Below are positions 1 through 64,000 of a stretch of 64,000 nt of DNA, in pieces. The stretch lies in the IMG/VR virus record IMGVR_UViG_3300025684_000012; one strand, written 5' to 3'. Under the pieces are notes generated by a model. That model saw only the letters and a program-made list of their open reading frames with translations. It was not told where the DNA came from and ran no database searches. A program made the position numbers and the translations under genes. How positions within the stretch are numbered: position 1 is the first letter of the stretch; each line of letters starts with the position of its first letter. Source of the DNA: a virus.

Positions 1-47
1 CCAGTATCTTCCTCAATTTTAGCTACATATTTTACTACTGTTGTCAT
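1..47 (-). CDS. partial CDS (5' end only), hypothetical tail-associated protein
   Basis: ATG at 47 with AGGA upstream; frame open to the window edge (MTTVVKYVAKIEEDT). Confidence 0.5.
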   Translation of the reverse strand, partial: MTTVVKYVAKIEEDT

Positions 48-65
48 TTCAATAATTTCCTCTTT

Positions 66-782
66 TTAAATTTGCTCAGCAATCCATATAGGACCATAAT
101 TATCATAATAATACGTTGGTTCGAACCCCTGACCACCCGCTGGATCAGGTTCATCCTTATCCATATCTAGGTGGTATGCATTTTGAGTACCAGGCTGTGG
201 GATTATGCAGGCTTTACTTCCTAAGGAATCCCAGTAAGTCCAGTCAGCGCTGATATATTTTGAGGCGTCCGTACTAATTGGATCGGAGCCATATCCATTA
301 AGAGCCCTAGCTGGAATAATAGAATTAACGCGTAATCCAGCATTGAATTTAATTTTTCTAGAATCGAAGGCAGACTCCCCACCAGCCGTCAACACTTGTA
401 AACCATACTCGCCAACCGCGGTTACATTTGTTACATCTTCCATAATAATATACTGGACGGATCTTAGGGCATACGCTTGATTCCAAGCAAACCCATCACG
501 GTTATATGCTGCGTAGTCGGATGATACAAATTTCATAACTGGGCCACCGAGGGTACCGGCTAAAATAGCTACCTCGTCGTCTACTCCCTGTACATAGTTT
601 CCGTTAGCGTCGGTATGGGGTCTAATGAACACTAATCTGTTTTTACCGTAACCGGAAACAGGTACCGACCACCCAGACCCCATGGCGGTGATAACATAGT
701 TGACAAGCCCTCGCTCGGTATCAAGTTGGATAATCTCGTTACCGCCACCATCAAATGATTTAACAACTAATCCGTAACTCAT
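66..782 (-). CDS. tail fibre tip-associated protein
   Basis: Two YGL(V/Q)V...G...(L/F)D(T/S) motifs like those of proteins encoded downstream of gpJ-like tail-tip genes; context. Confidence 0.55.
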   Translation of the reverse strand: MSYGLVVKSFDGGGNEIIQLDTERGLVNYVITAMGSGWSVPVSGYGKNRLVFIRPHTDANGNYVQGVDDEVAILAGTLGGPVMKFVSSDYAAYNRDGFAWNQAYALRSVQYIIMEDVTNVTAVGEYGLQVLTAGGESAFDSRKIKFNAGLRVNSIIPARALNGYGSDPISTDASKYISADWTYWDSLGSKACIIPQPGTQNAYHLDMDKDEPDPAGGQGFEPTYYYDNYGPIWIAEQI

Positions 783-1633
783 TATGCTATCCTCGCTGCT
801 ATTATAACTGGAGCTGATGCGGTAGAGCGATCGTTTATCACTGTCAGTGTGTTGCCTGATACAGAATAGCTTATAGAAGTATACCTGAAACCAAACGCTA
901 CAATAACTTTGGTAGGATCCCCTACATCTTCTATTGTAATATTTGTCGTTGAGTATGGTCCAACCGAAACACTACCGTAAAATACTAGGTTTAATACTCT
1001 AGTTGTAGGGTTGATAATTTCAGTTACACCATCTGGTCCATATACCACCAGACCATATTCAGCATCCGATGCTGGCGCACCAGTATACGTAGGAGGAGCT
1101 CCAGTACCACCAGAAATTGTACTAACACGAGTCGTAGTTCTTGTATAGTCGCCTACAGAAGTTCTGGTGAATGTTCCACTAAATGTGTTCGTAGAGCTTC
1201 TAGTATATAATCCGCTGTACCCCCTGGAATACACTCCTAGGAATGATCGGGCATAGTTACCGGCAAATAACCGCGAATATCCCCCAGCTGATGATACTGT
1301 ATAAAACCCTTGGTACGCTCTTGTGTAATACCCAATATAGTTTCTCGAGTAATACCCAATTGACTCTACGGTTCTAGATCTACTAAACGATCTAACATAA
1401 TTACCGGTGAAGTTTCCAATGAAATCGCCGACGAATGACCTAGAATAAAACGCAGTACTTTCGTTACCATCCTCAAAATTCGCATATGATATTAGTCGAG
1501 TACTAGCAGTACCTGCTCTAGTCCTAGTATAATCTACGACTCTTGGAGTACCTGAAAAGTCAGCTGTAGTGCCTCCTGTTCGGGTGCTAATTCTAGTAAA
1601 TGTGGAGGTTCTTGTATAATAGGATTCAGGCAT
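782..1633 (-). CDS. tail-associated protein: N-terminal (Y/F)-x-R repeat region plus C-terminal YGLVVYGPDG domain
   Basis: 283-aa ORF coupled to both neighbours; 14 (Y/F)xR motifs in the first ~170 aa. Confidence 0.6.
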   Translation of the reverse strand: MPESYYTRTSTFTRISTRTGGTTADFSGTPRVVDYTRTRAGTASTRLISYANFEDGNESTAFYSRSFVGDFIGNFTGNYVRSFSRSRTVESIGYYSRNYIGYYTRAYQGFYTVSSAGGYSRLFAGNYARSFLGVYSRGYSGLYTRSSTNTFSGTFTRTSVGDYTRTTTRVSTISGGTGAPPTYTGAPASDAEYGLVVYGPDGVTEIINPTTRVLNLVFYGSVSVGPYSTTNITIEDVGDPTKVIVAFGFRYTSISYSVSGNTLTVINDRSTASAPVIIAARIA

Positions 1634-2169
1634 TACGGCTCAATCCCCCCATTAGGAGCGGTGAATAATATAGATGTTATTGTACCAGTACGCGATATAG
1701 TCCTACTGTAGGTCCCACCATAATAAGCCGTATACACCGCAGCAAAATATCCTTGACTACCCACTCTAGTGTAAAATGGGGTAAAGTATTGATATCTGGA
1801 AAATGAACGAACGAAAAGTCGAGAGCTCGTTACCGACGTTCGTGTTCTAGTAAAATTTTGTGTTCTGTCTCTGGTGTATGCAGAGACTCTAGAAACGGTG
1901 AACGTTCTAGTATAAGTCCCAGCAAATGATTGGGAATAATTACCCGCAAACGCTCTACTATAATACCCAGAAAAAGTTCTAACAAATGTTCCGGAATAAG
2001 TGCTTTGTCTATTCCTGGTATAGGTTGACGGGCGCAGTCGCGTAAAGGTTGCAGAAAATGTATTTGTTGTATCGGAGCTATACGAAGATACACGATTTCG
2101 AGTGAACGACGTTACGTAGTTCCCTGCGAATGATAATGTCCTTGTATACGATACTGTAAAATCAGCCAT
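1633..2169 (-). CDS. Tyr/Phe/Arg/Thr/Ser-rich repeat protein
   Basis: 178-aa ORF with AAGGA SD; 13 (Y/F)xR motifs. Confidence 0.6.
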   Translation of the reverse strand: MADFTVSYTRTLSFAGNYVTSFTRNRVSSYSSDTTNTFSATFTRLRPSTYTRNRQSTYSGTFVRTFSGYYSRAFAGNYSQSFAGTYTRTFTVSRVSAYTRDRTQNFTRTRTSVTSSRLFVRSFSRYQYFTPFYTRVGSQGYFAAVYTAYYGGTYSRTISRTGTITSILFTAPNGGIEP

Positions 2170-2180
2170 TTTTTAATCCT

Positions 2181-3776
2181 TTATGCTAGCCGGCCAAATC
2201 TAACGCGGGGGTTACCACCAGCATCAAATATCTGCATTAAGTCATTAGTCATTGTCATGGACCCGGCCGTAGTACTAGAGCTTATATTTAGGGATCCTGT
2301 AACAGTAGCGTTTGATAGTAGAATCTGGTCACCGTCGACGGTAAATGGCCGAATAGCACTGTCCGATGAGTTTACTATAGCAAACTTATCAGCAAAGATG
2401 GACATAGCGGCAGTTTCGCCATTATTGTTAAATTCAATACCAGCTACATGACCATTAGCATCTAAGTTTAGAGTATACCCAACTTCAACACTAAGATCGA
2501 TACCGTCTATTCTAGTGTTGAGGGTCTGCTCGGCGGTTGCTACCGTATTATTAATCGTTTGTGTTAGTGATGTGGTTGCGTTCTGTACAGCTGTAGTGAG
2601 CTCTCCATCCGTAACATATGTATTTGATAATGTTGTCAACGCAGTTTGGACATCACTATCGATTTTGTTGTTAAGAGTTACCTCTAACTGGGAAATAGCA
2701 TTTAAATTGCCACTGTCGCCTGCTACAACTTCGGCTCTGAGATCGGACACCGCATCTGCAATTACATCGGTTAATGCCCCAGCGCTATCGAGTAACGTTA
2801 GCTTAGAGTTTAGGCTTGTTATTGATGCAGATACAACTCCGATTTTATCAGAGTTTGCGTAAATTCTAGTATATAAATCATCAGTAATACCACCCACTGC
2901 TGCAGCAACATCATCTGGGTTGATCTCTAATCCACTATCAATGGCATTTTGTAGAGTTACTTGGAAGCTATCAAACCGGCCGGATAGTACTTCAAGCTCA
3001 TCCGAGTTAGCTGTGGCAGATGCCACAAGATTGGAAATTGCTGTTGAATTAGCTTGTATTAGGGGGGATAATGTACTATCAAGTAATGATAGGTCAGCTG
3101 ATAAGTTCGTAACGGCCTGAGAGACAACACTGATCTCATCTGAGTTAGCATTTATTCTAGTATCTAATGTGGTGAGTGCGCCACCAATCGCTTGCACAAT
3201 TACTGCGGAATCCAATTCGATACTGCCAGTAAATTGAGCTTCTAAACTCACCAGATCCTGTGATAATACCTCAATGCCACTATCGAGCACAGATATCTGG
3301 GAAGTTAACCCACTATAAGCAGTCGACAGTGCTGATACATCTGAATCTAGATTAGTGTAGTTGGTTGATAGATTGGTATAGTCTTGGGCTAATAATACTA
3401 AGCCCCCTTCAACATTATCTACTCTAGCTACTAAGCCAGTCTCAGCTAATATACTGTAAAATTGACTCGAGTCTATAGAACCATCAAGATTCAAATTAAG
3501 TATTATGGATTGTATGAAATCCGAATCTATAATATTAATTATAGTACTTTGATCGAGGTAGTTATTGATAGTGTCGCTGTTTATGAATTGATTAATTACG
3601 CTACTGTCAATATAATTATTGATAATATTGTTGATGACATCGCTATCAATATAATTATTGATGGTATTGTTGATGGCATCGCTATCCGCCGTCCAGCTGA
3701 TAAGGTCGAAGTTTTCATTCATCTTATCAACAGCGGCGTTGATGTGATCAGCTAGATTGATTATTTGAAAAGCCAT
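2181..3776 (-). CDS. tail fibre protein (coiled coil, gpJ/DUF1983-like C-terminal domain)
   Basis: N-terminal DKMNENF attachment-like motif, heptad stalk, C-terminal DANGHVAGI...ADKF...RVRFGRL. Confidence 0.7.
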   Translation of the reverse strand: MAFQIINLADHINAAVDKMNENFDLISWTADSDAINNTINNYIDSDVINNIINNYIDSSVINQFINSDTINNYLDQSTIINIIDSDFIQSIILNLNLDGSIDSSQFYSILAETGLVARVDNVEGGLVLLAQDYTNLSTNYTNLDSDVSALSTAYSGLTSQISVLDSGIEVLSQDLVSLEAQFTGSIELDSAVIVQAIGGALTTLDTRINANSDEISVVSQAVTNLSADLSLLDSTLSPLIQANSTAISNLVASATANSDELEVLSGRFDSFQVTLQNAIDSGLEINPDDVAAAVGGITDDLYTRIYANSDKIGVVSASITSLNSKLTLLDSAGALTDVIADAVSDLRAEVVAGDSGNLNAISQLEVTLNNKIDSDVQTALTTLSNTYVTDGELTTAVQNATTSLTQTINNTVATAEQTLNTRIDGIDLSVEVGYTLNLDANGHVAGIEFNNNGETAAMSIFADKFAIVNSSDSAIRPFTVDGDQILLSNATVTGSLNISSSTTAGSMTMTNDLMQIFDAGGNPRVRFGRLA

Positions 3777-3977
3777 TTACAATTTCTCCACTATTAGAGA
3801 AAGCAACGACTTTATTTCTGCTATCTCTTTCTCTAAGGTATTTATTCTATCCAGCTCTTGTTGATGAGCAGCTTTTCTAGCTTTGGCCTGAGAAATCCCA
3901 GAGCGATCCATATTGAGAATCGCTCCGGTTCTTTTATCTCTCATTAGATGAGTGTGACCCTTTACTTTTTGTAACAT
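3777..3977 (-). CDS. small conserved T4-like phage protein
   Basis: KVKGHTHLMRDKRTGAILN plus C-terminal coiled coil; usual position after the DUF4815-like gene. Confidence 0.65.
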   Translation of the reverse strand: MLQKVKGHTHLMRDKRTGAILNMDRSGISQAKARKAAHQQELDRINTLEKEIAEIKSLLSLIVEKL

Positions 3978-3978
3978 A

Positions 3979-6900
3979 TTAAACAGCCAACGCTATTGTT
4001 CTGAAGTCGCTGATGATAGGAATCTTCGAAGAGTTGGTTGATTGCATTACAACCCTAGCTTGGAATATATTGAATTGATCATCAGTGTCTATGGTGTATG
4101 AATATTCTCTAAACACGTTTCGACTCTCGTCACTCGGTATGTTATTATCAGCGTCAACCAACACCCACTCAGATACCTCTAGTGAAGATTCGTCTGCTGC
4201 TGTTTTAACATAAACCTCAAACTCGACTGTACTTGGCCGATGGGCCGAAAATAGTATTTTAAGCCCTACAGCTGACTCATCTAGGATTACAGGTGTAGTA
4301 ATATGCTGAGCAGCCGTTCCCATATCAATAACGTTCTCTAGTGTCATTACTGATACCCGTTGAAGATCAATCAAGGGAGATACTTTAGTATCAGTGGTTG
4401 ATAGAGTGATGTTGAAGGTCATGTCATCAGGCGATGCTATAATCGTCGGTCTATCGTTCAGGTTGAGATCGTTGATGAATACCTGCTTTGAGCCCACAGA
4501 TGAATATGCACCATTATACAGAGGGTTGTTACGGTTTCCTCCAAACGAGGCTCCAGATGTTTGAGTTACTGTTGCCGTTATACGTGTTCCGTTAGGAGTG
4601 ATGTTGGCAATGTTAGGAGTCATCTCGTCAATCATGATCTGCTCACTTGCTACAACTGAAGAGCCTCCTCCTAGTACAGAAGCGGTGGCTACTGTCCCCA
4701 CGTTAATCTGATATCCTTCCCAAGACACACTTGCTATTAGATGGGTACTATTTAAACTTGCTGCAGGGATTCCTCCAATAGTACCCTGGACGCCACTAAT
4801 CTCAACTTCGTCATTTGCGTTGAATCCATGACCCTGATGGGCAATGTTTACTAACGCACTATTCTTCTCAACTGAGATAGGATTTGGACCTAATGTAATC
4901 TTAGGTACTTCTGTGTTAGATAACACTACATTGGCAGTTGTATCAAACTCAGCGCGATATAACTCAAACATTAAGTCTCTCGTTTGATCGGGTGTCCAAG
5001 TAGAACCATTCTGTGATAAGAATAGTGAGCCAAGAGTTGGCTGCTTATCCACTCTACCTTCTCGCTGATTCGGCCCAAGGATAAACTCGTAGGTTTCAGC
5101 AACGTACGCGTTGTATTCAACCGATTCGGCTAACAGTACTATGGCATACTCTTCGCCTGGGGTTAAATACACAGGTTCATCGAAATCAATATCTGTACCA
5201 CCAAACAATCGAACATCTGCTATATCAGTATCGGGCGTTAATGGCACCACGTTGATATTCGAAGGGGATACAAACTTATTTGATCCAGGGACGATTCGTG
5301 TAGTTGGTATGCCATTTTCTACGGGTCGGATTTGTACTTGTAACGGAATCGCGCTATCTTTACTCTCCATGAATACTTTAACATGGGTTAGGAACAACCC
5401 ATTAGGATTCTCGACTTGATCGATGAAGAACGTTTGAGCGAGAGGATCTATGCGCTCAGAGATAGTTTCTACGATTCGTGTACTGCGAATGGTGCGTTGT
5501 ACCGCATCAATACGACCGACCGATTCATAGTTAGCTCTCGATGATGAAATAGCCATATCGTCATCGTTGATGCTAACGTCAAGTAATTTAAATTCTTGTT
5601 GACCAGTACGGAATGACATACTGGGGGTGTTTGGTACAAAGAATGACCCAATCAATACACCGTTGTCGTCTGTTACTAGCTCTGTAGACCCATTCGGGTG
5701 TCCGCTAGCGCTAGCAAACTCACTTCCGGACTCTCTTGGGTTATCGGAGAAAAGTCTAAATACATTTTCTTGACGCACCCATGGCTGCACAGATTGGTTA
5801 CCGAAGAAGGCAAACATTCTAGTTTTTGGTCTCAGTCCTTCGACCCGGAAATAAACTTCACGAGATCTCATGAACGGCACTACTTCAACGTCAACAACCT
5901 GCTCTCCTAAAAACTCTTGGATAGTGGTTTCTACGATTCGCGATGTAACCCTACCACCGCGTCCGCCACCAGTTCTATCGGTGCTGGTTCGACGTACGTT
6001 GGATTGCATAATCTCGGGCAGCTGACGTACTTCTACCCACTCATCCGTAGCTGGAGATAATGTCATGTGACCGGTTTGCGTAATTACAGCGAACGGATTG
6101 ATATTCATTCTGCCAGTGGCCAGTAGCTGACTAGCTAGTAACGTGTTAACATGAGGCAGTACTGCAACATCCCCTTTCTTAACAGCCGAGCTTTGCCTCA
6201 TAGCGAGACGCACAGAGTTCTCTCTAAACGACGGCATCAACTCTCCACTTGTTGGTTCAACTGAAGCGCGATAATCGGGGTTATTCAAATCACAGAAGTT
6301 TAGTGATCTGAAGTTGTCAGCTATGAATCCTGATTTGGTACGGTTATTACCGAGCTCGTCCAATACCGCCAGTGTTGCTGTATCTGCTTCGAGTAAGCTA
6401 AGTGTGGTAAGCTCAAACAAGGTATCGATTCGGTCTTCCAACTTTGCAATGTCTTGCATAGTGAACCGTTTGTGCGGAATCCTAGTAGTAGATAAATCAT
6501 TCTTATCTGCTGTATAAGCATTCAGATCTATCTGGAATAATGATAGCGAACCAACCGGCACTTGAGGTGGACGGGGATCTAGCGCCGCCTCACCTTCAAT
6601 TATTTGTAGGCGTCCAGTACCAAGTCTACCCCTCGAATCTAGAGTATTAGCTACCAGAAGGTCTATACGCGGTAAGTAGTAAGTAGCGTCGACGCTGATA
6701 ATACTTTTGTTTCTTGGTAGTGTGTTGATGCTACTCGACTGAATACCATCCGCTAAAATTACCGGACGGAAGTCTAATACATCAGTCAGTTGTATTGTAT
6801 CACCAGAAGATGTTTTATATGACGGTACGTTACTGTAAATTGTAGGGTACGACTCGACACTGAAATAGTCCCCGTCCCCATGGAAGTAGTGCTGAAAAAT

Positions 6901-9315
6901 AACAGTATACTGAGAACCTGCTTCTGCAGTTAATCCAGATTTCAGTCTAAGTTTAATTGGTCCGTAATAATTATCACGCTGACCGCCATCAAACTCAAAT
7001 GACCCAGTAACGTCGTTACCTGAAGCATCAACGATCTGAACTAATTTGGTGCCATCAGCATAATCTAACGTGATAGCGGAGAGATCTAGGCTACTGGCCA
7101 ACGCTTGACGAGATACGGCATAATAGGTATAATTCTCGCCCGTAGTGCTTCCCTCTCCTTGAGTATAGTAACCGGTGTAGGTACTTGCTCTAGATCGGGT
7201 ATATGAGGAGCTACGCGTATAGTTTCCGACGAATGTACTTGCCCGGCCTGGACCAGAATAAGTGTTAGTTGCCATTCGGGTGAAAGGTAGCTCTAGAAAG
7301 TCAGGCTCACCTGGTCTAAGTTCAATCTCTAAAAATCTAGAGTATGATTCTTCTTCCACACGCGTAAAACCCGGCGCAGCGTAAATGCTGGCTCTGACCC
7401 TAGTAAAGTCTAGTGGTCGGACATAGTTACCTACGAAGTCTACATAATTTAGATTGGTAGATGTTGGAGCCGTAAAGGTAGTTGTAAACGTGGGCGTTTG
7501 AGTGCTTCCGCGAGTATACTGGAATCCTTCAGCATTAAGGGTAGTGATATCTGATGCACCACTAGCTGTAGTAATCAGCTCACCGTTCCACACAATACTT
7601 GCGGCTCCAGTTCTGTTTTCCACTCGCCACATTGTAGTACCCTGTATAAATGTTGGGCCTTGTACAGGGGCTACGCCGTCACCAATAGTAACATTTTCTG
7701 TTATAGTGACTGGGATTTTAGATCTAACCCTGGGGTTAGATGATTCAAAGTAATATGTGACTATGTATGGAGTCGAAGGCGTGAGCCCAGTAATTTTATT
7801 TGATGTTGTACTCCACCCAGTGGCAAGACCTACTCCAGTCTGGAATATTACGGGAAGATATGACCCATTAATAGTATCGGAAATTAGTATTTCACCAGAG
7901 CTGTTTGCCACAGCTTCGATTGTACGCTGTGAGGTAAAATTAGTATCAACAATACCTTGAGGACGTGAGTGAGGAAGTGGAAACAGTAACGTGTTGTCGA
8001 TTCCGCCAAGTAGGCCAGGAACTTTTAATGTGCACGAACCGCTCACTCCAGTGATAGTTGTTACGTCTCTGAAGTTAGACCCTACAGGCATTTGTATATT
8101 GAAAAGATAAAGCCTATATTCACCGCCTACGTTTTCAATAGCACGAACGTTTGCAGTCCCCCCATTACCCAAGCTAACTTGATCGAATGAGGTTAACTCG
8201 CTCAATCCGGTACTTTGGGTAGGGTCGATGATCACGTAATTACCGTATTGGGCTATTACGCTATCATTGTTTACGGTACCGGTCGCACGAGCGCGCCCGA
8301 CATCTAAATTAGTAGTACCGAAGTCTAATCGGTAGCCATCGACATAAGCAGTTCCTGGGGTGACCTCTAGATTTAGAGTTAGATCATCCTTGTCCTGCAT
8401 TATTGTTTTGAATTCGCGGGCTACATAATCCCCCGATTCTTCTTTGGTACGAGTAGCGAGTAAGTCGTTAATGATATTATAATCATCTTTAGCGTCAACT
8501 TCACGCGTGATTACCCCATTGACAATCCGAGCTACAAACACAAAGTTTTCTTCCTCTGTGAGAGCGTCGCGGGTAGTGGGAGTCAATTCAATCTTGTATC
8601 GGTGAGCACCTGGGGCTGCGGTGTTTGGAAAAGCACCCTGATTATCGTATAGAGTAACGTCTTCTCCTTCCGTAATAACACTTTCCACTACTTGGAATCC
8701 AAAGTCCACGGTTGGCTTGGAATTATACTTGTCGATGTAAGTTGATTGCTGAGGAGAGTGAACGAAATGGCCAGCAACGAAGAAAACTCCTTCGTTGACG
8801 GATATACTAGTTCCAGTACCCACAGCAGGAACGTCTCCATCTAAAGCTACGGTAAGAGGAAAGGTTGTAGCTCCTACGGGCGTTAATATCTCGCTTGGGT
8901 TGACGCGTGCAGGAACACTCGTGTCAACTACTGCAGAGGTGTCGACGTATCTAACATATAATGTTTGAGGATCTACATCAGTAGCTTCATGGTACTCTTC
9001 TACCATGAACTTGATTCCCTGCGCATTTTGGTACTGTTGTCCTACAATATTCTCGGGCACCAGAGTACCAGCTTGCAGCCGGATATACTCTTTAGAGTTG
9101 TCGATTATTGAGCCACCAGCTTTAACTGTGGCTCCTTCACGAAAGATGTTACGTCCAAACCGCGCTATCTCTTCATGGAGTATAGTCTGCAGCTCATTTA
9201 GTTCGCGAGCTTGTAGTGCTTTACCTGAATTGAATAAAACACGATGATAACCGCTTTCTTTATCATAAAAGTCACGATATGTTTCTTTAAATGTCTTACT
9301 GGTGAAATTGCTCAT
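3979..9315 (-). CDS. large virion structural protein (DUF4815/VrlC-like)
   Basis: YRDFY..GYHRVLF..GKALQARELNELQ, APGAHRYKI, RTKEESGDY, DPLAQTF motifs. Confidence 0.85.
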   Translation of the reverse strand: MSNFTSKTFKETYRDFYDKESGYHRVLFNSGKALQARELNELQTILHEEIARFGRNIFREGATVKAGGSIIDNSKEYIRLQAGTLVPENIVGQQYQNAQGIKFMVEEYHEATDVDPQTLYVRYVDTSAVVDTSVPARVNPSEILTPVGATTFPLTVALDGDVPAVGTGTSISVNEGVFFVAGHFVHSPQQSTYIDKYNSKPTVDFGFQVVESVITEGEDVTLYDNQGAFPNTAAPGAHRYKIELTPTTRDALTEEENFVFVARIVNGVITREVDAKDDYNIINDLLATRTKEESGDYVAREFKTIMQDKDDLTLNLEVTPGTAYVDGYRLDFGTTNLDVGRARATGTVNNDSVIAQYGNYVIIDPTQSTGLSELTSFDQVSLGNGGTANVRAIENVGGEYRLYLFNIQMPVGSNFRDVTTITGVSGSCTLKVPGLLGGIDNTLLFPLPHSRPQGIVDTNFTSQRTIEAVANSSGEILISDTINGSYLPVIFQTGVGLATGWSTTSNKITGLTPSTPYIVTYYFESSNPRVRSKIPVTITENVTIGDGVAPVQGPTFIQGTTMWRVENRTGAASIVWNGELITTASGASDITTLNAEGFQYTRGSTQTPTFTTTFTAPTSTNLNYVDFVGNYVRPLDFTRVRASIYAAPGFTRVEEESYSRFLEIELRPGEPDFLELPFTRMATNTYSGPGRASTFVGNYTRSSSYTRSRASTYTGYYTQGEGSTTGENYTYYAVSRQALASSLDLSAITLDYADGTKLVQIVDASGNDVTGSFEFDGGQRDNYYGPIKLRLKSGLTAEAGSQYTVIFQHYFHGDGDYFSVESYPTIYSNVPSYKTSSGDTIQLTDVLDFRPVILADGIQSSSINTLPRNKSIISVDATYYLPRIDLLVANTLDSRGRLGTGRLQIIEGEAALDPRPPQVPVGSLSLFQIDLNAYTADKNDLSTTRIPHKRFTMQDIAKLEDRIDTLFELTTLSLLEADTATLAVLDELGNNRTKSGFIADNFRSLNFCDLNNPDYRASVEPTSGELMPSFRENSVRLAMRQSSAVKKGDVAVLPHVNTLLASQLLATGRMNINPFAVITQTGHMTLSPATDEWVEVRQLPEIMQSNVRRTSTDRTGGGRGGRVTSRIVETTIQEFLGEQVVDVEVVPFMRSREVYFRVEGLRPKTRMFAFFGNQSVQPWVRQENVFRLFSDNPRESGSEFASASGHPNGSTELVTDDNGVLIGSFFVPNTPSMSFRTGQQEFKLLDVSINDDDMAISSSRANYESVGRIDAVQRTIRSTRIVETISERIDPLAQTFFIDQVENPNGLFLTHVKVFMESKDSAIPLQVQIRPVENGIPTTRIVPGSNKFVSPSNINVVPLTPDTDIADVRLFGGTDIDFDEPVYLTPGEEYAIVLLAESVEYNAYVAETYEFILGPNQREGRVDKQPTLGSLFLSQNGSTWTPDQTRDLMFELYRAEFDTTANVVLSNTEVPKITLGPNPISVEKNSALVNIAHQGHGFNANDEVEISGVQGTIGGIPAASLNSTHLIASVSWEGYQINVGTVATASVLGGGSSVVASEQIMIDEMTPNIANITPNGTRITATVTQTSGASFGGNRNNPLYNGAYSSVGSKQVFINDLNLNDRPTIIASPDDMTFNITLSTTDTKVSPLIDLQRVSVMTLENVIDMGTAAQHITTPVILDESAVGLKILFSAHRPSTVEFEVYVKTAADESSLEVSEWVLVDADNNIPSDESRNVFREYSYTIDTDDQFNIFQARVVMQSTNSSKIPIISDFRTIALAV

Positions 9316-9323
9316 CGGTTATC

Positions 9324-10649
9324 CTAAATTGTAATCACTATTTTAATGTCTTCTTGCTGTTCAGCATCACGTCTAATACGGTATCTATTCTCAATATAAA
9401 GTACATCTCCAGAGGTTCGATCGATACCATTTTTAACCTGCTGATCGCTGATCACTCCAGTGACAACTATACCTTCTTGCGAAACACTTTCGCCAGTATT
9501 GAAGCTAACAAATCCGGTTGATTCATTTTGATGATAGTGAACCATGTTATCCTGGGATTCATTTACATATGCCACAGCACCCGTTTGCATTCCTGTAATC
9601 TTTTTACCGGGCACAAAGGGTGAGGTATCAGCTAGCTGTAATGAAGGCAACACTTTAGAAGCGGTACCCGCGAATGGTATACCTGATGGAGTAAGAGGAT
9701 TTTTTATCAATCCCATCTGACGGAATGTATTTTCTACAATAAAGGATCCACCCTCTTCGCCATTAGGTTTAATATTGAACATTATAGAGCTGGTCTTCAT
9801 ATCATTGATAGGATCAAAGCCAAGTCCATTAATGTCCGTAATCACAGCACGTAATTTACCATCAACCCCATCGCCAGTAATCACGAGAGTTGCGTGCGTA
9901 TAGCTGTGACCATAACTAGTCATTTCAACTTTAGTGATTGTGCCGTTATTAATGTAAGCTGTAGCTGTCGCTCCAGTCCCATCACCAAGAACCTCTATAG
10001 AAGGGGCATTAGTGAAGCCGGATCCAGCATCAACAATCTCTGCGCGAATAATTTGTCCTGCGACCGCCGCTTCCTTAACCTGGAACTGTAAGTCTTCGAT
10101 TGAGTCGCCGCCAGCCAGTGACTCTTCTGGAAGATCTACAGGGATCCAATTTGAAGATAGATGTTGATAGATATTTTCAGGTGTTAGCGAGAATAGGAAC
10201 TTCCACACATAACCATCACCTGTTTTAAAGTGTTGGGTATGATCGACACCAAGAGCACCGTAGTTAGGCTCTATTGTTGAAACGTTGATCTCGCCAGTTT
10301 CAGTCATGCCTGTTTCTAGACAGAGGTATACTTCCTTAGCGTCGTTTAAAACGTAAGATGGGTATGGGCTATTTCCTGAATCACTCCAACCTGAGTAGAC
10401 CATTCCCGACGACCAGTTATACCGTGCGGCCGCAAAAGATGCTCCCTCAACCTTCTTGATAGATTGTAGGTTATTGCGAAACTCTTTTTCCTCCAATATA
10501 CTATCTACAGGGTTGATCACCGTATCTGTATCGTTAAAGACGTCAGACTTACCAATACCAATATAGTATTCGTTAGTTGAAGCGATAACATCATTGAGCA
10601 GGTCTCTTGCGAGATTCCTGCTCATGGTTTGTCGAATTATAGCTGGCAT
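9324..10649 (-). CDS. 8: baseplate wedge subunit gp8
   Basis: RYNWSSG, VYLCL, DGYVWKFLF, SGDVLYIENR..I.R...Q.EDIKIVI. Confidence 0.85.
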   Translation of the reverse strand: MPAIIRQTMSRNLARDLLNDVIASTNEYYIGIGKSDVFNDTDTVINPVDSILEEKEFRNNLQSIKKVEGASFAAARYNWSSGMVYSGWSDSGNSPYPSYVLNDAKEVYLCLETGMTETGEINVSTIEPNYGALGVDHTQHFKTGDGYVWKFLFSLTPENIYQHLSSNWIPVDLPEESLAGGDSIEDLQFQVKEAAVAGQIIRAEIVDAGSGFTNAPSIEVLGDGTGATATAYINNGTITKVEMTSYGHSYTHATLVITGDGVDGKLRAVITDINGLGFDPINDMKTSSIMFNIKPNGEEGGSFIVENTFRQMGLIKNPLTPSGIPFAGTASKVLPSLQLADTSPFVPGKKITGMQTGAVAYVNESQDNMVHYHQNESTGFVSFNTGESVSQEGIVVTGVISDQQVKNGIDRTSGDVLYIENRYRIRRDAEQQEDIKIVITI

Positions 10650-10678
10650 TGTAATATCCTGTTGAAAATCATATGAAC

Positions 10679-10686
10679 TATTTATA
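10679..10686 (-). promoter_or_regulatory. T4-type late promoter TATAAATA
   Basis: Exact consensus ~30 nt upstream of gp8. Confidence 0.75.
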
Positions 10687-10695
10687 TGATTTTAA

Positions 10696-13600
10696 TTAGA
10701 TATCTCCAAGTTTTACTCGGACGTTTCCTGACGCGTCAAAAATGGTGATAGTCGTGTTGTTAATCTCCATGCGTTGACCGCTAGTAGATGACTTAACGTC
10801 AATCTGACCGGTCACTGTGGCATTGGATAGTTTAACTACACCTCCTGCTACAGTGAATGGGGAAACATCCGAAGTCCCGTTGAAGATTTGGAATTTATCA
10901 GCAACAACCTTAAATGCTGAACCGCCTGTACCATTATATAGCTCTACACCAGCAACGCGACCGTTGTTATCCAAATCCACAAAGTATCGCTGTTCGACTT
11001 CCGTTGCAGTTCCTTCAACAGCCGTCACCCTATTGGTCAATCCTGTCACAGCTGTGGCAGACGCCTTACCGTCAACGGCTGAGGATAAAGTTGTAATAGA
11101 GCTCTGAACAGTATCAATTTCACCTTCAGCAGTACTCACTCTGTTGGTGAGTGCATTCAAAGCAGTCGTTGAAGCCTTTCCGCTTACTGTACTCGTCAGC
11201 GAAGTTACGCTAGTTTGTAATGTGTCTAGCAACCCTGCTTCTGAGTTAACTTGGTTCTGTAGACTATCCAAAGCAGTCGTTGATGCTTTGGTTCCTACAT
11301 TAGTTGTCAACGAGGTAATATCACTTTGAACTGCGGTGATATCACCTTCAACTTCCGTTACTCTGTTGGTTAATGTGTTAACTGACGCCGTTGACGCTTT
11401 GGTTCCTATGGTGGTCGTTAAAGAGGTAATGTCACTCTGAACTGCGGTGATATCGCCCTCGACTTCTGTTACTCTATTGGTTAGCGTGTTGACTGATGCT
11501 GTTGATGCTTTGGTTCCTACCGTAGTGGTCAAGGATGTAATATCTGATTGAGCGGTATCGATTTCACCTTCAGCAGTACTTACTCGAGTAGTCAACGCAT
11601 TTAACGCGGTGGTCGAAGCCTTTCCGTCAACGGTGCTAGTTAGGTTTGTAATACTCTCTTGTGTAGCATCCAACCGATCACTGTCAGCATCAACACGATC
11701 TGATAGCGTAGTAACCGATGCTGTCGATGCTTTACCATCGACTGTTGTACCTAAAGCAGTTACGTTTGTATTGATAGTAGAGATGCTACCTTCAGTAGAA
11801 GTAACCCGGGTTGTTAAGTTATTGAGAGCGGTTGTAGACGCCTTACCATTGACCGTAGTGGTCAAGGAGGTCAGGTTATCTTGTACCGTATCAATCTCAC
11901 CTTCGGTAGCAGTAACACGCGTCGTTAAACCGTTCAGAGCACTCGTAGAAGCCTTGCCATCAACGGTTGTGCTAAGTGTGGTGACGTCCGATTGAACTGC
12001 TGTGATGTCCGTTTCTGTAGCTGTCACGCGCGTCGTCAATGCGTTCACGGCCGTAGTACTTGCTTTACTGTTATTCAGTCCAGTAACGCTTGTTTCGAGC
12101 GAAGTGATGTCCGATTGAGCTGCTGAGATATCCGTCTCAGTTGCATCCACTCGTGTCTCTAATGCTGACACAGCAGTTGTTGTAGCCTTGCTGCCATCGA
12201 GACCCGTAACACTAGTCTGTAATGTTGTTATATCAGACTGGGCCGCTGAGATATCAGCTTCATTAGCGGTTACACGTGTACTTAATCCAGAGATTGCTGT
12301 TGCTTGTGTTGAAAGTGTTCCCTGGGCATTGGATACGTCAGTTTCAAGTGTAGTGATATCCGACTGAGCTGTTGTAATAGATCCTTCAGCTGCCGTCACT
12401 CGAGTTGTTAAGTTATTGACCGATGTTGTTGACGCTTTACCTGAGTTGAGAGTATTGACGCTTGATTGCAGCGAAGTGACATCCGACTGAACCGATACCA
12501 ACCCATCGCTATCCAAATCCACACGAGATGTTAATGATGCAAGGGCTGTTTGAGTTGTTGTCAGAGATCCATCAATACTAGCTAGCTCAGTCTCTAGCTC
12601 GGTTACATCGGATGATATTGAGGTGATGCTACCTTCGGTAGAAGTAACGCGCGAGGTTAAATCGGACAATGATGAAGCGTTCGCCGTAATAGCAGTCCAA
12701 TTCGAATCTATACCCGACAAGTCAACCGCATTAATAGCCGCTTCCAATTGAGTGAGTTTGGACGCTTGGGTAGTAACGGTACCTTCGGTAGAAGTAACGC
12801 GTGTATCTAAACTTGTTAACGCGTCAGCGTTAGCCGCTATACCCGAAAGATCTAATCCAGCAAGATCTGCTGAGATTTGAGTTACATCTGACGCAACAGC
12901 ACTGATGTCAGTTCCTTGTTGAGTAACTGTGGTCTGTAAAGTGCTAATAGCGTCCGCATTGGCCGTAATACCGCTGAGGTCAATATTGCCCAAGTCTGCA
13001 GACAATTGAGTGACTTCACTGGCAACACTTGTCAGACGATCAGAGTCTTGGTTAACCTTAGTGGTTAGTGAAGAAATAGCATTAGCGTTTGATGTTATAC
13101 CCGATAAGTCGATATTATCCAGCTCGGCTGATAGTGTAGTAACTTCTTGCGAAAGGGATGTGATACCGCTATCATTAGATGTTACACTAGTCTCTAGGGT
13201 AGTGATGGCGTCAGCTAAAGCAACTAATGAAGCTCCTGTACTACTGTCGAGTTGTTGCAATCCAGATGTAAGTGTAACCACGTCTGACGACAGTGCCACA
13301 AGAGAATCACTATCTTGGTCTACTCTTGACGTTAATTCAGCTAGAGTTGTAGCATTCGCCTGAATACCTGAAACGTCTAATGCATCAAACTCAGCTTCCA
13401 GTTGAGTAACTGATTGCGATATGGTGCTAATTGAGTTTATATTGCTTTGTACAGTAGTCGACAGTCCTTGGATAGCGGTAGCGTTTGCTGCTATACCGCT
13501 GAGATCGATTGACCCCAAATCAGCCTCAAGTCGCGTGACGTCTGATGCAACGGCTACTAAATCACTATCGGTTGCAGTGATTCGATTGCTCAATATATTC

Positions 13601-16068
13601 TGAGCGCTGGTATTGGCATTAACGTTTGCTTGGGTGTCAATAAGCGATGCAGAGAGAGCTGTCACATCTTGAGATAGTATTACCAATGAATCGCTATCTT
13701 GATCTACACGAGTTTCTAAAGTGGATAATGCCCCACCAACAGCTTGCAATATAGCATCAGAATCAATACCGTCGCTTAACGCCGCTTCTAGAGAAGTAAC
13801 TCTTGTAGCTACAGTAGATAACGATTCGCTATCCTGATCTACGCGAGTTGTTAGAGAATCTATGGCCGAAGCGTTTGCTGCAATGCCGGATAGATCCAAA
13901 GATCCTAGATCGGCAGACAGCTGGGTAACCTCTGACGAGACTACACTGAGGGTATCACTATCAGCATCTACCCGAGCAACGAGTGATGAAATAGCGTCAG
14001 CATTTGCTGTAATGCCCGACAGGTCGATCCCTTGAAGATCGGCAGATAGCTGGGTAACCTCTGAGGCTATAATAGACACGTCGCTATCTGTAGCCGTGAT
14101 CTGAGTTTGTAAATTATTTATTGCTGCAGCAGTAGCATTGACCGCTTCACCAGCAACGTCGATATTGTTTAATTGGGTCTGAAGTGACGTTATGTCAGCA
14201 GCATTAGATACGATACTAGATTCTGTTGAGGTCACTCGCGTTGTTAAAGAGTTAACAGCCGTTACGCTTGCTGCGCGACCATCCAGGTCATTTAAATCAA
14301 TAGCTAGCTGGGTAACATCTTGCGATAATGCTGTTAATCCATCGCTAGTTTGGACTACAGACGCCTCCAATAGATTGATAGCATTAGCATTCAATGCAAT
14401 TCCGGATACGTCTATGTCGGCTAGACTGGCTTCTAGAGAAGTGATATCCGATGCTAGCGATATAACACTAGAATCGTTTGCGTCAATACGGGCAGACAGC
14501 GATTGTTCCGCAGTTGCGATTAAGTCTGTTACATATCCTGAATCCAATCCCGCATTTGCTAGTGCTGCTTCAAGCGTGGTGATATCCTGAGCTAGTATAG
14601 CAATCGCGCTATCACCCTGCTCTATCAGTGTGCGTAGTTCGTCACGAGCAGTAGCAGTACCGGATATCAAAAAGTCTGAATCAATAGCATTGACTACAGT
14701 CTCAAGTTGTGTTAAGCGAGAAGCTTCTGACGTGAGACGATCGCTGTCTAGGTTGACGCGTGCTTGCAGTGACTGCAAAGCATCAGCTGTGGATGTTAGC
14801 GTGCTGTCTGCATTAGCTAATCCTACCGTCAGCTCACTCAGGTCAATTGCCAATACTTCAACGTTACTATCGGTAGCAGTTATCTGTGTTTGTAGGTTAT
14901 TGATTGCTGATGATGTAGCGGCGATAGCTTGGCCAGAAATATCTAATGAAGATAAGTCCGTTTGAAGCTCAGTTACTTGTTGCGATAACGCTTGCAGGGC
15001 TGCGCTATCGTCATCGATACGCGTCGTAAGCTCTTGTGTAGCGGTAGCTACAGCTGAGGTAATATCTCCAGCTAAACTAACTTCAAGATCCGTGATTTCT
15101 TGCGCTAGTACTTGTACGGCACTATCAGTAAGTGTTATTTGACTAGTTAATGTGTTCTCCACATTGGAAGTCGCACTAACGATATCATTGCTAACCTGCG
15201 TCTGTAGCAGAGTAACTTGTTCAGCTAATGCTTGCAACGAATCGCTATCTAGATCAACACGAGCCTCCAGACCAGCGTATAATTGTGAGCTGGCTTGTAG
15301 TACATCACTGTCTATGTTAAGCGATTGAAGATCAGCTGATAGCTGCGTCACTTGAGAGGCTAGACTAGCCAACGAGTCACTGTCGAGATTAATGCGCGAA
15401 GTTAATGCAGTAATTGCTGTATTACTAGCTGATAGGATATAATCCGAATCTATTAGATCTAATGCTGCGCCAAGAGCCACTATATCTTGCGATAAAGTGT
15501 TTACAGCGGAGTCTGATGCAACAACCTGAGATGATAGAATACTGAAATTGTTAGTAAGCGCTTGGAGTAAATCGCTGTCGGCTGATAAACGAGCGTTGAG
15601 CTCAATAACCGCAAGAGCCACTGCCGCTTGAACGTCCGAGTCACTGACGCTCGTTTCAGCATTCTCTAAAGTCGTAACGGCAGCTGCTATGGCGTCCAGT
15701 TCTTGTTGGTTCAATTGTAGAGTAGACGCTAACTGAGCTACTTGAAGAGCAGTGACCGCGATATCGCTATCAGTGCTGCTAGCAGCTCCCTGTAGTTGCA
15801 CTAGAATAGAGTCGTGTTGGGTTATTCGATCACCCAATTGAACAACGCTGGGATCCCCAGCTATATTGACTGTCCCCGGAGTGGCCAGTTGATTATTAAC
15901 TGTGCTGAGTATTAGAGAAGATAGCGCTTCAGGGGTCAGACCATCGCCCAGCGAGACTAAACTATATAATTCAGCAAAATTATCGTTGATTTTAACAGTA
16001 GCCTGACGTAGAGTATCACCACTTCCGTCGTTAGCTCCTTGCCCGGCATTTAGAATGAGTCTAGCCAT
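10696..16068 (-). CDS. long tail fibre: gp9/gp10-like N-terminus, repetitive coiled-coil stalk, gpJ/DUF1983-like C-terminus
   Basis: ANDGSGDTLRQATVKINDNFAELY; DS-rich and 37-aa repeats; DNNGRVAGV...ADKF...RVKLGDI. Confidence 0.8.
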   Translation of the reverse strand: MARLILNAGQGANDGSGDTLRQATVKINDNFAELYSLVSLGDGLTPEALSSLILSTVNNQLATPGTVNIAGDPSVVQLGDRITQHDSILVQLQGAASSTDSDIAVTALQVAQLASTLQLNQQELDAIAAAVTTLENAETSVSDSDVQAAVALAVIELNARLSADSDLLQALTNNFSILSSQVVASDSAVNTLSQDIVALGAALDLIDSDYILSASNTAITALTSRINLDSDSLASLASQVTQLSADLQSLNIDSDVLQASSQLYAGLEARVDLDSDSLQALAEQVTLLQTQVSNDIVSATSNVENTLTSQITLTDSAVQVLAQEITDLEVSLAGDITSAVATATQELTTRIDDDSAALQALSQQVTELQTDLSSLDISGQAIAATSSAINNLQTQITATDSNVEVLAIDLSELTVGLANADSTLTSTADALQSLQARVNLDSDRLTSEASRLTQLETVVNAIDSDFLISGTATARDELRTLIEQGDSAIAILAQDITTLEAALANAGLDSGYVTDLIATAEQSLSARIDANDSSVISLASDITSLEASLADIDVSGIALNANAINLLEASVVQTSDGLTALSQDVTQLAIDLNDLDGRAASVTAVNSLTTRVTSTESSIVSNAADITSLQTQLNNIDVAGEAVNATAAAINNLQTQITATDSDVSIIASEVTQLSADLQGIDLSGITANADAISSLVARVDADSDTLSVVSSEVTQLSADLGSLDLSGIAANASAIDSLTTRVDQDSESLSTVATRVTSLEAALSDGIDSDAILQAVGGALSTLETRVDQDSDSLVILSQDVTALSASLIDTQANVNANTSAQNILSNRITATDSDLVAVASDVTRLEADLGSIDLSGIAANATAIQGLSTTVQSNINSISTISQSVTQLEAEFDALDVSGIQANATTLAELTSRVDQDSDSLVALSSDVVTLTSGLQQLDSSTGASLVALADAITTLETSVTSNDSGITSLSQEVTTLSAELDNIDLSGITSNANAISSLTTKVNQDSDRLTSVASEVTQLSADLGNIDLSGITANADAISTLQTTVTQQGTDISAVASDVTQISADLAGLDLSGIAANADALTSLDTRVTSTEGTVTTQASKLTQLEAAINAVDLSGIDSNWTAITANASSLSDLTSRVTSTEGSITSISSDVTELETELASIDGSLTTTQTALASLTSRVDLDSDGLVSVQSDVTSLQSSVNTLNSGKASTTSVNNLTTRVTAAEGSITTAQSDITTLETDVSNAQGTLSTQATAISGLSTRVTANEADISAAQSDITTLQTSVTGLDGSKATTTAVSALETRVDATETDISAAQSDITSLETSVTGLNNSKASTTAVNALTTRVTATETDITAVQSDVTTLSTTVDGKASTSALNGLTTRVTATEGEIDTVQDNLTSLTTTVNGKASTTALNNLTTRVTSTEGSISTINTNVTALGTTVDGKASTASVTTLSDRVDADSDRLDATQESITNLTSTVDGKASTTALNALTTRVSTAEGEIDTAQSDITSLTTTVGTKASTASVNTLTNRVTEVEGDITAVQSDITSLTTTIGTKASTASVNTLTNRVTEVEGDITAVQSDITSLTTNVGTKASTTALDSLQNQVNSEAGLLDTLQTSVTSLTSTVSGKASTTALNALTNRVSTAEGEIDTVQSSITTLSSAVDGKASATAVTGLTNRVTAVEGTATEVEQRYFVDLDNNGRVAGVELYNGTGGSAFKVVADKFQIFNGTSDVSPFTVAGGVVKLSNATVTGQIDVKSSTSGQRMEINNTTITIFDASGNVRVKLGDI
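11060..12080 (-). repeat. 111-bp (37-aa) intragenic tandem repeats (KAST..LT.RVT..EG.I...Q..IT.L.TTV.G)
   Basis: About 9 visible units; boundaries approximate. Confidence 0.8.
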
Positions 16069-16091
16069 TTTAATTCTCTTTCTCTTTATCT

Positions 16092-17012
16092 TTAGTTGTG
16101 AGTATCTTCGTCGAGGGTAGTTAAATCATGAGACGCGTTTAAAAACGCATCAAGTGTAGCTGGGGTAGTCAAGTCAACCAAATCCCCTAGTGTATTGAAC
16201 CCCTGATCCTGTAAGGACTGGAACGATTCTTGCTGATACGTTGACATCAAAGGTACTGAGCTAATAATAATATCAGCATCATTAACGTCTGTTTCTCTCA
16301 TAGTAAGTAAAGCATATTCTGGGTCAACGTCAATTTCAACCACGTTACCCATAACAATTGGATAATTTGGTATCTCCAATGGATCGACGGGAGCTCCGGG
16401 AACAATGGTTACATTTGCCGTTGATTGAGTTACCACCTCTGCCGACAAATACCATCCAGCTGGGTGTATGAACTTCTTATATAACGCCTCATAGTCAGAC
16501 AGAGACAATCCTGTTTTGATAAGAATAGAAAATATTTGATATTTCTTATCATCCTGAATAAAATCTAGATGCTGTGGGCCAATCAGACTGGGGCTGTTAA
16601 GTATGAAAATGTTTCTCTTTGGATATTCAATCCCCACATTTTCTTTGTAGAATGACTTAAAAAACTGTTCGGCAGATATCTGAGTTCCTTTCGCTCTATA
16701 TAAGGCAGATATCAATTTTGTCATTAACCGAGGGTTAGCTCCAAACTGAGTGTTATCTAACCCATCACCGATCTCGAATAATATATAATCCAAATACTCT
16801 AAAGAAGTGGATGATATATCACGAATATCAAACAATCCACGAATGGTATCATCGAATGATACTGATTCCTCACCGGTATACCGATAATAAGTCTCGAGGA
16901 ATGAAATTAGAGCTGGATACTCCTGAGCATAAAATTCCGGCAATATGTGAGAAACGATACTACGATGAAACTTAGTCGAAAGTCGTCTAGTATTATTTCT
17001 GAACACAGACAT
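16092..17012 (-). CDS. baseplate wedge subunit, short gp7-like
   Basis: LPEFYAQEYPALISFLETYY, LYRAKGT, IQDDKKYQIFSI, FIHPAG. Confidence 0.75.
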   Translation of the reverse strand: MSVFRNNTRRLSTKFHRSIVSHILPEFYAQEYPALISFLETYYRYTGEESVSFDDTIRGLFDIRDISSTSLEYLDYILFEIGDGLDNTQFGANPRLMTKLISALYRAKGTQISAEQFFKSFYKENVGIEYPKRNIFILNSPSLIGPQHLDFIQDDKKYQIFSILIKTGLSLSDYEALYKKFIHPAGWYLSAEVVTQSTANVTIVPGAPVDPLEIPNYPIVMGNVVEIDVDPEYALLTMRETDVNDADIIISSVPLMSTYQQESFQSLQDQGFNTLGDLVDLTTPATLDAFLNASHDLTTLDEDTHN

Positions 17013-18781
17013 TATATATCCTCTCTTCTACCAGTAACGCTAAGAGCGGCCGTGTCTAACGAAAGAATGAAATTCCTTGGTGGCGAAATGGTACTCGGGT
17101 TTGCTGGTACAGCGCTGACCTTTATTGTAGAGTTTTGATCTATAGTTAGAGCGTTAATATTCACCGTACCTGTTGCACTATTGTAATACCCTACGTTTAA
17201 CAGTATAGGGACATTCGACGTATTGAACAATTGCAATCTGTTGGAGCCAAGCTCGTTCTTAATTAAGACAGATTGACCATTACTTGTGAATACAGATGAT
17301 GTAATAACGTGAGTGTCCTTATCTGGAGACGCTAGCACTACTGGGTATGTTAGCGTATAGTCATGTGGTATGCCAGCGACTGTATTTGAAATACGCTGCT
17401 GCATCTTAACATCAACTCTAGAATTGAGGATAGCCTGAGAGAAGTCATCGATACGGGACAGTAATCTGGACCGTCTAAATGATGTGTTGAATGTCTCTAA
17501 ATTCTCGGAGAAATAATCTTGGACCAATTGGCTGACTTTTACTTCTAGCGATTGAGCTGTAGTGCTAGTCTTTGACGCGTCAATATTAAATTGTACGGTC
17601 AACTCAAGAAAGGCTATGTTAGGATCCACGAATTCTGTATCTATGGACATTATCGATATATTAGATGTTAATTGATCCTTAATAATCTGCTTGACTTCTT
17701 GCTGGGCCAGATTGCTCAAACCATCTTTGAATTTCAAAGAGGCAAAAACTGCTCCATATTTTGGTGGGTCGTTATCCTCACCGCCCCAAGCAACAACGTC
17801 TGATATATATTGAGAGAACGTCGATTTGATGAGAGTTTGATAGTCCTGTGCGGTAACCAATCTCTTTTGGGTAGTGTGAAGTGCTGGGGCATTTTTCTTG
17901 ATTGACGCGGTAGATTCCTTGCTGGATCCACCAGCCGCTTCTACTGCAGAGTTGACAATAATGGGATATTCAACGCCATTAACCAACAACAAGCTGCCCT
18001 CAAACTGTGAAGCTGTGTTAGCAGCAGCCCCTTTAGTCGATATATACTCGACCCTGATTTTATTTCCCGCTACAGGAGCTCTACCTAACACGTTACCGTC
18101 ACCGAAGAATAACTCATAGTGACCATTAGCAACTTCTCGCAGCATATATACCGTCGATTCCTCATTAACGGTTAGCGCGCGATCGATATTAACGTATGGT
18201 GTATAGTTTACAGTATTAAAATTGTCAAATACCTTAACCACTACAGTCGAGCTGTCTAGATTCTCATCTGGGATAACAAATACCTGATCGTCATCTTCAG
18301 CACCAACCACAAAGGTTCTTGCTTTCGGCTCGCCTTGCTTAACTTCAACGTCGAACGTATACGTACCCTCAACCTTCGGGGCTGATACATTATTAACGGT
18401 TCGAAATATATACGACACCTCATCAACGTCCGCTCGGAATTGGGTATATTCGGGCATTACAATTCTGCTCGGTCCACTTGGAGCTTCCACTGTGACGTTT
18501 AGGTATGCTGTCGCTGCCGTAGACGACTTCGGATAATACCCAAGCGCTTCAGCGTGTTGTAGTACAGAAGAACGCAGCTGTGCAGTTGACAGGAAAGACT
18601 CGTTGATTGCCATGTTGGCAGTCAATCCATTGATGTGTGTATTATATGCCAGCACATCTAGAATATTGGATAAGCCACTTGCCTCAAAATCATAGTCAGC
18701 AAACTCGTCGCTTTGTTTAAAGTAAGTCTTTAGTTTAGTTTTGATCTTCTCAAAATCTAAGTCGGATGTTGATATCGACAT
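17012..18781 (-). CDS. 6: baseplate wedge subunit gp6
   Basis: DLDFEKIK, DYDFEASGLSNILDVLAYNTH, RLVTAQDY, AWGGED.DPPKYG. Confidence 0.93.
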   Translation of the reverse strand: MSISTSDLDFEKIKTKLKTYFKQSDEFADYDFEASGLSNILDVLAYNTHINGLTANMAINESFLSTAQLRSSVLQHAEALGYYPKSSTAATAYLNVTVEAPSGPSRIVMPEYTQFRADVDEVSYIFRTVNNVSAPKVEGTYTFDVEVKQGEPKARTFVVGAEDDDQVFVIPDENLDSSTVVVKVFDNFNTVNYTPYVNIDRALTVNEESTVYMLREVANGHYELFFGDGNVLGRAPVAGNKIRVEYISTKGAAANTASQFEGSLLLVNGVEYPIIVNSAVEAAGGSSKESTASIKKNAPALHTTQKRLVTAQDYQTLIKSTFSQYISDVVAWGGEDNDPPKYGAVFASLKFKDGLSNLAQQEVKQIIKDQLTSNISIMSIDTEFVDPNIAFLELTVQFNIDASKTSTTAQSLEVKVSQLVQDYFSENLETFNTSFRRSRLLSRIDDFSQAILNSRVDVKMQQRISNTVAGIPHDYTLTYPVVLASPDKDTHVITSSVFTSNGQSVLIKNELGSNRLQLFNTSNVPILLNVGYYNSATGTVNINALTIDQNSTIKVSAVPANPSTISPPRNFILSLDTAALSVTGRREDI

Positions 18782-19222
18782 TTATCGTAGCCTCGCAACA
18801 GTTACTGTCACTGTAACATCTTGGAGCGTATTAACGACTCTAAACTCGACAGTAACATTAGCAGAATTATAATCTGGTGAAAATTTAGCACTTACTTTTG
18901 ACACTCTTGCCCTCGGCTCATAGTTATCGATTGCTTCTCGTATTACTTGCTCAACATCACTCTCATCGGTTTCGGTGTCCAGAGAGAATATCAGTCGCTG
19001 CAGCCGAGAACCAAAGTATGGCTGAAACGGCTTTTCTCCTCTATTGGTAAGCAACAGGTTACGCACAGACTGTTTAACAGCAGCTGCGTCAGTCTTTTTG
19101 TAAACGTCACCCGAAGGTCTTTTCTCGAATGAGCAATCGACGTCTTTGTAGGTTCTAGATCTACTAGCGACGATCGGCTTATTCAACAAGTTACCATCTT
19201 CGATAGAAAATGCTTTTGCCAT
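18782..19222 (-). CDS. 25: baseplate wedge subunit gp25
   Basis: AVKQSVRNLLLTNRGEKPFQPYFGS, YEPR. Confidence 0.93.
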   Translation of the reverse strand: MAKAFSIEDGNLLNKPIVASRSRTYKDVDCSFEKRPSGDVYKKTDAAAVKQSVRNLLLTNRGEKPFQPYFGSRLQRLIFSLDTETDESDVEQVIREAIDNYEPRARVSKVSAKFSPDYNSANVTVEFRVVNTLQDVTVTVTVARLR

Positions 19223-19246
19223 AATCGTGTTAAACTCTTTTTTCTT

Positions 19247-19254
19247 TATTTATA
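19247..19254 (-). promoter_or_regulatory. late promoter TATAAATA
   Basis: Exact consensus upstream of gp25. Confidence 0.75.
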
Positions 19255-20566
19255 CCGTTAAAGTGAAGGTGGTTGGTATACCAATCAGTTTTAATACGTC
19301 GCAAAAGTTGAGATCTAACAACGCAAGCAGCTTATCCAAACCTATAGCTTCCAAAAACTCCTTAACCTTCCTGATCCACTGAGCTATCAACTCTTTTTGC
19401 CATTGAGCGAACCATTCTTTAGCCTGTCTCATGAGATCTGCAATAAGCTCTTCTCCAGACTTGACATTCTCGTTAATAGGTCCACCTATAATGTCTATAA
19501 GTTTCTTGCCGAAGATCTCTACCTGCTCAAGCTCACTGATAATATACCCAGTTACGCTGAAGTTTTTCAGGTCTTCCTCCAGCTGCTTTAATTTGTCCGT
19601 TACTTTGTCTTCAATATCCTGGGCAGCATTTTCTACTTTGTTTTCAATATTCTGCACAGCATTTTCTACGTCCGCTGCAGCATTTTCTATGTCACCTACC
19701 ACTGCTTCAATTTGGTCTTCGATCTCCTTGAGCTTCTCAAGCGCTTTCTGCTCGAGTAATTCTATCTGCTCCTGAATGAAGGTTTCGAGGTCAAAGTCTA
19801 GCAACGCTGGTAGATCGGGTAAGCCTAATTCGTCCCATATTTCTTTAAACTCTTTAATCAGCTCTGCGAACGCTTTCCATAGAGCATTATTGAGCCAATC
19901 CATTATCTCACTCTTGATATACTGCCAAGTATACTTGGCTCTCCACTCATCGCATTTCGTTTGCCATCTTCCGTTAAACAAATCAGTAAAGGGCTCAGGT
20001 AGCTCTGGGATCTTTTCAAGAATCTGTGCTTTGATTCGGTCTTGTTCTTCCTGCGTAAATATTTTAAGTAAATCTATTTCAATACCAAGTATGTTGATAT
20101 TGAAGTCTATAGGAATAAGCTCACTAATTAACTCCAGTATTTTTACTGGGATATAAATGTGGTACTCTTGTATCAACTCATCCCAACAGTCTTTAGCTTC
20201 TTTCTGCCAATTGCGGATCTTACCTTTTTCCCAATAGGGAGATAACACGTCGGCAAACATATCCATCAACTCTTCGATATCTTTTATCAGAGCGTTTATT
20301 TGTTCGACGACTTCTGCTTGAAGCTCAGCTGCCCGCTCTATCAGTTGCTGTTTAAGTTTTGCAGGTATCTGTGCTATCTGGTTGAACGCATTGGTTAGAT
20401 CAGCTTTAGTTGGTAAACTATCACAGGGCACTTGGATTTCAATCGTAAGCGCCGCAGTATCGAATCCCAGCTCGCCAAGCGTAGCTAAACCTTCAGGTGT
20501 AGTGAACTTAAACTCCGTTTGGGGGGGTTCGGGTACGATCTTCTCCACCAGATTATCACTATCCAC
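19250..20566 (-). CDS. hypothetical acidic helical protein
   Basis: 438-aa ORF between gp5 and gp25. Confidence 0.6.
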   Translation of the reverse strand: MDSDNLVEKIVPEPPQTEFKFTTPEGLATLGELGFDTAALTIEIQVPCDSLPTKADLTNAFNQIAQIPAKLKQQLIERAAELQAEVVEQINALIKDIEELMDMFADVLSPYWEKGKIRNWQKEAKDCWDELIQEYHIYIPVKILELISELIPIDFNINILGIEIDLLKIFTQEEQDRIKAQILEKIPELPEPFTDLFNGRWQTKCDEWRAKYTWQYIKSEIMDWLNNALWKAFAELIKEFKEIWDELGLPDLPALLDFDLETFIQEQIELLEQKALEKLKEIEDQIEAVVGDIENAAADVENAVQNIENKVENAAQDIEDKVTDKLKQLEEDLKNFSVTGYIISELEQVEIFGKKLIDIIGGPINENVKSGEELIADLMRQAKEWFAQWQKELIAQWIRKVKEFLEAIGLDKLLALLDLNFCDVLKLIGIPTTFTLTV

Positions 20567-20573
20567 AATTCAC

Positions 20574-21194
20574 CTATGAGTTTAATTTTATATTTTCGCT
20601 AGCGTTGATATCAACATTCTTAGCGGTTAGTGTCACATCATTAACGCAACTGATAGATGCGTTACCTTGTACTATTATAGTAACATCTCCACTAACTAAT
20701 AGAATATCATCTTTTTTTACCACCGTCACGCGTGAGCCATCAGCTCGTAATTCGTAGTAGGTTCCACTTTTATGTTGCTCACGTATACGCTCTTTATCCT
20801 TAGTATCATCATATTCCTTATAATGTCCAGATTCAGTTTCGTATACTTTATTGAGTGGATAATTATCCAACGCCTTAGAATTAGTGTCTTCCTTTTTAGG
20901 AATACAACCGAGCACAAGAGGTAACTGTGAGTTTTGACCATCTAGGAATATTCCAAATACCTGTGTACCTTTTACTATACCTAGATTCTGTCCTACGCCT
21001 TTGTGTATACCAGCCGTCACAGGAACTGTTATTTGGGCCCACGGTAAGTGTTCATCGTCAATATTATCGTATACGCCGAGCGCTTTAACCTTAACGCGAC
21101 CAATTTTCAGCGGATCCTTTTCAACATCTACAACATGACCCACAAACCAACGTACAGAGTCACCATAAAAATCAACATAAGTCTTGGGTATCAT
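20574..21194 (-). CDS. 5: baseplate hub/central spike gp5 (OB fold plus short beta-helix, no lysozyme domain)
   Basis: WFVGHVVD..DPLKIGRVKV, LPWA, VFGIFLDG, YPLNKVYETESGH..EYDDT. Confidence 0.88.
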   Translation of the reverse strand: MIPKTYVDFYGDSVRWFVGHVVDVEKDPLKIGRVKVKALGVYDNIDDEHLPWAQITVPVTAGIHKGVGQNLGIVKGTQVFGIFLDGQNSQLPLVLGCIPKKEDTNSKALDNYPLNKVYETESGHYKEYDDTKDKERIREQHKSGTYYELRADGSRVTVVKKDDILLVSGDVTIIVQGNASISCVNDVTLTAKNVDINASENIKLNS

Positions 21195-22507
21195 ACATCA
21201 CCATTTGATATTTTAACGCACGTCAAAGCTATAGTATATGCATCTCTAGAAATAGAATGCTTAGCTGAGTATATTAAGTAGTTCCCTGATTTCTTTTTGT
21301 CAAAGCGGTCAGAGCTCTTACCTTCATCATTTAAATTGGCTGGAAACATAACTTCCAGCTTATTACCTATAGTACTGTTACCCTCTATCTGTAAAAAATC
21401 GATACCGTTAACAATAATACTAAGTGGTTGTTTTCTGATTAATCCAACCATTGCTTGTTGAGTAGAATTCAATTTATATTGACCTACAGTTTCACTCTGG
21501 TTATATGAATCAAATCCCTCGAATGCTTGAGTGCTCGCTATTTGAGATATATGCCGACTCTGAATCTCGCCATACGGCGTACCGTTATCCTCGAAGTATA
21601 AACTAAACAGCGGATTCTTTTTGATTAAATCATCCTCAACCAATGTATCGGTAACATCGATCATGTTGTGTTTATGGTTAACAACTTCGTTATTGGTTAC
21701 GTCAATGAATTGATGGGTAGCACCAATAAGACCGCGGTCTATCAAACTATACAGGTTGTCGGTGTCTTTAACTTGGTAATCCATGATTATCCGTCTACGA
21801 GAAGTGTCATCGAAATTCTCGTCAGGGGAAGGTATAGCGGATTCGGTAAAGGTATACGGAGCGCCCTCGTTGATTGCTGGCTTTTCCAGCATTGTTTTAA
21901 GATCTACTAGGAATAGCTCTTCACCACCCAAATACGAATACAAGTAGAACGGGTAACCCTTCTCAGTGCTTATCTTGTTCTTAATCCAAGACATAGCGTT
22001 AAGTGGAGTAAGATTAGGAACAATCAGCTTCATTTTCTGAGGAGGTTCTGTACTAGCCTTTATAGTAGTATCTAGGAACTCAGACGCTATCTTAGCCATA
22101 ATCGTTGTTGGCTTACCGCTGTATGCCTTGTTGACGTTTTGTAGGTTAGAGCGGTAATTAACGGTCTGAGTCAAGTGCAGTGCTACTAGCTCATTAGTCT
22201 CGTTACCTTTAGCTGCCGTGATCACCTTATCGATATAGAATTGAATTTCTACAGGAACCGCTACAACAGTATTAGCCTTCAATACGATGTCTACTGTTTC
22301 AGCTCCACTGATATTGAGAGCCGATACTATATTGTCACCATCAGTGAACGAAAGAACTGCTGAGACATACGGCTTATCAATATGCTCGAAAATGTCTATA
22401 TCCGAAACAACGTTCTTTATATCTACCTGAATTGGGTTAGATGGACTCTGCAGTACTACACTCTCTATCAATATAGCGGTAGCTTTCTCAATAGCAAAAT
22501 TACCCAT
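21191..22507 (-). CDS. baseplate hub protein, gp27-like
   Basis: Between gp53 and gp5; DIFEHIDKPY, IVPNLTP, SGNYLIYSAKH. Confidence 0.7.
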   Translation of the reverse strand: MGNFAIEKATAILIESVVLQSPSNPIQVDIKNVVSDIDIFEHIDKPYVSAVLSFTDGDNIVSALNISGAETVDIVLKANTVVAVPVEIQFYIDKVITAAKGNETNELVALHLTQTVNYRSNLQNVNKAYSGKPTTIMAKIASEFLDTTIKASTEPPQKMKLIVPNLTPLNAMSWIKNKISTEKGYPFYLYSYLGGEELFLVDLKTMLEKPAINEGAPYTFTESAIPSPDENFDDTSRRRIIMDYQVKDTDNLYSLIDRGLIGATHQFIDVTNNEVVNHKHNMIDVTDTLVEDDLIKKNPLFSLYFEDNGTPYGEIQSRHISQIASTQAFEGFDSYNQSETVGQYKLNSTQQAMVGLIRKQPLSIIVNGIDFLQIEGNSTIGNKLEVMFPANLNDEGKSSDRFDKKKSGNYLIYSAKHSISRDAYTIALTCVKISNGDV

Positions 22508-23262
22508 TATGAACTCACAGCTTGGTTAAACATGGATACCACTCTATTAACCACAGCGGGTTTCAAGACGTTTATCTCCTTGAGTTTATCGTTTTCTTGT
22601 ACGTAGTATTCTAGGTTGGTTACTCTAACCTGGTTTTGACCTTCTCCGGTAAACGGTAGATAGTCAATTAACTCTCCATCTATACTATGGTAGCGTGCAG
22701 CTAGATGTTCCGGCGTAAAGTATTCCGCAGTGATAGATTCGTTTGTTTCAACGGAGGTAATTAGGTCTCCGTCTACTATATCATTCGGAGAAAAGGCAAC
22801 AGGAACATATTGCCCGTCCTGCAGCTTTCTGAGATTAGTCACCGTGATATCCCCTAACTTGAGGTTACGGTAAATTATATCCGCGCGAAGACCTGATCTA
22901 TTGCAGTGGATAGTCTCTCCTACAAGTAGCTTATCGTGAATTACATCATGAGTGTGGATAGTGTAGTCGGGAAAGTCTTTCTTTGCCTTCTGGAGAACCT
23001 CCTGTTGATTCAATGGCCATCCCTTTTCCCGCAAATTATCGTTGATCATAAACAAAACCCAATATAGGTGTGGGTCTTTATATAACTTAAAAGCCACCTG
23101 GTCTGGGCGCTCGCCCGTTATGATGTGGTACTGCTGATAAAACGCTCCATTGTTCTTAATGTCATCCATAATCTGAGCATAAGCAGCAAGATTTTGAGCG
23201 CGAGCAACCTTACCATCGCCAAATGAGTATAGAGTCTTCGGAAAGAAGCTGAAGTATGGCAT
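22507..23262 (-). CDS. 53: baseplate wedge subunit gp53
   Basis: MPYFSFFP start; GERPDQVAFKLY..PHLYWV...N....WP. Confidence 0.88.
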   Translation of the reverse strand: MPYFSFFPKTLYSFGDGKVARAQNLAAYAQIMDDIKNNGAFYQQYHIITGERPDQVAFKLYKDPHLYWVLFMINDNLREKGWPLNQQEVLQKAKKDFPDYTIHTHDVIHDKLLVGETIHCNRSGLRADIIYRNLKLGDITVTNLRKLQDGQYVPVAFSPNDIVDGDLITSVETNESITAEYFTPEHLAARYHSIDGELIDYLPFTGEGQNQVRVTNLEYYVQENDKLKEINVLKPAVVNRVVSMFNQAVSS

Positions 23263-23263
23263 A

Positions 23264-24454
23264 TTAGTATCCTTGTGAAATAGAACGACGGTCCAGCGTT
23301 TTCTCTTCAATGAAGTTTAACGTTAGATCGATTTCTACCGGCTTACCATCTTTATGGAACGCCATCGAACCCGGGTTGTAGTTGGTAGCAATGTTTTTCA
23401 AGAAGCATTTGAGGAATTTGTGCCCCACCTGAACTTCCCCCGTTTTAGTTTTATACTTAATTTGGATATCAAACAGATCTGGGAACTTGTATCCTAGTGC
23501 AACAGAAGCGCCTACGGATTCGCCACCAACGTCCACAGAGCCACTAGCATCCAGAGTCTCGGGATATGCAGCAAAGCGAAATCTCCGTATGATATCTTCT
23601 ACCACCTTGGACTCTTCTTTAGACTTAGGGATGAACTTAAACTGGAAACTAAACTCTCGTAAATTTACGCCTTTGAACGAAGAACGTTGGTTTGGATTGA
23701 TAGTTACTCCGGCAGCAATAGAAGCCCCTTCTTGGACATTACCAGCTCCAGGGACCTTACTTAGCCCTCTTATCAATGCTAGTCTCGCCAAATCTCCAGT
23801 CTTAGCGCTACCAGAGAAAGTGTCTGACACCGATTTAAACCCTTGCGTTACAGCTGTGTCAAGTGCGCTCAATAGACCTCCACCTTGACTAACCATGGTT
23901 TCACCCATAGCTGCTCCTACCACTCCCAAGCTAGGGTTGTCATACTGCAAGTTATCGTTGAACGTTAACGCTACTGGGGTATACAGAGTAATGGGATCCC
24001 CCTTGCCTATCATGCGCCGTGACGTAATAGCCTGATCTTGGCTGGGATCTTGTCCACTGATGTTAGTGTCAACATTATCGTCATCTTTCCCAGTGAACAC
24101 GTCAACTAGAGCTTCAAAGGCGTCGCCTATAGCGTCGAAGAAACCACCAGAGCTTTCCTCAGCTGCGGATGATGCCGCTGAAACGGCTTCAGTCGACGAA
24201 CTTACCCCATCTTTTAACGCCTGCGCGGTAGCCTCACCAAATGTAGGTGCCTCAATTTCATATTGACTAAACTTAATAAACCCCTGATACCTATCAACGT
24301 TTTCGATAGGGTATCTCAGTGGACCACTTAGGATATCGTCGTCACTAAGAGATCCCGTCGCCGTTTTATCCAGAATTTCTTGTTCTTGTGCAGCTGTTTC
24401 ATCAGCAACTTCTGTTGGCGGCGTGCTTGTGTTAGTTTCAGCTTCTAATGCCAT
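23264..24454 (-). CDS. 48: baseplate tail tube cap gp48
   Basis: LRYP, NP....FKGVNLREFSFQFKFIPKS..ES, CFLKNIATNYNP, DLTLNFIE. Confidence 0.85.
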   Translation of the reverse strand: MALEAETNTSTPPTEVADETAAQEQEILDKTATGSLSDDDILSGPLRYPIENVDRYQGFIKFSQYEIEAPTFGEATAQALKDGVSSSTEAVSAASSAAEESSGGFFDAIGDAFEALVDVFTGKDDDNVDTNISGQDPSQDQAITSRRMIGKGDPITLYTPVALTFNDNLQYDNPSLGVVGAAMGETMVSQGGGLLSALDTAVTQGFKSVSDTFSGSAKTGDLARLALIRGLSKVPGAGNVQEGASIAAGVTINPNQRSSFKGVNLREFSFQFKFIPKSKEESKVVEDIIRRFRFAAYPETLDASGSVDVGGESVGASVALGYKFPDLFDIQIKYKTKTGEVQVGHKFLKCFLKNIATNYNPGSMAFHKDGKPVEIDLTLNFIEEKTLDRRSISQGY

Positions 24455-24466
24455 GATAGACCTCGC

Positions 24467-24491
24467 TATAAATACTTGTTAACTATTTATA
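24467..24491. promoter_or_regulatory. opposed pair of late promoters (TATAAATA + 24467-24474, - 24484-24491)
   Basis: Two exact consensus boxes in the gap between divergent gp48 and gp4. Confidence 0.8.
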
Positions 24492-24505
24492 ATCAAAAAT
24501 AAACA

Positions 24506-25024
24506 ATGAAGACATATAAAGGTAGGTACAAGCCTAAGAACCCAGCCAAGTATGCTGGGGATGCTGATAACGTTATATATCGTTCAATGTGGGAAAGGCA
24601 TGTGTGTAAGTGGTGCGATGATAACTCCAACGTAGTCGCTTGGGCTTCCGAGGAAGTTGTTATCCCATACATTTGCCAGACAGACAAGAGACCTCATCGA
24701 TACTTTATGGACTTTGCTATAGAGTTCAGTGATGGCAAGAAGATTCTGGTAGAAGTTAAGCCATTCAAAGAAACCGTCAAGCCAGAGAATAAACAGGGCA
24801 AACGTCGCCAAACGTTACTGAGCGAGGGGTTGACTTATATTAAGAACCAGTCGAAATGGCACGCAGCGAAAGAGTATGCTCTCAATCGAGGATGGCATTT
24901 TGAGATATGGACCGAGAAAGAATTGACGGCTTTTGGTATTATGCCAAAATCCACTCAGAAGCCTAAAGGCAGAGTTGCGTTGAAGCCGATGAGAAAGTTC
25001 TCGAGAAAGAAACCTAAAAAATAG
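24506..25024 (+). CDS. 4: head completion nuclease gp4
   Basis: YKGRYKPKNPAKY.GD...IYRSMWER, WASEE, HRYFMDF, VEVKP. Confidence 0.92.
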   Translation: MKTYKGRYKPKNPAKYAGDADNVIYRSMWERHVCKWCDDNSNVVAWASEEVVIPYICQTDKRPHRYFMDFAIEFSDGKKILVEVKPFKETVKPENKQGKRRQTLLSEGLTYIKNQSKWHAAKEYALNRGWHFEIWTEKELTAFGIMPKSTQKPKGRVALKPMRKFSRKKPKK

Positions 25025-25025
25025 T

Positions 25026-25033
25026 TATAAATA
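25026..25033 (+). promoter_or_regulatory. late promoter TATAAATA
   Basis: Exact consensus upstream of gp2. Confidence 0.75.
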
Positions 25034-25062
25034 CAATTACAATTTTCAACGCGGAGACACTA

Positions 25063-25653
25063 GTGTCTAATCTTTTTAACAAGCTGGAGATAGAAGCATT
25101 CCGTGCTGGTATTACGCCGCGAACACAAGAGTCGCGTAAGTGGTTCATGAATAAAATCAAGAACATGCGTAGTATCAATCGCGAGCAGCTGATGAAGACC
25201 GATCCACTACAGCCTAAGGGCAGTGAAGTGATCGGCTCGATGTATATGTTCTTTTATGATCCTAAGCACAAAGACACTTTGCCTTATTATGATGCGTTTC
25301 CACTAGTGGTGGTTATTGGTCCAGCTGAGGGTGGGTTCCTGGGACTGAATTTGCATTATCTTCCCCCAGCGCTGAGAGCTAAGCTACTTGACGGATTAAT
25401 GGATATTACAACAGATAAGAAGTTTACTAACTCAACAAGATTCAAAGCATCTTATAAGTTGCTAGCAGCATCAGCGAAGTTAAAGTATTTCAAGCCGTGT
25501 GTTAAACATTATTTAAACACTCATGTACGAGGTCAATTTGCGCTAGTTCCTGCTCCTGAGTGGGAGATTGCTACTTTTCTGCCAACAGCAGATTTCCGCA
25601 AAGCAAATAACTTTAAAGTATACAGCGACAGCAAGAGAATGATCAATGGCTAG
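25063..25653 (+). CDS. 2: DNA end protector gp2
   Basis: YDPKHKDTLPYYDAFPLV, GFLGLNLHYL, KHYL. Confidence 0.92.
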   Translation: MSNLFNKLEIEAFRAGITPRTQESRKWFMNKIKNMRSINREQLMKTDPLQPKGSEVIGSMYMFFYDPKHKDTLPYYDAFPLVVVIGPAEGGFLGLNLHYLPPALRAKLLDGLMDITTDKKFTNSTRFKASYKLLAASAKLKYFKPCVKHYLNTHVRGQFALVPAPEWEIATFLPTADFRKANNFKVYSDSKRMING

Positions 25654-26278
25654 TATAGAACAACTAAAAACGCAGGTCAGTAGAGCAAACGGCCTAGCGA
25701 TGACTAATCAGTTTGCTGTTGAGCTACCCAACATCGGTAGATTCACTGGGCGGACACTCAACCTAATGTGTAAGAGTGTAACGCTACCAGGTAAACAGAT
25801 TACTACCAAAGATCTAACGATTGGCCTGTTCAACGAGAAGGTCGTTGATGGGTTCTTGGTAGAAGACGTCACAATGACGTTCTACGTCTTGAATGATTAT
25901 AATACCAAGTTATACTTTGATGAGTGGCGTAAGTTGATGGTGGATGAAAAGCGTGGCGAGGTTGGATACAAGAAAGATTACGCTAAAAGAGTTACCATCC
26001 ACCAGTTACGTAAGCCCGACGGGTCGGGTATCCTCGGTCAAGAGTACAGTAAGGAAATAAGCATTGGTGGTATTTTTAACATTGGATTCGACTTCTTCGC
26101 CAATGCTATATACACGGTTCAGTTGAATCAAGCGTTTCCAACATCTTTATCTTCAATTCAACTATCGAACGAACCTGATGGATTGGTTGAAATGTCAGTG
26201 CAGTTCTCATATACAAACTGGACTGTCAAGAAAGATTTATTATCAACGTTGAACCGTGGTTTGAAATTCGACATTTAA
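25646..26278 (+). CDS. tail tube initiator gp54 / gp19-like
   Basis: CKSVTLPGK, YFDEW, AFPTSLSSIQLS, VQFSY..W. Confidence 0.75.
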   Translation: MASIEQLKTQVSRANGLAMTNQFAVELPNIGRFTGRTLNLMCKSVTLPGKQITTKDLTIGLFNEKVVDGFLVEDVTMTFYVLNDYNTKLYFDEWRKLMVDEKRGEVGYKKDYAKRVTIHQLRKPDGSGILGQEYSKEISIGGIFNIGFDFFANAIYTVQLNQAFPTSLSSIQLSNEPDGLVEMSVQFSYTNWTVKKDLLSTLNRGLKFDI

Positions 26279-26293
26279 CAATAGGGTTATACA

Positions 26294-27001
26294 ATGGCAT
26301 TACCGATATTAAACTCGACACCGAGTTATGAAGTGACTATCCCTTCAACTGGACAGGCGGTAACATACCGTCCGTTTTTAGTGAAGGAACAAAAGAACTT
26401 ATTAATTGCGCTCGAGACGCAGGATCGTAAAGACTTGCTTAGAGCAATCACGCGGACTATTAGAGCGTGCGTTGAAGTTGATCTAGACGCTCACCTAACT
26501 ACATTTGACGTGGATTACTTGTTTACTATGATACGTTCCAAGTCTGTGGGCGAGACAATTGAGATTCAGTTACCGTGCTCTGAATGCAACGCGGACAACG
26601 TAACAAAGGTAGATCTTGAGGGAATAACTATTGCTAACCCAGTAGTAGATCCTACTGTACAACTGAGTCCAAGTATTACTATTAAAATGCGTTACCCAAC
26701 ATATGAAGAATTTTTGGATAATGATGCGTTGTCACAAGCAAAAACTCAAGCGGAAATTATTTTTGAGTTGATCTTGATCTGTATGGATTCTGTGCTTACT
26801 GACGAAGAGCGGATTGATTTGAAGGTTGAACCGAGAGAGGATGTTGTAGCGTTCATCGAGTCGATGACTACATCTCAATACGAGAAGATAGCATCATTCA
26901 TTAACGGTATACCATTTGTATACAAAGATATTGAATATACTTGTAGTAGCTGTGGCCATGAGAATGTGAGAACTTTAAAGGGGATGGATGATTTTTTTTA
27001 A
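26294..27001 (+). CDS. 26: baseplate hub assembly protein gp26
   Basis: MALP, YRPFLVKEQK, IRSKSVGE, MRYP, two CxxC motifs, C-terminal GMDDFF. Confidence 0.9.
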   Translation: MALPILNSTPSYEVTIPSTGQAVTYRPFLVKEQKNLLIALETQDRKDLLRAITRTIRACVEVDLDAHLTTFDVDYLFTMIRSKSVGETIEIQLPCSECNADNVTKVDLEGITIANPVVDPTVQLSPSITIKMRYPTYEEFLDNDALSQAKTQAEIIFELILICMDSVLTDEERIDLKVEPREDVVAFIESMTTSQYEKIASFINGIPFVYKDIEYTCSSCGHENVRTLKGMDDFF

Positions 27002-27183
27002 TCAACCTCTCCCATGATAACTTGGCCAATTATTATCAAGTTAATTTCCAGCTTATGAATAATTACAATTATTCGCTCGAGGAAGTTGAAATGATGATGC
27101 CTTGGGAGAGGGAGATCTATCTCACAATGTTGATAGAAGATATAAAAGAGCGAACCGAAAGGTCTAAACGAAAGGGTCAATGA
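26998..27183 (+). CDS. 51: gp51 baseplate hub assembly catalyst; no ATG before the conserved region, probably reached by -1 frameshift from gp26
   Basis: Frame reads LINLSHDNLANYYQVNFQLMNNYNYSLEEVEMMMPWEREIYLTMLIEDIKE...; absent from the ORF track. Confidence 0.85.
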   Translation, partial: LINLSHDNLANYYQVNFQLMNNYNYSLEEVEMMMPWEREIYLTMLIEDIKERTERSKRKGQ

Positions 27184-27186
27184 TAA

Positions 27187-28737
27187 ATGACAATCGCAAC
27201 ACTAGTCGAGGAGATGAGGGAGTCTAATTATATTGCTGCTGAGAATAATCACATTATCGGCAATATACACGAACACCTTCAAAGTGAGTCCTTAAAGCAG
27301 GAGCAAAACAGACTCGACGACTTAGAAGCACGGCGCGACAGCACGGAGGGCTCCGCTTACGGAGGTAGTGCTGGCTCTGCGCCTGTAGCAGGTGCTAAGC
27401 CAGAAGGAAGTATGAAGAAAGCTCTGGCTGCTGGGGTTGCGGTTGGCGCCAAAGGCGTTGGAATGGGCGTTGGACTCGCTGCGCTCGGCTTTGGCATAGG
27501 TGGTTTCTTCACCGGTCTTGCAATGGGCGATAAGCTGCAGGCAATGATCGGTACCGACATGACAGCTACTAAACAAAATATGATCACCTTAGGGGAAGCG
27601 TTTGCTGAAACCCCAGATAAAGGTCTTTTGATCATGGCCGGTATTATGACTGGCGGTGGTGCTTTAGGTGCTCTGTTTGGTGTTAAAAGCGCGGCCAAAG
27701 CAGCAATCGGCATGACTGCAATGGGTGCTGGTCTAGGAGGTTTCTTCGCTGGTCTCGCTCTTGGCGATAAAGGTATGGGTCTCCTGAAGGTAGACGGGGA
27801 ACAAATCAAGAATATGATGATCGCGATGGGCACTGGCCTAAACGCGTTTGACGATAGCGCTCTGATAGCTCTGGGTGGCTTAGCTGCTATAGGTGCTGTA
27901 CTACCCCCCTCATCAGCTGTTAAGCTACCAGCATTCGGTATTGGCCTTGCTGGATTCTTCACCGCACTTGCTGGTATAGGGGACGCTGCAGCGTTGGTGG
28001 GTATCGACGGTGAGGGTATGACTACCATGATGGTCAACCTCGCCAAAGGATTAAACCCATTATCTGCTTTAGATGGTACCAATCTACTGAAAGTCGGTGG
28101 GTCGTTGATAGCTATCGGTGCTGGTATGGCGGCGGTGTTTGGAGTAGATTGGATCAAAGGTATCGGCGATTGGGTTGGGTCATTTTTTGGCAGAAGCGAC
28201 GATGATGATATCTTCAGTAAAACCGCACGTTCCCTGGCAAAGCTCAATGGAATTGATCTAGACTACAAAAACGTTGATGCTATGAATGTAGCTGGTGACG
28301 CGTTTAATAATCTAGCTACAGGAGTAATGAATTTAAACTCCGTTAACTTCGATGACTATGAAGATCAAATGCTTAGCTTTGCTAAGAGTACAGCAAAGAC
28401 CATATATCTAATGAATGCTATGTGGGAAGGGTCTAAGATAGGGTCGGGTTGGTTTGATGGGTTACCTGAGATGGACTTTGCTCCAGGGTTAAAGGTCGGC
28501 CATATAGAAGACGTTACATCTCAGCTTAAAGGTATTAGCCAGATTGCTGGAGTTCCTCAGAACACTGTTGGACAAACTATCACTAATCAAACAAGCCAAC
28601 TCAATAACATTTCTAGCATGGTGTCCCCCATAGTAATTAGCTCACCCAGCACAACAAACGTTAGTAACGGAACGATGGCAGTGTCTTGGGGTGGTGGCAT
28701 TTCAACTATGGACTCGTTCGATCAGGGTACTAGGTAA
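27187..28737 (+). CDS. tape measure-like protein (gp29 analogue)
   Basis: Ala/Gly-rich hydrophobic repeats (GIGGFFTGLA); directly after gp26/gp51. Confidence 0.65.
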   Translation: MTIATLVEEMRESNYIAAENNHIIGNIHEHLQSESLKQEQNRLDDLEARRDSTEGSAYGGSAGSAPVAGAKPEGSMKKALAAGVAVGAKGVGMGVGLAALGFGIGGFFTGLAMGDKLQAMIGTDMTATKQNMITLGEAFAETPDKGLLIMAGIMTGGGALGALFGVKSAAKAAIGMTAMGAGLGGFFAGLALGDKGMGLLKVDGEQIKNMMIAMGTGLNAFDDSALIALGGLAAIGAVLPPSSAVKLPAFGIGLAGFFTALAGIGDAAALVGIDGEGMTTMMVNLAKGLNPLSALDGTNLLKVGGSLIAIGAGMAAVFGVDWIKGIGDWVGSFFGRSDDDDIFSKTARSLAKLNGIDLDYKNVDAMNVAGDAFNNLATGVMNLNSVNFDDYEDQMLSFAKSTAKTIYLMNAMWEGSKIGSGWFDGLPEMDFAPGLKVGHIEDVTSQLKGISQIAGVPQNTVGQTITNQTSQLNNISSMVSPIVISSPSTTNVSNGTMAVSWGGGISTMDSFDQGTR

Positions 28738-28760
28738 AAAAAAGCCACCCGAAGGTGGCT
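28736..28760 (-). terminator. rho-independent terminator with C(UUCG)G tetraloop
   Basis: AGCCACC-TTCG-GGTGGCT followed by a T-tract, downstream of gp32. Confidence 0.9.
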
Positions 28761-28787
28761 AAGGACATCTGTGGTGGACAGATCTGT

Positions 28788-29735
28788 TTAGTCTTGCTGG
28801 GCCATCTGAGCAAAGTATGACAGGGTGTCATCTTCATCAGCGACTGCCGCTACTGAAGCGGGTTCAGCAGATACGATGGTTGGTTCACTAGCTTCTTTAA
28901 TACTAGCTGTTCCGGCCGATTGAGCAAGTGCTTCATTTCTCAACGTAGCTCCAGTACCAGTAGCCATACCTAGAACAGTTTCTAGTCGCGACTTCAGCTC
29001 ATCATAGCTCTTAAACCATTTAGGATCATGTGCTCCTGGGAAATCTGGGGTAACGAATTCGTTTAGATCGTACATCGAATTGTAGGTAGATTCCAACCGC
29101 GCATCGTCACCATCGAACAATGCAGCTGGCGCTTTGAACCCTGACTTATCGTAATTGCGATAACCTTCAACCTTACGGATCTTCAATTCAAAGTCAGCGC
29201 CTTTCCAGAAGTCGAAAGGATTGACAGGAGTCTCTCCAGGGAATTCAGGCTGCATCATATCCATGATTTTATCAAAGATCTTCTTACCAAACTCATACAA
29301 CATAACTTTGCCGTTATTTGATGGGTTAGCTGGATCATTGACAACCAGAACGTTAGCGATATAGTGTAGTCTACGCTTCTGTCGACGTACCGTCTCTTTA
29401 TCTTCTTCGTTACCACTGTTCCACAACCGCGAGTTCATTTCGCCCAATGGGTCAGCTTGACCGATGGTGGTGAGTGAACGCTCAATGTACCATTGACCGG
29501 TTGGACCTTTGAAAGCGTGATCCCAGTAACGTACCCATGGTAGGTCTTGACCTTCACCTGCAGGCAAGAAACGTAACACAGCATAACCATTACCACTATC
29601 ATCGACAGTAGGCTTCCACTTTCGGTCATCTTGGTATTTGTTAGTATTTGTTTGAACGGCGCCTGACGCTTCCTGAGCAGCTGACACTAAAGAGTTGATG
29701 TCCATAGACTTGGACTTCAGATTTGCAAAAGACAT
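28788..29735 (-). CDS. 32: single-stranded DNA-binding protein gp32
   Basis: DDRKWKPTVD..GNGYAVLRFLP, FGKKIFDKI, NPFDFWKGADF, acidic tail. Confidence 0.95.
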   Translation of the reverse strand: MSFANLKSKSMDINSLVSAAQEASGAVQTNTNKYQDDRKWKPTVDDSGNGYAVLRFLPAGEGQDLPWVRYWDHAFKGPTGQWYIERSLTTIGQADPLGEMNSRLWNSGNEEDKETVRRQKRRLHYIANVLVVNDPANPSNNGKVMLYEFGKKIFDKIMDMMQPEFPGETPVNPFDFWKGADFELKIRKVEGYRNYDKSGFKAPAALFDGDDARLESTYNSMYDLNEFVTPDFPGAHDPKWFKSYDELKSRLETVLGMATGTGATLRNEALAQSAGTASIKEASEPTIVSAEPASVAAVADEDDTLSYFAQMAQQD

Positions 29736-29788
29736 ATTGTAATAACCTCGTATTGTATGTACTTAAATATTTTTTGTATAACAGTTTT

Positions 29789-29828
29789 ATTATAACGTAT
29801 ATTGACTTATTAGTCAACTATATTTATA
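29789..29828 (-). promoter_or_regulatory. gp32 promoters: sigma70-like TTGACT-N17-TATAAT plus late TATAAATA (29821-29828)
   Basis: Both consensus elements seen directly. Confidence 0.75.
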
Positions 29829-30334
29829 TCATTGAACTTATGGAGTCCTAGCCAAGCAACCAAGACTTTTCTGGTGCCACATATAACCTGCTGTGCCTCA
29901 TGAACCAAGTCAGATTTAAATATGACCGTCTCACCTATATCTAGATTAATTGGATCACATCCATCAATGTGTAACGCACCACCTTCAAGATCATCCGATT
30001 TATCCAGCATAGTGACTGTAGACCAGATTCGATAGTCCTCTAAACGAGACTCGCGGAAAGTATCCTTATGAGGCTTAAAGTAGTCACCGGGCTGGTAGAT
30101 CAGGAAGTCAAACTGATTCACCGACGTACCGTCGTTTATATGGGTCTCAATAATATCCACAACCTCTGGGAACAGCCTAGGATCAATACGTACAGCCATA
30201 GTTTTACGCATTGAAGGATCATATAAGTCTTTACCCTTAGCCGTTACCCCAGTGCGATACAGTCGGGCCGTATCGCCATATTCAACAACCTCTTGAATAA
30301 GGTCTGGGGGTATTATTTTGACTACATCATACAT
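29810..30334 (-). CDS. 2OG-Fe(II) oxygenase
   Basis: YQPGDYFKPHKD (HxD), EGGAL, H...V..G.RKVLVAW. Confidence 0.88.
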   Translation of the reverse strand: MYDVVKIIPPDLIQEVVEYGDTARLYRTGVTAKGKDLYDPSMRKTMAVRIDPRLFPEVVDIIETHINDGTSVNQFDFLIYQPGDYFKPHKDTFRESRLEDYRIWSTVTMLDKSDDLEGGALHIDGCDPINLDIGETVIFKSDLVHEAQQVICGTRKVLVAWLGLHKFNDINIVD

Positions 30335-30566
30335 CCAACGTATTCACTCTCGGTAGATAGTTTAAATGCCTTGCCTCTGCTTCTAGTTGACCGACTATTG
30401 AAGGAGTAAGAAACTTCTTAACATCCTCAATCTCCATACCATTTTTATCACATATGTGTACTATGGCATCCATATACGAAACGTGACGACTTTCTCTAAC
30501 TAAATTTTCAACCATTTTTGAAAAGGTTTTTTTAGTGAGAAAAACTTCTGCCTCATCCACAGCCAT
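30327..30566 (-). CDS. 33: late transcription coactivator gp33
   Basis: SYMDAIVHIC...EIE...L.....LEAEARHLNYL; start adjusted to MAVDE. Confidence 0.8.
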   Translation of the reverse strand: MAVDEAEVFLTKKTFSKMVENLVRESRHVSYMDAIVHICDKNGMEIEDVKKFLTPSIVGQLEAEARHLNYLPRVNTLDV

Positions 30567-30829
30567 CAGTCTACCAGACTCATCGAAATTACATTGTCCA
30601 CTCTGAACGAACGCCATGCCTGCTTATCGATAGCAAATGCTCTGACTACAGCCTGATTAACCTTGACTTCACCATCAGTGCGAGCTCGTGCCACTTCAGA
30701 TTCTGGCAAGTACTCTGGTGACAGCGTACAAGGCATCACACGCGTTTCTCCGTCAACCTTGGTGAAGGTTACTTCATACACAGCAGACTTCAATTGTTCA
30801 ACTAGGGCATCAAAGGTGTATTTACTCAT
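30566..30829 (-). CDS. SH3-like/WYL-like small protein
   Basis: VTFTKVDGETRVMPCTL, WRSFRVD. Confidence 0.75.
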   Translation of the reverse strand: MSKYTFDALVEQLKSAVYEVTFTKVDGETRVMPCTLSPEYLPESEVARARTDGEVKVNQAVVRAFAIDKQAWRSFRVDNVISMSLVD

Positions 30830-30844
30830 AGCATAATCTCCTAT

Positions 30845-31138
30845 TTAGAAACGGTCGAATTCGTCGTCGGTGGACGGGGAAGTATCAGCGTCGGCATGCA
30901 CATACTCTAAGAAAGAAGGACCGCCATCTAGAACGATGATAGTGGTTTCTAGCCCCTTGAGAATATCTTCCATATTACCGATAACTGTTGTATCTTTAGT
31001 CTCTTTCTGCTGCTCTTGAACGAACGCGTCTAGAGTTTCTAAATACACGATTCGAAGGAATTCGCGCGCAATCAATTCTACATCATTGCGTGGATATTTA
31101 CCCAAGTCAATCAGGTTTTCCATTTGTTGTTCAGCCAT
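30845..31138 (-). CDS. hypothetical protein
   Basis: ORF with GAGG SD. Confidence 0.6.
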   Translation of the reverse strand: MAEQQMENLIDLGKYPRNDVELIAREFLRIVYLETLDAFVQEQQKETKDTTVIGNMEDILKGLETTIIVLDGGPSFLEYVHADADTSPSTDDEFDRF

Positions 31139-31361
31139 TATAAGTTTCCTCTTGATTGTTGGCATTAATTACTTCAGAAAAGTAAGCGTTGATATAAGCA
31201 TCATTAGTCTCGTAGCTAACGGTGTTATTTCTAGTGTCTCTGTCCAGCTGTTCAACCTGCTTGGCGAGACGTTTGTTGGACTTCAGAACCTTACTGCGCT
31301 TTTGAATCTTGAGCGCAGCACGTCGAATCATAGCATACCGTTCAGCTTTACTAACATTCAT
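31131..31361 (-). CDS. hypothetical protein
   Basis: ORF with GGAG SD. Confidence 0.6.
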   Translation of the reverse strand: MNVSKAERYAMIRRAALKIQKRSKVLKSNKRLAKQVEQLDRDTRNNTVSYETNDAYINAYFSEVINANNQEETYNG

Positions 31362-31395
31362 ATATTATACTCCAAGGATTAGTTAAGGTAAAGAG

Positions 31396-31638
31396 TTATT
31401 TGATAAAATCGATGATCAAATCTAAAACGAATATGAAACCGGCAAATGCAACCGTACCAACCAAACTGACCATATGAGTTCTACGGAATATGTTGAAGTA
31501 CGACATACGACTAGTATCTTCTAAGTGGTTGTGCAAATACTCAGCTCTTGTTTTGTAGGATACAAACAAATCAATAGCAAGAAATGTAACATAGCAACTG
31601 AGAAGCAACACTACCACATTAAACATAGTACTCTCCAT
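31396..31638 (-). CDS. hypothetical membrane protein
   Basis: Two hydrophobic segments. Confidence 0.55.
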   Translation of the reverse strand: MESTMFNVVVLLLSCYVTFLAIDLFVSYKTRAEYLHNHLEDTSRMSYFNIFRRTHMVSLVGTVAFAGFIFVLDLIIDFIK

Positions 31639-31798
31639 TCTTCTTCGCCTCTTTTTTTCTATCTATGTGGGTCGCTGGACGGGTGAGCTTATCCATATTC
31701 TTCTTAACTGGATCGGTCGCCCCAACACGGTTAACACGGCGCAGGTACTTCAAATTCCTTATTCGCATGTGATAACATCTCCTTCACAATTAACGACC

Positions 31799-31827
31799 AT
31801 TATACTACACTCTGCAACACAAGACAA
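31799..31827 (-). promoter_or_regulatory. early (sigma70-like) promoter TTGTCT-N17-TATAAT
   Basis: Consensus match. Confidence 0.65.
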
Positions 31828-31831
31828 CAGA

Positions 31832-32092
31832 TCAACCCAATATATCTGAAAAAACCTTGAGCTTCTCGCGCTTCTGCTGACCGTACTCCTCAATGTCAGT
31901 GAACGATATTAGGTCATACTCTTGACAAATATCTATCATGCATTGCAAATCACCGATCTCTTCCGCTAGTCGTCTCATGAGACGTGGTTCGTGACCAAAA
32001 CGCTTTATCTTCGACGCCTGTACTATTACTTCCGCGCATTCTTCTTGTAAAATAGTTAGTACTTCTGTGGTGCTGTAGTTGTGCTTCAACAT
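31832..32092 (-). CDS. MazG-like nucleotide pyrophosphohydrolase
   Basis: LQEECAEVI...EEIGDL. Confidence 0.7.
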   Translation of the reverse strand: MLKHNYSTTEVLTILQEECAEVIVQASKIKRFGHEPRLMRRLAEEIGDLQCMIDICQEYDLISFTDIEEYGQQKREKLKVFSDILG

Positions 32093-32113
32093 TGTGTATA
32101 GTCTCCGTCAATG

Positions 32114-32422
32114 TTATCTACGCATGGTAGCGTGTTCTTTGGCTTCTTCGTTGCTAAGGATGGGAACAGCATTACTCTTGTGCATAGTGCTAATACCCTT
32201 AATTAAGGTACCGGTATACTCATGCCTAGCTGGTCGGCTACAGTTATGACCTTCTGATACAAGAGAGGGTATATGACTGGTGTCTCCCCGTCTGTACACT
32301 TCGGCCGACTTGTACTCGACAAATGGTCTATCTTTGTACCTAGCTTCGTCGCTTTTCTTACTCCAAGCATTATACTTCTTTTTACGTCCGCTAGCATAGG
32401 TTCGCATATTACCGTGAATCAT
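32114..32422 (-). CDS. conserved hypothetical phage protein
   Basis: YTGTLIKGISTMHKSNAVP motif. Confidence 0.7.
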   Translation of the reverse strand: MIHGNMRTYASGRKKKYNAWSKKSDEARYKDRPFVEYKSAEVYRRGDTSHIPSLVSEGHNCSRPARHEYTGTLIKGISTMHKSNAVPILSNEEAKEHATMRR

Positions 32423-32469
32423 AGTACTGTTCTCCTAATCAATACACTATATTACTACTGCTAGACTAA

Positions 32470-32685
32470 TTAGTCAACGTCTTTTTCTACGCCAAAAGGA
32501 ATATAGCTATACCAAGCACGTTCGTGTAGATAATACAGAACAGTCTTAGTGATAACCTCTAAGCCTCCAATAGCTGCACCTATTGCAAATGACCCAGTGA
32601 GTAGCCAGCTAATCATTATGGTATCCATTGTCCCAACAACGCGCCACGTGATTGCTTTAGCAATGTGTCTGCGGTGAGTTATCAT
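32470..32685 (-). CDS. DUF2061-like small membrane protein
   Basis: RHIAKAITWRVVGT.DT ... KTVLYYLHERAW. Confidence 0.8.
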   Translation of the reverse strand: MITHRRHIAKAITWRVVGTMDTIMISWLLTGSFAIGAAIGGLEVITKTVLYYLHERAWYSYIPFGVEKDVD

Positions 32686-32841
32686 TATAGCTTTCCCTCT
32701 TTTCTCATTTGCGCACTATATGTTATTATAAATACACCCATTAGCCAACGCTCGACGAGTACGTAATAATCATAGTATACCCGGATTGGCTACAGGTATA
32801 CCATACTACATGACTCCTGTTTAGTCAACAAATTAATTTGA

Positions 32842-32849
32842 TATAAATA
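32842..32849 (+). promoter_or_regulatory. late promoter TATAAATA (second copy at 32727-32734)
   Basis: Exact consensus. Confidence 0.65.
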
Positions 32850-32854
32850 AAAGC

Positions 32855-33109
32855 ATGACAAATGAACTATTCGATTTCGGCTTCACGTTAGTCGATGAGC
32901 ACGATCTTGAGTCTGTCCAACAGATGGGAGAGCTGCAGTCGACGGCTGATGACGTACAGAATCGGCTTGATAGTCTCTATGACGCTATACAGCCATTGCT
33001 AGCAAACTTAAAGGATGCTCCTGAAAAGGATTACATCTTATGGCCAAACCGTTTAGAGAAGATCGAACAGTTTGAAGAATATATTCTTAAAATCTACCAA
33101 GGGAAATAA
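32855..33109 (+). CDS. conserved hypothetical protein
   Basis: FDFGFTLVDE, PLLANLK..PEKDYILWPNR. Confidence 0.7.
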   Translation: MTNELFDFGFTLVDEHDLESVQQMGELQSTADDVQNRLDSLYDAIQPLLANLKDAPEKDYILWPNRLEKIEQFEEYILKIYQGK

Positions 33110-33114
33110 CACTA

Positions 33115-33981
33115 ATGTTTTTCAACCTACTAAATGAAAAAATTCTGCGGGATACTTCTGATGGTCACGTATATCAGTACGTACAATCTCAAGAGAAAGA
33201 ACAGATCGCCCGCCGGTTAAATGGACAATTGAAAGCTGAGCTGAATGAGCACAGTATTCGTCTTATTCACACAACACCAGATGTTAACGTTATAGAGGAA
33301 GCTCTCAACCGAGCTCCTATGTATCTGAATGCCATTAAAAATAGAGGCTATCAAAGCATATTGTTTGTCGGTCACTTTAATGCCGACGTACCTTCGTGGG
33401 TATTGCCAATCGGTCATGACCGCATCCCTGATGCAGTGACCCCTGAGCGCGCTCAACTAGCTAATGCTGCTGACACGAATGTTGTATTCCAATTCTTACC
33501 AATTGTCGCTAAGATGTATGGGTACAAGGGCGAGTTTTGTTACACATCACCAGACCCTGTCAGACACCGCGGTGTAATGCACACTCTGTATAATAACAAC
33601 GGTTTGCGTGAAGGTTTGATTAAGTGTACAAACCAATACCGACATGGTATGCCTGCTGCTGAGCTTGAATTGAACATGGCGCCAGGTCCAAGGTTCGATG
33701 CTGTAGTATTCCTTGGTGTACCTAAAAATCAGGGTGAGGACTTCAGTGCTGACGAAGTTCGTCAGGTATTTGCTCCATACTGTGTAGAAGGATTTGATAT
33801 GGTCGATCTGTACTACGGTGCACCTGACCTAGGCAGATTTATCGGTGGTGAGTTAAAGGATACTAACGCCGATGTAGGTGTTGCTTGGACGACTCGGGCT
33901 CAGTGGGAAGAAAACTTCCAGGCTGACGGTGGTCGACCTGAAGAGCATGATATCTTCAAACGCACATTCAAAGTATACTAG
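33115..33981 (+). CDS. hypothetical protein
   Basis: 288-aa ORF followed by a terminator. Confidence 0.7.
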   Translation: MFFNLLNEKILRDTSDGHVYQYVQSQEKEQIARRLNGQLKAELNEHSIRLIHTTPDVNVIEEALNRAPMYLNAIKNRGYQSILFVGHFNADVPSWVLPIGHDRIPDAVTPERAQLANAADTNVVFQFLPIVAKMYGYKGEFCYTSPDPVRHRGVMHTLYNNNGLREGLIKCTNQYRHGMPAAELELNMAPGPRFDAVVFLGVPKNQGEDFSADEVRQVFAPYCVEGFDMVDLYYGAPDLGRFIGGELKDTNADVGVAWTTRAQWEENFQADGGRPEEHDIFKRTFKVY

Positions 33982-33988
33982 TAATAAG

Positions 33989-34013
33989 AAGGGGACATAA
34001 AGTCCCCTTTTTT
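33989..34013 (+). terminator. rho-independent terminator between convergent units
   Basis: AAGGGGAC-ATAAA-GTCCCCTT then T-tract. Confidence 0.8.
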
Positions 34014-34131
34014 ATATTAAGAATAAAATTATTCCTATCACCCCAGACCAAACCAGCACGTTTGGGTATATGCTCCAGACCATTGTAAAGTCTTTGTACG
34101 TATCGGATACGAATTTTTTTGTGTTATACAT
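34012..34131 (-). CDS. small membrane peptide (39 aa)
   Basis: MYNTKKFVSDTYKDFTMVWSIYPNVLVWSGVIGIILFLI, read manually. Confidence 0.5.
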   Translation of the reverse strand: MYNTKKFVSDTYKDFTMVWSIYPNVLVWSGVIGIILFLI

Positions 34132-34151
34132 AATTGAATTCAAATCAAACT

Positions 34152-34787
34152 TCATTGCTCGCTCTCCATCACAATAACCTTAACATTATCAGCAGCTTTA
34201 AATTTTAAGCCGTTATGACTATGATACACGAAAAACTGTACTTTGTCAAACTCTCTGAAGAACTTATTCCAAATTGGTCTCCAGTTACTTGCCATACGAT
34301 GTGTGTTTAACGGACTACGATCGCTCTCTAGAAAGGTATCTGTGTGACTCTTGAGATTCATGTCAAACATAGAGTCAAAGCCGTATAAATGCACCTCAGT
34401 CGCCTTCATGGACCGGCATGCATAATCAACAGCCATGTGGCCGCAACTGTAGTTAGTACCTGCCTGAGCCAATGTATGGCCGGGTAGTTGAGCGTATGTG
34501 GGGATGTGGGTATGAAACCCCTTAATGTTCTGTGAATACTTTAAGTAAAATGTTGGCTGCATCTCCATCCACTTTCGTGGGCGAGTACCCAGTACCCAGT
34601 CGTACTGACCCAGGTTGCTCTTTCCTTCTTGCAGAGCCTTCATCATTTTGAAGTCTACCATACAGGTGGCATATACTTCTTCGGAAGTAAAATCGATGGG
34701 CGGCATATTGCACACTAGCAATTTTCCTTCGGTCCCACGTTCGAACAGCTTCCAGTGATCACCGTTGCCTAAAATATTTACTCTCAT
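34152..34787 (-). CDS. sialyltransferase/Maf-like (GT29/GT42-like) glycosyltransferase
   Basis: NILGNG at the N-terminus; SCGHMAV..A......EVHLYGFD. Confidence 0.55.
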   Translation of the reverse strand: MRVNILGNGDHWKLFERGTEGKLLVCNMPPIDFTSEEVYATCMVDFKMMKALQEGKSNLGQYDWVLGTRPRKWMEMQPTFYLKYSQNIKGFHTHIPTYAQLPGHTLAQAGTNYSCGHMAVDYACRSMKATEVHLYGFDSMFDMNLKSHTDTFLESDRSPLNTHRMASNWRPIWNKFFREFDKVQFFVYHSHNGLKFKAADNVKVIVMESEQ

Positions 34788-35167
34788 TATCTAATCCCAT
34801 CTTTGTGGAAGGACCCATATACACAATGCACTAATTCGTGTCCCCACGTAGTCAATTCTTTATAGTCTTTGGCACCGTTCGGTTCTACTACATATATAGT
34901 GCAGTGGTTCATCACCGATTGGTCGTTTTTATTTAGTGACCACAACGCTAGCCCTTGTACTTGCTCATCTCTGGTGAGTAATTTTTGGCTGTGGATGTAG
35001 TTATTCAGTGCGCGCTCACTATCAAACACCATTACAGTAATTGGGAATTGTTTGCCGCTATAGTCGTGAGTCTTGACTAATTCGGGACCGCGCGCGTTAT
35101 TATCACACGACAATAGGGTAACCGCGAGCAGCAGTACCGCTGCTAGTTTAATAATACTTGACTGCAT
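34787..35167 (-). CDS. putative lipoprotein with HExxH motif
   Basis: Signal peptide with lipobox LLSC; GHELVHC. Confidence 0.6.
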   Translation of the reverse strand: MQSSIIKLAAVLLLAVTLLSCDNNARGPELVKTHDYSGKQFPITVMVFDSERALNNYIHSQKLLTRDEQVQGLALWSLNKNDQSVMNHCTIYVVEPNGAKDYKELTTWGHELVHCVYGSFHKDGIR

Positions 35168-35480
35168 ATCCTTCCTCTACCAGCAGATCGTTAATATTCA
35201 TACCCCCGTACATTATTTCGCCTAGGATTCTTCCGTACTTCCCTTGCTTGTGAGTTTTGATCTGGATAGTTGATCCTACCGCTACAATTTTTTCACAGTA
35301 CTCCTTCGCTTCCAAGCCTCTGCGTTTCTCTTCAAGGTCCCTAGTGCGAGACTCAGGAGCATCAATACCGAATAGACGGACGCGCTTGTTATGAAGAACA
35401 ATATCAAAGCCAAGATCAATATCAACGTCAACAGTATCCCCGTCAACCCAACGGTTAACCTTTGCAGTATACACATACAT
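35148..35480 (-). CDS. thermonuclease (SNase) family protein
   Basis: VDGDTV, RVRLFGIDAPE, GKYGRILG. Confidence 0.9.
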   Translation of the reverse strand: MYVYTAKVNRWVDGDTVDVDIDLGFDIVLHNKRVRLFGIDAPESRTRDLEEKRRGLEAKEYCEKIVAVGSTIQIKTHKQGKYGRILGEIMYGGMNINDLLVEEGYAVKYY

Positions 35481-35485
35481 ATCTA

Positions 35486-35686
35486 CTAACCCAAATATTT
35501 TGAGATAATCTCAAGCTGGTCTTCATATTCTGAAATTGCCTTTAGCTCGATCTCAATAGCCCCAATAATATCCGGATGCTCTCCAATACCAACAGGATTG
35601 TTTAGATAAACCTCAATATTAGCCAGATGTTTATCGATGTGTCCTTTCGCATGAGACTGTACAGCTTTAATTATACGCTCTCTCAT
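35486..35686 (-). CDS. conserved hypothetical protein
   Basis: ANIEVYLNNPVGIGEHPDI. Confidence 0.7.
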   Translation of the reverse strand: MRERIIKAVQSHAKGHIDKHLANIEVYLNNPVGIGEHPDIIGAIEIELKAISEYEDQLEIISKYLG

Positions 35687-36171
35687 TTTTTACCATCCAC
35701 TGTCATGACCTGTACTGTGCGTGCCTTTTCTACTGCTCTAGATCCAAACCAGAACGATATAATGGCAGCAAATATTGCTTGGGTATTATCGTCCCACACG
35801 ATCTGTATAGCTCTACCCAATTCCATCCCACCGTCAATAGCGCTCATTAGAATGGTATATTCAACCATTGCAAATACAATAAAAAACGCGTATGTAATAA
35901 CTGGTCTAACTGATCGCTGTAGCCCCGAGATGAAGCCTGTGTGTTGAGATATGGTCGTATCATGTAACAGCAGAGCCTTCTGCTCCTCATGTAGCCCCAT
36001 CTCTTGAAATTTTCTGATCTCGTGGTCGTATCCAGATTTTTGTAACTGGAACATCCTCTCCATCTTTTCGAGCTCAAACTTCTGGTTTTGTTTACTTTTA
36101 AAGTGGTCAGTAATAGCAGGTACTACAGACGACCCAAACCCAAGCAGAGATCCTATTAAACTACTAAGCAT
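35683..36171 (-). CDS. holin-like 3TM membrane protein
   Basis: SVRPVITY, IISFWFGSR. Confidence 0.7.
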   Translation of the reverse strand: MLSSLIGSLLGFGSSVVPAITDHFKSKQNQKFELEKMERMFQLQKSGYDHEIRKFQEMGLHEEQKALLLHDTTISQHTGFISGLQRSVRPVITYAFFIVFAMVEYTILMSAIDGGMELGRAIQIVWDDNTQAIFAAIISFWFGSRAVEKARTVQVMTVDGKK

Positions 36172-36179
36172 AATAACTC

Positions 36180-36854
36180 CTATCTCCAGTGATTTCGTAT
36201 CCACGATTGTGGCATGTATTTATCTCTGGCGGTTGCAACAATTTCTGATATAGATTGGACTATACTAGGTCTACCATGAAAGCAGATTATAGAAGCCCCA
36301 TCAATATTATCAGGGTATACTTGATACTTATAAGATTTTATCTCGGACGGATATAATGATTGTAGAAGGTCGCGCTTGGTTACCGTAGCGTTTAAATATT
36401 CACCATCCCCTCTGTAGGTTTTGGTGATCGTCTCGCGCGCGAGAAAGAATGTAGTCCATATCCAACTAGCGGACTGAGCATCAAAGCAAAGAATTCCGCT
36501 TTGCAGCCTACCTTTCAAATGAGCTTGATGTGGGTTTACACAACCCAAGTCCTCTATACCAGCAAACGATCCTTTATACGAAAGAAGCCAGTCTATGTTA
36601 TCCACAATCAACGTGTCCAGATCTAGGTAGACAACCTGTCCATCTAATCTACCATCAAACAGCTGCAGTTTATTCCACCAACCAGCTAAGCCCTGATTAA
36701 GTACCACAGTATCTATACCTGGCAATAACCTATCCGAGAAGCACACAAACTTATGGTCAACCGTACTATTACGCTGTACAGAAGACTTGAGATTGTACAC
36801 ATAATCTGGGGAGAATTTATCTCCCCATAACACGCAGGCAACCGTAACCATCAC
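36180..36854 (-). CDS. glycosyltransferase (GT8-like, GT-A fold)
   Basis: CVLWGDKF, GWWNKLQLF, YLDLD (DxD), CFHGRP. Confidence 0.8.
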   Translation of the reverse strand: MMVTVACVLWGDKFSPDYVYNLKSSVQRNSTVDHKFVCFSDRLLPGIDTVVLNQGLAGWWNKLQLFDGRLDGQVVYLDLDTLIVDNIDWLLSYKGSFAGIEDLGCVNPHQAHLKGRLQSGILCFDAQSASWIWTTFFLARETITKTYRGDGEYLNATVTKRDLLQSLYPSEIKSYKYQVYPDNIDGASIICFHGRPSIVQSISEIVATARDKYMPQSWIRNHWR

Positions 36855-37501
36855 TGCTCCAAATATTCAAAGTCGGAACTGAAGTTGTGCTTAGCTAAGC
36901 ATCCCTGGATTTTCTGAACCGTGCTGTATGAGTCATCAGCATACGCACACCACGGATAATATTCTTGCAGCCACTCAAATCGTCGCTTACTTAAAAATAC
37001 ATCCGGTGTACAAGCATCCGCTTTTGCTGATTCACACAGTACGCGTGCTCCAGCAGGGGTCACTATGTATGCATGTGCTCCTGGGAAGTGAGCTTTTGAG
37101 GTCAACTCTCCCCAACCCAATTGGCTTGGATTGGTGTACTTACCATAAGAAGGCTTGCCAATTGAACCAACGAACATCGGTAGCGTTTGAGGTAGAGGGG
37201 CGTTGATTACCGCATCATGCTCAAATATTGCATATGGCTCGTTGTGGTTCATACACGACATCCACAGTGTGTAGTGTGATAGGAAGCATGCTAGAACATT
37301 ATCCCACTTCGAATAATAGTTAGAGAAGTTGCTCGTTGTAATCCCTTCGCGTTTATAGATAGATTCCACAGCGTGTGTGTCAGGTGTGATAGCATCAAAC
37401 TTTTGTATATCGACGCCATATACCACACCCGACTCGATACAGCGATCCGCACTACGCTGAGATTTAGCGTGGCCGGGTATAGCAATTACGAAACATTTCA
37501 T
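36851..37501 (-). CDS. glycosyltransferase family 25
   Basis: FDAI, CFLSHYTLW, IFEHDA, GAHAYIVTP. Confidence 0.85.
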   Translation of the reverse strand: MKCFVIAIPGHAKSQRSADRCIESGVVYGVDIQKFDAITPDTHAVESIYKREGITTSNFSNYYSKWDNVLACFLSHYTLWMSCMNHNEPYAIFEHDAVINAPLPQTLPMFVGSIGKPSYGKYTNPSQLGWGELTSKAHFPGAHAYIVTPAGARVLCESAKADACTPDVFLSKRRFEWLQEYYPWCAYADDSYSTVQKIQGCLAKHNFSSDFEYLEQ

Positions 37502-37503
37502 CT

Positions 37504-37770
37504 TTAATCAAATATCAACTTAATGTCATCGTAGTCAACGACCGCGCATTGCACCCCATCGAGCTCAACAGCGATCGCTTTACCCCAATCAAACATAATT
37601 ACATCACCAGCCTTTAGAGTATTTTTTTGAGCAATTTCAATACTCATTCCGATCACTTGAGCTGGTTTATGACCAGATGGCTTAACAGCGGACAATATAA
37701 GACCACTGGCTGTGGTGGTTTCCTGTTCCTTTTGTTGAGTTACCAAAACATTATTATGTAAAACTCTCAT
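37504..37770 (-). CDS. co-chaperonin GroES-like (gp31 analogue)
   Basis: RVLHNNVLV, TTASGLIL, GDVIMF. Confidence 0.8.
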   Translation of the reverse strand: MRVLHNNVLVTQQKEQETTTASGLILSAVKPSGHKPAQVIGMSIEIAQKNTLKAGDVIMFDWGKAIAVELDGVQCAVVDYDDIKLIFD

Positions 37771-37824
37771 TCATTAGATTCCTGCAAAGTAGATAAAGTC
37801 TGCTTTTATATATTCAGACTGTAA

Positions 37825-38811
37825 CTATCGGTAGTCTTCTAACGAGAAATCTGTTCCATGCATTTTGTGTAAATCGCGGTCATGGTTGCTGTATACCAAT
37901 GTCTCTGGATCGTCTATCAGGAAGTCGCACGTCTTACAGTAGTCGGGATAATCTCCGGTACGGTGTCCTTCTCTCAGGGCTTCATACTCTTCACCAAAGA
38001 AGATATCTATTACACTCTCTTCAGAGGCATGACCTAACACGGCGTTTTCATCTTGACCTAATACCTGGCAGCATGGATGTACGGCACCAGTCTTACCCTT
38101 TTCCATACCACCAGCACGAATAACTAAGTCTGGTGAGAATGGGCGACCACAGGTTTTAATTCCACCAGCTCGAGCATTGTCTCCGATGTCATATACTCCA
38201 GACCAGTTGTGCATCTTCCAGATCTCAGTCTTAACGCCCAGTTCATCAACAAGCGCTTTGTACCGACTGAGTTCCTGGTCAATGTTACTATTATCTGTAA
38301 TAAGGTGATACGTAGCTACGACACAGCTAGATCCGGTTTCCTCAACATACGCCACCATTTCTTTAATATTCTGTTTAATTTTTTCGTACGCACCACCGAT
38401 GCTGTTATACATCCACTTAGAATAATCTTCCCCAGTAGAGCCGATGAACGAAAATCGATAGAAATCTAATCCAGCATCAACACAATCTCTCATGTACTGC
38501 CCTTCCATCTTAAACCCATTAGAGAATATAAATGCTTGAGCGTCATACTTCTTAACAACTTTAATGTACTCAGGTAAGTTCTTCGCCATCGTAGCTTCAC
38601 CCGATCCATCCAAGTTTACTACACGCAATCCGTATTGAGCACAATCCGCCACATACCTTTCGAATTCGTCTAGCTTCATGATGCGGCGGAAACGCTTATC
38701 ACGTCCGCCCTCTCGCAAATCTTGAGGGCACATTGAGCATGAGTAGTTACATCCCCCAGCAACCTCAATAACGGCTCGATCGATGTGAAAGTTCTCTCTA
38801 TTCATTTCCAT
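37825..38811 (-). CDS. radical SAM protein with SPASM/twitch domain
   Basis: CNYSCSMC; C-terminal CGRPF...PCC...CKTC. Confidence 0.9.
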   Translation of the reverse strand: MEMNRENFHIDRAVIEVAGGCNYSCSMCPQDLREGGRDKRFRRIMKLDEFERYVADCAQYGLRVVNLDGSGEATMAKNLPEYIKVVKKYDAQAFIFSNGFKMEGQYMRDCVDAGLDFYRFSFIGSTGEDYSKWMYNSIGGAYEKIKQNIKEMVAYVEETGSSCVVATYHLITDNSNIDQELSRYKALVDELGVKTEIWKMHNWSGVYDIGDNARAGGIKTCGRPFSPDLVIRAGGMEKGKTGAVHPCCQVLGQDENAVLGHASEESVIDIFFGEEYEALREGHRTGDYPDYCKTCDFLIDDPETLVYSNHDRDLHKMHGTDFSLEDYR

Positions 38812-39670
38812 AACGAATCCTCATATCCTGTTCATAGTTTATTGCTTTGGTTTTAGTGTGACCCAGAAAGTCTGAAAAATTGTCCATCCACCACCATATG
38901 TTCATGTGTTCCGTATCTATCGGGTGGACACGAACGGCATTAGGTGTATGGTATAGGGTGACGCCTTCTGGGCTAATAACTGCTGTGGGTCTTGCAAAGT
39001 TTTTTGCTACGTAGTGCCACATACCATCATAACATATACACAAGCGCGCTGTTGATATTAGATACATAGCTTCTCGTATAGGTGTGCGGTATGTTATCTC
39101 CTGGACATCAAATCCATTCTCTCTCAACTCAGTCATCAGCATACCCCAATCTCTAGCCGTAAATAAGCGTTTCCAGGTTCTTGGAGCTTCAGCGTTGAAT
39201 ACTGGTGTCCACACCACTATACGCTTGGTATTTGTAGGCTGAAAGGAACTCTTCCGGAAAATATAATTGTTGTCTGGTACGGGAGTACCGTCATTATCAT
39301 CATAAGCACCAGACTCAAACCAGAATCTATTCTTAGGGGAGTTCCCCGATCTAGCGGTAACTCGTGAGCGGCCGTCCTCTATAACAACATCATCAGCATA
39401 CTTCCAATCAGTATACCGGCCGGTTGAATTGAATACGTGGACAACTGTCACCCTTTCCTTGTCTACATAGAAATTGTGAAGATAGTTCATGCGCTCGATA
39501 ATGGTTTCCGGGTCTTCATAGTGATGGTAGTAATCCTCACCATGTTCCCAGTGCATCTCGAGCTCTATTTTTACACCCTCGCGTTGGGCATATGCGTGAC
39601 AGGAGTTAAGCGCCCACATAACGTCGCCAACACCTGGTGTGCCACGCCAACTCACCTTTTCAATTTTCAT
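38798..39670 (-). CDS. GT9 (heptosyltransferase)-like glycosyltransferase
   Basis: GVGDVM near the N-terminus; ICYDGMWHYVA....P.AVI. Confidence 0.55.
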   Translation of the reverse strand: MKIEKVSWRGTPGVGDVMWALNSCHAYAQREGVKIELEMHWEHGEDYYHHYEDPETIIERMNYLHNFYVDKERVTVVHVFNSTGRYTDWKYADDVVIEDGRSRVTARSGNSPKNRFWFESGAYDDNDGTPVPDNNYIFRKSSFQPTNTKRIVVWTPVFNAEAPRTWKRLFTARDWGMLMTELRENGFDVQEITYRTPIREAMYLISTARLCICYDGMWHYVAKNFARPTAVISPEGVTLYHTPNAVRVHPIDTEHMNIWWWMDNFSDFLGHTKTKAINYEQDMRIRYGNE

Positions 39671-39671
39671 A

Positions 39672-40022
39672 CTAACCCTGTGTGAGTTTCTTTATTTGTC
39701 TACCGGAACCTGTGTTAGCATATAACCCAAACCAAGCAGCACCAGCACCAACTACTACCGAGATCAAACCTGCTTGAGCTGTGTTTGGATCTGGTAGTGT
39801 CATAAACCAGTTAACGGTTTGATATAATATAACGATGTATGTGGTGATAAATGCTCTTGGGAAGATTCGCCAAGCATCTACAGCTTCAGCCAGGTCAAGT
39901 AGCGCTTGGTATCTATTTCCTAGTATTTGTTTTTGCGTGGTGTCGAATTCAACTTCCAGCGCGATTTTCTTTTTAATCGTTGCCGTTGGCTGTATTGGTT
40001 GTTGTAGTACTTCTTCAGTCAT
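39672..40022 (-). CDS. small membrane protein (holin-like)
   Basis: DAWRIFPR; two TM segments. Confidence 0.6.
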   Translation of the reverse strand: MTEEVLQQPIQPTATIKKKIALEVEFDTTQKQILGNRYQALLDLAEAVDAWRIFPRAFITTYIVILYQTVNWFMTLPDPNTAQAGLISVVVGAGAAWFGLYANTGSGRQIKKLTQG

Positions 40023-40023
40023 A

Positions 40024-41547
40024 TCAAAACACCTTTACTTCATATTTTTGTTCCCACAACTCCGCGTCGTGCTCATCGTTAACCATAGGGCGGCCACGAA
40101 TATTTAGTGAGGTATTAAGTAGCATAGGAACGCCTGTTCGTTCGTAGTATTCTTCGATCACCTTGCGAAAGACTGATTCACAGTCCTTCTTAACGATTTG
40201 AACACGAGCGGTACCATCTACATGAGTCACTGGTGCATAGTCGTGTTTAGCGACAGAAGTGAACTGCATATACTCGTTCATCGGGCCATCGAAGTATTCG
40301 CTAGCGAACTCTTCTAACACTGCAGGAGCGAACGGACGATACTTCTGTCGACGTTTGATGGTATTAACCGTGTCTTGCACATCATACCTAACATCAGCAA
40401 TCAGGGATCGATTGCCAAGAGCGCGAGGACCAAACTCAGCGCGACCATTAGCGATTCCGCAATATTTGTGTTGGAGAAGATGATCGACAACTTCTCGAGG
40501 ATTAATTTCTCTATCAATGTTGTATCCACAGTACGGACTCCATATAAGTTTATCATTGCCAGTTGCCTTTGCCCATGTCATAGCAGCAGTTCCTAGACCA
40601 GAGCCTGCATCAGTCGGGGATACTGCAATATGAACTTCGTCAAACAACTCGAATAAGCGAGAGTTGATAACAACGTTCTGAGCACAACCACCCGAATAGC
40701 ATAGCTTCTTACCGTATTTAGCTGCTTCAGTCATGATCTGCATAATTGCATAATCAGCGAAGTCCTGTGTTGCTCGAGCAGCAACTTTGTCTTCTACAGC
40801 ATTAACCTTTGCCCGCAACTCCTCACGGAATACTACGCGATCCTTTTCTCGTTGAGATTTCTCGATGTCCCCTACAGCAATCCCATACGCTACTTCAGGG
40901 GCTAGAGTAGATAGATCTTCCCACCAGTCAATCAACCAATCGGTGATAGCCTTTGATTCTGGGCATGTTTCTTGGTAGGCAGATAACCCCATAACAACAT
41001 ATTCATCTTCGAGTGGACGTAAGCCCAAGAATTTAGTTACGGTAGTATAAACGAGACCAACGGATTTAGGATAGTGCCACTCTTTGATTAGGTTGAAGTT
41101 GGAGTCCATAATCGTAGCACATTGGAGCTCTCCAACACCATCAATAGACACTAGCACAGTGTCGTGTTTGTCGTCCCATGGACGCGTATAGAACGCAGCT
41201 GCGCAATGAGATTCGTGGTGCTTGTGCTTAGCGTCGTATACAAGTGACTCTGGCACTACAACGCGGGAAAACCCTTCCTCCGCATCCCGAGGTTTGTTAT
41301 TAACAACCTTACTGATGTCGCCTTTGACCCCAGCGCCCCCACGCATATCAAACTTCACTGTATGATCTTCGTAGAATGAAACGTGGTCTTTGTCCGAAAC
41401 CATATCCCATAGCTCATCGGGAATAAGGGGGTCGTTTTTCTTCTTAGAGTACCGTTCGCCGTGAGTAGCAAACTCAACCTGACCGCTCTGATTTATTATC
41501 GCGAAGCCTGAGTCATGATAATGTTCACTGAAACCTACATATTTCAT
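40024..41547 (-). CDS. O-carbamoyltransferase (NodU/CmcH family)
   Basis: HDSG, ERYSKKKND, HHESH, SGGCAQN, EFGPRALGNRS, YRPFAP, LLNTSLN. Confidence 0.93.
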   Translation of the reverse strand: MKYVGFSEHYHDSGFAIINQSGQVEFATHGERYSKKKNDPLIPDELWDMVSDKDHVSFYEDHTVKFDMRGGAGVKGDISKVVNNKPRDAEEGFSRVVVPESLVYDAKHKHHESHCAAAFYTRPWDDKHDTVLVSIDGVGELQCATIMDSNFNLIKEWHYPKSVGLVYTTVTKFLGLRPLEDEYVVMGLSAYQETCPESKAITDWLIDWWEDLSTLAPEVAYGIAVGDIEKSQREKDRVVFREELRAKVNAVEDKVAARATQDFADYAIMQIMTEAAKYGKKLCYSGGCAQNVVINSRLFELFDEVHIAVSPTDAGSGLGTAAMTWAKATGNDKLIWSPYCGYNIDREINPREVVDHLLQHKYCGIANGRAEFGPRALGNRSLIADVRYDVQDTVNTIKRRQKYRPFAPAVLEEFASEYFDGPMNEYMQFTSVAKHDYAPVTHVDGTARVQIVKKDCESVFRKVIEEYYERTGVPMLLNTSLNIRGRPMVNDEHDAELWEQKYEVKVF

Positions 41548-41591
41548 TGTTCACCATATTTTATAGAATTAATATTGATTTAGGTGAACAA

Positions 41592-41599
41592 TATTTATA
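41592..41599 (-). promoter_or_regulatory. late promoter TATAAATA heading the carbamoyltransferase-glycosyltransferase operon
   Basis: Exact consensus 45 nt upstream of the ATG at 41547. Confidence 0.75.
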
Positions 41600-41605
41600 C
41601 CCGAT

Positions 41606-42181
41606 TTAACTTCCTGTGATATATTCGTACACAGCTTTCCAGTTGCTACAACGGGGGATGGTGTCGTGTTTATTGTAAACGTGTTCCATCAACAAAGGCT
41701 CGAGACCGAATTTAGCACCCGTCTCAGCGTTAGCAACAACGTCTTCGATCCAGATACATCCAGTGTCCTTATACTTGATTAGCTCTTCATCTTTATCAGC
41801 TCCAGTATCCAAGTATATGAACTTCTCGAATGCTGTACGGCCAAACAATTCAAGCAAGTTCTTGTTACGTAGATACTGAGCGTACGTATCAGTACTTAGG
41901 GAGGTGATGGCGTGAAACACATACCCATGCTCCTCATGCAGTTTACGTACATACTTGATGGCGTCCTTGTGAGGGGGCAGCTTTCGGATCTGAGCGGATT
42001 CGTTGAACATACGAACAAACATCCGGCCGGTTTTCTTATCCAGGTTGTATCGTTCGCCAACGTTATACACATCCGGATTCTTTAACTCAAACCCATGACG
42101 GGCCATCCATTGTTCAAAAGCATATCCCCAATCTAATAGGACGCCATCACAATCTACTAAAATTACTTTATCTCTATTCAT
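41606..42181 (-). CDS. HAD-family 5'(3')-deoxyribonucleotidase-like protein
   Basis: VDCDGVLLDW, WIED. Confidence 0.8.
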   Translation of the reverse strand: MNRDKVILVDCDGVLLDWGYAFEQWMARHGFELKNPDVYNVGERYNLDKKTGRMFVRMFNESAQIRKLPPHKDAIKYVRKLHEEHGYVFHAITSLSTDTYAQYLRNKNLLELFGRTAFEKFIYLDTGADKDEELIKYKDTGCIWIEDVVANAETGAKFGLEPLLMEHVYNKHDTIPRCSNWKAVYEYITGS

Positions 42182-42204
42182 TCAATACTCTCTTTCATAC
42201 TATA

Positions 42205-42396
42205 TTAATAATCGCCTTCGCGAACTCCCAACATTATACAATAAACTTCACTGGAAGTATACCCTAAATTTTCCAATTCAGTTTTCAACCCAGACCAGTC
42301 AGGGTTTTCGCTCTCGTATATGTAATACCGGACCGCGGCTTGCATGTATTGCTCTTTTCTATCCAACCCTTTCACCGAACTCTCACTCATATTCAT
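42205..42396 (-). CDS. hypothetical early protein
   Basis: ORF coupled to the upstream gene. Confidence 0.55.
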   Translation of the reverse strand: MNMSESSVKGLDRKEQYMQAAVRYYIYESENPDWSGLKTELENLGYTSSEVYCIMLGVREGDY

Positions 42397-42824
42397 TACG
42401 CTGCCTCTTCCGTTTCCACATAGCTGATATTGCTCTTGCCATCAGCATCCTGCAACCAAGTGCGAAAACCAATAACACGGTTGCTCATATCGTAACTCTT
42501 TTGATCTCGAACGCACTCTAGAACACCATTCTCTAGAGTGGCGTAGATAGCAGTGTCCCACTCCTCAACTACCCGATCAGGATCAAAGCAGACATCATCC
42601 ACCAAATTCTCGCCAATGATATACTCCTCAGAATAATCAGAGCGGTGTGCAATGCAACGACCCACAGCGGCATAGAAGCCAGCGTCCATCGCCTGTTGCA
42701 GAGTACACTCGACAACGTAGGTGTCACCACCTTTGTTCTTCCAGTACTGCGGGCACAAACCCTTGCCGTCCCAATCGTGGGCACCGTAGTTCTCGCGGAA
42801 TTGTGTGTGGATAACTAATTTCAT
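42396..42824 (-). CDS. conserved hypothetical early protein
   Basis: ENYGAHDWDGKG.CPQYWK.KGG.TY. Confidence 0.7.
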   Translation of the reverse strand: MKLVIHTQFRENYGAHDWDGKGLCPQYWKNKGGDTYVVECTLQQAMDAGFYAAVGRCIAHRSDYSEEYIIGENLVDDVCFDPDRVVEEWDTAIYATLENGVLECVRDQKSYDMSNRVIGFRTWLQDADGKSNISYVETEEAA

Positions 42825-42856
42825 AATTTTTACTCCAGTCTCTTTGAGTTTGATTG

Positions 42857-43105
42857 TTACGCCGCGTTTCCAAACAGCTGTGACATGCCTTCGTATACAA
42901 CGTTGTAAGCGCTTAGCTCGTACGACCAGTTGTAGTAGAACTCATCGTCGTCTTGCTCTTCACCGGGCAGGTTAATGTATTCAGCCCAGAGACGGTCCAT
43001 AGACTTCATACCTTCAAGACAGTCACCGTTTCCACGGCGAGCCATCATTTTCCACGCGTCGTCAAAAGACATCTCAACTTCGTAAAACTCAGGCAATCTA
43101 AACAT
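42857..43105 (-). CDS. hypothetical early protein
   Basis: Start adjusted to MFRLPE after the GAGAGAGA leader. Confidence 0.65.
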   Translation of the reverse strand: MFRLPEFYEVEMSFDDAWKMMARRGNGDCLEGMKSMDRLWAEYINLPGEEQDDDEFYYNWSYELSAYNVVYEGMSQLFGNAA

Positions 43106-43112
43106 ATCAATC

Positions 43113-43169
43113 TCTCTCTCAGTTCTCATTCAATATAGCTATTATACTTGTTTGAGTGACAAAGACAAC
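43113..43169 (-). promoter_or_regulatory. early promoter cassette copy 1 (TTGTCT-N16-TATAAT plus leader)
   Basis: 55/57 nt identical to 47516-47572. Confidence 0.8.
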
Positions 43170-43308
43170 AGGCAAAACACTTTTTTTTCAGTTTTTTTTC
43201 AATTATTTCGTGTTTTTTTGATGGTGTTCACGCGCAGTATTAGTGGGGCGCGTTTTAGGGGAGCCCTACTCCGAGCGAAGTAGGGGGGGGATTCTGTAGA
43301 TTATTGCA

Positions 43309-44127
43309 TTATTGCTGGGTTTTATACCGTCTATCATTCCAGTGCTGGACCATATCAATCTTCCAGTCACCGCCCGTATAATGACAAAACTTAGCCTTAT
43401 CCAAGAATTCTTGTTCTGTGCTGTAGTGGGGAGAGTCGTTCCATGTCTGGTCGATTGTTTCGATGTCAAACTCATGCTTAGCAAACATCGCTGAGATGTA
43501 TGGTTGATCATTCATAATAGACATATGGAAGTCGCCAGTGTAACACCATTCTTCCCAAGGGGTGAATAGCTCACGAGCTCGTAGTCGCGCTTCGCGGGAC
43601 CAGATCACTACACCAGTGTTCATGATAGTCATCTTGCTAGGGCGATTTGGTGGTAACGTTGGTAGTACCGGGCACCCATGCATTTCAAACTTCTTACGGA
43701 AGTTGTTGAAGGTATCACTGCTACTATCCCACGAGTTGTACCCCCCACCCGAAGCCGTTACGAAGTCAGACTCTAGCACACCATACACGTCAGCACCTGA
43801 TTGAGCTAAGTCGAAGATATTCTCGTCAGTGTTTACTACAATATCAGTATCGACAAATAGCACGTTATCGTATTGATCAAACATAGGGTCTAACCAGGTG
43901 CGCGCGCATTCGTGTAGTAGCGACGTATTACAACCATGACCTTTAGTGGTGATCCGCTCATCCCAGTACAGATGGTCTGCACCGATCTTATCAGCATACT
44001 GCTTGAACGATTCTCTAGATATCCGCGCACACTCTTGATACAAATCAGAGCGCTTCCAACCTTGTATATCGCCTCGCTTATCTACTTCGGGTGAAGTGAT
44101 CATATACTGTATAATAATATTTTTCAT
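43309..44127 (-). CDS. glycosyltransferase (GT8/GT34-like)
   Basis: LFVDTDIVV (DxD), NTGVVIW, NDQPYI, WN...FCHYTG. Confidence 0.8.
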   Translation of the reverse strand: MKNIIIQYMITSPEVDKRGDIQGWKRSDLYQECARISRESFKQYADKIGADHLYWDERITTKGHGCNTSLLHECARTWLDPMFDQYDNVLFVDTDIVVNTDENIFDLAQSGADVYGVLESDFVTASGGGYNSWDSSSDTFNNFRKKFEMHGCPVLPTLPPNRPSKMTIMNTGVVIWSREARLRARELFTPWEEWCYTGDFHMSIMNDQPYISAMFAKHEFDIETIDQTWNDSPHYSTEQEFLDKAKFCHYTGGDWKIDMVQHWNDRRYKTQQ

Positions 44128-44477
44128 TAATATTCCCAGGCGACCGCAGTGTCTTCGCGCCAATCCAAATGTACAAATGTTTTATTAACACCAATGCCGG
44201 TTGCTCCCAGCAATAGACCACACTTGATTATTTCATATCGCTCAGCTCCGCCGTTAACCTTAATGTCAACAGCCAGCCCTTGAGCGTGTGTTCCTGGTGT
44301 GAGCTTTCTAGCCTCAATTGGGTGTAGTGGACTACGGTATGCTGATGTTATGGTTAGAGGTCGTCCTACCATATCACGTAATTCCTGTATCTTATCGACT
44401 ACGTGTTTCTGTATGCCGTGTTCGCCGGTATGCTGACATTTAAATTCATCAGCAGTAAAATTTTTAGTCGAATACAT
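44127..44477 (-). CDS. peptidase M15 (possible endolysin)
   Basis: ITSAYRS, H..GLAVD, GIG....FVHLD. Confidence 0.9.
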   Translation of the reverse strand: MYSTKNFTADEFKCQHTGEHGIQKHVVDKIQELRDMVGRPLTITSAYRSPLHPIEARKLTPGTHAQGLAVDIKVNGGAERYEIIKCGLLLGATGIGVNKTFVHLDWREDTAVAWEY

Positions 44478-44478
44478 A

Positions 44479-45150
44479 CTAAAGCCCTAGTTCATTCTTA
44501 GCGATTATGTAGTCTTTCACTAGATCGCTTCTCACGATATCTTCAATCTGGAAGTCTATCATATCAAACTGATCCATTGATTTAAGTATCTTAAAAAAGT
44601 CATTTAAGCCCGACTGCTCGCGTTTGCCAGCGAAGTCGTCTTGCCTGAAATCCCCACAGAAGATAATTCTACAGTTAGTGCCTACGCGCGTCATAATACT
44701 GTCCAACTCGTGGAAGGTCATGTTCTGACATTCATCTACAAGTATCACAGCGTTATCTATTGTAATACCTCGAATAAATGAGGTTGTCATAAACTCCACA
44801 ACAAACTTCTGTTTGAGAATCTCATAGGCATCTCCACGCTCAAACATCTCGGCAGCGATATCTTTATAAGGTTCTTCGTATACAGCAGACTTCTCTTTGT
44901 CTGTTCCTGGTAGGAACCCGATATCCCTAGTCGGTACCGCTGAGCGAATGATAACCATTCGGGTTTGCTGCTTTTGTGCCAGGGCTCTGTAACCTAGATA
45001 GCACGCGACATAGGTTTTACCTGTGCCAGCTACACCGTGCATGATTAGGTGTTTTTCGCTATTGAATGCAATAGCTTGGTTACTTGTTAGTGGTTCTCTT
45101 AGTTGTACATTTAGCTGGTTACCAGCTAGCGTGGCAGCTTTTTTAGCCAT
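44479..45150 (-). CDS. phoH: PhoH family ATPase
   Basis: GVAGTGKT, IGFLPG, FIRG, DECQN, GDFRQ.D, DIVRS. Confidence 0.93.
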   Translation of the reverse strand: MAKKAATLAGNQLNVQLREPLTSNQAIAFNSEKHLIMHGVAGTGKTYVACYLGYRALAQKQQTRMVIIRSAVPTRDIGFLPGTDKEKSAVYEEPYKDIAAEMFERGDAYEILKQKFVVEFMTTSFIRGITIDNAVILVDECQNMTFHELDSIMTRVGTNCRIIFCGDFRQDDFAGKREQSGLNDFFKILKSMDQFDMIDFQIEDIVRSDLVKDYIIAKNELGL

Positions 45151-45159
45151 TGTAAACCT

Positions 45160-45396
45160 TTAAGTATTGATGGTGTTTTTCTTGCCTGCACCTTTTTTAA
45201 TATTATTCAGGTGAGATTCCCAGTCCTTACCAGCCATACTCAATGTAGATTTTGATTGAGATACCAGCCCAGGAGCGCTCGTATAGAAGCGCTCCCAGCC
45301 TGGGTTATCAATCAACCAATTATCATAATTAGATATGGACAAGAACTGTTCGCAGACCTCTCCCGTCTCTTTGTTTCTAAATTCATAGCTAGGCAT
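45160..45396 (-). CDS. conserved small protein (FmdB-like N-terminus)
   Basis: MPSYEFRNKETGE. Confidence 0.7.
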   Translation of the reverse strand: MPSYEFRNKETGEVCEQFLSISNYDNWLIDNPGWERFYTSAPGLVSQSKSTLSMAGKDWESHLNNIKKGAGKKNTINT

Positions 45397-45487
45397 TGTT
45401 TATATCACTCTTTCGAATAACCCATTTATTACGAAGTTCACTACGACAAGACATTCACCCAGTCTTGAAGAGATTGGGATCACCTCC

Positions 45488-45631
45488 TTATCTCGAAATT
45501 TCCTGAATAGTTTGGGTTAAAAAACTACAGTGTGTTGCTAAATCTACCGTTCGTCTATTTTTGTTGACTACTTGGGCGAATCGCTTCAATTCGTTTCGTT
45601 GTTTTTCTAACTCTTCTTGGATTTCCGACAT
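45488..45631 (-). CDS. 47-aa hypothetical protein
   Basis: AAGGAG SD; MSEIQEELEKQRNELKRFAQ...QEISR; read manually. Confidence 0.6.
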   Translation of the reverse strand: MSEIQEELEKQRNELKRFAQVVNKNRRTVDLATHCSFLTQTIQEISR

Positions 45632-45742
45632 AAAGTCTCCTTTAGTTTTTATTAGTGAAATTTACCGTTTAAACGTTAGGCTCTGTATTCGAATGATGCT
45701 CCTGTTAGGTGGTTGATGGGAAGGGTTATATACTAATACTTA

Positions 45743-46168
45743 TCACTGACGGATAAGTTCTGGGAAAGCCTCTTGTACTAATTTTTTAGTAAGATACTTT
45801 ACCTTCAGATCTTTGTCTTTCATATTGCAAACAAGCTGAGCGTCGGTGGGGTGAATGGCTTCCAACAGCTGAATAAACTTCTGTTCGCGACGGACTGCAG
45901 GGAGGGCATCTCCGGTACCACCTACGATAAACAATCCTAGTTCCTTGTGCTTCTTCAATAGGGTAGACGGTACGGATTCCGGTTTATTCGGCTCGTACGG
46001 AGGTGCGCCTTCTGGTAGGTTGAACTGTAGGGTGTCATCAAAAGATGCGCGCAGAACGTCTTTCAGCGCCCAGACATCGCTGTATTGTTGAAGCACCGAT
46101 ATACGGTCCTTTTTGCTTTTGGCTTGGCTAAACTTTTCAATTATTTCGTAAACTTCAATACGTCTCAT
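45743..46168 (-). CDS. conserved hypothetical T4-like protein
   Basis: LPEGAPPY, RREQKFIQLLEAIHP.DA, EAFPEL. Confidence 0.75.
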   Translation of the reverse strand: MRRIEVYEIIEKFSQAKSKKDRISVLQQYSDVWALKDVLRASFDDTLQFNLPEGAPPYEPNKPESVPSTLLKKHKELGLFIVGGTGDALPAVRREQKFIQLLEAIHPTDAQLVCNMKDKDLKVKYLTKKLVQEAFPELIRQ

Positions 46169-46216
46169 TTTAAGCTCCTCATTATCAAATGGTGATATAT
46201 CTATAAGTTAGTTATC

Positions 46217-46486
46217 TTACAAATTGTATATTTGGTAGCAGCGATACTGTATATTTCGTATTGTTATATTCTCGCTATTAACACAATCAGTAATCAATTC
46301 ACGAGCAATACTTTTATACAGTTCTCTGTCCGCTGCAGTATCCCTATTATATTTGTTGAGCTCAATCAACTGGGCTTTCATCATTTGATTCTGCTTGAAT
46401 GTATCCACCACATGCAGGGTAAATGCACTAAACAATGCAATTGATAATATGAGTACTGCACGTCGGATAGTAGTTGTAGATCTCAT
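46217..46486 (-). CDS. hypothetical protein with N-terminal TM segment and coiled coil
   Basis: ORF track. Confidence 0.55.
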   Translation of the reverse strand: MRSTTTIRRAVLILSIALFSAFTLHVVDTFKQNQMMKAQLIELNKYNRDTAADRELYKSIARELITDCVNSENITIRNIQYRCYQIYNL

Positions 46487-46530
46487 GATAGGAACTCCCG
46501 CTATATTACTATATAGGGGAGTCTGGAGTT

Positions 46531-46749
46531 CTATACAGGCAGTTGTGAGACTCTTTGTTTCTTGAATGTACGGCCCTTCGTTGAGAAGATGTTAGACTTG
46601 AAAGGAAAGAACTCGCCACCCTCTTCTCTCTGATACCCGTGTAGACGAGTGTTTCGATCAGAGACATAATAAATGTAGTTATTCACTTTGAAGCCGCAGC
46701 CTTCCCACTTTGTGGTTTCTGTCAACTTATAATAATGCATATCACTCAT
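46531..46749 (-). CDS. hypothetical early protein
   Basis: ORF track. Confidence 0.6.
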   Translation of the reverse strand: MSDMHYYKLTETTKWEGCGFKVNNYIYYVSDRNTRLHGYQREEGGEFFPFKSNIFSTKGRTFKKQRVSQLPV

Positions 46750-46882
46750 ATCTCTGACCCTTCGTTGGTTTGTTTATCTGCATAAAAAGTACACACTGAG
46801 ACATCGTTCCGCGGAACATCGGCCGATTGTACCGATGTCGTCTAACTTCGTAAAGTCCATCCCCTATCTTTATGATATGCAT
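46742..46882 (-). CDS. 46-aa hypothetical protein
   Basis: MHIIKIGDGLYEVRRH...; overlaps both neighbours and fills the gap. Confidence 0.45.
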   Translation of the reverse strand: MHIIKIGDGLYEVRRHRYNRPMFRGTMSQCVLFMQINKPTKGQRYE

Positions 46883-47124
46883 CATTTCACCTGTATTACT
46901 TTACCGACTTCTAAATCAGGAGCATTCTCTTTCTTGTAGAAGAACACTGAGACATCATCACGTCCCTTCACGCGAGCAAAGTACCAATCGATCTCATCGC
47001 GCAGCTCACAAGCCTTACTACGTCCAAGAACTTCAACGCGATTGAGTAATTCCTGGAAGTCCTTGCGTCCTTCGTTACTTTCTAGAACTGCATCAATCAC
47101 ATACTTCTGTACTGTATCTACCAT
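46882..47124 (-). CDS. hypothetical early protein
   Basis: GAGGA SD; promoter TTGACT-N17-GATAAT at 47159-47187. Confidence 0.6.
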   Translation of the reverse strand: MVDTVQKYVIDAVLESNEGRKDFQELLNRVEVLGRSKACELRDEIDWYFARVKGRDDVSVFFYKKENAPDLEVGKVIQVK

Positions 47125-47205
47125 AATTATATCCTCATCGACTCAAATTTACAGGAGCATTATCTAACGTATTACAACGTAAGTCAACGCTATTATACAA
47201 AATAA

Positions 47206-47508
47206 TTAACCAGCCAAAGTGACCCGTTCATCAAACTCAGTCATGCCCATTTCAAAAGGAACAATCATTTCAGTGCCAACTCGGCTGATATCAAACTCGG
47301 TAGATCCTGTTACAGAGTCTGTTACATACACTGTGTAACCATCGCACAGGTAAACCTCTTTATCCATGTCAGGATACGGTTTTCCGTAGATAGGACCTTT
47401 AGACAATACACGACCAACCAGGTAGGAATCATTCCGATCAGACATTGGACGGAAGTCCATCGCTTTGATCAGATCACCAACATTAGCAGTATTTTCGAAT
47501 TTTAACAT
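47206..47508 (-). CDS. hypothetical early protein
   Basis: Start adjusted to MLKFENT. Confidence 0.65.
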   Translation of the reverse strand: MLKFENTANVGDLIKAMDFRPMSDRNDSYLVGRVLSKGPIYGKPYPDMDKEVYLCDGYTVYVTDSVTGSTEFDISRVGTEMIVPFEMGMTEFDERVTLAG

Positions 47509-47515
47509 AATATAG

Positions 47516-47572
47516 TCTCTCTCAGTTCTCATTCAATATAGGTATTATACATGTTTGAGTGACAAAGACAAC
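47516..47572 (-). promoter_or_regulatory. early promoter cassette copy 2
   Basis: 55/57 nt identical to 43113-43169. Confidence 0.8.
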
Positions 47573-47604
47573 GCTTTTTTTCAATTATTTTGTGTTTTTT
47601 TCGA

Positions 47605-48228
47605 TTATTTTTGGCTGATCATGTAGTCAAATTCTCTACATTTTATGCAGGATCCGCAATGATCGAGGGATGGGTGCACGCAGGTATGCACTAATTGCTG
47701 GATGTGCTCAGGTAAAGTATTCCACTGCTCGAGCTTGGACATATGGGCAAGAGGCGCAGACATTGTGGTGTGTATCCCAAGCCTACCTAATACGCGCTCT
47801 ATACTACGAAAATGGTCATCCACCCAATCGGTATGCTTATCCCCAAGTTCATCCCCCGCAGTGATTATGCCGCCATTGTACCCATAGTAAATGTTTCGTA
47901 TCTGTGGGTTATTCAGGTTAACCAGTTGCGCTATATTAGTCCAGATGAAGAACATGGGAGGAGCAGACTGCCCCCACAATTTGTTCCAGTGGTCGACGGT
48001 CTGTTGTCTGTCGCAACAGGGGTCCGGATTGAAGTATTCTATAATGCGTAGGTCAACATCCAGTGCTTCCGCTATATTCTGTGCGGCCTGTAGTTGCTGT
48101 TGCCAGTGTGCACCCAACTCAACGTGAAAGCAAAGAGGTTTAAAACCTTGCTGTATGCAGTGATACAGAGCTGCTGTTGATTCAGTGCCCCCGGATAACG
48201 GTATGATACAATCGTAACTAGTCTTCAT
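47605..48228 (-). CDS. QueC-like (7-cyano-7-deazaguanine synthase family) PP-loop ATPase
   Basis: LSGGTEST, PLAHMSK, TC...HCGSCIKC. Confidence 0.75.
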   Translation of the reverse strand: MKTSYDCIIPLSGGTESTAALYHCIQQGFKPLCFHVELGAHWQQQLQAAQNIAEALDVDLRIIEYFNPDPCCDRQQTVDHWNKLWGQSAPPMFFIWTNIAQLVNLNNPQIRNIYYGYNGGIITAGDELGDKHTDWVDDHFRSIERVLGRLGIHTTMSAPLAHMSKLEQWNTLPEHIQQLVHTCVHPSLDHCGSCIKCREFDYMISQK

Positions 48229-48655
48229 TCCACGATTCCTTCAATTCATTAGAGAGGTGCTTAGAATTAATTTTCACTCCAATGAACTCATTATAAAAAT
48301 CTTCTCTTAGTAGGACGTCATACTGAAACTGTAGCTTAGCTTCGTAATACGAGCATTCGCCCTTAGTTTTACATAGGTGCAGGATCTCTCTTTTGTATCC
48401 ATCGCCCCCCTGTTCTTTAACTAACAGCTTCAACTCCTGGTTTGACCCGTAGTACGTCATCCAGTCAGATTGAACACGAGTTTTTACTTTGCGCTTCCTA
48501 GTCTTAGTGACTGGCAGCGTCTTAGGCTTCCAGAAGAATTTCTTTCCGATGTATTTCTTACCAGTGCTAAACTCGGTAATCAGATAAACGAAACCCTGAT
48601 AGTCCTCGAGGAAGGACTGATCAGGGTTAAATTGTTCATTGTTGTATAACCACAC
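48218..48655 (-). CDS. GIY-YIG family endonuclease
   Basis: GFVYLIT...KKYIGKK, YYGS, REIL, FYN. Confidence 0.85.
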   Translation of the reverse strand: MWLYNNEQFNPDQSFLEDYQGFVYLITEFSTGKKYIGKKFFWKPKTLPVTKTRKRKVKTRVQSDWMTYYGSNQELKLLVKEQGGDGYKREILHLCKTKGECSYYEAKLQFQYDVLLREDFYNEFIGVKINSKHLSNELKESWNED

Positions 48656-48708
48656 TATTTGTACACTCTACACTAACCATCGAATGTAATATATAGTGTG
48701 TCTGTAAC

Positions 48709-48849
48709 TTAGTCGTCCATATCAGTGGGTTCTGGCTCTACATCCTCTCCGCACATAGGACAGTGAGCTGGACGTTCTTCATCATACCTCACTTCTACTA
48801 CGGTGAGGATATCGCACACTGGACAGTTTATTTCAAACTGATTTCCCAT
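48709..48849 (-). CDS. 46-aa zinc-ribbon protein
   Basis: CPVC...CPMC; coupled to the nrdB stop; read manually. Confidence 0.7.
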   Translation of the reverse strand: MGNQFEINCPVCDILTVVEVRYDEERPAHCPMCGEDVEPEPTDMDD

Positions 48850-49841
48850 TAAGCTACCTCTCGTTCAATATAATCCCATCCATAGTCGTCCCCTTCCATT
48901 CCGACTACAGAATATTCCGTCACACGCTTCTCGAAAAAGTTATCATGTGACGCCCCATTAAGTACCCAATCCAACCAAGGAAGAGGGTTGTGTTTCGCAG
49001 AGAACAACGCTTTCATACCAAGCTGAAGTAGTCGTCTATCTGCAATATGACGTATGTATTGTTTTACTTCTTCCTTATCAAGCCCCTGTACCTGTGTACC
49101 GTCTCCACCTGCATAAGCTAGGTCGATAAACTTATCTTCCAGCTTAACAGCGTTGCGAGCCATCTGATAGATCTTAGACTTGAGCTCGTCATTAACAATG
49201 CGCGGATGTTCATCACAGAACTCGCGGAACAACTTAGCATTACCTTGTACGTGCAGAGACTCGTCACGGATTGACCACTCAACGATTGTCCCCATACCCT
49301 TCATCTTACCGAAACGTTGGAAGTTGAGCAGCATAACAAAAGAAGCAAATACGGACATACCTTCGTTGAATACAGACTGAGCTAACGCTAACGCTAACCC
49401 TGTATGAGAGTTGATGTCTCCTTCTTTCATGAAGTTAATCTTATCTGCCATCTCCTTGTATTCTAGGAATTTATGGAAGTCTTCGTCGGGTAACCCAAGA
49501 GTGTCATTCAACAAGGCGTATGCCCGTTGGTGTACAGCCTCACGAGCAGCAAATGATGAGAGCATATTACGCACCTCATTATTCTTAAACTTAGGAATCA
49601 GCAACTCGTGGTAGTTTTCTCCTACTTGAACATCTGATTGTGTGAACAGACGAAGGATGTGAGTAATGAATTCCTTCTCCTGCTCAGTTAACTTGGTCTT
49701 CCAATCTTGCACATCCTCTGAAAGCTCGGCCTCATCTTCAATCCAATGAACCTCTTCGTGCTTCTTAGATAGTTCGACGGCCCACGGATAATGAAACGGT
49801 TTGTATGACTCTGAAAAATTTAGTAGTTTTGATTTTGACAT
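48849..49841 (-). CDS. nrdB: ribonucleotide reductase class Ia beta subunit
   Basis: FTQSD, EAVHQRAY, EG, RDESLH, NFFEKRVTEYS. Confidence 0.95.
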   Translation of the reverse strand: MSKSKLLNFSESYKPFHYPWAVELSKKHEEVHWIEDEAELSEDVQDWKTKLTEQEKEFITHILRLFTQSDVQVGENYHELLIPKFKNNEVRNMLSSFAAREAVHQRAYALLNDTLGLPDEDFHKFLEYKEMADKINFMKEGDINSHTGLALALAQSVFNEGMSVFASFVMLLNFQRFGKMKGMGTIVEWSIRDESLHVQGNAKLFREFCDEHPRIVNDELKSKIYQMARNAVKLEDKFIDLAYAGGDGTQVQGLDKEEVKQYIRHIADRRLLQLGMKALFSAKHNPLPWLDWVLNGASHDNFFEKRVTEYSVVGMEGDDYGWDYIEREVA

Positions 49842-49866
49842 ATGTAATTTGTATTCCTATTAGGAT

Positions 49867-51879
49867 CTAGCCTTCGCATGCGCGGCAAGAATTATCTTCT
49901 TCTGGTGCGTCTATTGAGCACGCTTCTTTGCTCGAGAATTCGCTCATCAGTTCATCGTACCCGCCTACGTAGCGACCCTCGATATAGATTTGAGGAACTG
50001 TTTTAACTTTGCGACCTGTAACTTCAGCAGCAGTCTTGCCCATCTGATCCAGGTCTATGTAGTCGTATGGTATGCCGCGTAAAGATAGTTCATCTCTCGC
50101 CAGCTGACAGTATGGACATTTAGCCTTACCGTATATGATTGATCTAACATCTCCTTGTAGAGCAACCCGTTCAACTTTCTCACTGACGTTCTCTGCGCGA
50201 CTCTTAGCTTCTGTGCGCAGATAATACAACCCTTTTAGACCGTCCTTCCATGCCTTGATGTGGACAGCATTGACTACAGACTTATGTGTTCCTGACGGGA
50301 AGAACAGATTAACGGACTGACCTTGACAAATATACTTCTGGCGATCTGCAGCGTGTTGAACTACCCAGGATTGGTCTAACTCTTGAGCAGTCTTATATAT
50401 AGACTTTTCGCCCTCAGTTAGGAACGGTAAATGTTGAACTGAGCCTCTATTTGTGATGATGGATGTCCAGATAGAATCGTTGTTCATACCTCTTTCTTCC
50501 AACAAAACCTCAAGGTGTTTGTTTTTAACCAAGAAAGACCCCGCACGAGTACGGTGGGTGTACGCACACGCTTTACTTGGTTCTATCGATGGGGAAGTGG
50601 ACAGTATAACACCGGAGGATGCGTTCGGTGCAATTGCCAATAAATGTGAGTTTCGTCGACCTGTTCCGATACCATCGGGATACTCTCCCCTTTGTTCAGC
50701 GAGAAGTTTAGTTTCCGCAATGGCTTCTTCGTTGATACGTTGAAAGACAACCTGATTGATTCCTTTCGCAGCTTCACTTTCCCACGCCACTCCGTGTTTT
50801 TGTAGTAGTGAGTGAAATCCCATCGCACCAAGCCCGATGGAACGTTCTCGTTCTGCACTGTACTTTGCTCTTGAAATTGAATCGGAGGCATGCTCGATAA
50901 AGTGCTGCAAGACGTTGTCAAGCATACGAATAAGATCGCGCACAATATTTGTATCTTTCCACTCATCATAGTATTCTAGGTTAAGTGAGGATAGGCAGCA
51001 AACAGCAGTGCGCTCAGCAGAAGTTGGCAAATGAATTTCGTTACAGAGATTGGAACCATTAATACGAAGACCAAGATCTTTAAGATTCTGTGGCAGATGT
51101 CGGTTCGCTGTGTCGATAAAGTTAAGATATGGCTCTCCAGTTCGGAAACGTATTTCAAGCATACGCTCCCACAGCTTGCGAGCATTAACAGTTTCTTTGA
51201 CAGCGCCATCTTTAGGATCTCTTAGATCGAATTTCTTATTATTTATAACAGCGTCCATAAATTCATCGGTGATGTTGACCGCGTTGTGCAGATTTAATGC
51301 TTTACGTTGCACATCGCCCGTAGGTATACGCATATTCAGAAACTCTACGATCTCGGGGTGACTGACATCCATGTACGCCGCATAAGAACCTTTACGGGTC
51401 TTGCCTTGACGGTATGCAATCATATCAGCATCTACGGTGTGGAGGAAAGGCATCGGTCCTGGAGCAATATCACTGACAGTGCGAACGTCTGACCAGTGAC
51501 CACCTACGCCACCGCCCATGATAGACAACCAACGCAATTCTGCTGTGTGGCTAATCAGACCTTCGAGCGTGTCGGGTACATAGGTCAAGAAACAAGAAAT
51601 AGGTAGGCCGCGAGTCTTTTTACCCTCTTGAGGGGCGTTGGACAAAACAGGCGAAGCAAACATAAACCATTTGCGGCTCACATAGTCATATAGACGTTCC
51701 GAGAGACCTTCGTCCAAATCTCCTTTATACGTTGACCACGCTGCAGCTGCTCTTGCGTACGCTTGCTGGGGTGACGTTTCACCTTCTATCATGTAGAAAT
51801 CTTTCAACATTCCCACTGCATAATCTGTTAACAACTCGTCCCGAGTTAGATCAATTTTTATTGTCATTGTGTAATCCAA
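49867..51879 (-). CDS. nrdA: ribonucleotide reductase class Ia alpha subunit with fused glutaredoxin domain
   Basis: PISCF, SNLCNEI, AIAPNASS, LYYLR; CPYC...TVPQI...GGY; C-terminal CRACEG. Confidence 0.95.
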   Translation of the reverse strand: MDYTMTIKIDLTRDELLTDYAVGMLKDFYMIEGETSPQQAYARAAAAWSTYKGDLDEGLSERLYDYVSRKWFMFASPVLSNAPQEGKKTRGLPISCFLTYVPDTLEGLISHTAELRWLSIMGGGVGGHWSDVRTVSDIAPGPMPFLHTVDADMIAYRQGKTRKGSYAAYMDVSHPEIVEFLNMRIPTGDVQRKALNLHNAVNITDEFMDAVINNKKFDLRDPKDGAVKETVNARKLWERMLEIRFRTGEPYLNFIDTANRHLPQNLKDLGLRINGSNLCNEIHLPTSAERTAVCCLSSLNLEYYDEWKDTNIVRDLIRMLDNVLQHFIEHASDSISRAKYSAERERSIGLGAMGFHSLLQKHGVAWESEAAKGINQVVFQRINEEAIAETKLLAEQRGEYPDGIGTGRRNSHLLAIAPNASSGVILSTSPSIEPSKACAYTHRTRAGSFLVKNKHLEVLLEERGMNNDSIWTSIITNRGSVQHLPFLTEGEKSIYKTAQELDQSWVVQHAADRQKYICQGQSVNLFFPSGTHKSVVNAVHIKAWKDGLKGLYYLRTEAKSRAENVSEKVERVALQGDVRSIIYGKAKCPYCQLARDELSLRGIPYDYIDLDQMGKTAAEVTGRKVKTVPQIYIEGRYVGGYDELMSEFSSKEACSIDAPEEDNSCRACEG

Positions 51880-51882
51880 ATT

Positions 51883-52224
51883 CTATGTTGAATAATCGTA
51901 AAAAGGTTCGTCTTCTTGGAAGTCGTAATCCTCAATCACCATTTGCTTACCGGATGCATAAAACTTCTCGGCACATTTCTTAATGTATTCTACTTGCTCA
52001 TCATCGTCAAGTAGTCCTTCCCACATCATGTGATTGAGGAATGACGCATTTATATTCTTGACTAGGGAGCAATCATGTGGTACGTATTTAGTATTCGCAC
52101 CATGGAGGAATACGTATATACGTTCACAGTCTTTGTAAAGTTCTTCAGTCTGTTGTAATGATTCAGCGCCGACCGGCGCATCAAAGATAACTATCTTGTA
52201 GTTGGTACAATCGATCACTTGCAT
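51883..52224 (-). CDS. hypothetical protein
   Basis: AAGGAG SD. Confidence 0.65.
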   Translation of the reverse strand: MQVIDCTNYKIVIFDAPVGAESLQQTEELYKDCERIYVFLHGANTKYVPHDCSLVKNINASFLNHMMWEGLLDDDEQVEYIKKCAEKFYASGKQMVIEDYDFQEDEPFYDYST

Positions 52225-52278
52225 AATATACTCCTTAATAGGGTTAATTATATAGGAGATTGGCTGATAAAGCTAGCT

Positions 52279-52458
52279 TTATTTGTTGCGACTGGTCATT
52301 CTTTTTAGTAGTTCTACCTGATGCTTACGTTTGTTGCGGCGGTCATACTTCTTACGTACGACTACAGTGGTGTTATCGTCACCTGCACCTGGAACAGCTG
52401 TTGTGGTCATCGACAGCTCTTCGTCAAACTTCTGGATAAATTGTTGTAACGTATACAT
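52279..52458 (-). CDS. small protein, possible internal head protein
   Basis: Start adjusted to MYTLQQFIQKFDEE. Confidence 0.55.
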   Translation of the reverse strand: MYTLQQFIQKFDEELSMTTTAVPGAGDDNTTVVVRKKYDRRNKRKHQVELLKRMTSRNK

Positions 52459-52459
52459 G

Positions 52460-53026
52460 CTAAACCCTTTTAAGTAATATGGCTGTGTTATTACCGCTTC
52501 GACTATCATAGTCAAATGTGTACATTTTCTCATATGGAAAATCATCTTTCTTCAAAAAGTGATTCACTAAATCAGTAACGGATCGAAACCATTTCTCGTG
52601 ATAGTCATCTACTATAATATACTTAACATTGGCCCTGGAACATAATACCAGATCACTTGTAAGGCCTGCAACGGAATGATCCCCATCCACGAAGCATGTA
52701 TCGAACCCTTCCACTTGGGCAGGAGTCAAGTTTATACTATTACATTCATAGAAGTCGAATCGATCCCCGTATCTTTGCTTAATCTTAGCAGCATTGGGTA
52801 TTGTATACTTATGTTGGCAAATGTCAACGGAATTGAGGTATAGATCTGGATTTAACTCGAGCCACATACAAGCACTGTGTCCTGCATTGAACCCTATTTC
52901 GAAAATGCGGCTAGCCTGAGTGTCCTGTAATACTTTAGTCAGTGCCGCAACCGTTCTATCAGTGGCGACCATATGTCCTTCGAGCGTGCTCTTAACATCG
53001 TCGGTTAGAAATGAGGTGTCTATCAT
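52460..53026 (-). CDS. class I SAM-dependent methyltransferase
   Basis: EIGFNAGHSA, FVDGDH, IIVDD. Confidence 0.88.
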   Translation of the reverse strand: MIDTSFLTDDVKSTLEGHMVATDRTVAALTKVLQDTQASRIFEIGFNAGHSACMWLELNPDLYLNSVDICQHKYTIPNAAKIKQRYGDRFDFYECNSINLTPAQVEGFDTCFVDGDHSVAGLTSDLVLCSRANVKYIIVDDYHEKWFRSVTDLVNHFLKKDDFPYEKMYTFDYDSRSGNNTAILLKRV

Positions 53027-53622
53027 TTAGTTAGCTCAGCGGATGAGATTAATATACGTTGATTGGATTTCATATGTATCCCTTCGTAAATGCAGATGCC
53101 CAGCACGGAGTGTACCGGAAGCGTTTTGCCTTCCTTAATTCTAATCTGGTCGCCCTTGCGAACAACATCAGCTAAAGAGGTCGTCATACTATCATTCTGA
53201 ATACGATACACACCTGGGCTAAGCGATTGATCTTTGAGTACGTACCATTGAGATTGCTCAGCTAATATATCAACCATATCAATGTTGGTACTATTATGAA
53301 TCTTCTCTACATTAGCATCGGATAGCTGACCATGTTCTTTGATTAAGGCTAGTGCAGCTCCATATCGAGCGAGCACTGAGTTACCCCCAGGAGCTTTAGC
53401 TAGAATCTTCTTGAGGTTATAGACTAGGCGGTGAAACGTAGTGTAATGCTCATCGTACGCGTTTCTATTCGCTAAAATTTCTTTATCAAAGCTCTTTATA
53501 CGCTGAGCCTTATCGTCGATTATACCCGCTTTGAACGCCTCAGTTTCTTCGATAGGCGTAGCTAGTAGTTTCAAAAAGCGAATTGTGTATACTAGATCCG
53601 CTGCAGATTTTAATAATCCCAT
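53023..53622 (-). CDS. conserved hypothetical T4-like protein
   Basis: RFLKLL..P.....AFKAGIID, YTTFHRLVYNLK. Confidence 0.75.
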   Translation of the reverse strand: MGLLKSAADLVYTIRFLKLLATPIEETEAFKAGIIDDKAQRIKSFDKEILANRNAYDEHYTTFHRLVYNLKKILAKAPGGNSVLARYGAALALIKEHGQLSDANVEKIHNSTNIDMVDILAEQSQWYVLKDQSLSPGVYRIQNDSMTTSLADVVRKGDQIRIKEGKTLPVHSVLGICIYEGIHMKSNQRILISSAELTK

Positions 53623-53990
53623 TTTATTTGTCTCAGTTTGGTTACAACATGGGCATCCATATCGATACCAGTAATTTCATCGTTCTTGATAATTCGGAGA
53701 AAGATCAGAAATGGCTTGAGCGCAGGCCAGGATTCCAGCTCCACTTTGACTGCCAGCATTTCAACTGTTGCCTCTGCCCCAAATACATTATAAAGCACTA
53801 TTAAATGGTTGAGTATTAGACGTTCAGACATTTCACCAGTTGTACGGTATTTATTAAGTAACCGTTTTACATATTTAATACGCTTTAAATCACTAAAAAA
53901 CTCATCGCCATCAATGCATGATGGATTATAGTAATGTTTAGCTGCGTACACGATGAGATTAGTCTTTGTTAACTTCATGATATGGGTCAA
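53610..53990 (-). CDS. conserved hypothetical T4-like protein
   Basis: YAAKHYYNP.C, DLKRIKYVKRL, RLILNH. Confidence 0.75.
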   Translation of the reverse strand: MTHIMKLTKTNLIVYAAKHYYNPSCIDGDEFFSDLKRIKYVKRLLNKYRTTGEMSERLILNHLIVLYNVFGAEATVEMLAVKVELESWPALKPFLIFLRIIKNDEITGIDMDAHVVTKLRQIKWDY

Positions 53991-54100
53991 CTATTTCCTT
54001 GAGTATAGTGCGTTGGTTCTTATGGTATTTAGTAGTGATACTAACTCATACACGCTCAACGACTAAACGGTAGGATGACTTTTTTTAGGACTAAAGGTAT

Positions 54101-54125
54101 TGGACTGCCCTAAGGAGGCAGTCCA
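54101..54125. terminator. stable hairpin, likely terminator
   Basis: TGGACTGCC ... GGCAGTCCA 9-bp inverted repeat. Confidence 0.55.
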
Positions 54126-54166
54126 TACTATTGTTCACTAGTACATAATATTAGATTATATTACCA

Positions 54167-54394
54167 CTACTTGTAGTAAATATTATTCTCGTTCAGCTGC
54201 TTGATCAACGCATCCTTTCTTTTACGGCGATCGAGCTTGATACCATTCTCGGCACCGAGAGCATCAAGCTCTTCCTTCGTCATTTCTTCCAAACTGACGT
54301 GGTTACATGGGGCTTCCTTTAAAACGGATGGCTCCTGTTGATCATCTTCATTTCGCTTAAATATAGAATTAATGAAACTCCATAGTAGTTCCAT
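54167..54394 (-). CDS. small protein with HeH-like motif
   Basis: MTKEELDALG...GIKLDRRKRKDALI. Confidence 0.65.
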   Translation of the reverse strand: MELLWSFINSIFKRNEDDQQEPSVLKEAPCNHVSLEEMTKEELDALGAENGIKLDRRKRKDALIKQLNENNIYYK

Positions 54395-54397
54395 ATC

Positions 54398-54619
54398 TTA
54401 CTCCTCAACTAAGTCGTCTTGCTCAAATTCAATTTCGTCGGGTTCTGCGGCCAAAACAGCTACATCATGTTTATCACCAACCCCATTACGGGCATCGTGC
54501 CACTCAGAAACTTGCTTCTTACTGAATTTTTGAGACTTCAATAATTCGCCAGTCTTAGGGTTGACCCAACCTTTTACTGTCGGCTCTGCACCAACACACC
54601 AATTTGGAGATTTAATCAT
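54398..54619 (-). CDS. hypothetical protein
   Basis: PNWC..A.PT.KGW.NPKTGELL. Confidence 0.65.
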   Translation of the reverse strand: MIKSPNWCVGAEPTVKGWVNPKTGELLKSQKFSKKQVSEWHDARNGVGDKHDVAVLAAEPDEIEFEQDDLVEE

Positions 54620-54620
54620 C

Positions 54621-55556
54621 TTAGTTTCCTTTTACAGGTTTTTTGTCGCCATTAGACAGGTTATCATTGCCACGGTTTGGTGCCTGCTTAGTAACTTGAC
54701 CAGCTTTAGTCGCCATATCGTGACCTTTTTCTTCGCCATCCTCAATCTTCTTATCAGATTGCTTATGCTTGGCGATGAATTCTTTTGACTTAGGGGATTC
54801 TTTAGAATCAATCTCTTCCGGAGCTAATGCGTCCTTTGTGTGACTAGCCGCCTCTTCAATTTGTGACCACAAGGCGATGAATGCTTCGCGAGTATCAACC
54901 GATTCAATCTTAGATATTTCTGCTTTCTTATCTGATTGGTGGTCGCTATCCTTGAAGTCTTTAGTTGATGAAGACTTGGGAGCGCCTTTAGATTTCTTGG
55001 GGGCTACAACAGGTTCTTCTTCAGAGTCACCATCTTCCACAGCTTCGTTCTTAGCAATAGCTTTGCGACGCTTTTTAAGATACTCGTCGGACTTGTCTGT
55101 GTCGCCGTCATTATCGACGTCGTCGTCTTCTTGTCCAACAGGATCCATAGCTTCTTTCTTGTTGTAAAGGCCTTTTGCCATCTTTTCTTTAGATGACATC
55201 TTTTCCTCTACTTCCGCCTGCTCTTTGTTTGACTTCATCCGTGAACATGCTTCCATGTATGATTGTAATGACTCACCAAGATCCACAGACTCGTCGAATT
55301 CGTATGACTCTTTAACATGCATACGCTCGCCTTCTTTAGTACCGTGCATCAAGGCGCGCGCAACAACTTTATGGCCGCCCCTCTTGAGTTGCTTTTCGTG
55401 ACGGTGAGCATCGTTTGCAGTGAATACAATTGTGCTATGCTCATTGCCGGTCTTCTTATCCTTATGGTAGATCTTGATACCAGTTGGATTGCCTGACTGC
55501 TCGGAGACTTTCATTGACTTGTACGCCTCCATAATTTTCGAAATATTGTTTGACAT
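54621..55556 (-). CDS. highly charged putative internal head protein
   Basis: DPVGQEDDDVDNDGDTDKSDEYLKKRRKAI module; many x-x-E sites. Confidence 0.65.
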   Translation of the reverse strand: MSNNISKIMEAYKSMKVSEQSGNPTGIKIYHKDKKTGNEHSTIVFTANDAHRHEKQLKRGGHKVVARALMHGTKEGERMHVKESYEFDESVDLGESLQSYMEACSRMKSNKEQAEVEEKMSSKEKMAKGLYNKKEAMDPVGQEDDDVDNDGDTDKSDEYLKKRRKAIAKNEAVEDGDSEEEPVVAPKKSKGAPKSSSTKDFKDSDHQSDKKAEISKIESVDTREAFIALWSQIEEAASHTKDALAPEEIDSKESPKSKEFIAKHKQSDKKIEDGEEKGHDMATKAGQVTKQAPNRGNDNLSNGDKKPVKGN

Positions 55557-55579
55557 TAAGTGTCTCCGTTAAACGTTTA

Positions 55580-55891
55580 TTAGCTACCAAAAAAGAGTTT
55601 TAGAGCAGCACCAACAACCACTGTAGTAGCTATACTTAGAACAAACTGCATTACTTTAACAGTCTTACCCTGTTCGGTAACTTCATCTTCCAACTCATCC
55701 ATGCGAGCAGAGAAACGGTTCATTCGTTCAAAATGCTGATTATTTTGCTTTTCAATGTTAATCAATTTCTCCTCAGCCCTGGCCAAGTCGATCATAGCGT
55801 CAGATAGTTTGTCAATTTTCTGTTCGATCCGCTCCAGGCGGGATTCTTCGCGTTTTACATGATCAACTAAGTCAAAGTGCTGTTGAGACAT
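55580..55891 (-). CDS. coiled-coil protein with C-terminal TM segment (XhlA/holin-like architecture)
   Basis: RLERIEQKIDKL; hydrophobic tail; late promoter at 55939-55946. Confidence 0.6.
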   Translation of the reverse strand: MSQQHFDLVDHVKREESRLERIEQKIDKLSDAMIDLARAEEKLINIEKQNNQHFERMNRFSARMDELEDEVTEQGKTVKVMQFVLSIATTVVVGAALKLFFGS

Positions 55892-55951
55892 CAGTTAAAC
55901 CTTTTTGTTGTTTTGGGTTAAAATTTTTACTTACACTGTATTTATACAGTA

Positions 55952-56278
55952 TCAACTATCTACTTTTGCTCCGGCGCGCCATTGGTAACATGACCAGTAT
56001 CGAGCCTTCCACTTAGGTCCGGGGTTATCGCATTTATGTCTTGCTCTAAAACTTTTACGTCGCTCTGGATCATCCCTCTTTATAGAGAGGTTTGGATCAC
56101 CAAAGTTAACCTTTACCACGTTACCCTTGTCGTTCTTTACGTACACAGAAAACTTCTTAGGACCATCAGGAGTACGGAACGGGTTATTAAGCTCAACCTT
56201 TCTCCCCTGATACTCAGCTGCTTCTGAGACTAACTCCTCGCAAGTACATTCTGCTATATAAGACTTAAATGTTAACAT
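55952..56278 (-). CDS. putative internal head protein
   Basis: MLTFKSYIAE N-terminus; KVNFGDP...RRKSFRARHKC...ARYWSC. Confidence 0.7.
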   Translation of the reverse strand: MLTFKSYIAECTCEELVSEAAEYQGRKVELNNPFRTPDGPKKFSVYVKNDKGNVVKVNFGDPNLSIKRDDPERRKSFRARHKCDNPGPKWKARYWSCYQWRAGAKVDS

Positions 56279-56284
56279 TACTGT

Positions 56285-56500
56285 TTAACCTTCCTTGAAA
56301 CCAGCAAGTTTAGCCTTAGGTGTTTCAACGGTCTCGGCTTCTTTTTTCTTATCAGAAGTGCCAGCCTTTTTACGTTTCTTCGCCATCATAGCAGCATAGT
56401 TCTTCGGTACTTTGTAAGAGGCTTCCTCAACAGAGGATTGTTTTGATTGTATCTCAGTTGATTCGCTGAGAGATTCTCTTAGCTCAAAGAAATCTTTCAT
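56285..56500 (-). CDS. putative small internal head protein
   Basis: MKDFFELRE N-terminus. Confidence 0.55.
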   Translation of the reverse strand: MKDFFELRESLSESTEIQSKQSSVEEASYKVPKNYAAMMAKKRKKAGTSDKKKEAETVETPKAKLAGFKEG

Positions 56501-57777
56501 TTTTTTGTCATGCTCCGTATAATATCAGCCAGCGCTTTTGCTGAGATGTTTTTGGCGTTATATCGGCGAATGGTTTCAGCCGCCCAGTATTCTACACTAT
56601 GCCTTTTTGGGTTGTCGCTTTTGGTCATAGATTTGATTGCATCATTAGCAAGATGATTGTAATGTTTTTTCAGAAGTGTTTTTGATGCCACACGACCAAT
56701 GTCATGGGACCATGCACGTTCGTCTATATCCATGTGGGGGGTATCTTTAACGTACTTCTTTTTCAGTTTATCAGTACCTTCGTCGCCGGCACCGTTTTCT
56801 TCAGGGACGCAATTGGGGACGTCTTTGCCACCTTTCTTCTTCATACCAACTTGCTTGTATCCATCCCAACAATCTTCGCTGTAGATATCTATGAACGACT
56901 TATTTACTCGTACGCCATCAGTATTCGTTGGTTTAGGTTCTTCAGTTTGTTCACGTTCTTCGATCAGCTCAACTGCATCTAACCATCTGCGAGTTTTAAC
57001 GCCATTGGTTTCTGTGATTACATAGTTCGCGCCAAGGTGAGTTACTTCTGTGAGATTGCCAGATTCTTTGACAACGACAATGTCTCCCACTTTGTATAGA
57101 TCCCCTTGAACAAACTTCTCGCGGGTTTCGGATACAGACTCCAATGAGATGTGATGCTTGAATTGTTTTTCTTCTTTGAGACCCATTCCTGCCCGCACGT
57201 CATTGAATAACTTGCGCGCATCAGCATTAGACACAGCTTTCGGTACGCCTTGAGAAAATGCTACGAAGTCGTTGTCGACGGCGTTCTGACGTTGTTTAGA
57301 AGCAGACATTCCCTCAATACCATCAGAATCAGGATCGCGTTGACCAGCAGAGATAACTTTGATTGATTGGAAGTTATAGAAGCCGTGACGCGCTTCCTTT
57401 CCGTTATATTGGTTGAATAGAACGTCGAATTGTGTGACGCGATCGTCTCCAACAACCATAGTGACGTTCTTATATCCTTGGTCATACAGGGCTACCAATA
57501 CATCGATTGGGGTTTTGATTTTCTTATCGATTATGATGTGTCGCGCATGCTTCGGAAACATTTTACGCGTATACTTGACTTTATCAGTGTATGATAGTGG
57601 ATTCTTTTTCTTATCTTGGGTTTGTGACACATACACTTTATAGTCAGCCTTACCAGACTTGCTCGCTAACACGTCCATCACTTTGCCGTGACCAATCGTC
57701 GGGGGGTTCATTCGGCCGAACGTGAAGAATACCTCACGCTGCTCTTCAACTAAGTACTGACTGAAATTCTTAATCAT
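56497..57777 (-). CDS. cytidyltransferase-like (HIGH-motif nucleotidyltransferase) with C-terminal peptide modules
   Basis: FTFGRMNPPTIGH, VVGDDRV, SAGQRDPD, MSASK. Confidence 0.85.
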   Translation of the reverse strand: MIKNFSQYLVEEQREVFFTFGRMNPPTIGHGKVMDVLASKSGKADYKVYVSQTQDKKKNPLSYTDKVKYTRKMFPKHARHIIIDKKIKTPIDVLVALYDQGYKNVTMVVGDDRVTQFDVLFNQYNGKEARHGFYNFQSIKVISAGQRDPDSDGIEGMSASKQRQNAVDNDFVAFSQGVPKAVSNADARKLFNDVRAGMGLKEEKQFKHHISLESVSETREKFVQGDLYKVGDIVVVKESGNLTEVTHLGANYVITETNGVKTRRWLDAVELIEEREQTEEPKPTNTDGVRVNKSFIDIYSEDCWDGYKQVGMKKKGGKDVPNCVPEENGAGDEGTDKLKKKYVKDTPHMDIDERAWSHDIGRVASKTLLKKHYNHLANDAIKSMTKSDNPKRHSVEYWAAETIRRYNAKNISAKALADIIRSMTKK

Positions 57778-58210
57778 CTTTCTTACCACCACCACGTTTT
57801 TTAAGTAGCTCAGCTTTACGAACTTTAGGCATCAGTTTGCGAGCAGACCGAGTTATCTTCATCTGCATTGCTGGCTTTTCCAAGCGTTTCTCTATTTCTT
57901 TTTTACGGGCGTTGGACAGCTCGGATTTTGGAATATTTTTGGTGAATTTTTTAGCAAGGAGATTACGTGCTTGCTTGCGGGCGCGCTTTTGTAGCTTATC
58001 TAACGTAGCTACCTTACGCTCCGCTCGACGACGACCCATAGCAATCTTGGCCTTGTTGCGCTTCATAGAAATAGCTTTCTTTCTACGCTGCTGCATATCA
58101 AGAGCTTCGTCTTGTACTTTTCGGTCTTTAGCTGCTTTAGCTAATTCGTAATCGCCTGTCATAGTGTAATCAACAGCCACGAATTGTTTGAACGACAATG
58201 GTTTGTCCAT
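57770..58210 (-). CDS. very basic conserved protein
   Basis: LSFKQF N-terminus; K/R-rich. Confidence 0.65.
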   Translation of the reverse strand: MDKPLSFKQFVAVDYTMTGDYELAKAAKDRKVQDEALDMQQRRKKAISMKRNKAKIAMGRRRAERKVATLDKLQKRARKQARNLLAKKFTKNIPKSELSNARKKEIEKRLEKPAMQMKITRSARKLMPKVRKAELLKKRGGGKKDD

Positions 58211-58241
58211 TGCTACTTATTCCTTTTATTTGGTTAACCCA

Positions 58242-59465
58242 TTAGTTGCGACTCGCTGAGTCCCATCCTTTTAATATGTCTGGAGAAAAGTTGTTGTATG
58301 AAAATTCCATACGATCAACCAATTTCACCGCATCACCACCAAGTGTATCAATCGCTACATAACCTTCTTCACCGGTCACTTTATACCCAGTAGAAGTTTT
58401 TACGAAAGTATCGATCGATTTCAGTTCATTAAGTTTATTTATAAGTTTTATTTTAGCTAGCACTATGATCTTCTGTAACTCAAACATATTTACTAGCGAT
58501 TGCTTGTTTGTATCGCTGAAAAACGACATTACTTCGTCTTTCTTAGCAATCTTACCCGCCTTTCCACGTTCCGATTTGAGCTTATCAACTTCTGCATTAA
58601 ACCGCTTGTCTATAAACGAGATTAGCTGGTCTACATGCTTACGGGGATCTGCAATAACCTGTTGATTGCGTACCAGCTGGTTATTGAAGATCTCGATCAA
58701 ACGTGGAAGTTCTGGGTGAGATTCCAAGGCGCGTAACGTAGTACCCGATATCTTGTTAAACAGTTTACCGGCTTGGGACAATAGTTTATTGACCTCTTCA
58801 GTATCTCGCTTAGACATTGTAGCCTTCGATAGGTCGGTTAGCATAGCATCCTGAGACCATACGTTAGCACTACGCTTGAGTGCCTTGACGTTGACTCCGT
58901 AATCTGCCTTCATGCTTTCAAACGTATTGCCCTTATATGTAGTATGCCATACGATACCAATCTTAGCCTTTAGTATCTCCTGCGCCTGGTCTACTGGTAC
59001 AGCATATACAATGGTATTCGGATGGAACACTACGTAATTCTGACCGTCGATCTTCTTTTTGGTTAAGTCACCAGGACCAAACAAGAAGTCCCCTTGAATA
59101 ACGCCCTTGATTCCTAACGATGGAAGATACTGAAGTGCTGCTTTGAGTTTAACAGCCAAGTCACCAGATGTATCATCATCGATATCCTGGTCGGTCTTAT
59201 ACACCTTAGGGTTCTTATTGAAGATACCTTTCTTCGCTACGAAGAACTTACCGTCGGATGGATCAGTGCCACAGAAGATTGCGGGAGCTCCGTCCCATTT
59301 AACAGACACCTTACCGGTGTGCTTTCCTGCTAGCATGTCACGCAATGAACGTAAAGCGAATATAGCTTGACGAGTCCCATCAACGCCCCCATAGATGACC
59401 TTATCTTCGATATGAGTCATATGAGTGTTTTTTTGTTCGCTTATAAATTGCTTGAAAGAATTCAT
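58242..59465 (-). CDS. conserved T4-like protein (DUF6267-like) with ligase-type KxDG motif
   Basis: KNTHMTHIED, VKWDGAPA, QGD, EGYV, KLVDR. Confidence 0.75.
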   Translation of the reverse strand: MNSFKQFISEQKNTHMTHIEDKVIYGGVDGTRQAIFALRSLRDMLAGKHTGKVSVKWDGAPAIFCGTDPSDGKFFVAKKGIFNKNPKVYKTDQDIDDDTSGDLAVKLKAALQYLPSLGIKGVIQGDFLFGPGDLTKKKIDGQNYVVFHPNTIVYAVPVDQAQEILKAKIGIVWHTTYKGNTFESMKADYGVNVKALKRSANVWSQDAMLTDLSKATMSKRDTEEVNKLLSQAGKLFNKISGTTLRALESHPELPRLIEIFNNQLVRNQQVIADPRKHVDQLISFIDKRFNAEVDKLKSERGKAGKIAKKDEVMSFFSDTNKQSLVNMFELQKIIVLAKIKLINKLNELKSIDTFVKTSTGYKVTGEEGYVAIDTLGGDAVKLVDRMEFSYNNFSPDILKGWDSASRN

Positions 59466-59466
59466 T

Positions 59467-60219
59467 CTATACCCTTACCAATGGCTTAATACTTTTGCTA
59501 GTGAAGCGCTCCATCTCTATGTCTTCCTTCTTCACTTCCTTAATTGTTATGATCTCTCCGTACTGTGTATCCCTAGAGTCGTTGAGAACAAATATAACTT
59601 TGTGCCCCTTGAAGTAATGCTTGTACGCTAACTCTTTATACCGTTGGCGCAACTGTTCATATGTGTCTGGGCTTTTCTTTTGTAGCTCAGCAAATTTGGA
59701 TCCAGATATTTCAGGAGCTCCTTTCGAAGGAGTAATACCAGCTGCATAACATGCTTCCTGTATATCCACTTCCAACTGACTCATCCCAGGGATGTTGCCT
59801 CCAAGTTTGAAATCGCTAACATAATCTTTAGTCGATTTACTCTTCCACCGTACAGCTTTAACCTCAAACTTCTCACTGCCGTTAACCAAGTCGATACCAG
59901 CTGATGAACCGCCACCCAAGTGGCCCTTCTGCGTGAGTAAAAACAATACTGCCTCAGAGGGACCTACACCTTTCAAGGGCAGGTTGTGCAGCTTATCGTA
60001 CTGGCTAGCACTATCCTTTTTAAGCAGCTTTACCAGAGCATTATACTTAGCTTTGTCTATATTGGCAACAGCTTTGTCTGGATCAAATGACCCAAACATA
60101 TGGGCGGCATACAAGTGTTGAATCTCTTTCTTGTACTTGTTAGTAGTGAAGTCATTACTCGTTAAGTTAAATGACGTCACCCGAGTCGCCCGTCTGATAA
60201 AATCGTTGTCTAGTTCCAT
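59467..60219 (-). CDS. putative PD-(D/E)xK nuclease-fold protein
   Basis: GVGPSE ... GIDL ... FEVK. Confidence 0.5.
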   Translation of the reverse strand: MELDNDFIRRATRVTSFNLTSNDFTTNKYKKEIQHLYAAHMFGSFDPDKAVANIDKAKYNALVKLLKKDSASQYDKLHNLPLKGVGPSEAVLFLLTQKGHLGGGSSAGIDLVNGSEKFEVKAVRWKSKSTKDYVSDFKLGGNIPGMSQLEVDIQEACYAAGITPSKGAPEISGSKFAELQKKSPDTYEQLRQRYKELAYKHYFKGHKVIFVLNDSRDTQYGEIITIKEVKKEDIEMERFTSKSIKPLVRV

Positions 60220-60250
60220 CGCTTACCGCTGCCTAATAGGTTGATGGAAG

Positions 60251-60258
60251 TATTTATA
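60251..60258 (-). promoter_or_regulatory. late promoter TATAAATA
   Basis: Exact consensus upstream of 60219. Confidence 0.75.
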
Positions 60259-60266
60259 CAATTCGA

Positions 60267-60950
60267 CTAAACGTCTAGTAATGGGGCGGGGGCTTGTTCA
60301 GCTTTGTGCTGGGCTATTGTTTGTTTGAGTGGGCGTACCCAGTTGTCGCGGTGCTCGATGAACACCTGAGGAGAGTGGCCGTCGACCGTTATTAACGTAA
60401 CAAGCTGGGTGATAGGCATGCCAGTGCGTTCTTCCCACATGATAGCATAGGCCGCTTCCTGCATATAGTAGTTAGTGATCCACTTGGCACTCTTAGGCTT
60501 CTTCGATGTTTTGAAGTCGATGATTGATATCTTACCATCAAATTCAGCTACACAGTCGACTCGCCCAGCAACTCCTAGGTGAGTTGAGTATAGGGGTGCC
60601 TCTTGGGCATACACTTTACCAATACGGGTGTCAAGTATTGGCTGCAGATCGAGAAAGCTGGCTATAATGTCGGGAGTGTATCCGTCAGTATAATTGTCAT
60701 CATTATCAATGTATTTCTCAATCAGTTCGTGAACAGCAGTACCGCGGGTTGATGCGCGATGCATAATCCTATCTGCCTGCTCGTCACCAACCTTTTTACG
60801 CCAAGCAGCAATTCCATCTCGCGACAGAATAGAGAGCACTGTTGTAATGGAAGGTAGTTTTTGCCCATCAGGGGCATTATACAGTCGTCCACTTTCTGTA
60901 GTGGTCGCCGTAAGCTCTACCAGTTCAACCGGCTCATGTTTAAATATCAT
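60267..60950 (-). CDS. PD-(D/E)xK exonuclease (RecB/Cas4-like)
   Basis: PSITTVL, RGTAVH, AGRVDC, IIDFKTS, QEAAYA. Confidence 0.88.
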   Translation of the reverse strand: MIFKHEPVELVELTATTTESGRLYNAPDGQKLPSITTVLSILSRDGIAAWRKKVGDEQADRIMHRASTRGTAVHELIEKYIDNDDNYTDGYTPDIIASFLDLQPILDTRIGKVYAQEAPLYSTHLGVAGRVDCVAEFDGKISIIDFKTSKKPKSAKWITNYYMQEAAYAIMWEERTGMPITQLVTLITVDGHSPQVFIEHRDNWVRPLKQTIAQHKAEQAPAPLLDV

Positions 60951-61077
60951 CGTCATTATCATCCCAAAAACTAATATCATCAAAGTCTAAATCATCTACC
61001 CACAGAGTGAATATTTTATACAGCCCATATATAACGGGGGCCACCAAGAGCACTACAACTAAAATTATCTCACTCAT
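60940..61077 (-). CDS. 45-aa membrane peptide with acidic tail
   Basis: MSEIILVVVLLVAPVIYGLYKIFTLWVDDLDFDD...; read manually. Confidence 0.5.
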   Translation of the reverse strand: MSEIILVVVLLVAPVIYGLYKIFTLWVDDLDFDDISFWDDNDDDI

Positions 61078-61231
61078 CCAGCTTGTTTCCATAATAGTCG
61101 TGTGTACCCATACGGTAGTTTTTACGTCTTTCTGAGGTTTCGGCGGCTGCAGCGAATGAAGCTACCACCCAAATCCCCAGAACGGCTAAACCAAAACCCG
61201 CAGCCATGATGTTGAGTAAAATATCAATCAT
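61070..61231 (-). CDS. small membrane protein
   Basis: Start adjusted to MIDILL after GAGG. Confidence 0.55.
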   Translation of the reverse strand: MIDILLNIMAAGFGLAVLGIWVVASFAAAAETSERRKNYRMGTHDYYGNKLDE

Positions 61232-61232
61232 G

Positions 61233-61424
61233 TTATGCCACCTCTTCAGTAAGAGGAGCAATAAAGGCATACTTCGGTTCACGGCACCATTGACCGATTT
61301 CGTCAAACCCCAACAGAACGAACCCATCAAGTGGATCAGTGCCGTCTTCAAACTCTACTAGGTCGTAACCAGGACGCATGCTGGTGACTTTGGTGATATC
61401 GACGATCTCAACTGAAAATTCCAT
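61233..61424 (-). CDS. hypothetical early protein
   Basis: Follows GAGAGAGA leader and promoter TTGCCC-N17-GATAAT (61455-61483). Confidence 0.6.
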   Translation of the reverse strand: MEFSVEIVDITKVTSMRPGYDLVEFEDGTDPLDGFVLLGFDEIGQWCREPKYAFIAPLTEEVA

Positions 61425-61529
61425 AATATATCTCTCTCTGTTCAATGTAGGGTAATTATCTCATATTCAAGGCAACAGGGCAACAGTTTTTTTCGATATT
61501 TTTGAAAATAATTTATACCCTTAATGCCC

Positions 61530-61721
61530 TTAATACCCGCCGGTCTTAAACCAGCCCTTACCCTTCAACTGAAATCCACCGGTAGTCGTGATCACCTTAA
61601 CGTGATCTGTTTCCTGTTCGCACACAGGGCACGGCAGTTTCATTTCAGACTTAGTTTCACTCATACTCATACGAAAGTCGCTAACTCCATAACACAGCGA
61701 ACATCTAAAACTGTACGTCAT
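61530..61721 (-). CDS. FmdB-family zinc ribbon protein
   Basis: YSFRCSLC...CPVC...FQLKGKGWFKTG. Confidence 0.8.
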   Translation of the reverse strand: MTYSFRCSLCYGVSDFRMSMSETKSEMKLPCPVCEQETDHVKVITTTGGFQLKGKGWFKTGGY

Positions 61722-61737
61722 CGTTTACTCCACATCA

Positions 61738-61905
61738 TTATTTCTTCAATATAGTTTCAGAAATTTGTCCATCATACAGTCCATACTGTATTGTGCTTCT
61801 GCCCCTCTTGGTCACTAACTTAGCGCCATCAAACGAGGTAACGCGTTCCTTTCCCTTCTTCTCTATATCGTTTTTAAATTGCCCCAGGGAATTATAGGTT
61901 TTCAT
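61738..61905 (-). CDS. hypothetical protein
   Basis: Start adjusted to MKTYNS after GAGGA. Confidence 0.55.
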   Translation of the reverse strand: MKTYNSLGQFKNDIEKKGKERVTSFDGAKLVTKRGRSTIQYGLYDGQISETILKK

Positions 61906-62116
61906 CTTGTATTCCTCGTTAATGTTTAAAAGGTGAGGGAGACGACCGAGAATCCTCAATCCTTATCCTCATTATCAACCTACGCGTACGCCATAGGAAT
62001 TACAATCTCAACTGAATAACCACTATCGTAGTCTGTCACACTACAATCATTTACCCTACTGCCCGTAGGCGTAGGCGCCACAGTGTGCATCGCTGAGAGG
62101 CAGGGCGGGTCACTTG

Positions 62117-62398
62117 TTACTTCCCTTTCTGTTCTACAAACTCATACAGCTCAGCAGCCTTCTTCTTGATTGCTTCTGACGTTGGCATTTCAGGAAATGC
62201 TTTCTCAATTGTACTTGCGAGTTCAGTCAATCGTTCGAGCGTTAAACGCTCATCGACTCGACCATCAAGCATATTGAGTTTTTCGCAGATTTCGTTGTGC
62301 AATGTCCAGAAAGCATTCATCTGTACCTCGTACTTCGACATTTCAGCATCTCGTGCCATTTCTAGCACTTTAAAACGTAGTTCATATGGATTAGACAT
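62117..62398 (-). CDS. conserved hypothetical protein
   Basis: MSNPYELRFKVLEMA...P....IKKKAAELYEFV; AAGGAG SD. Confidence 0.7.
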   Translation of the reverse strand: MSNPYELRFKVLEMARDAEMSKYEVQMNAFWTLHNEICEKLNMLDGRVDERLTLERLTELASTIEKAFPEMPTSEAIKKKAAELYEFVEQKGK

Positions 62399-62469
62399 AA
62401 TTGTCTCCTTGTTGTGTGTGTGTTGTGTGTGTTTTGGAATTTTTAGAGTCATTCCACGACTTTGGAATT

Positions 62470-63006
62470 TTATAGTGCACCCTCTTCCGAATATGTCAGA
62501 AACCACTTTGGAATACTTCGGTTTGTCCACTTCATATCAAACCTGGATTGTTTAGACTGGTAGAATTTTCGGTAAGAGGCGACAGGATCACCTTCTACGA
62601 TACACTCAGGTTGTGTCTTAAATGCTAGCTTGAATGCTGTAAACCCACCTCGAGGAATGTTCACAGGGGCGCGCGAGAGCGCAATACCGAACTTCTCCCA
62701 CGACTTGTGTACCTTACCGTAACGGTGCGTATACTCCCTACACAACTCCATCCAGTGACGATAGTGCCACAGATAGTTTGAGTCCGACTCCATAGTCCAC
62801 AGAGTAGAGGGATGTTTGGGGTGAGCGATCTTATATAGGTCTTCGTTACCACCATCCAGAATACGGTGGGCGGTACATAGCATCTGAGCAGATTCCAACG
62901 GCATTTTAACGATGTGCTTATCACACTGAGAACGCGCAGAGTCGATTGCATCAGGGAACCTGAATGCTCTCTTCTCATCATACTCGATACCAAATATATT
63001 CATCAC
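62470..63006 (-). CDS. pyrimidine dimer DNA glycosylase / endonuclease V-related protein
   Basis: CDKHIVKMPLESAQML, HPKHPSTLW, EYTHRYGK.H. Confidence 0.75.
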   Translation of the reverse strand: MMNIFGIEYDEKRAFRFPDAIDSARSQCDKHIVKMPLESAQMLCTAHRILDGGNEDLYKIAHPKHPSTLWTMESDSNYLWHYRHWMELCREYTHRYGKVHKSWEKFGIALSRAPVNIPRGGFTAFKLAFKTQPECIVEGDPVASYRKFYQSKQSRFDMKWTNRSIPKWFLTYSEEGAL

Positions 63007-63025
63007 ATGCTCCTCAAACCATTAC

Positions 63026-63048
63026 AAAATGGGCGCCCTAGGGCGCCC
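63026..63048 (-). terminator. hairpin terminator
   Basis: GGGCGCC-CTAG-GGCGCCC followed by ATTTT. Confidence 0.7.
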
Positions 63049-63057
63049 AGCTCCAGC

Positions 63058-63996
63058 TTACGCAGCGGTCGCGAACTCAACCGCCTTCTCGATCGCCTTG
63101 ATCTTACGGGTTTGGTTAGTGCCAAACCAAGCTGATTGCATACGCTTATCTGCGCTGGTACCCATGTGGTGATCAGTCAAGTACGTGACTGAGTTGAATG
63201 CCTGCCACCACGAACCTTCACCAAACTTAGCTCCAGGCTGAGTCTCCAACGCTGAGAACGCTGCCTGACCATTCTTAGTTAAGTCTGCGATCGTCTTAAC
63301 CTGGGTCTGCTTGTTCTTAGGTTGATATGTGCGTGGGAACACTTCGTTGTAGTACTGGATCAAAGACTCAGCGGTAAAACGCTTAGACGCTAAGAAGCTG
63401 GCAACTTCCTTATACTGCTCAAACTTATTGTGAGCAATACCAAGCTGATCTTTGACCATGTCCGCATTGAACTGTGAGCGGTGACCAACTTTAACACCAT
63501 TTTTAGCTTGACCAGCAATCGCCATCGATAACGTGTTGTTACATACAACGCGGATCGGGGAGAAGCGAACGTCAATTGATTGACCATACTTGTGTGGGTT
63601 AGACAGCAGCAAGTATGAATCTACCTGGTCGCCGCCAAGGATATCAAAAGACTCCTTAACCTTAGCTAGACACCAAACGATACGGCCGTCATCCAACGAA
63701 CCAGCAGTGTGCATCTCCATGTCACCAGCCATAACATACTCGTTGAAGAACTCGAATGCATCAGCATTCTGGAGTGGCTCCCAGTTTGGACCGACGTTAG
63801 TCAGGATTCTGTTATCTGAAGTGCGTACAAGAGACTCTTGACCAGTAGCCACTTTCACTCCACCAAGCTCAACGAAAGAGGGAACTTTCTGAACTTTCCA
63901 GTCGCATCCAGCCATCTCCATCATCTGACGGGGAGAGAGGTCATTCGATACTCTTGTACCGAGGCCGTGCCACGGTGTTTCACCAGCGTATGCCAT
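63058..63996 (-). CDS. DUF932/DUF945-family protein
   Basis: PWHGLG, TAGSL..G, RVVCNNTL, W.AFNSVT. Confidence 0.88.
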   Translation of the reverse strand: MAYAGETPWHGLGTRVSNDLSPRQMMEMAGCDWKVQKVPSFVELGGVKVATGQESLVRTSDNRILTNVGPNWEPLQNADAFEFFNEYVMAGDMEMHTAGSLDDGRIVWCLAKVKESFDILGGDQVDSYLLLSNPHKYGQSIDVRFSPIRVVCNNTLSMAIAGQAKNGVKVGHRSQFNADMVKDQLGIAHNKFEQYKEVASFLASKRFTAESLIQYYNEVFPRTYQPKNKQTQVKTIADLTKNGQAAFSALETQPGAKFGEGSWWQAFNSVTYLTDHHMGTSADKRMQSAWFGTNQTRKIKAIEKAVEFATAA

Positions 63997-64000
63997 TTGA

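Follow-up and report, generated by a model that had tools for sequence, protein, structure and literature searches.

A conserved -1 frameshift in the tail assembly chaperone (TAC) genes of long-tailed phages has been described (Levin 1993; Xu 2004, 2013, 2014; reviewed in PMC5009743), and the 2016 recoding review presented the G-T frameshift as conserved in these phages 'except T4' (PMC5009743). As for T4-like phages, Vladimirov, Gautam & Davidson (Virology 2022) are cited for the recognition of gp26 and gp51 as their tail chaperones (PMC10274946, PMC12846349). According to the passage of the PRFect paper that refers to that work, some T4-like phages encode a short form and a fused long form in separate genes and do not use frameshifting (PMC10274946), and the 2025 paper on phage Adele refers to it for poly-T -1 frameshift signals in 'TAC-N genes of T4-like phages' (PMC12846349). 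Going by these citing passages, both the chaperone identity of gp26/gp51 and a poly-T frameshift in T4-like phages seem to have been published already. In the literature on gp26, gp51, frameshifting and cyanophages, we found no other description beyond Vladimirov 2022 and the papers citing that work.

The DNA analysed here, a stretch of 64,000 nucleotides (IMG/VR record IMGVR_UViG_3300025684_000012; hereafter the window), comes from an uncultured T4-like phage of marine origin. Our analysis indicates that its gp26-like gene very probably yields two products, a short and a long form of a tail or hub assembly chaperone, by means of a -1 ribosomal slip; we infer the slipping, its efficiency, the client and the roles of the products from the sequence. 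The genes of the region come in the order gp48 (minus strand), gp4, gp2, the tail-tube-fold gene, gp26, the gp51-like ORF, a 516-aa ORF and gp32 (minus strand), and gp53, a gp27-position protein, a short gp5 OB-domain protein, gp25, gp6 and large baseplate or fibre proteins are encoded farther on the minus strand. The order gp48-gp4-gp2-tube-gp26-small ORF-large ORF is common to Phage C48C1, Sinorhizobium phage phiM7 and a KVP40-like vibriophage. Its core, namely gp26 followed by a start-less or small gp51-like ORF and a large ORF, is also present in Pelagibacter phage Mosig, Aeromonas phage ZPAH1 and Stenotrophomonas phage Marzo. In relatives, the genes at the tube position carry the annotation tail tube or baseplate-tail tube initiator. 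Phage C48C1 is the nearest cultured relative, with a gp26 identity of only 55%, and a nucleotide search of the phage collection with positions 25600-28800 gave zero matches.

Two features of the neighbouring genes deserve mention in their own right. The gp5-like protein (20574-21194, minus strand) is only 206 aa long; it comprises an OB domain and matches the N- and C-terminal parts of gp5 PHROGs, and it has no lysozyme domain. As called by the ORF finder, the gp48-like ORF (23264-24454, minus strand) shares 47 nt, 23264-23310, with the gp53-like ORF (22507-23310, minus strand), for which a TTG start was assigned; the true start of gp53 is probably farther downstream than this TTG.

Table. Features at the gp26/gp51-like junction of the window and in its immediate surroundings
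Feature	Coordinates	Strand	Remarks
Tail-tube-fold gene (gp54/gp19-like), directly 5' of gp26	25646-26278	+	phrog_45 'tail tube', E 2e-34
gp26-like gene	26294-27001	+	235-aa short form (TAC-N equivalent); stop TAA 26999-27001
Shine-Dalgarno-like AAAGGGG, possible upstream stimulator	26977-26983	+	Purine-rich; ends 8 nt 5' of heptamer
Slippery heptamer T TTT TTT	26992-26998	+	X XXY YYZ in gp26 frame, within T8 run 26992-26999
-1 frame extension	26998-27183	+	61 codons, from TTA (Leu) to stop TGA 27181-27183; homologous to T4 gp51 C-terminus
Predicted stimulatory stem, 5' arm CCUCUCCCA	27006-27014	+	Starts 7 nt 3' of heptamer; MFE fold, RNAalifold, pair counts
Predicted stimulatory stem, 3' arm UGGGAGAGG	27103-27111	+	Within codons of invariant P-W-E-R motif
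Probable tape measure protein (gp29 analogue), presumed client	27187-28737	+	Gly/Ala-rich hydrophobic ORF, 516 aa

The preliminary description had placed a frameshift at the very end of gp26, and re-reading of the sequence gives exactly the end that it claimed, with a run of eight T whose last base is the first of the stop: positions 26981-27001 read GGG ATG GAT GAT TTT TTT TAA. The -1 frame is closed by a TGA at 26989-26991, opens at the T run and continues as FFLINLSHDNLANYYQVNFQLMNNYNYSLEEVEMMMPWEREIYL... to its stop, as both the sequence and the ORFs confirm. A -1 slip on T TTT TTT would thus turn the short form into a long form of 235 + 61 = 296 aa with the junction ...GMDDFF-LINLSHD..., and the junction peptide proposed earlier, GMDDFFLINLSHDNLANYYQ, is the expected product of that slip. 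The gp26-like ORF matches the Pfam family PF12322 T4_baseplate (E 1e-56, 192.6 bits for a cut-off of 24.5) and phrog_150 'baseplate hub' (E 2e-58), its protein is similar to T4 gp26 (BLASTP E 1e-7), and it carries extra domains with CxxC pairs. As for the extension, it does bear the gp51 signature attributed to it, since it matches phrog_634 'baseplate hub assembly catalyst' (gp51) with an E-value of 2e-22 and residues 200-247 of T4 gp51 by BLASTP with an E-value of 3e-7. The claim that no ATG precedes its conserved segment also holds: TTG 27022, which has no Shine-Dalgarno sequence, is the sole start-like codon there, and the first ATG is at 27055.

Conservation of the T run and of the -1 phase, which the preliminary description had singled out for checking, was examined among 80 metagenomic relatives of the window gp26 (53-86% identity), 80 relatives of the gp26 of cyanophage S-PM2 and representatives of other clades. 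T TTT TTY is in phase with the gp26 frame in 117/117 distinct gp26 genes, and all of the 101 unique junctions, from 176 loci, combine the in-phase T TTT TTY with a gp51-like ORF in the -1 frame; this sharing of phase and heptamer is far beyond chance. Within the window's clade, GAT TTT TTT is found in 50/50 distinct gp26 genes, and in the rest of the gene TTT represents 46% of the Phe codons and GAT 59% of the Asp codons. At the Asp codon one step 5' of the heptamer's GAT, GAT and GAC interchange freely in this clade. The stop codon of the short form is TAA, TAG or TGA, each of which leaves a Leu codon in the -1 frame. In other clades, the residue before the two Phe is Ser, Asn, Asp or Ala, and the third base of its codon is T in 67/67 cases, T making up 40% of third positions elsewhere. 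Even where the amino acid differs, the heptamer keeps its wobble bases from family to family. Protein-level constraint is apparent from the first codons beyond the slip site: over the first eight of them, the -1 frame has entropies of 0.22, 0.18 and 0.86 bits at codon positions 1, 2 and 3, a pattern implying that the codons right after the slip are translated. Relatives are 74-100% identical over the extension and 53-86% over gp26 itself, and this greater conservation of the extension suggests a conserved partner.

Comparison with T4 gives the extension its meaning. PF12322 matches both T4 gp26 (E 9e-64) and residues 1-201 of T4 gp51 (E 4e-52), whose genes are divergently transcribed, and the window gp26 aligns collinearly with residues 16-177 of T4 gp51. 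T4 gp51, being a gp26-like domain followed by a tail, thus represents a naturally occurring 'long form', whose architecture recurs in the predicted frameshift product. T4 gp26 itself serves as a small negative control, as its end (...GAG TTC TTT GAG...) encodes the two Phe as G TTC TTT, without a heptamer. Full-length gp51 as a single ORF is found in 1375 phage records, mostly of enterobacterial, Acinetobacter and Aeromonas phages, and the layout with gp26 and a start-less extension in more than 550, including those of Synechococcus, Prochlorococcus, Vibrio, Sinorhizobium, Pelagibacter and Methylophilales phages. Among longer proteins, we found no in-frame fused homologue of the 63-aa extension; such a search is weak evidence, and T4-type gp51 was found otherwise. 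Altogether, a programmed -1 frameshift joining gp26 to the gp51-like ORF, as first proposed from the window alone, is strongly supported, because the conserved site and phase, the coding signature from the slip onwards in the -1 frame with no conserved start, and the T4 gp51 layout concur.

Just downstream of the heptamer lies the 5' arm of a 9-bp G+C-rich stem, which closes a structured loop of about 88 nt. The MFE fold of 26999-27125 contains this stem (-40.5 kcal/mol, z -5.1) and 0/200 shuffled sequences were as stable; RNAalifold recovered the stem de novo from 39 sequences, and it is 98.2% paired over 37 distinct sequences. Its support from covariation is thin. One C-G pair is replaced by U-A in relative L008 through two synonymous changes (CUC to CUU with GAG to GAA), and a second case involves AAC/AGG versus AAU/AGA; six of the nine pairs are invariant, and six sequences have a C-A mismatch at the outermost position. 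In the arms, codon choice departs from that of the remainder of the gene, with the Leu codon CTC in 36/37 sequences (10% of Leu codons elsewhere), GAG in 36/37 (31% elsewhere), AGR in 37/37 (34%) and TCY in 37/37 (35%), although part of the conservation of the arms stems from that of the residues LSH and PWER. Long-range pairing like that of the window is also found in Mosig. We consider that the stem probably stimulates the slip.

In several cyanophage subclades, the long-range stem is replaced by local hairpins of 6-17 bp that begin 4-6 nt 3' of the heptamer. Examples that follow U UUU UUC are AGCCCUC...GAGGGCU (7 bp) and an A/U-rich stem of 12-17 bp, and such hairpins are present in the IMG/VR cyanophage contigs L138, L148, L151, L159, L160 and L166 as well as L100, L101, L107 and L108. 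It seems that the stimulator was replaced repeatedly across cyanophage subclades while the heptamer stayed fixed.

The purine-rich element upstream of the heptamer takes the form AAGGGG, AAAGGA or AGAGGA in relatives. GAG encodes the Glu that precedes the invariant Gly in 39/52 sequences of the cyanophage clade, compared with 30% GAG elsewhere in the gene. This is partly explained by the invariance of the Gly codon. A hairpin between the upstream AAAGGGG and the U run was also considered and rejected, as it consists of trivial A/G-U pairing and encloses the slip site, where the ribosome would melt it.

We found no description in the literature of an architecture combining U8 and a stop with a long-range stem. 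That the stimulator is of a new kind, with U8 abutting the stop and a long-range 9-bp stem whose 3' arm consists of the P-W-E-R codons, is conceivable but in our opinion unlikely; as the 3' arm is built from those codons, the protein motif and the RNA signal would then be locked together. The U8-stop variant and the long-range stem are modestly new here.

The same 296-aa protein could also arise without any ribosomal slip, should RNA polymerase stutter on the T8 run and add one extra U to some of the mRNAs. This rival makes a product of the same sequence, and the T8 run that it needs is invariant in the 50 genes of the window's clade; a run of eight T is at the lower edge of the lengths known to cause polymerase stuttering (reviewed in PMC5009743). 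Nevertheless, we deem it quite improbable. The other clades have only T6 followed by C, which is too short for efficient stuttering and constitutes a classical ribosomal site in X XXY YYZ phase. Furthermore, the run keeps its phase with respect to the reading frame, a constraint that polymerase slippage would not impose, and the conserved stem at 7 nt falls within the spacing of 5-9 nt typical of ribosomal frameshift stimulators.

Less probable still is that gp26 and the gp51-like segment are two separate proteins, the latter being initiated at TTG 27022 or ATG 27055, or else translated by ribosomes that re-initiate beyond the gp26 stop. GenBank records do annotate a separate small 'baseplate hub assembly catalyst', and an ATG is found 12-15 nt 3' of the heptamer, or overlapping the stop, in S-PM2, KVP40-like phages, Marzo and phiM7, in which separate initiation would be possible. 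In the window's clade, however, no ATG precedes codon 22 and there is no Shine-Dalgarno sequence. Position 27022 corresponds to TTG, CTG or CTA in the relatives (CTG or CTA in 21/37) and so is not a conserved start, and constraint at the protein level acts on the ten codons that precede it. The conserved extension region has no start codon in Mosig and ZPAH1, and that of ZPAH1 has none at all. The invariance of the heptamer's wobble bases across families, despite amino acid changes, would be left unexplained by separate initiation, and in T4 the homologous segment is found solely at the C-terminal end of a gp26-like protein. Lastly, although some sequencing chemistries are prone to errors on homopolymers, a miscount that hides an in-frame fusion can be dismissed, since the same T8 run occurs in 80 independently assembled metagenomic contigs and in cultured Phage C48C1 and the T6C of other clades is not a long homopolymer, and so can the idea that the downstream ORF is a dead remnant, given that the extension is better conserved than gp26.

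The preferred reading, a ribosomal frameshift that makes a chaperone pair, also draws on predicted structures. The AF2 model of gp26 (pLDDT 86.5) was compared using VIA-align with 48,161 PDB representatives. The three best matches to its residues 1-95 are 3fgx_B (Z 7.9), the HK97 TAC 2ob9_B (Z 7.2; rmsd 3.9 A over 83 of 104 residues) and YqbN, 3klu_A (Z 6.9), Z values of 7-8 being rated as middling by the tool; the first match that we judged unrelated has a Z of 4.0. Foldseek against the PDB returned only 2ob9_B (probability 0.69, E 1.1) and thus zero matches at E <= 0.001. We therefore propose with moderate confidence that the N-domain of gp26 has an HK97-type tail assembly chaperone fold. 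The extension is modelled as three helices (pLDDT 79). As the N-domain best matches the HK97 chaperone fold, the initial proposal that gp26 and gp26-51 form a G/GT-type chaperone pair gains support.

The presumed client of this pair is the product of the next gene. An ORF does start at 27187 on the plus strand, as the preliminary description had it; its designation there as tape measure-like is to be read as a probable identity, drawn from synteny, size and composition. An ORF of 490-760 aa occupies the position 3' of the gp26/gp51-like pair in all clades. Within the window's clade, the ORF is 493-672 aa long and 14-66% identical where gp26 is 54-86% identical, and the window ORF contains three copies of a Gly-rich hydrophobic motif with the consensus G-x-G-x-F-F-x-G-L-A-x-G-D-K. 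Tape measure proteins typically show such fast evolution, Gly-rich hydrophobic repeats and variable length. The phiM7 counterpart has weak matches to tape-measure PHROGs (E 2e-5), and an Atlas feature search with the window ORF pointed to the T4_Tape_measure cluster (score 0.91), which we take as a lead. The window ORF has zero Pfam, PHROG or NCBIfam matches. Against T4 gp29, BLASTP gave an E-value of 0.04 over a low-complexity stretch, and hhalign with a 38-sequence profile gave a probability of 0.4%, which is no match. The Pfam T4_Tape_measure model, PF25671, which the window ORF does not match, found nothing in five related genomes, including a KVP40-type one, so that it is too narrow a model for deciding on tape-measure identity.

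Another ORF of the window, at 19250-20566 on the minus strand between the gp5-like OB protein and gp25, encodes an acidic, all-helical coiled-coil protein of 438 aa with weak matches to three 'tail length tape measure' PHROGs (E 4e-7 to 7e-6). We regard it as a further candidate for the tape measure, or for another hub component, and its PHROG matches may reflect coiled-coil composition only.

We propose the following mechanism for the locus. Most ribosomes would stop at the TAA of gp26 and release the 235-aa short form, and a minority would slip back one base on U UUU UUU, either with both Phe-tRNAs or with the P-site tRNA alone while the stop codon occupies the A site. The slipped ribosomes would read UUA and 60 more codons, making the 296-aa long form, whose three-helix tail would be the equivalent of the T4 gp51 C-terminus. 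The G+C-rich stem, which begins 7 nt 3' of the heptamer and closes the structured loop, would probably stimulate the slip, perhaps aided by the adjacent stop codon and by the Shine-Dalgarno-like AAGGGG on the 5' side. If the locus works like lambda G/GT and T4 gp26/gp51, the N-domain common to both forms would coat the tape measure protein, probably encoded by the next gene, and the tail present only in the long form would recruit a further hub or tube component. By the same analogy, neither form would end up in the virion.

Database records annotate the gp26/gp51-like locus wrongly. None of the seven public records that we inspected has a joined ribosomal-slippage CDS, and hundreds of records of T4-like phages (cyanophages, pelagiphages, vibriophages and rhizobiophages) show either a truncated 'baseplate hub assembly catalyst' of 34-57 aa or nothing. 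In both cases, the real product is probably a frameshift fusion of about 296 aa, and gene callers should join both ORFs. The extension is unannotated in ZPAH1 (MW272540; L087 3205-3369), and it is shortened to an internal ATG in Mosig (MT647606; L003 2501-2563) and in C48C1 (L001 3085). The gp51 homologue of Acinetobacter phage vB_AbaM_Berthold (MN709128.1 119798-120547) is labelled 'tape measure protein assembly chaperone', which means that at least one GenBank record already treats gp51 as a chaperone.

On our reading, the rule that long-tailed phages make their tail chaperone in two forms extends to the T4 superfamily. The two-gene solution and the one-gene frameshift solution would be interchangeable ways to set the short-to-long ratio, and their coexistence would offer a natural system for asking why that ratio matters. 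The conserved stem and the U8-stop variant would provide compact, testable recoding signals for marine hosts. If Vladimirov 2022 covers no frameshifting outside the close relatives of T4, the comparative data presented here would be the first to close the 'except T4' gap.

Three known systems help to situate the locus. Like lambda G/GT, the gene is located just 5' of a large, fast-evolving gene, probably that of the tape measure, and its N-domain appears to have the HK97-type chaperone fold. It differs from lambda G/GT in that its protein is larger (235 aa) and has extra domains with CxxC pairs, and in that its heptamer is U UUU UUU or U UUU UUC rather than G GGA AAG.

The dnaX cassette of Escherichia coli comprises an upstream Shine-Dalgarno-like element, a heptamer and a downstream stem-loop. 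The layout at the gp26/gp51-like junction is similar, with Shine-Dalgarno-like purines 8-9 nt 5' of a homopolymeric heptamer and a stable stem 6-7 nt 3' of it, the purines having a putative role here. In dnaX, however, the shifted frame ends almost at once and gives a shorter protein, whereas the shift in the window would extend the protein; furthermore, the window stem is long-range, closing a loop of some 88 nt.

As for T4 gp26 (208 aa) and gp51 (249 aa), PF12322 is present in both, and the short and long forms predicted here would correspond to gp26 and gp51, respectively. T4 gp51 and the putative long form both consist of a gp26-like domain and a homologous C-terminal tail of about 50 residues, and the T4 genes and the window gene alike belong to the hub and tube-initiation module. 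The difference resides in how the two forms are made: T4 has two divergent paralogous genes without a slippery site, whereas the window has a single gene from which both forms would be obtained by recoding.

Follow-up and report, generated by a model that had tools for sequence, protein, structure and literature searches.

A conserved gene cluster of an uncultured marine T4-like phage that probably makes a tailored sugar chain, with part of its core behind a late promoter

Introduction

Islands of sugar enzymes have been described in several marine T4-like phages. Sullivan et al. 2010 (PMC3037559) reported cyanomyophages with phoH-proximal LPS clusters and a carbamoyltransferase, and Zaragoza-Solas et al. 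2020 (PMC7029224) reported pelagimyophages with a GT8-rich host recognition cluster (HRC) containing radical SAM cassettes; remodelling of host glycans is the published reading of such islands in both groups (PMC7029224, PMC3037559). The locus analysed here is also carried by a T4-like marine myovirus, adjoins phoH, and combines GT8, LPS-type glycosyltransferases, a carbamoyltransferase and a radical SAM cassette. It differs from the pelagimyophage islands in lying outside the fibre-containing HRC, and from the cyanomyophages in that psbA is absent in 5/5 related genomes of its lineage, so that the phage is probably not a cyanophage.

Chloroviruses and mimiviruses encode their own glycan machineries. 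Radical SAM or carbamoyltransferase tailoring is not known from these systems or from the mycobacteriophages described below. The present locus resembles such systems in that soluble virus-encoded glycosyltransferases could act in the cytoplasm at assembly, with a virus-encoded supply of nucleotide sugars. Among bacterial enzymes, TibC and AAH are GT9 proteins that transfer heptose onto autotransporter Ser residues, and Maf transfers nonulosonic acid onto flagellin; all are soluble enzymes acting on repetitive surface proteins, and TibC carries an iron-binding Cys motif. Capsid and tail-tube glycosylation is described for mycobacteriophages (Freeman et al. 2023, cited in PMC12801897). Actinobacteriophages are reported to have glycosyltransferase genes beside the modified structural genes and glycosylation established by MS; neither holds here.

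T-even phages glycosylate 5hmC, and the product of the 5hmC carbamoyltransferase is 5-carbamoyloxymethylcytosine. The latter enzyme, from metavirome phages, was defined by a co-occurring thymidylate-synthase-like dCMP hydroxymethylase (Yang et al. 2021, PMC8670742). The carbamoyltransferase of our locus is likewise a phage-encoded member of the NodU/CmcH/TobZ family, but its neighbours are glycosyltransferases, and the hydroxymethylase is absent from five related genomes.

Results

Gene content and setting of the cluster

We analysed a window of 64,000 nucleotides (IMG/VR record IMGVR_UViG_3300025684_000012) from an uncultured marine T4-like phage with a genome of approximately 125-160 kb. The cluster genes all lie on the minus strand (Table 1), between gp32 and ribonucleotide reductase (RNR), outside the structural module and approximately 18 kb from the fibre genes. 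Their neighbours are replication, nucleotide and AMG-type genes (gp32, 2OG oxygenase, phoH, RNR), and a QueC-like gene is located nearby. The initial annotation had listed five glycosyltransferase-like genes, a NodU/CmcH carbamoyltransferase, a radical SAM/SPASM enzyme, a GroES-like chaperone and a methyltransferase at 52460. Pfam, PHROG and AF2 structure matches bore out the sugar enzymes, a Pfam match identified the chaperone as Cpn10, and the methyltransferase was confirmed as Methyltransf_24 (52460-53026). The holin-like gene in the same list did give a match, but only a weak one of 22 bits, under the cut-off. Cpn10, SNase, holin-like and lipoprotein genes are intermixed with the sugar enzymes, the cluster contains a single radical SAM gene, and genes for a flippase, polymerase, ligase or polyprenyl-phosphate transferase were not seen within 28-48 kb.

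Table 1. Features of the cluster and its transcription signals in the window
Feature	Position	Strand	Evidence or remark
gp33-like late co-activator	about 30327-30566		PF16805
Terminator-like hairpin closing the minus-strand block	33989..34009	-	faces convergent late genes at 32855-33981
Sialyltransferase/Maf/MptE-fold protein, 211 aa	34152..34787	-	AF2 model pLDDT 88; last gene of block
GT-A glycosyltransferase, PHROG 1962, 224 aa	36180..36854	-	phrog_1962, E 3.4e-22
GT25-family glycosyltransferase	36851..37501	-	PF01755, 2.8e-12, 47 bits vs cut-off 24
Cpn10/GroES-like co-chaperonin	37504..37770	-	PF00166, 1.3e-10
Radical SAM enzyme, C-terminal SPASM/twitch-type auxiliary-cluster domain	37825..38811	-	PF04055, PF13186
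Short GT-B glycosyltransferase, GT9-like, 290 aa	38798..39670	-	AF2 model pLDDT 87
116-aa protein, hydrophobic C-terminal segment	39672..40022	-	phrog_10198
NodU/CmcH/TobZ-family O-carbamoyltransferase, Kae1-like and YrdC-like halves	40024..41547	-	PF16861 1.4e-45, PF02543 8.4e-27
T4-type late promoter motif TATAAATA	41592..41599	-	45 nt ahead of carbamoyltransferase ATG at 41547
HAD-superfamily phosphatase, NT5C-like cap	41606..42181	-	phrog_420; NT5C 22.4 bits, below cut-off; HAD-IA weak
GT8-like retaining glycosyltransferase, 272 aa from ATG at 44127	43309..44127	-	PF01501, 25.0 bits vs 24.3 cut-off

The GT8-like protein has D93-x-D95, N-T-G and H-Y-T-G-G-x-x-K motifs that are invariant across 26 homologues. 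The start of its gene overlaps the stop of an M15 peptidase gene, which makes co-transcription with phoH and M15 probable. The HAD protein retains an invariant D10-x-D12-G, S94, K130 and E146-D147, and the carbamoyltransferase, a member of phrog_1601, has NovN (5e-43), GdmN and TobZ as PDB relatives. The radical SAM protein has C21-x3-C25-x2-C28 and five further, invariant cysteines (C221, C247, C248, C292 and C295); it scores 23.7 bits against NF033640 (cut-off 170) and gives a short, weak match to BtrN in the auxiliary-cluster domain (E 2e-4). Homologues in Pelagibacteraceae (SAR11), 44-48% identical, lie inside sugar-nucleotide/polysaccharide islands, a setting that speaks for chemistry on carbohydrates and not for peptide maturation.

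Two of the glycosyltransferase-like proteins were assigned by predicted structure. The 290-aa protein has no Pfam match, but the best eight structural rows for its model were all GT9 (WaaC Z 11.4, TibC 11.1, WaaF 11.1); it carries invariant G15-D16 and D215-G216-x-W-H219, belongs to a small family (218 clusters among 1.84 billion representatives), and its gene shares 14 nt with the radical SAM gene. The 211-aa protein matches neither Pfam nor PHROG; its model aligned with Maf (5mu5, Z 10.4) and CstII (Z 9.3-9.7), with scores falling to Z 4.4 past rank 28, and 63 columns are invariant among 28 homologues. It is a candidate CMP-ulosonic-acid transferase. The protein O-glycosyltransferases TibC and Maf are thus best or tied-best matches of the two models, but the LOS enzymes WaaC/WaaF and CstII score equally and the phage proteins are much shorter; sequence-level matches of the two proteins to TibC/AAH and Maf were absent, and the N-terminal region of TibC was not found in the 290-aa protein. 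For the 224-aa GT-A protein, Atlas features and structure give GT8-like as a lead only, and a profile comparison with the GT8-like family A4 gave no match. In other viruses, the PHROG 1962 domain occurs fused to MptE/Maf-like domains.

A conserved core with variable extras

Synteny was compared in 80 loci, with core genes counted on 67 viral loci with adequate flank and accessory genes on 54. A core of GT8-like (65/67), HAD phosphatase (65/67), carbamoyltransferase (63/67, near-core), GT9-like and radical SAM genes keeps its order and adjacency in 63-67 of the 67 loci, and the GT9-like gene, present in all 67, is always immediately upstream of the radical SAM gene. In a distant clade, the HAD stop overlaps the carbamoyltransferase start. 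The radical SAM gene is the most conserved of the cluster (81% and 71% identity to relatives G002 and G004, respectively), and together with the carbamoyltransferase it is conserved on a par with RNR and gp32. The core enzymes are 63-81% identical between phages whose fibres have no detectable similarity, and their hosts or receptors therefore probably differ. The remaining genes vary: the sialyltransferase-like gene was found in 40 of the 54 loci, GT25 in 28 and the 224-aa GT-A in 14, and the gene for the 116-aa protein is confined to the close clade (42/67). Cpn10, which lies within 10 kb of the cluster in 14/54 loci and elsewhere in most relatives, is a passenger gene.

Related enzymes recur in more distant loci. 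A very distant GT9-like relative (L105) has an adjoining radical SAM/SPASM gene, and a locus with GT9-like, DegT, radical SAM, carbamoyltransferase and PHROG-1962 glycosyltransferase genes (L107) lies a few kb from a long-tail-fibre-like gene. Another tailoring set (L082) comprises a methyltransferase, a hexapeptide acyltransferase, PIG-L, a second radical SAM enzyme and two GT25 genes, and G004 has additional GT25 and GT8 genes and a HAD-NTP-transferase fusion. Relatives also encode UDP-glucose dehydrogenase and an SDR epimerase, some of them a HAD-nucleotidyltransferase fusion, and nucleotide-sugar genes of relatives are located in the replication module. Among 50,697 deposited phage records, C48C1 was the sole carrier of the GT9-like/radical SAM pair. 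The cluster was found at an identity of at least 99% in three metatranscriptome libraries, as contigs only, which is weak evidence. The synteny across the 80 loci supports a genuine conserved glycan-building and tailoring set rather than a chance grouping of enzymes, and the cluster is very probably a single module with this function.

Late promoter and terminators

An exact late promoter had been proposed at the head of the block 41547-34012, and this was corroborated: in 29 of 47 distinct relatives, the motif TATAAATA recurs 33-49 nt upstream of the start of the carbamoyltransferase gene, mostly directly after a terminator (a GC hairpin followed by a T-run). The gp33-like late co-activator encoded in the window also fits late timing. 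The window contains 13 copies of the motif against 4.5 expected, a number reached in 0/100 shuffles. In other lineages it stands just ahead of the GT9-like/radical SAM pair, and some lineages have no exact motif upstream. Late expression, as initially proposed for the cluster, would apply to the block from the carbamoyltransferase to the sialyltransferase-like gene; the GT8-like and HAD genes lie upstream of the promoter, and because most close relatives have a terminator between these genes and the late block, the description as one late operon is only partly true. An RNA-library contig (40537-42438) spans the promoter, reflecting either read-through transcription or contaminating DNA. Given the late promoter on the block with the carbamoyltransferase, GT9-like and radical SAM genes, the product would be made during virion assembly.

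Discussion

The most likely product of the cluster is a tailored sugar chain. In the pathway that we infer, including its reactions, donors and acceptor, phage-borne enzymes would put together and edit an oligosaccharide within the host cytoplasm. Five kinds of soluble transferase (GT9-like GT-B, GT8-like, GT25, PHROG-1962 GT-A and sialyltransferase/Maf-like) would add sugars from nucleotide-activated donors, and the HAD phosphatase would take the phosphate off a sugar-phosphate intermediate. The twitch/SPASM radical SAM enzyme, whose gene always accompanies the GT9-like gene, may modify one sugar by radical chemistry, with oxidation, epimerisation or deoxygenation as candidate reactions, and the TobZ-type enzyme would draw on carbamoyl phosphate and ATP to O-carbamoylate a free hydroxyl. 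The acceptor may be a particle-exposed phage-made protein, either a fibre or a different surface protein, to which the glycan would be attached directly at Ser/Thr while still in the cytoplasm.

We favour a virion or other phage protein as acceptor only tentatively, on the late timing and the soluble enzymes. The initial annotation had placed a tailored glycan on the phage's own virion proteins, with D-S arrays in the fibres as acceptor sites. The glycan-building set stands, but the virion acceptor is less secure: GT8, GT9, GT25 and GT42-like enzymes are classic LOS/LPS-core families. The distance between the cluster and the fibre genes likewise speaks against it. The D-S array itself is real in a 1790-aa fibre of the window (37 against 21.3 +/- 3.9), but G004, a complete relative that has the core, encodes no large D-S-enriched protein, so the expected co-occurrence of the cluster with DS-rich fibres across related genomes breaks down there.

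A close rival, possible though doubtful, is that the enzymes, working at the cytoplasmic face, extend and edit the host LPS/LOS core or a different envelope glycan, masking receptors against superinfection or against loss of progeny on infected cells and debris. The GT8, GT9, GT25 and sialyltransferase-like families form a LOS-core toolkit, and WaaC/WaaF and CstII rank among the top structural matches. The hypervariable accessory glycosyltransferases, the radical SAM homologues of SAR11 surface-glycan islands and the placement of the relatives' nucleotide-sugar genes within the replication module are also in keeping with this, as are the phoH-adjoining 'LPS clusters' of P-SSM2-type cyanophages (PMC3037559) and the reading of GT8-rich islands as O-chain modification (PMC7029224). 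However, the conserved late promoter after a terminator times the GT9-like, radical SAM and carbamoyltransferase genes to assembly, late for a new envelope glycan on a lytic host; transport or ligation genes were not seen within 28-48 kb; the core enzymes are conserved between phages with unlike fibres; and host-envelope remodelling is without experimental support in any marine T4-like phage. It is improbable that the locus is instead a mosaic of independently acquired sugar enzymes in a hyperplastic region, with different targets (for example, GT8/HAD acting early on one and the late block on another) and perhaps some passengers. At least two transcription units, the terminator and late promoter between HAD and carbamoyltransferase genes in relatives, the intermixed unrelated genes, and the gain and loss of GT25, the 224-aa glycosyltransferase and Cpn10 would fit such an origin, but the constant order and adjacency of five genes, the translational coupling of HAD and carbamoyltransferase in the distant clade, and the re-association of the same enzyme families in very distant lineages argue against it.

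Two further readings can be considered. A diffusible aminoglycoside- or nucleoside-like carbamoylated pseudo-oligosaccharide, acting inside or outside the infected cell, is very improbable. The TobZ-type carbamoyltransferase and the BtrN match parallel aminoglycoside pathways, sister clusters encode a PIG-L deacetylase and a DegT aminotransferase, and 'antibiotic synthesis' genes have been flagged in marine phages (PMC5705922; PMC12801897); yet the match to BtrN is both short and weak, these families are common to amino-sugar glycan synthesis in general, and neither a cyclitol synthase (of the DOIS or inositol-phosphate synthase type) nor an exporter was seen in the loci examined. Least probable is DNA hypermodification, in which the carbamoyltransferase and the transferases would decorate a modified base. 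Carbamoylation of 5hmC in DNA has been proven for a phage NodU-family enzyme (PMC8670742), the NT5C-like HAD, the QueC-like gene and RNR are close by, and C48C1 encodes a Tet/JBP homologue. The 5hmC route is nevertheless disfavoured because its defining partner, the thymidylate-synthase-like hydroxymethylase (PF00303), was not found in five related genomes (two at least 90% complete, one a complete record), and Tet/JBP occurs in only one of the five; this agrees with the earlier claim that these glycosyltransferase families do not modify DNA bases. In addition, glycosyltransferase-flanked carbamoyltransferases lie on unmodified contigs (PMC8670742), a late promoter would act at the wrong time to replace a base, and five glycosyltransferases with variable tailoring enzymes exceed the needs of base decoration.

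New in this family of marine T4-like phages are the delimited five-gene core, with its constant GT9-like/radical SAM pair, and the conservation of a late promoter and terminator.

Five-gene core and variable periphery of the sugar-enzyme cluster

The sequence comes from an uncultured marine T4-like myovirus. Its minus-strand sugar-enzyme cluster is flanked on one side by genes for gp32, a gp33-like late co-activator and a 2OG oxygenase, and on the opposite side by phoH, a QueC-like gene and the ribonucleotide reductase gene. A single entry of the 50,697 deposited phage records, Phage C48C1 (OQ984149), shares the region, in syntenic order. A cyanophage identity was dropped despite the filing of C48C1 under Kyanoviridae, because psbA is absent from all five related near-complete genomes, so that the lineage is probably not cyanophage. 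Cluster-bearing contigs binned in Porticoccaceae, Microbacteriaceae, Sphingobacteriales and Methanobacteriota MAGs (L087-L090, genome_contigs) represent phage contamination of the bins, and these labels are therefore uninformative on the host.

Features of the window and of related genomes discussed in the text
Sequence	Feature	Position	Strand	Remark
Window	baseplate and fibre genes	1-28 kb
Window	late-promoter motif	32727-32734	+	upstream of 32855-33981 (84-aa and 288-aa genes)
Window	late-promoter motif	32842-32849	+	upstream of 32855-33981 (84-aa and 288-aa genes)
Window	288-aa gene	33115-33981
Window	terminator-like hairpin	34009-33989	-	closes glycan block
Window	211-aa protein	34152-34787	-	sialyltransferase/Maf-type fold
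Window	126-aa protein	34787-35167	-	LLSC lipobox
Window	224-aa protein	36180-36854	-	PHROG 1962
Window	GT25	36851-37501	-	PF01755
Window	radical SAM	37825-38811	-	PF04055, PF13186
Window	290-aa protein	38798-39670	-	GT9-like
Window	carbamoyltransferase	40024-41547	-	PF02543, PF16861
Window	TATAAATA late promoter	41592-41599	-	exact match
Window	sigma-70-like candidate	43168-43141
Window	GT8-like	43309-44127	-	PF01501
Window	78-aa PHROG 385 protein	45160-45396	-	just upstream of phoH
Window	DUF6433 protein	45743-46168	-	just upstream of phoH
Window	QueC-like protein	47605-48228	-
SAG-MED47 (L094)	radical SAM/SPASM gene	7989-8996		232-kb contig
C48C1 (L109, OQ984149.1)	Tet/JBP stretch	22584-26031		record 49583-53030
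G002	giant ORF	C1:100160-115657		5,165 aa

Relatives of the radical SAM enzyme number 317 in IMG/VR and more than 1,400 protein variants in a large collection; they are 67-91% identical and lie on contigs of up to about 167 kb. We examined synteny at 80 loci and counted genes over those with enough flanking sequence (67 for the core, 54 for the periphery). The GT9-like gene was directly upstream of the radical SAM gene at all 67 loci, and the HAD phosphatase (65/67), GT8-like (65/67) and carbamoyltransferase (63/67) genes were nearly as constant. Sialyltransferase-like genes were present at 40 of the 54 loci, GT25 at 28, and the 224-aa glycosyltransferase and Cpn10 at 14 each. These counts define a five-gene core with a variable periphery. 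The genes for a PHROG 385 "transcriptional regulator" and a DUF6433 protein accompany the cluster at 61-62 of 67 loci.

Compared with their counterparts in two related genomes, the radical SAM enzyme (81% and 71% identity) and the carbamoyltransferase (79% and 63%) were conserved on a par with ribonucleotide reductase and gp32; in the same comparison, baseplate proteins were 30-59% identical and the fibres had no match. The structural region of a related genome of 160 kb (G002) contains a giant ORF. More distantly, one GT9-like family member adjoins a radical SAM/SPASM gene, and another is grouped with DegT, radical SAM, carbamoyltransferase and PHROG 1962 glycosyltransferase genes, with a long-tail-fibre-like gene a few kilobases away. 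Sister lineages exchange tailoring genes: one locus (L082) carries GT8, a second radical SAM enzyme, a methyltransferase, a hexapeptide acyltransferase, PIG-L and two GT25 genes, and the complete genome G004 adds a GT25-like gene, a GT8 gene and a HAD-nucleotidyltransferase fusion.

Enzymes encoded by the cluster

The initial annotation had listed several glycosyltransferases including a GT25, a Cpn10-type chaperone, a radical SAM/SPASM enzyme, an O-carbamoyltransferase and a late promoter, and each of these was recovered by Pfam, PHROG, AlphaFold2 (AF2) folds or motif search. Among the enzymes, Pfam supported the GT25, GT8-like (marginally), carbamoyltransferase and radical SAM assignments, and predicted folds supported those of the 290-aa and 211-aa proteins. 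Cpn10 is likewise supported by Pfam, which also detects an M15 peptidase and PhoH.

The radical SAM enzyme matched PF04055 (43.6 bits) and the SPASM domain PF13186 (31.6 bits). It has a CX3CX2C motif (C21/C25/C28), invariant C-terminal cysteines (C221, C247, C248, C292 and C295) and a weak BtrN match within its C-terminal domain; none of the curated equivalogs was reached (best 59 bits against 380). A scan of species genomes, which also returned phage contigs mis-binned in MAGs, identified genuine cellular homologues with 44-48% identity in numerous Pelagibacteraceae genomes, one of them on a contig of 232 kb. Their neighbours are GT2/cytidylyltransferase, hexapeptide transferase, SDR dehydratase and epimerase, and nucleotidyltransferase genes, a context that recurs across single-cell genomes. 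That of Pelagibacterales SAG-MED47 is 47% identical to the phage enzyme. The SAR11 gene sits in a variable sugar-nucleotide island, usually followed by the gene for a 461-aa protein without a family match, and the SAR11 proteins beside it showed no kinship to the GT9-like family. A role as a RiPP or peptide maturase was rejected on neighbourhood, since the invariant partner of the phage enzyme is a GT-B enzyme rather than a precursor peptide and the cellular homologues lie among SDR, NTP-transferase and GT2 genes. Cellular context, cysteine pattern and the weak BtrN match together point to sugar chemistry rather than peptide maturation.

The carbamoyltransferase combines a Kae1-like N-terminal half (PF02543, 8.4e-27) with a YrdC-like C-terminal half (PF16861, 1.4e-45) and matched the sequences of the NovN, GdmN and TobZ structures with E-values of 5e-43 to 4e-23. 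Its score against the NodU equivalog was 140 bits, with a cut-off of 1000, which makes it a member of the NodU/CmcH/TobZ family and not NodU itself. The HAD protein is NT5C-like by Pfam and retains the DxDG nucleophile motif.

The 290-aa and 211-aa proteins, both claimed as transferases, had no annotation and were therefore folded using alignments of viral homologues. The 290-aa model (pLDDT 87) is a short GT-B, two-Rossmann fold, whose best eight VIA-align rows were all GT9 (Z 10.8-11.4, 203-219 aligned residues; WaaC 11.4, TibC 11.1, WaaF 11.1), by a small margin, since other GT-B families reached Z 9-10. No Pfam (PF01075, Glyco_transf_9), NCBIfam or PDB sequence match was obtained for this protein, even with a 33-sequence profile. 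A profile search of 1.84 billion representatives returned a small family of 218 clusters and did not reach canonical GT9 enzymes; PF01075 occurs in 32% of the members of an Atlas sister cluster, which is a lead only. GT9 enzymes carry an N-terminal G-D motif with the catalytic aspartate and a C-terminal donor-binding D-x-G-x-x-H-x-A motif. The invariant G15-D16 and Y214-D215-G216-x-W218-H219-x-x-A222 of the 290-aa family resemble these at the level of sequence.

The GT8-like protein passed PF01501 marginally (25.0 bits; gathering score 24.3), and D93-x-D95, N170-T-G172 and H249-Y-T-G-G-x-x-K256 are invariant in 26 homologues. The GT25 protein scored 47.4 bits against a threshold of 24, over profile positions 27-105 of 199. 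The 211-aa model (pLDDT 88) was closest to Maf (5mu5, Z 10.4) and CstII (Z 9.3-9.7); 28 related chains had Z of at least 6.8, the next match being at 4.4, and Foldseek E-values were only 3e-3. Neither the single sequence nor a profile of this protein gave a Pfam (PF01973, PF06002), PHROG, NCBIfam or PDB sequence match. The 290-aa, GT8-like and HAD proteins likewise had no PDB match by sequence, whether searched singly or as profiles. The 224-aa protein is a GT-A "glycosyltransferase", a domain that other viruses fuse to MptE/Maf-like domains; it has no detectable kinship to the GT8-like family.

As to sugar supply, an SDR sugar epimerase is encoded in all five related genomes, in C48C1 beside a UDP-glucose dehydrogenase inside the replication module; C48C1 also encodes a NifU-like Fe-S scaffold. 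GmhA-type (PF13580) and CMP-sugar synthetase (PF02348) genes were found in none of the five, leaving the sugar donors unexplained by phage genes. The QueC-like protein encoded between the cluster and ribonucleotide reductase covers only the first ~60 positions of the QueC profile and is a divergent or partial PP-loop ATPase.

Late promoter and block boundaries

The exact TATAAATA motif that had been proposed to head the block is present on the coding strand, 45 nt ahead of the carbamoyltransferase ATG. Of the 13 copies in the window (4.5 expected), most stand 20-45 nt ahead of a start codon. The motif precedes the carbamoyltransferase start by 33-49 nt in 29 of 47 distinct relatives. Most close relatives have a GC-rich hairpin with a T-run immediately before it, suggesting that phoH/GT8/HAD transcription ends there and a late unit starts; the window itself lacks this hairpin. 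In a distant clade the HAD stop overlaps the carbamoyltransferase start; several of its lineages carry TATAAATA just ahead of the GT9-like/radical SAM pair, and a few lack the exact motif. Sigma-70-like promoters were not enriched in the window (37 against 31.6 expected), with one candidate in the cluster region. Three metatranscriptome libraries contain the stretch as contigs only, one of which crosses the promoter; contigs reveal neither the strand nor the start, level or timing of a transcript, and with carry-over of DNA being possible they do not establish transcription itself.

Two further late-promoter motifs precede the 84-aa and 288-aa genes, which face the end of the glycan block in convergent orientation. 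The 288-aa protein is fast-evolving (23-47% identical in relatives) and without a family match; a late or virion protein may have gone unrecognised here. Inside the late block, adjoining SNase-like and holin-like genes, the 126-aa protein has a lipoprotein-type signal and a C-terminal HELVH motif, is by these motifs a putative small secreted metalloprotease-like lipoprotein, and may belong to the lysis set.

Possible targets of the proposed pathway

Overall, the cluster is very probably a real, conserved, late-wired module for building and tailoring a glycan. DNA is an unlikely target, judging from gene content. The one phage carbamoyltransferase with a proven activity modifies 5hmC, and its defining feature is a thymidylate-synthase-like partner encoded by the same phage (PMC8670742), whereas that dCMP hydroxymethylase (PF00303) is absent from all five related genomes, including the complete C48C1 and G004, and was not found among the window ORFs scanned. 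DNA 5-carbamoyloxymethylcytosine was therefore rejected as the main reading, a Tet/JBP gene also being confined to C48C1 among the five. There, the Tet/JBP-family dioxygenase domain (65 bits) lies within a 472-aa "hypothetical protein" followed by two hypothetical genes of ~340 aa and flanked by tRNA genes; the stretch may, as a cassette of its own, serve to hypermodify cytosine after replication.

With DNA unlikely, a phage protein or the host envelope remains as the target. The fold matches do not separate the two, as the scores of TibC and Maf, both protein O-glycosyltransferases, are level with those of WaaC/WaaF and CstII, which are LOS enzymes. An acceptor on the virion or another phage protein, our tentative preference, is favoured by promoter-based late expression, by an entirely soluble enzyme set that lacks flippase, ligase and lipid-carrier genes, by retention of the core across phages with unrelated fibres, and by a distant lineage whose cluster lies near a fibre gene. 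Remodelling of the host envelope, the published reading of such islands (PMC3037559, PMC7029224), is in our view a close rival, somewhat less probable than a phage acceptor; in its favour are an enzyme-family set that equals an LOS toolkit, cellular homologues within surface-glycan islands and a position in an AMG-type region adjoining phoH. All other readings have a lower probability again.

The D-S arrays of the fibres, which the initial annotation had put forward as acceptor sites, are indeed enriched in the 1790-aa fibre (37 against 21.3 +/- 3.9; spacing ~21-23 residues, S+T 28%), but they do not travel with the cluster: G004 carries the core, but none of its large proteins is enriched in D-S, and in G002 the enrichment is weak. 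The acceptor proposal is thus weak. If a phage protein is the acceptor, a minimal GT9-like enzyme might prime Ser/Thr of a surface protein, and a coupled twitch-type radical SAM enzyme and TobZ-type carbamoyltransferase would then edit the sugar. That the cluster is a virion O-glycosylation system of this undescribed kind is speculative and, taken as a whole, improbable. In actinobacteriophages, glycosyltransferase genes adjoin the modified structural genes and the glycan has been seen on virion proteins, whereas the present cluster lies ~18 kb from the fibre genes.

Implications

T4-like phages of the sea rank among the most abundant marine viruses. To our knowledge, their "LPS-like" islands have been noted since 2010 without a functional test, and the cluster is a variant of this known, functionally uncharacterised island type. 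Here, the island is narrowed to a small, strongly conserved five-gene core that is late-promoter-wired and contains a radical SAM family tied to carbohydrate chemistry, so that the choice between virion coat and host surface becomes accessible to experiment with a small number of genes. Should the glycan be on the host, the core would represent the first superinfection- or receptor-masking pathway to be defined in lytic marine phages. A glycan on the particle would affect a large uncultured phage group in its host range, grazing, aggregation and recognition by antibodies or lectins, and radical SAM chemistry with carbamoylation would be new to protein glycosylation. It would then be the first radical-SAM-tailored, carbamoylated protein glycan of any virus, and one widespread in uncultured marine T4-like phages.
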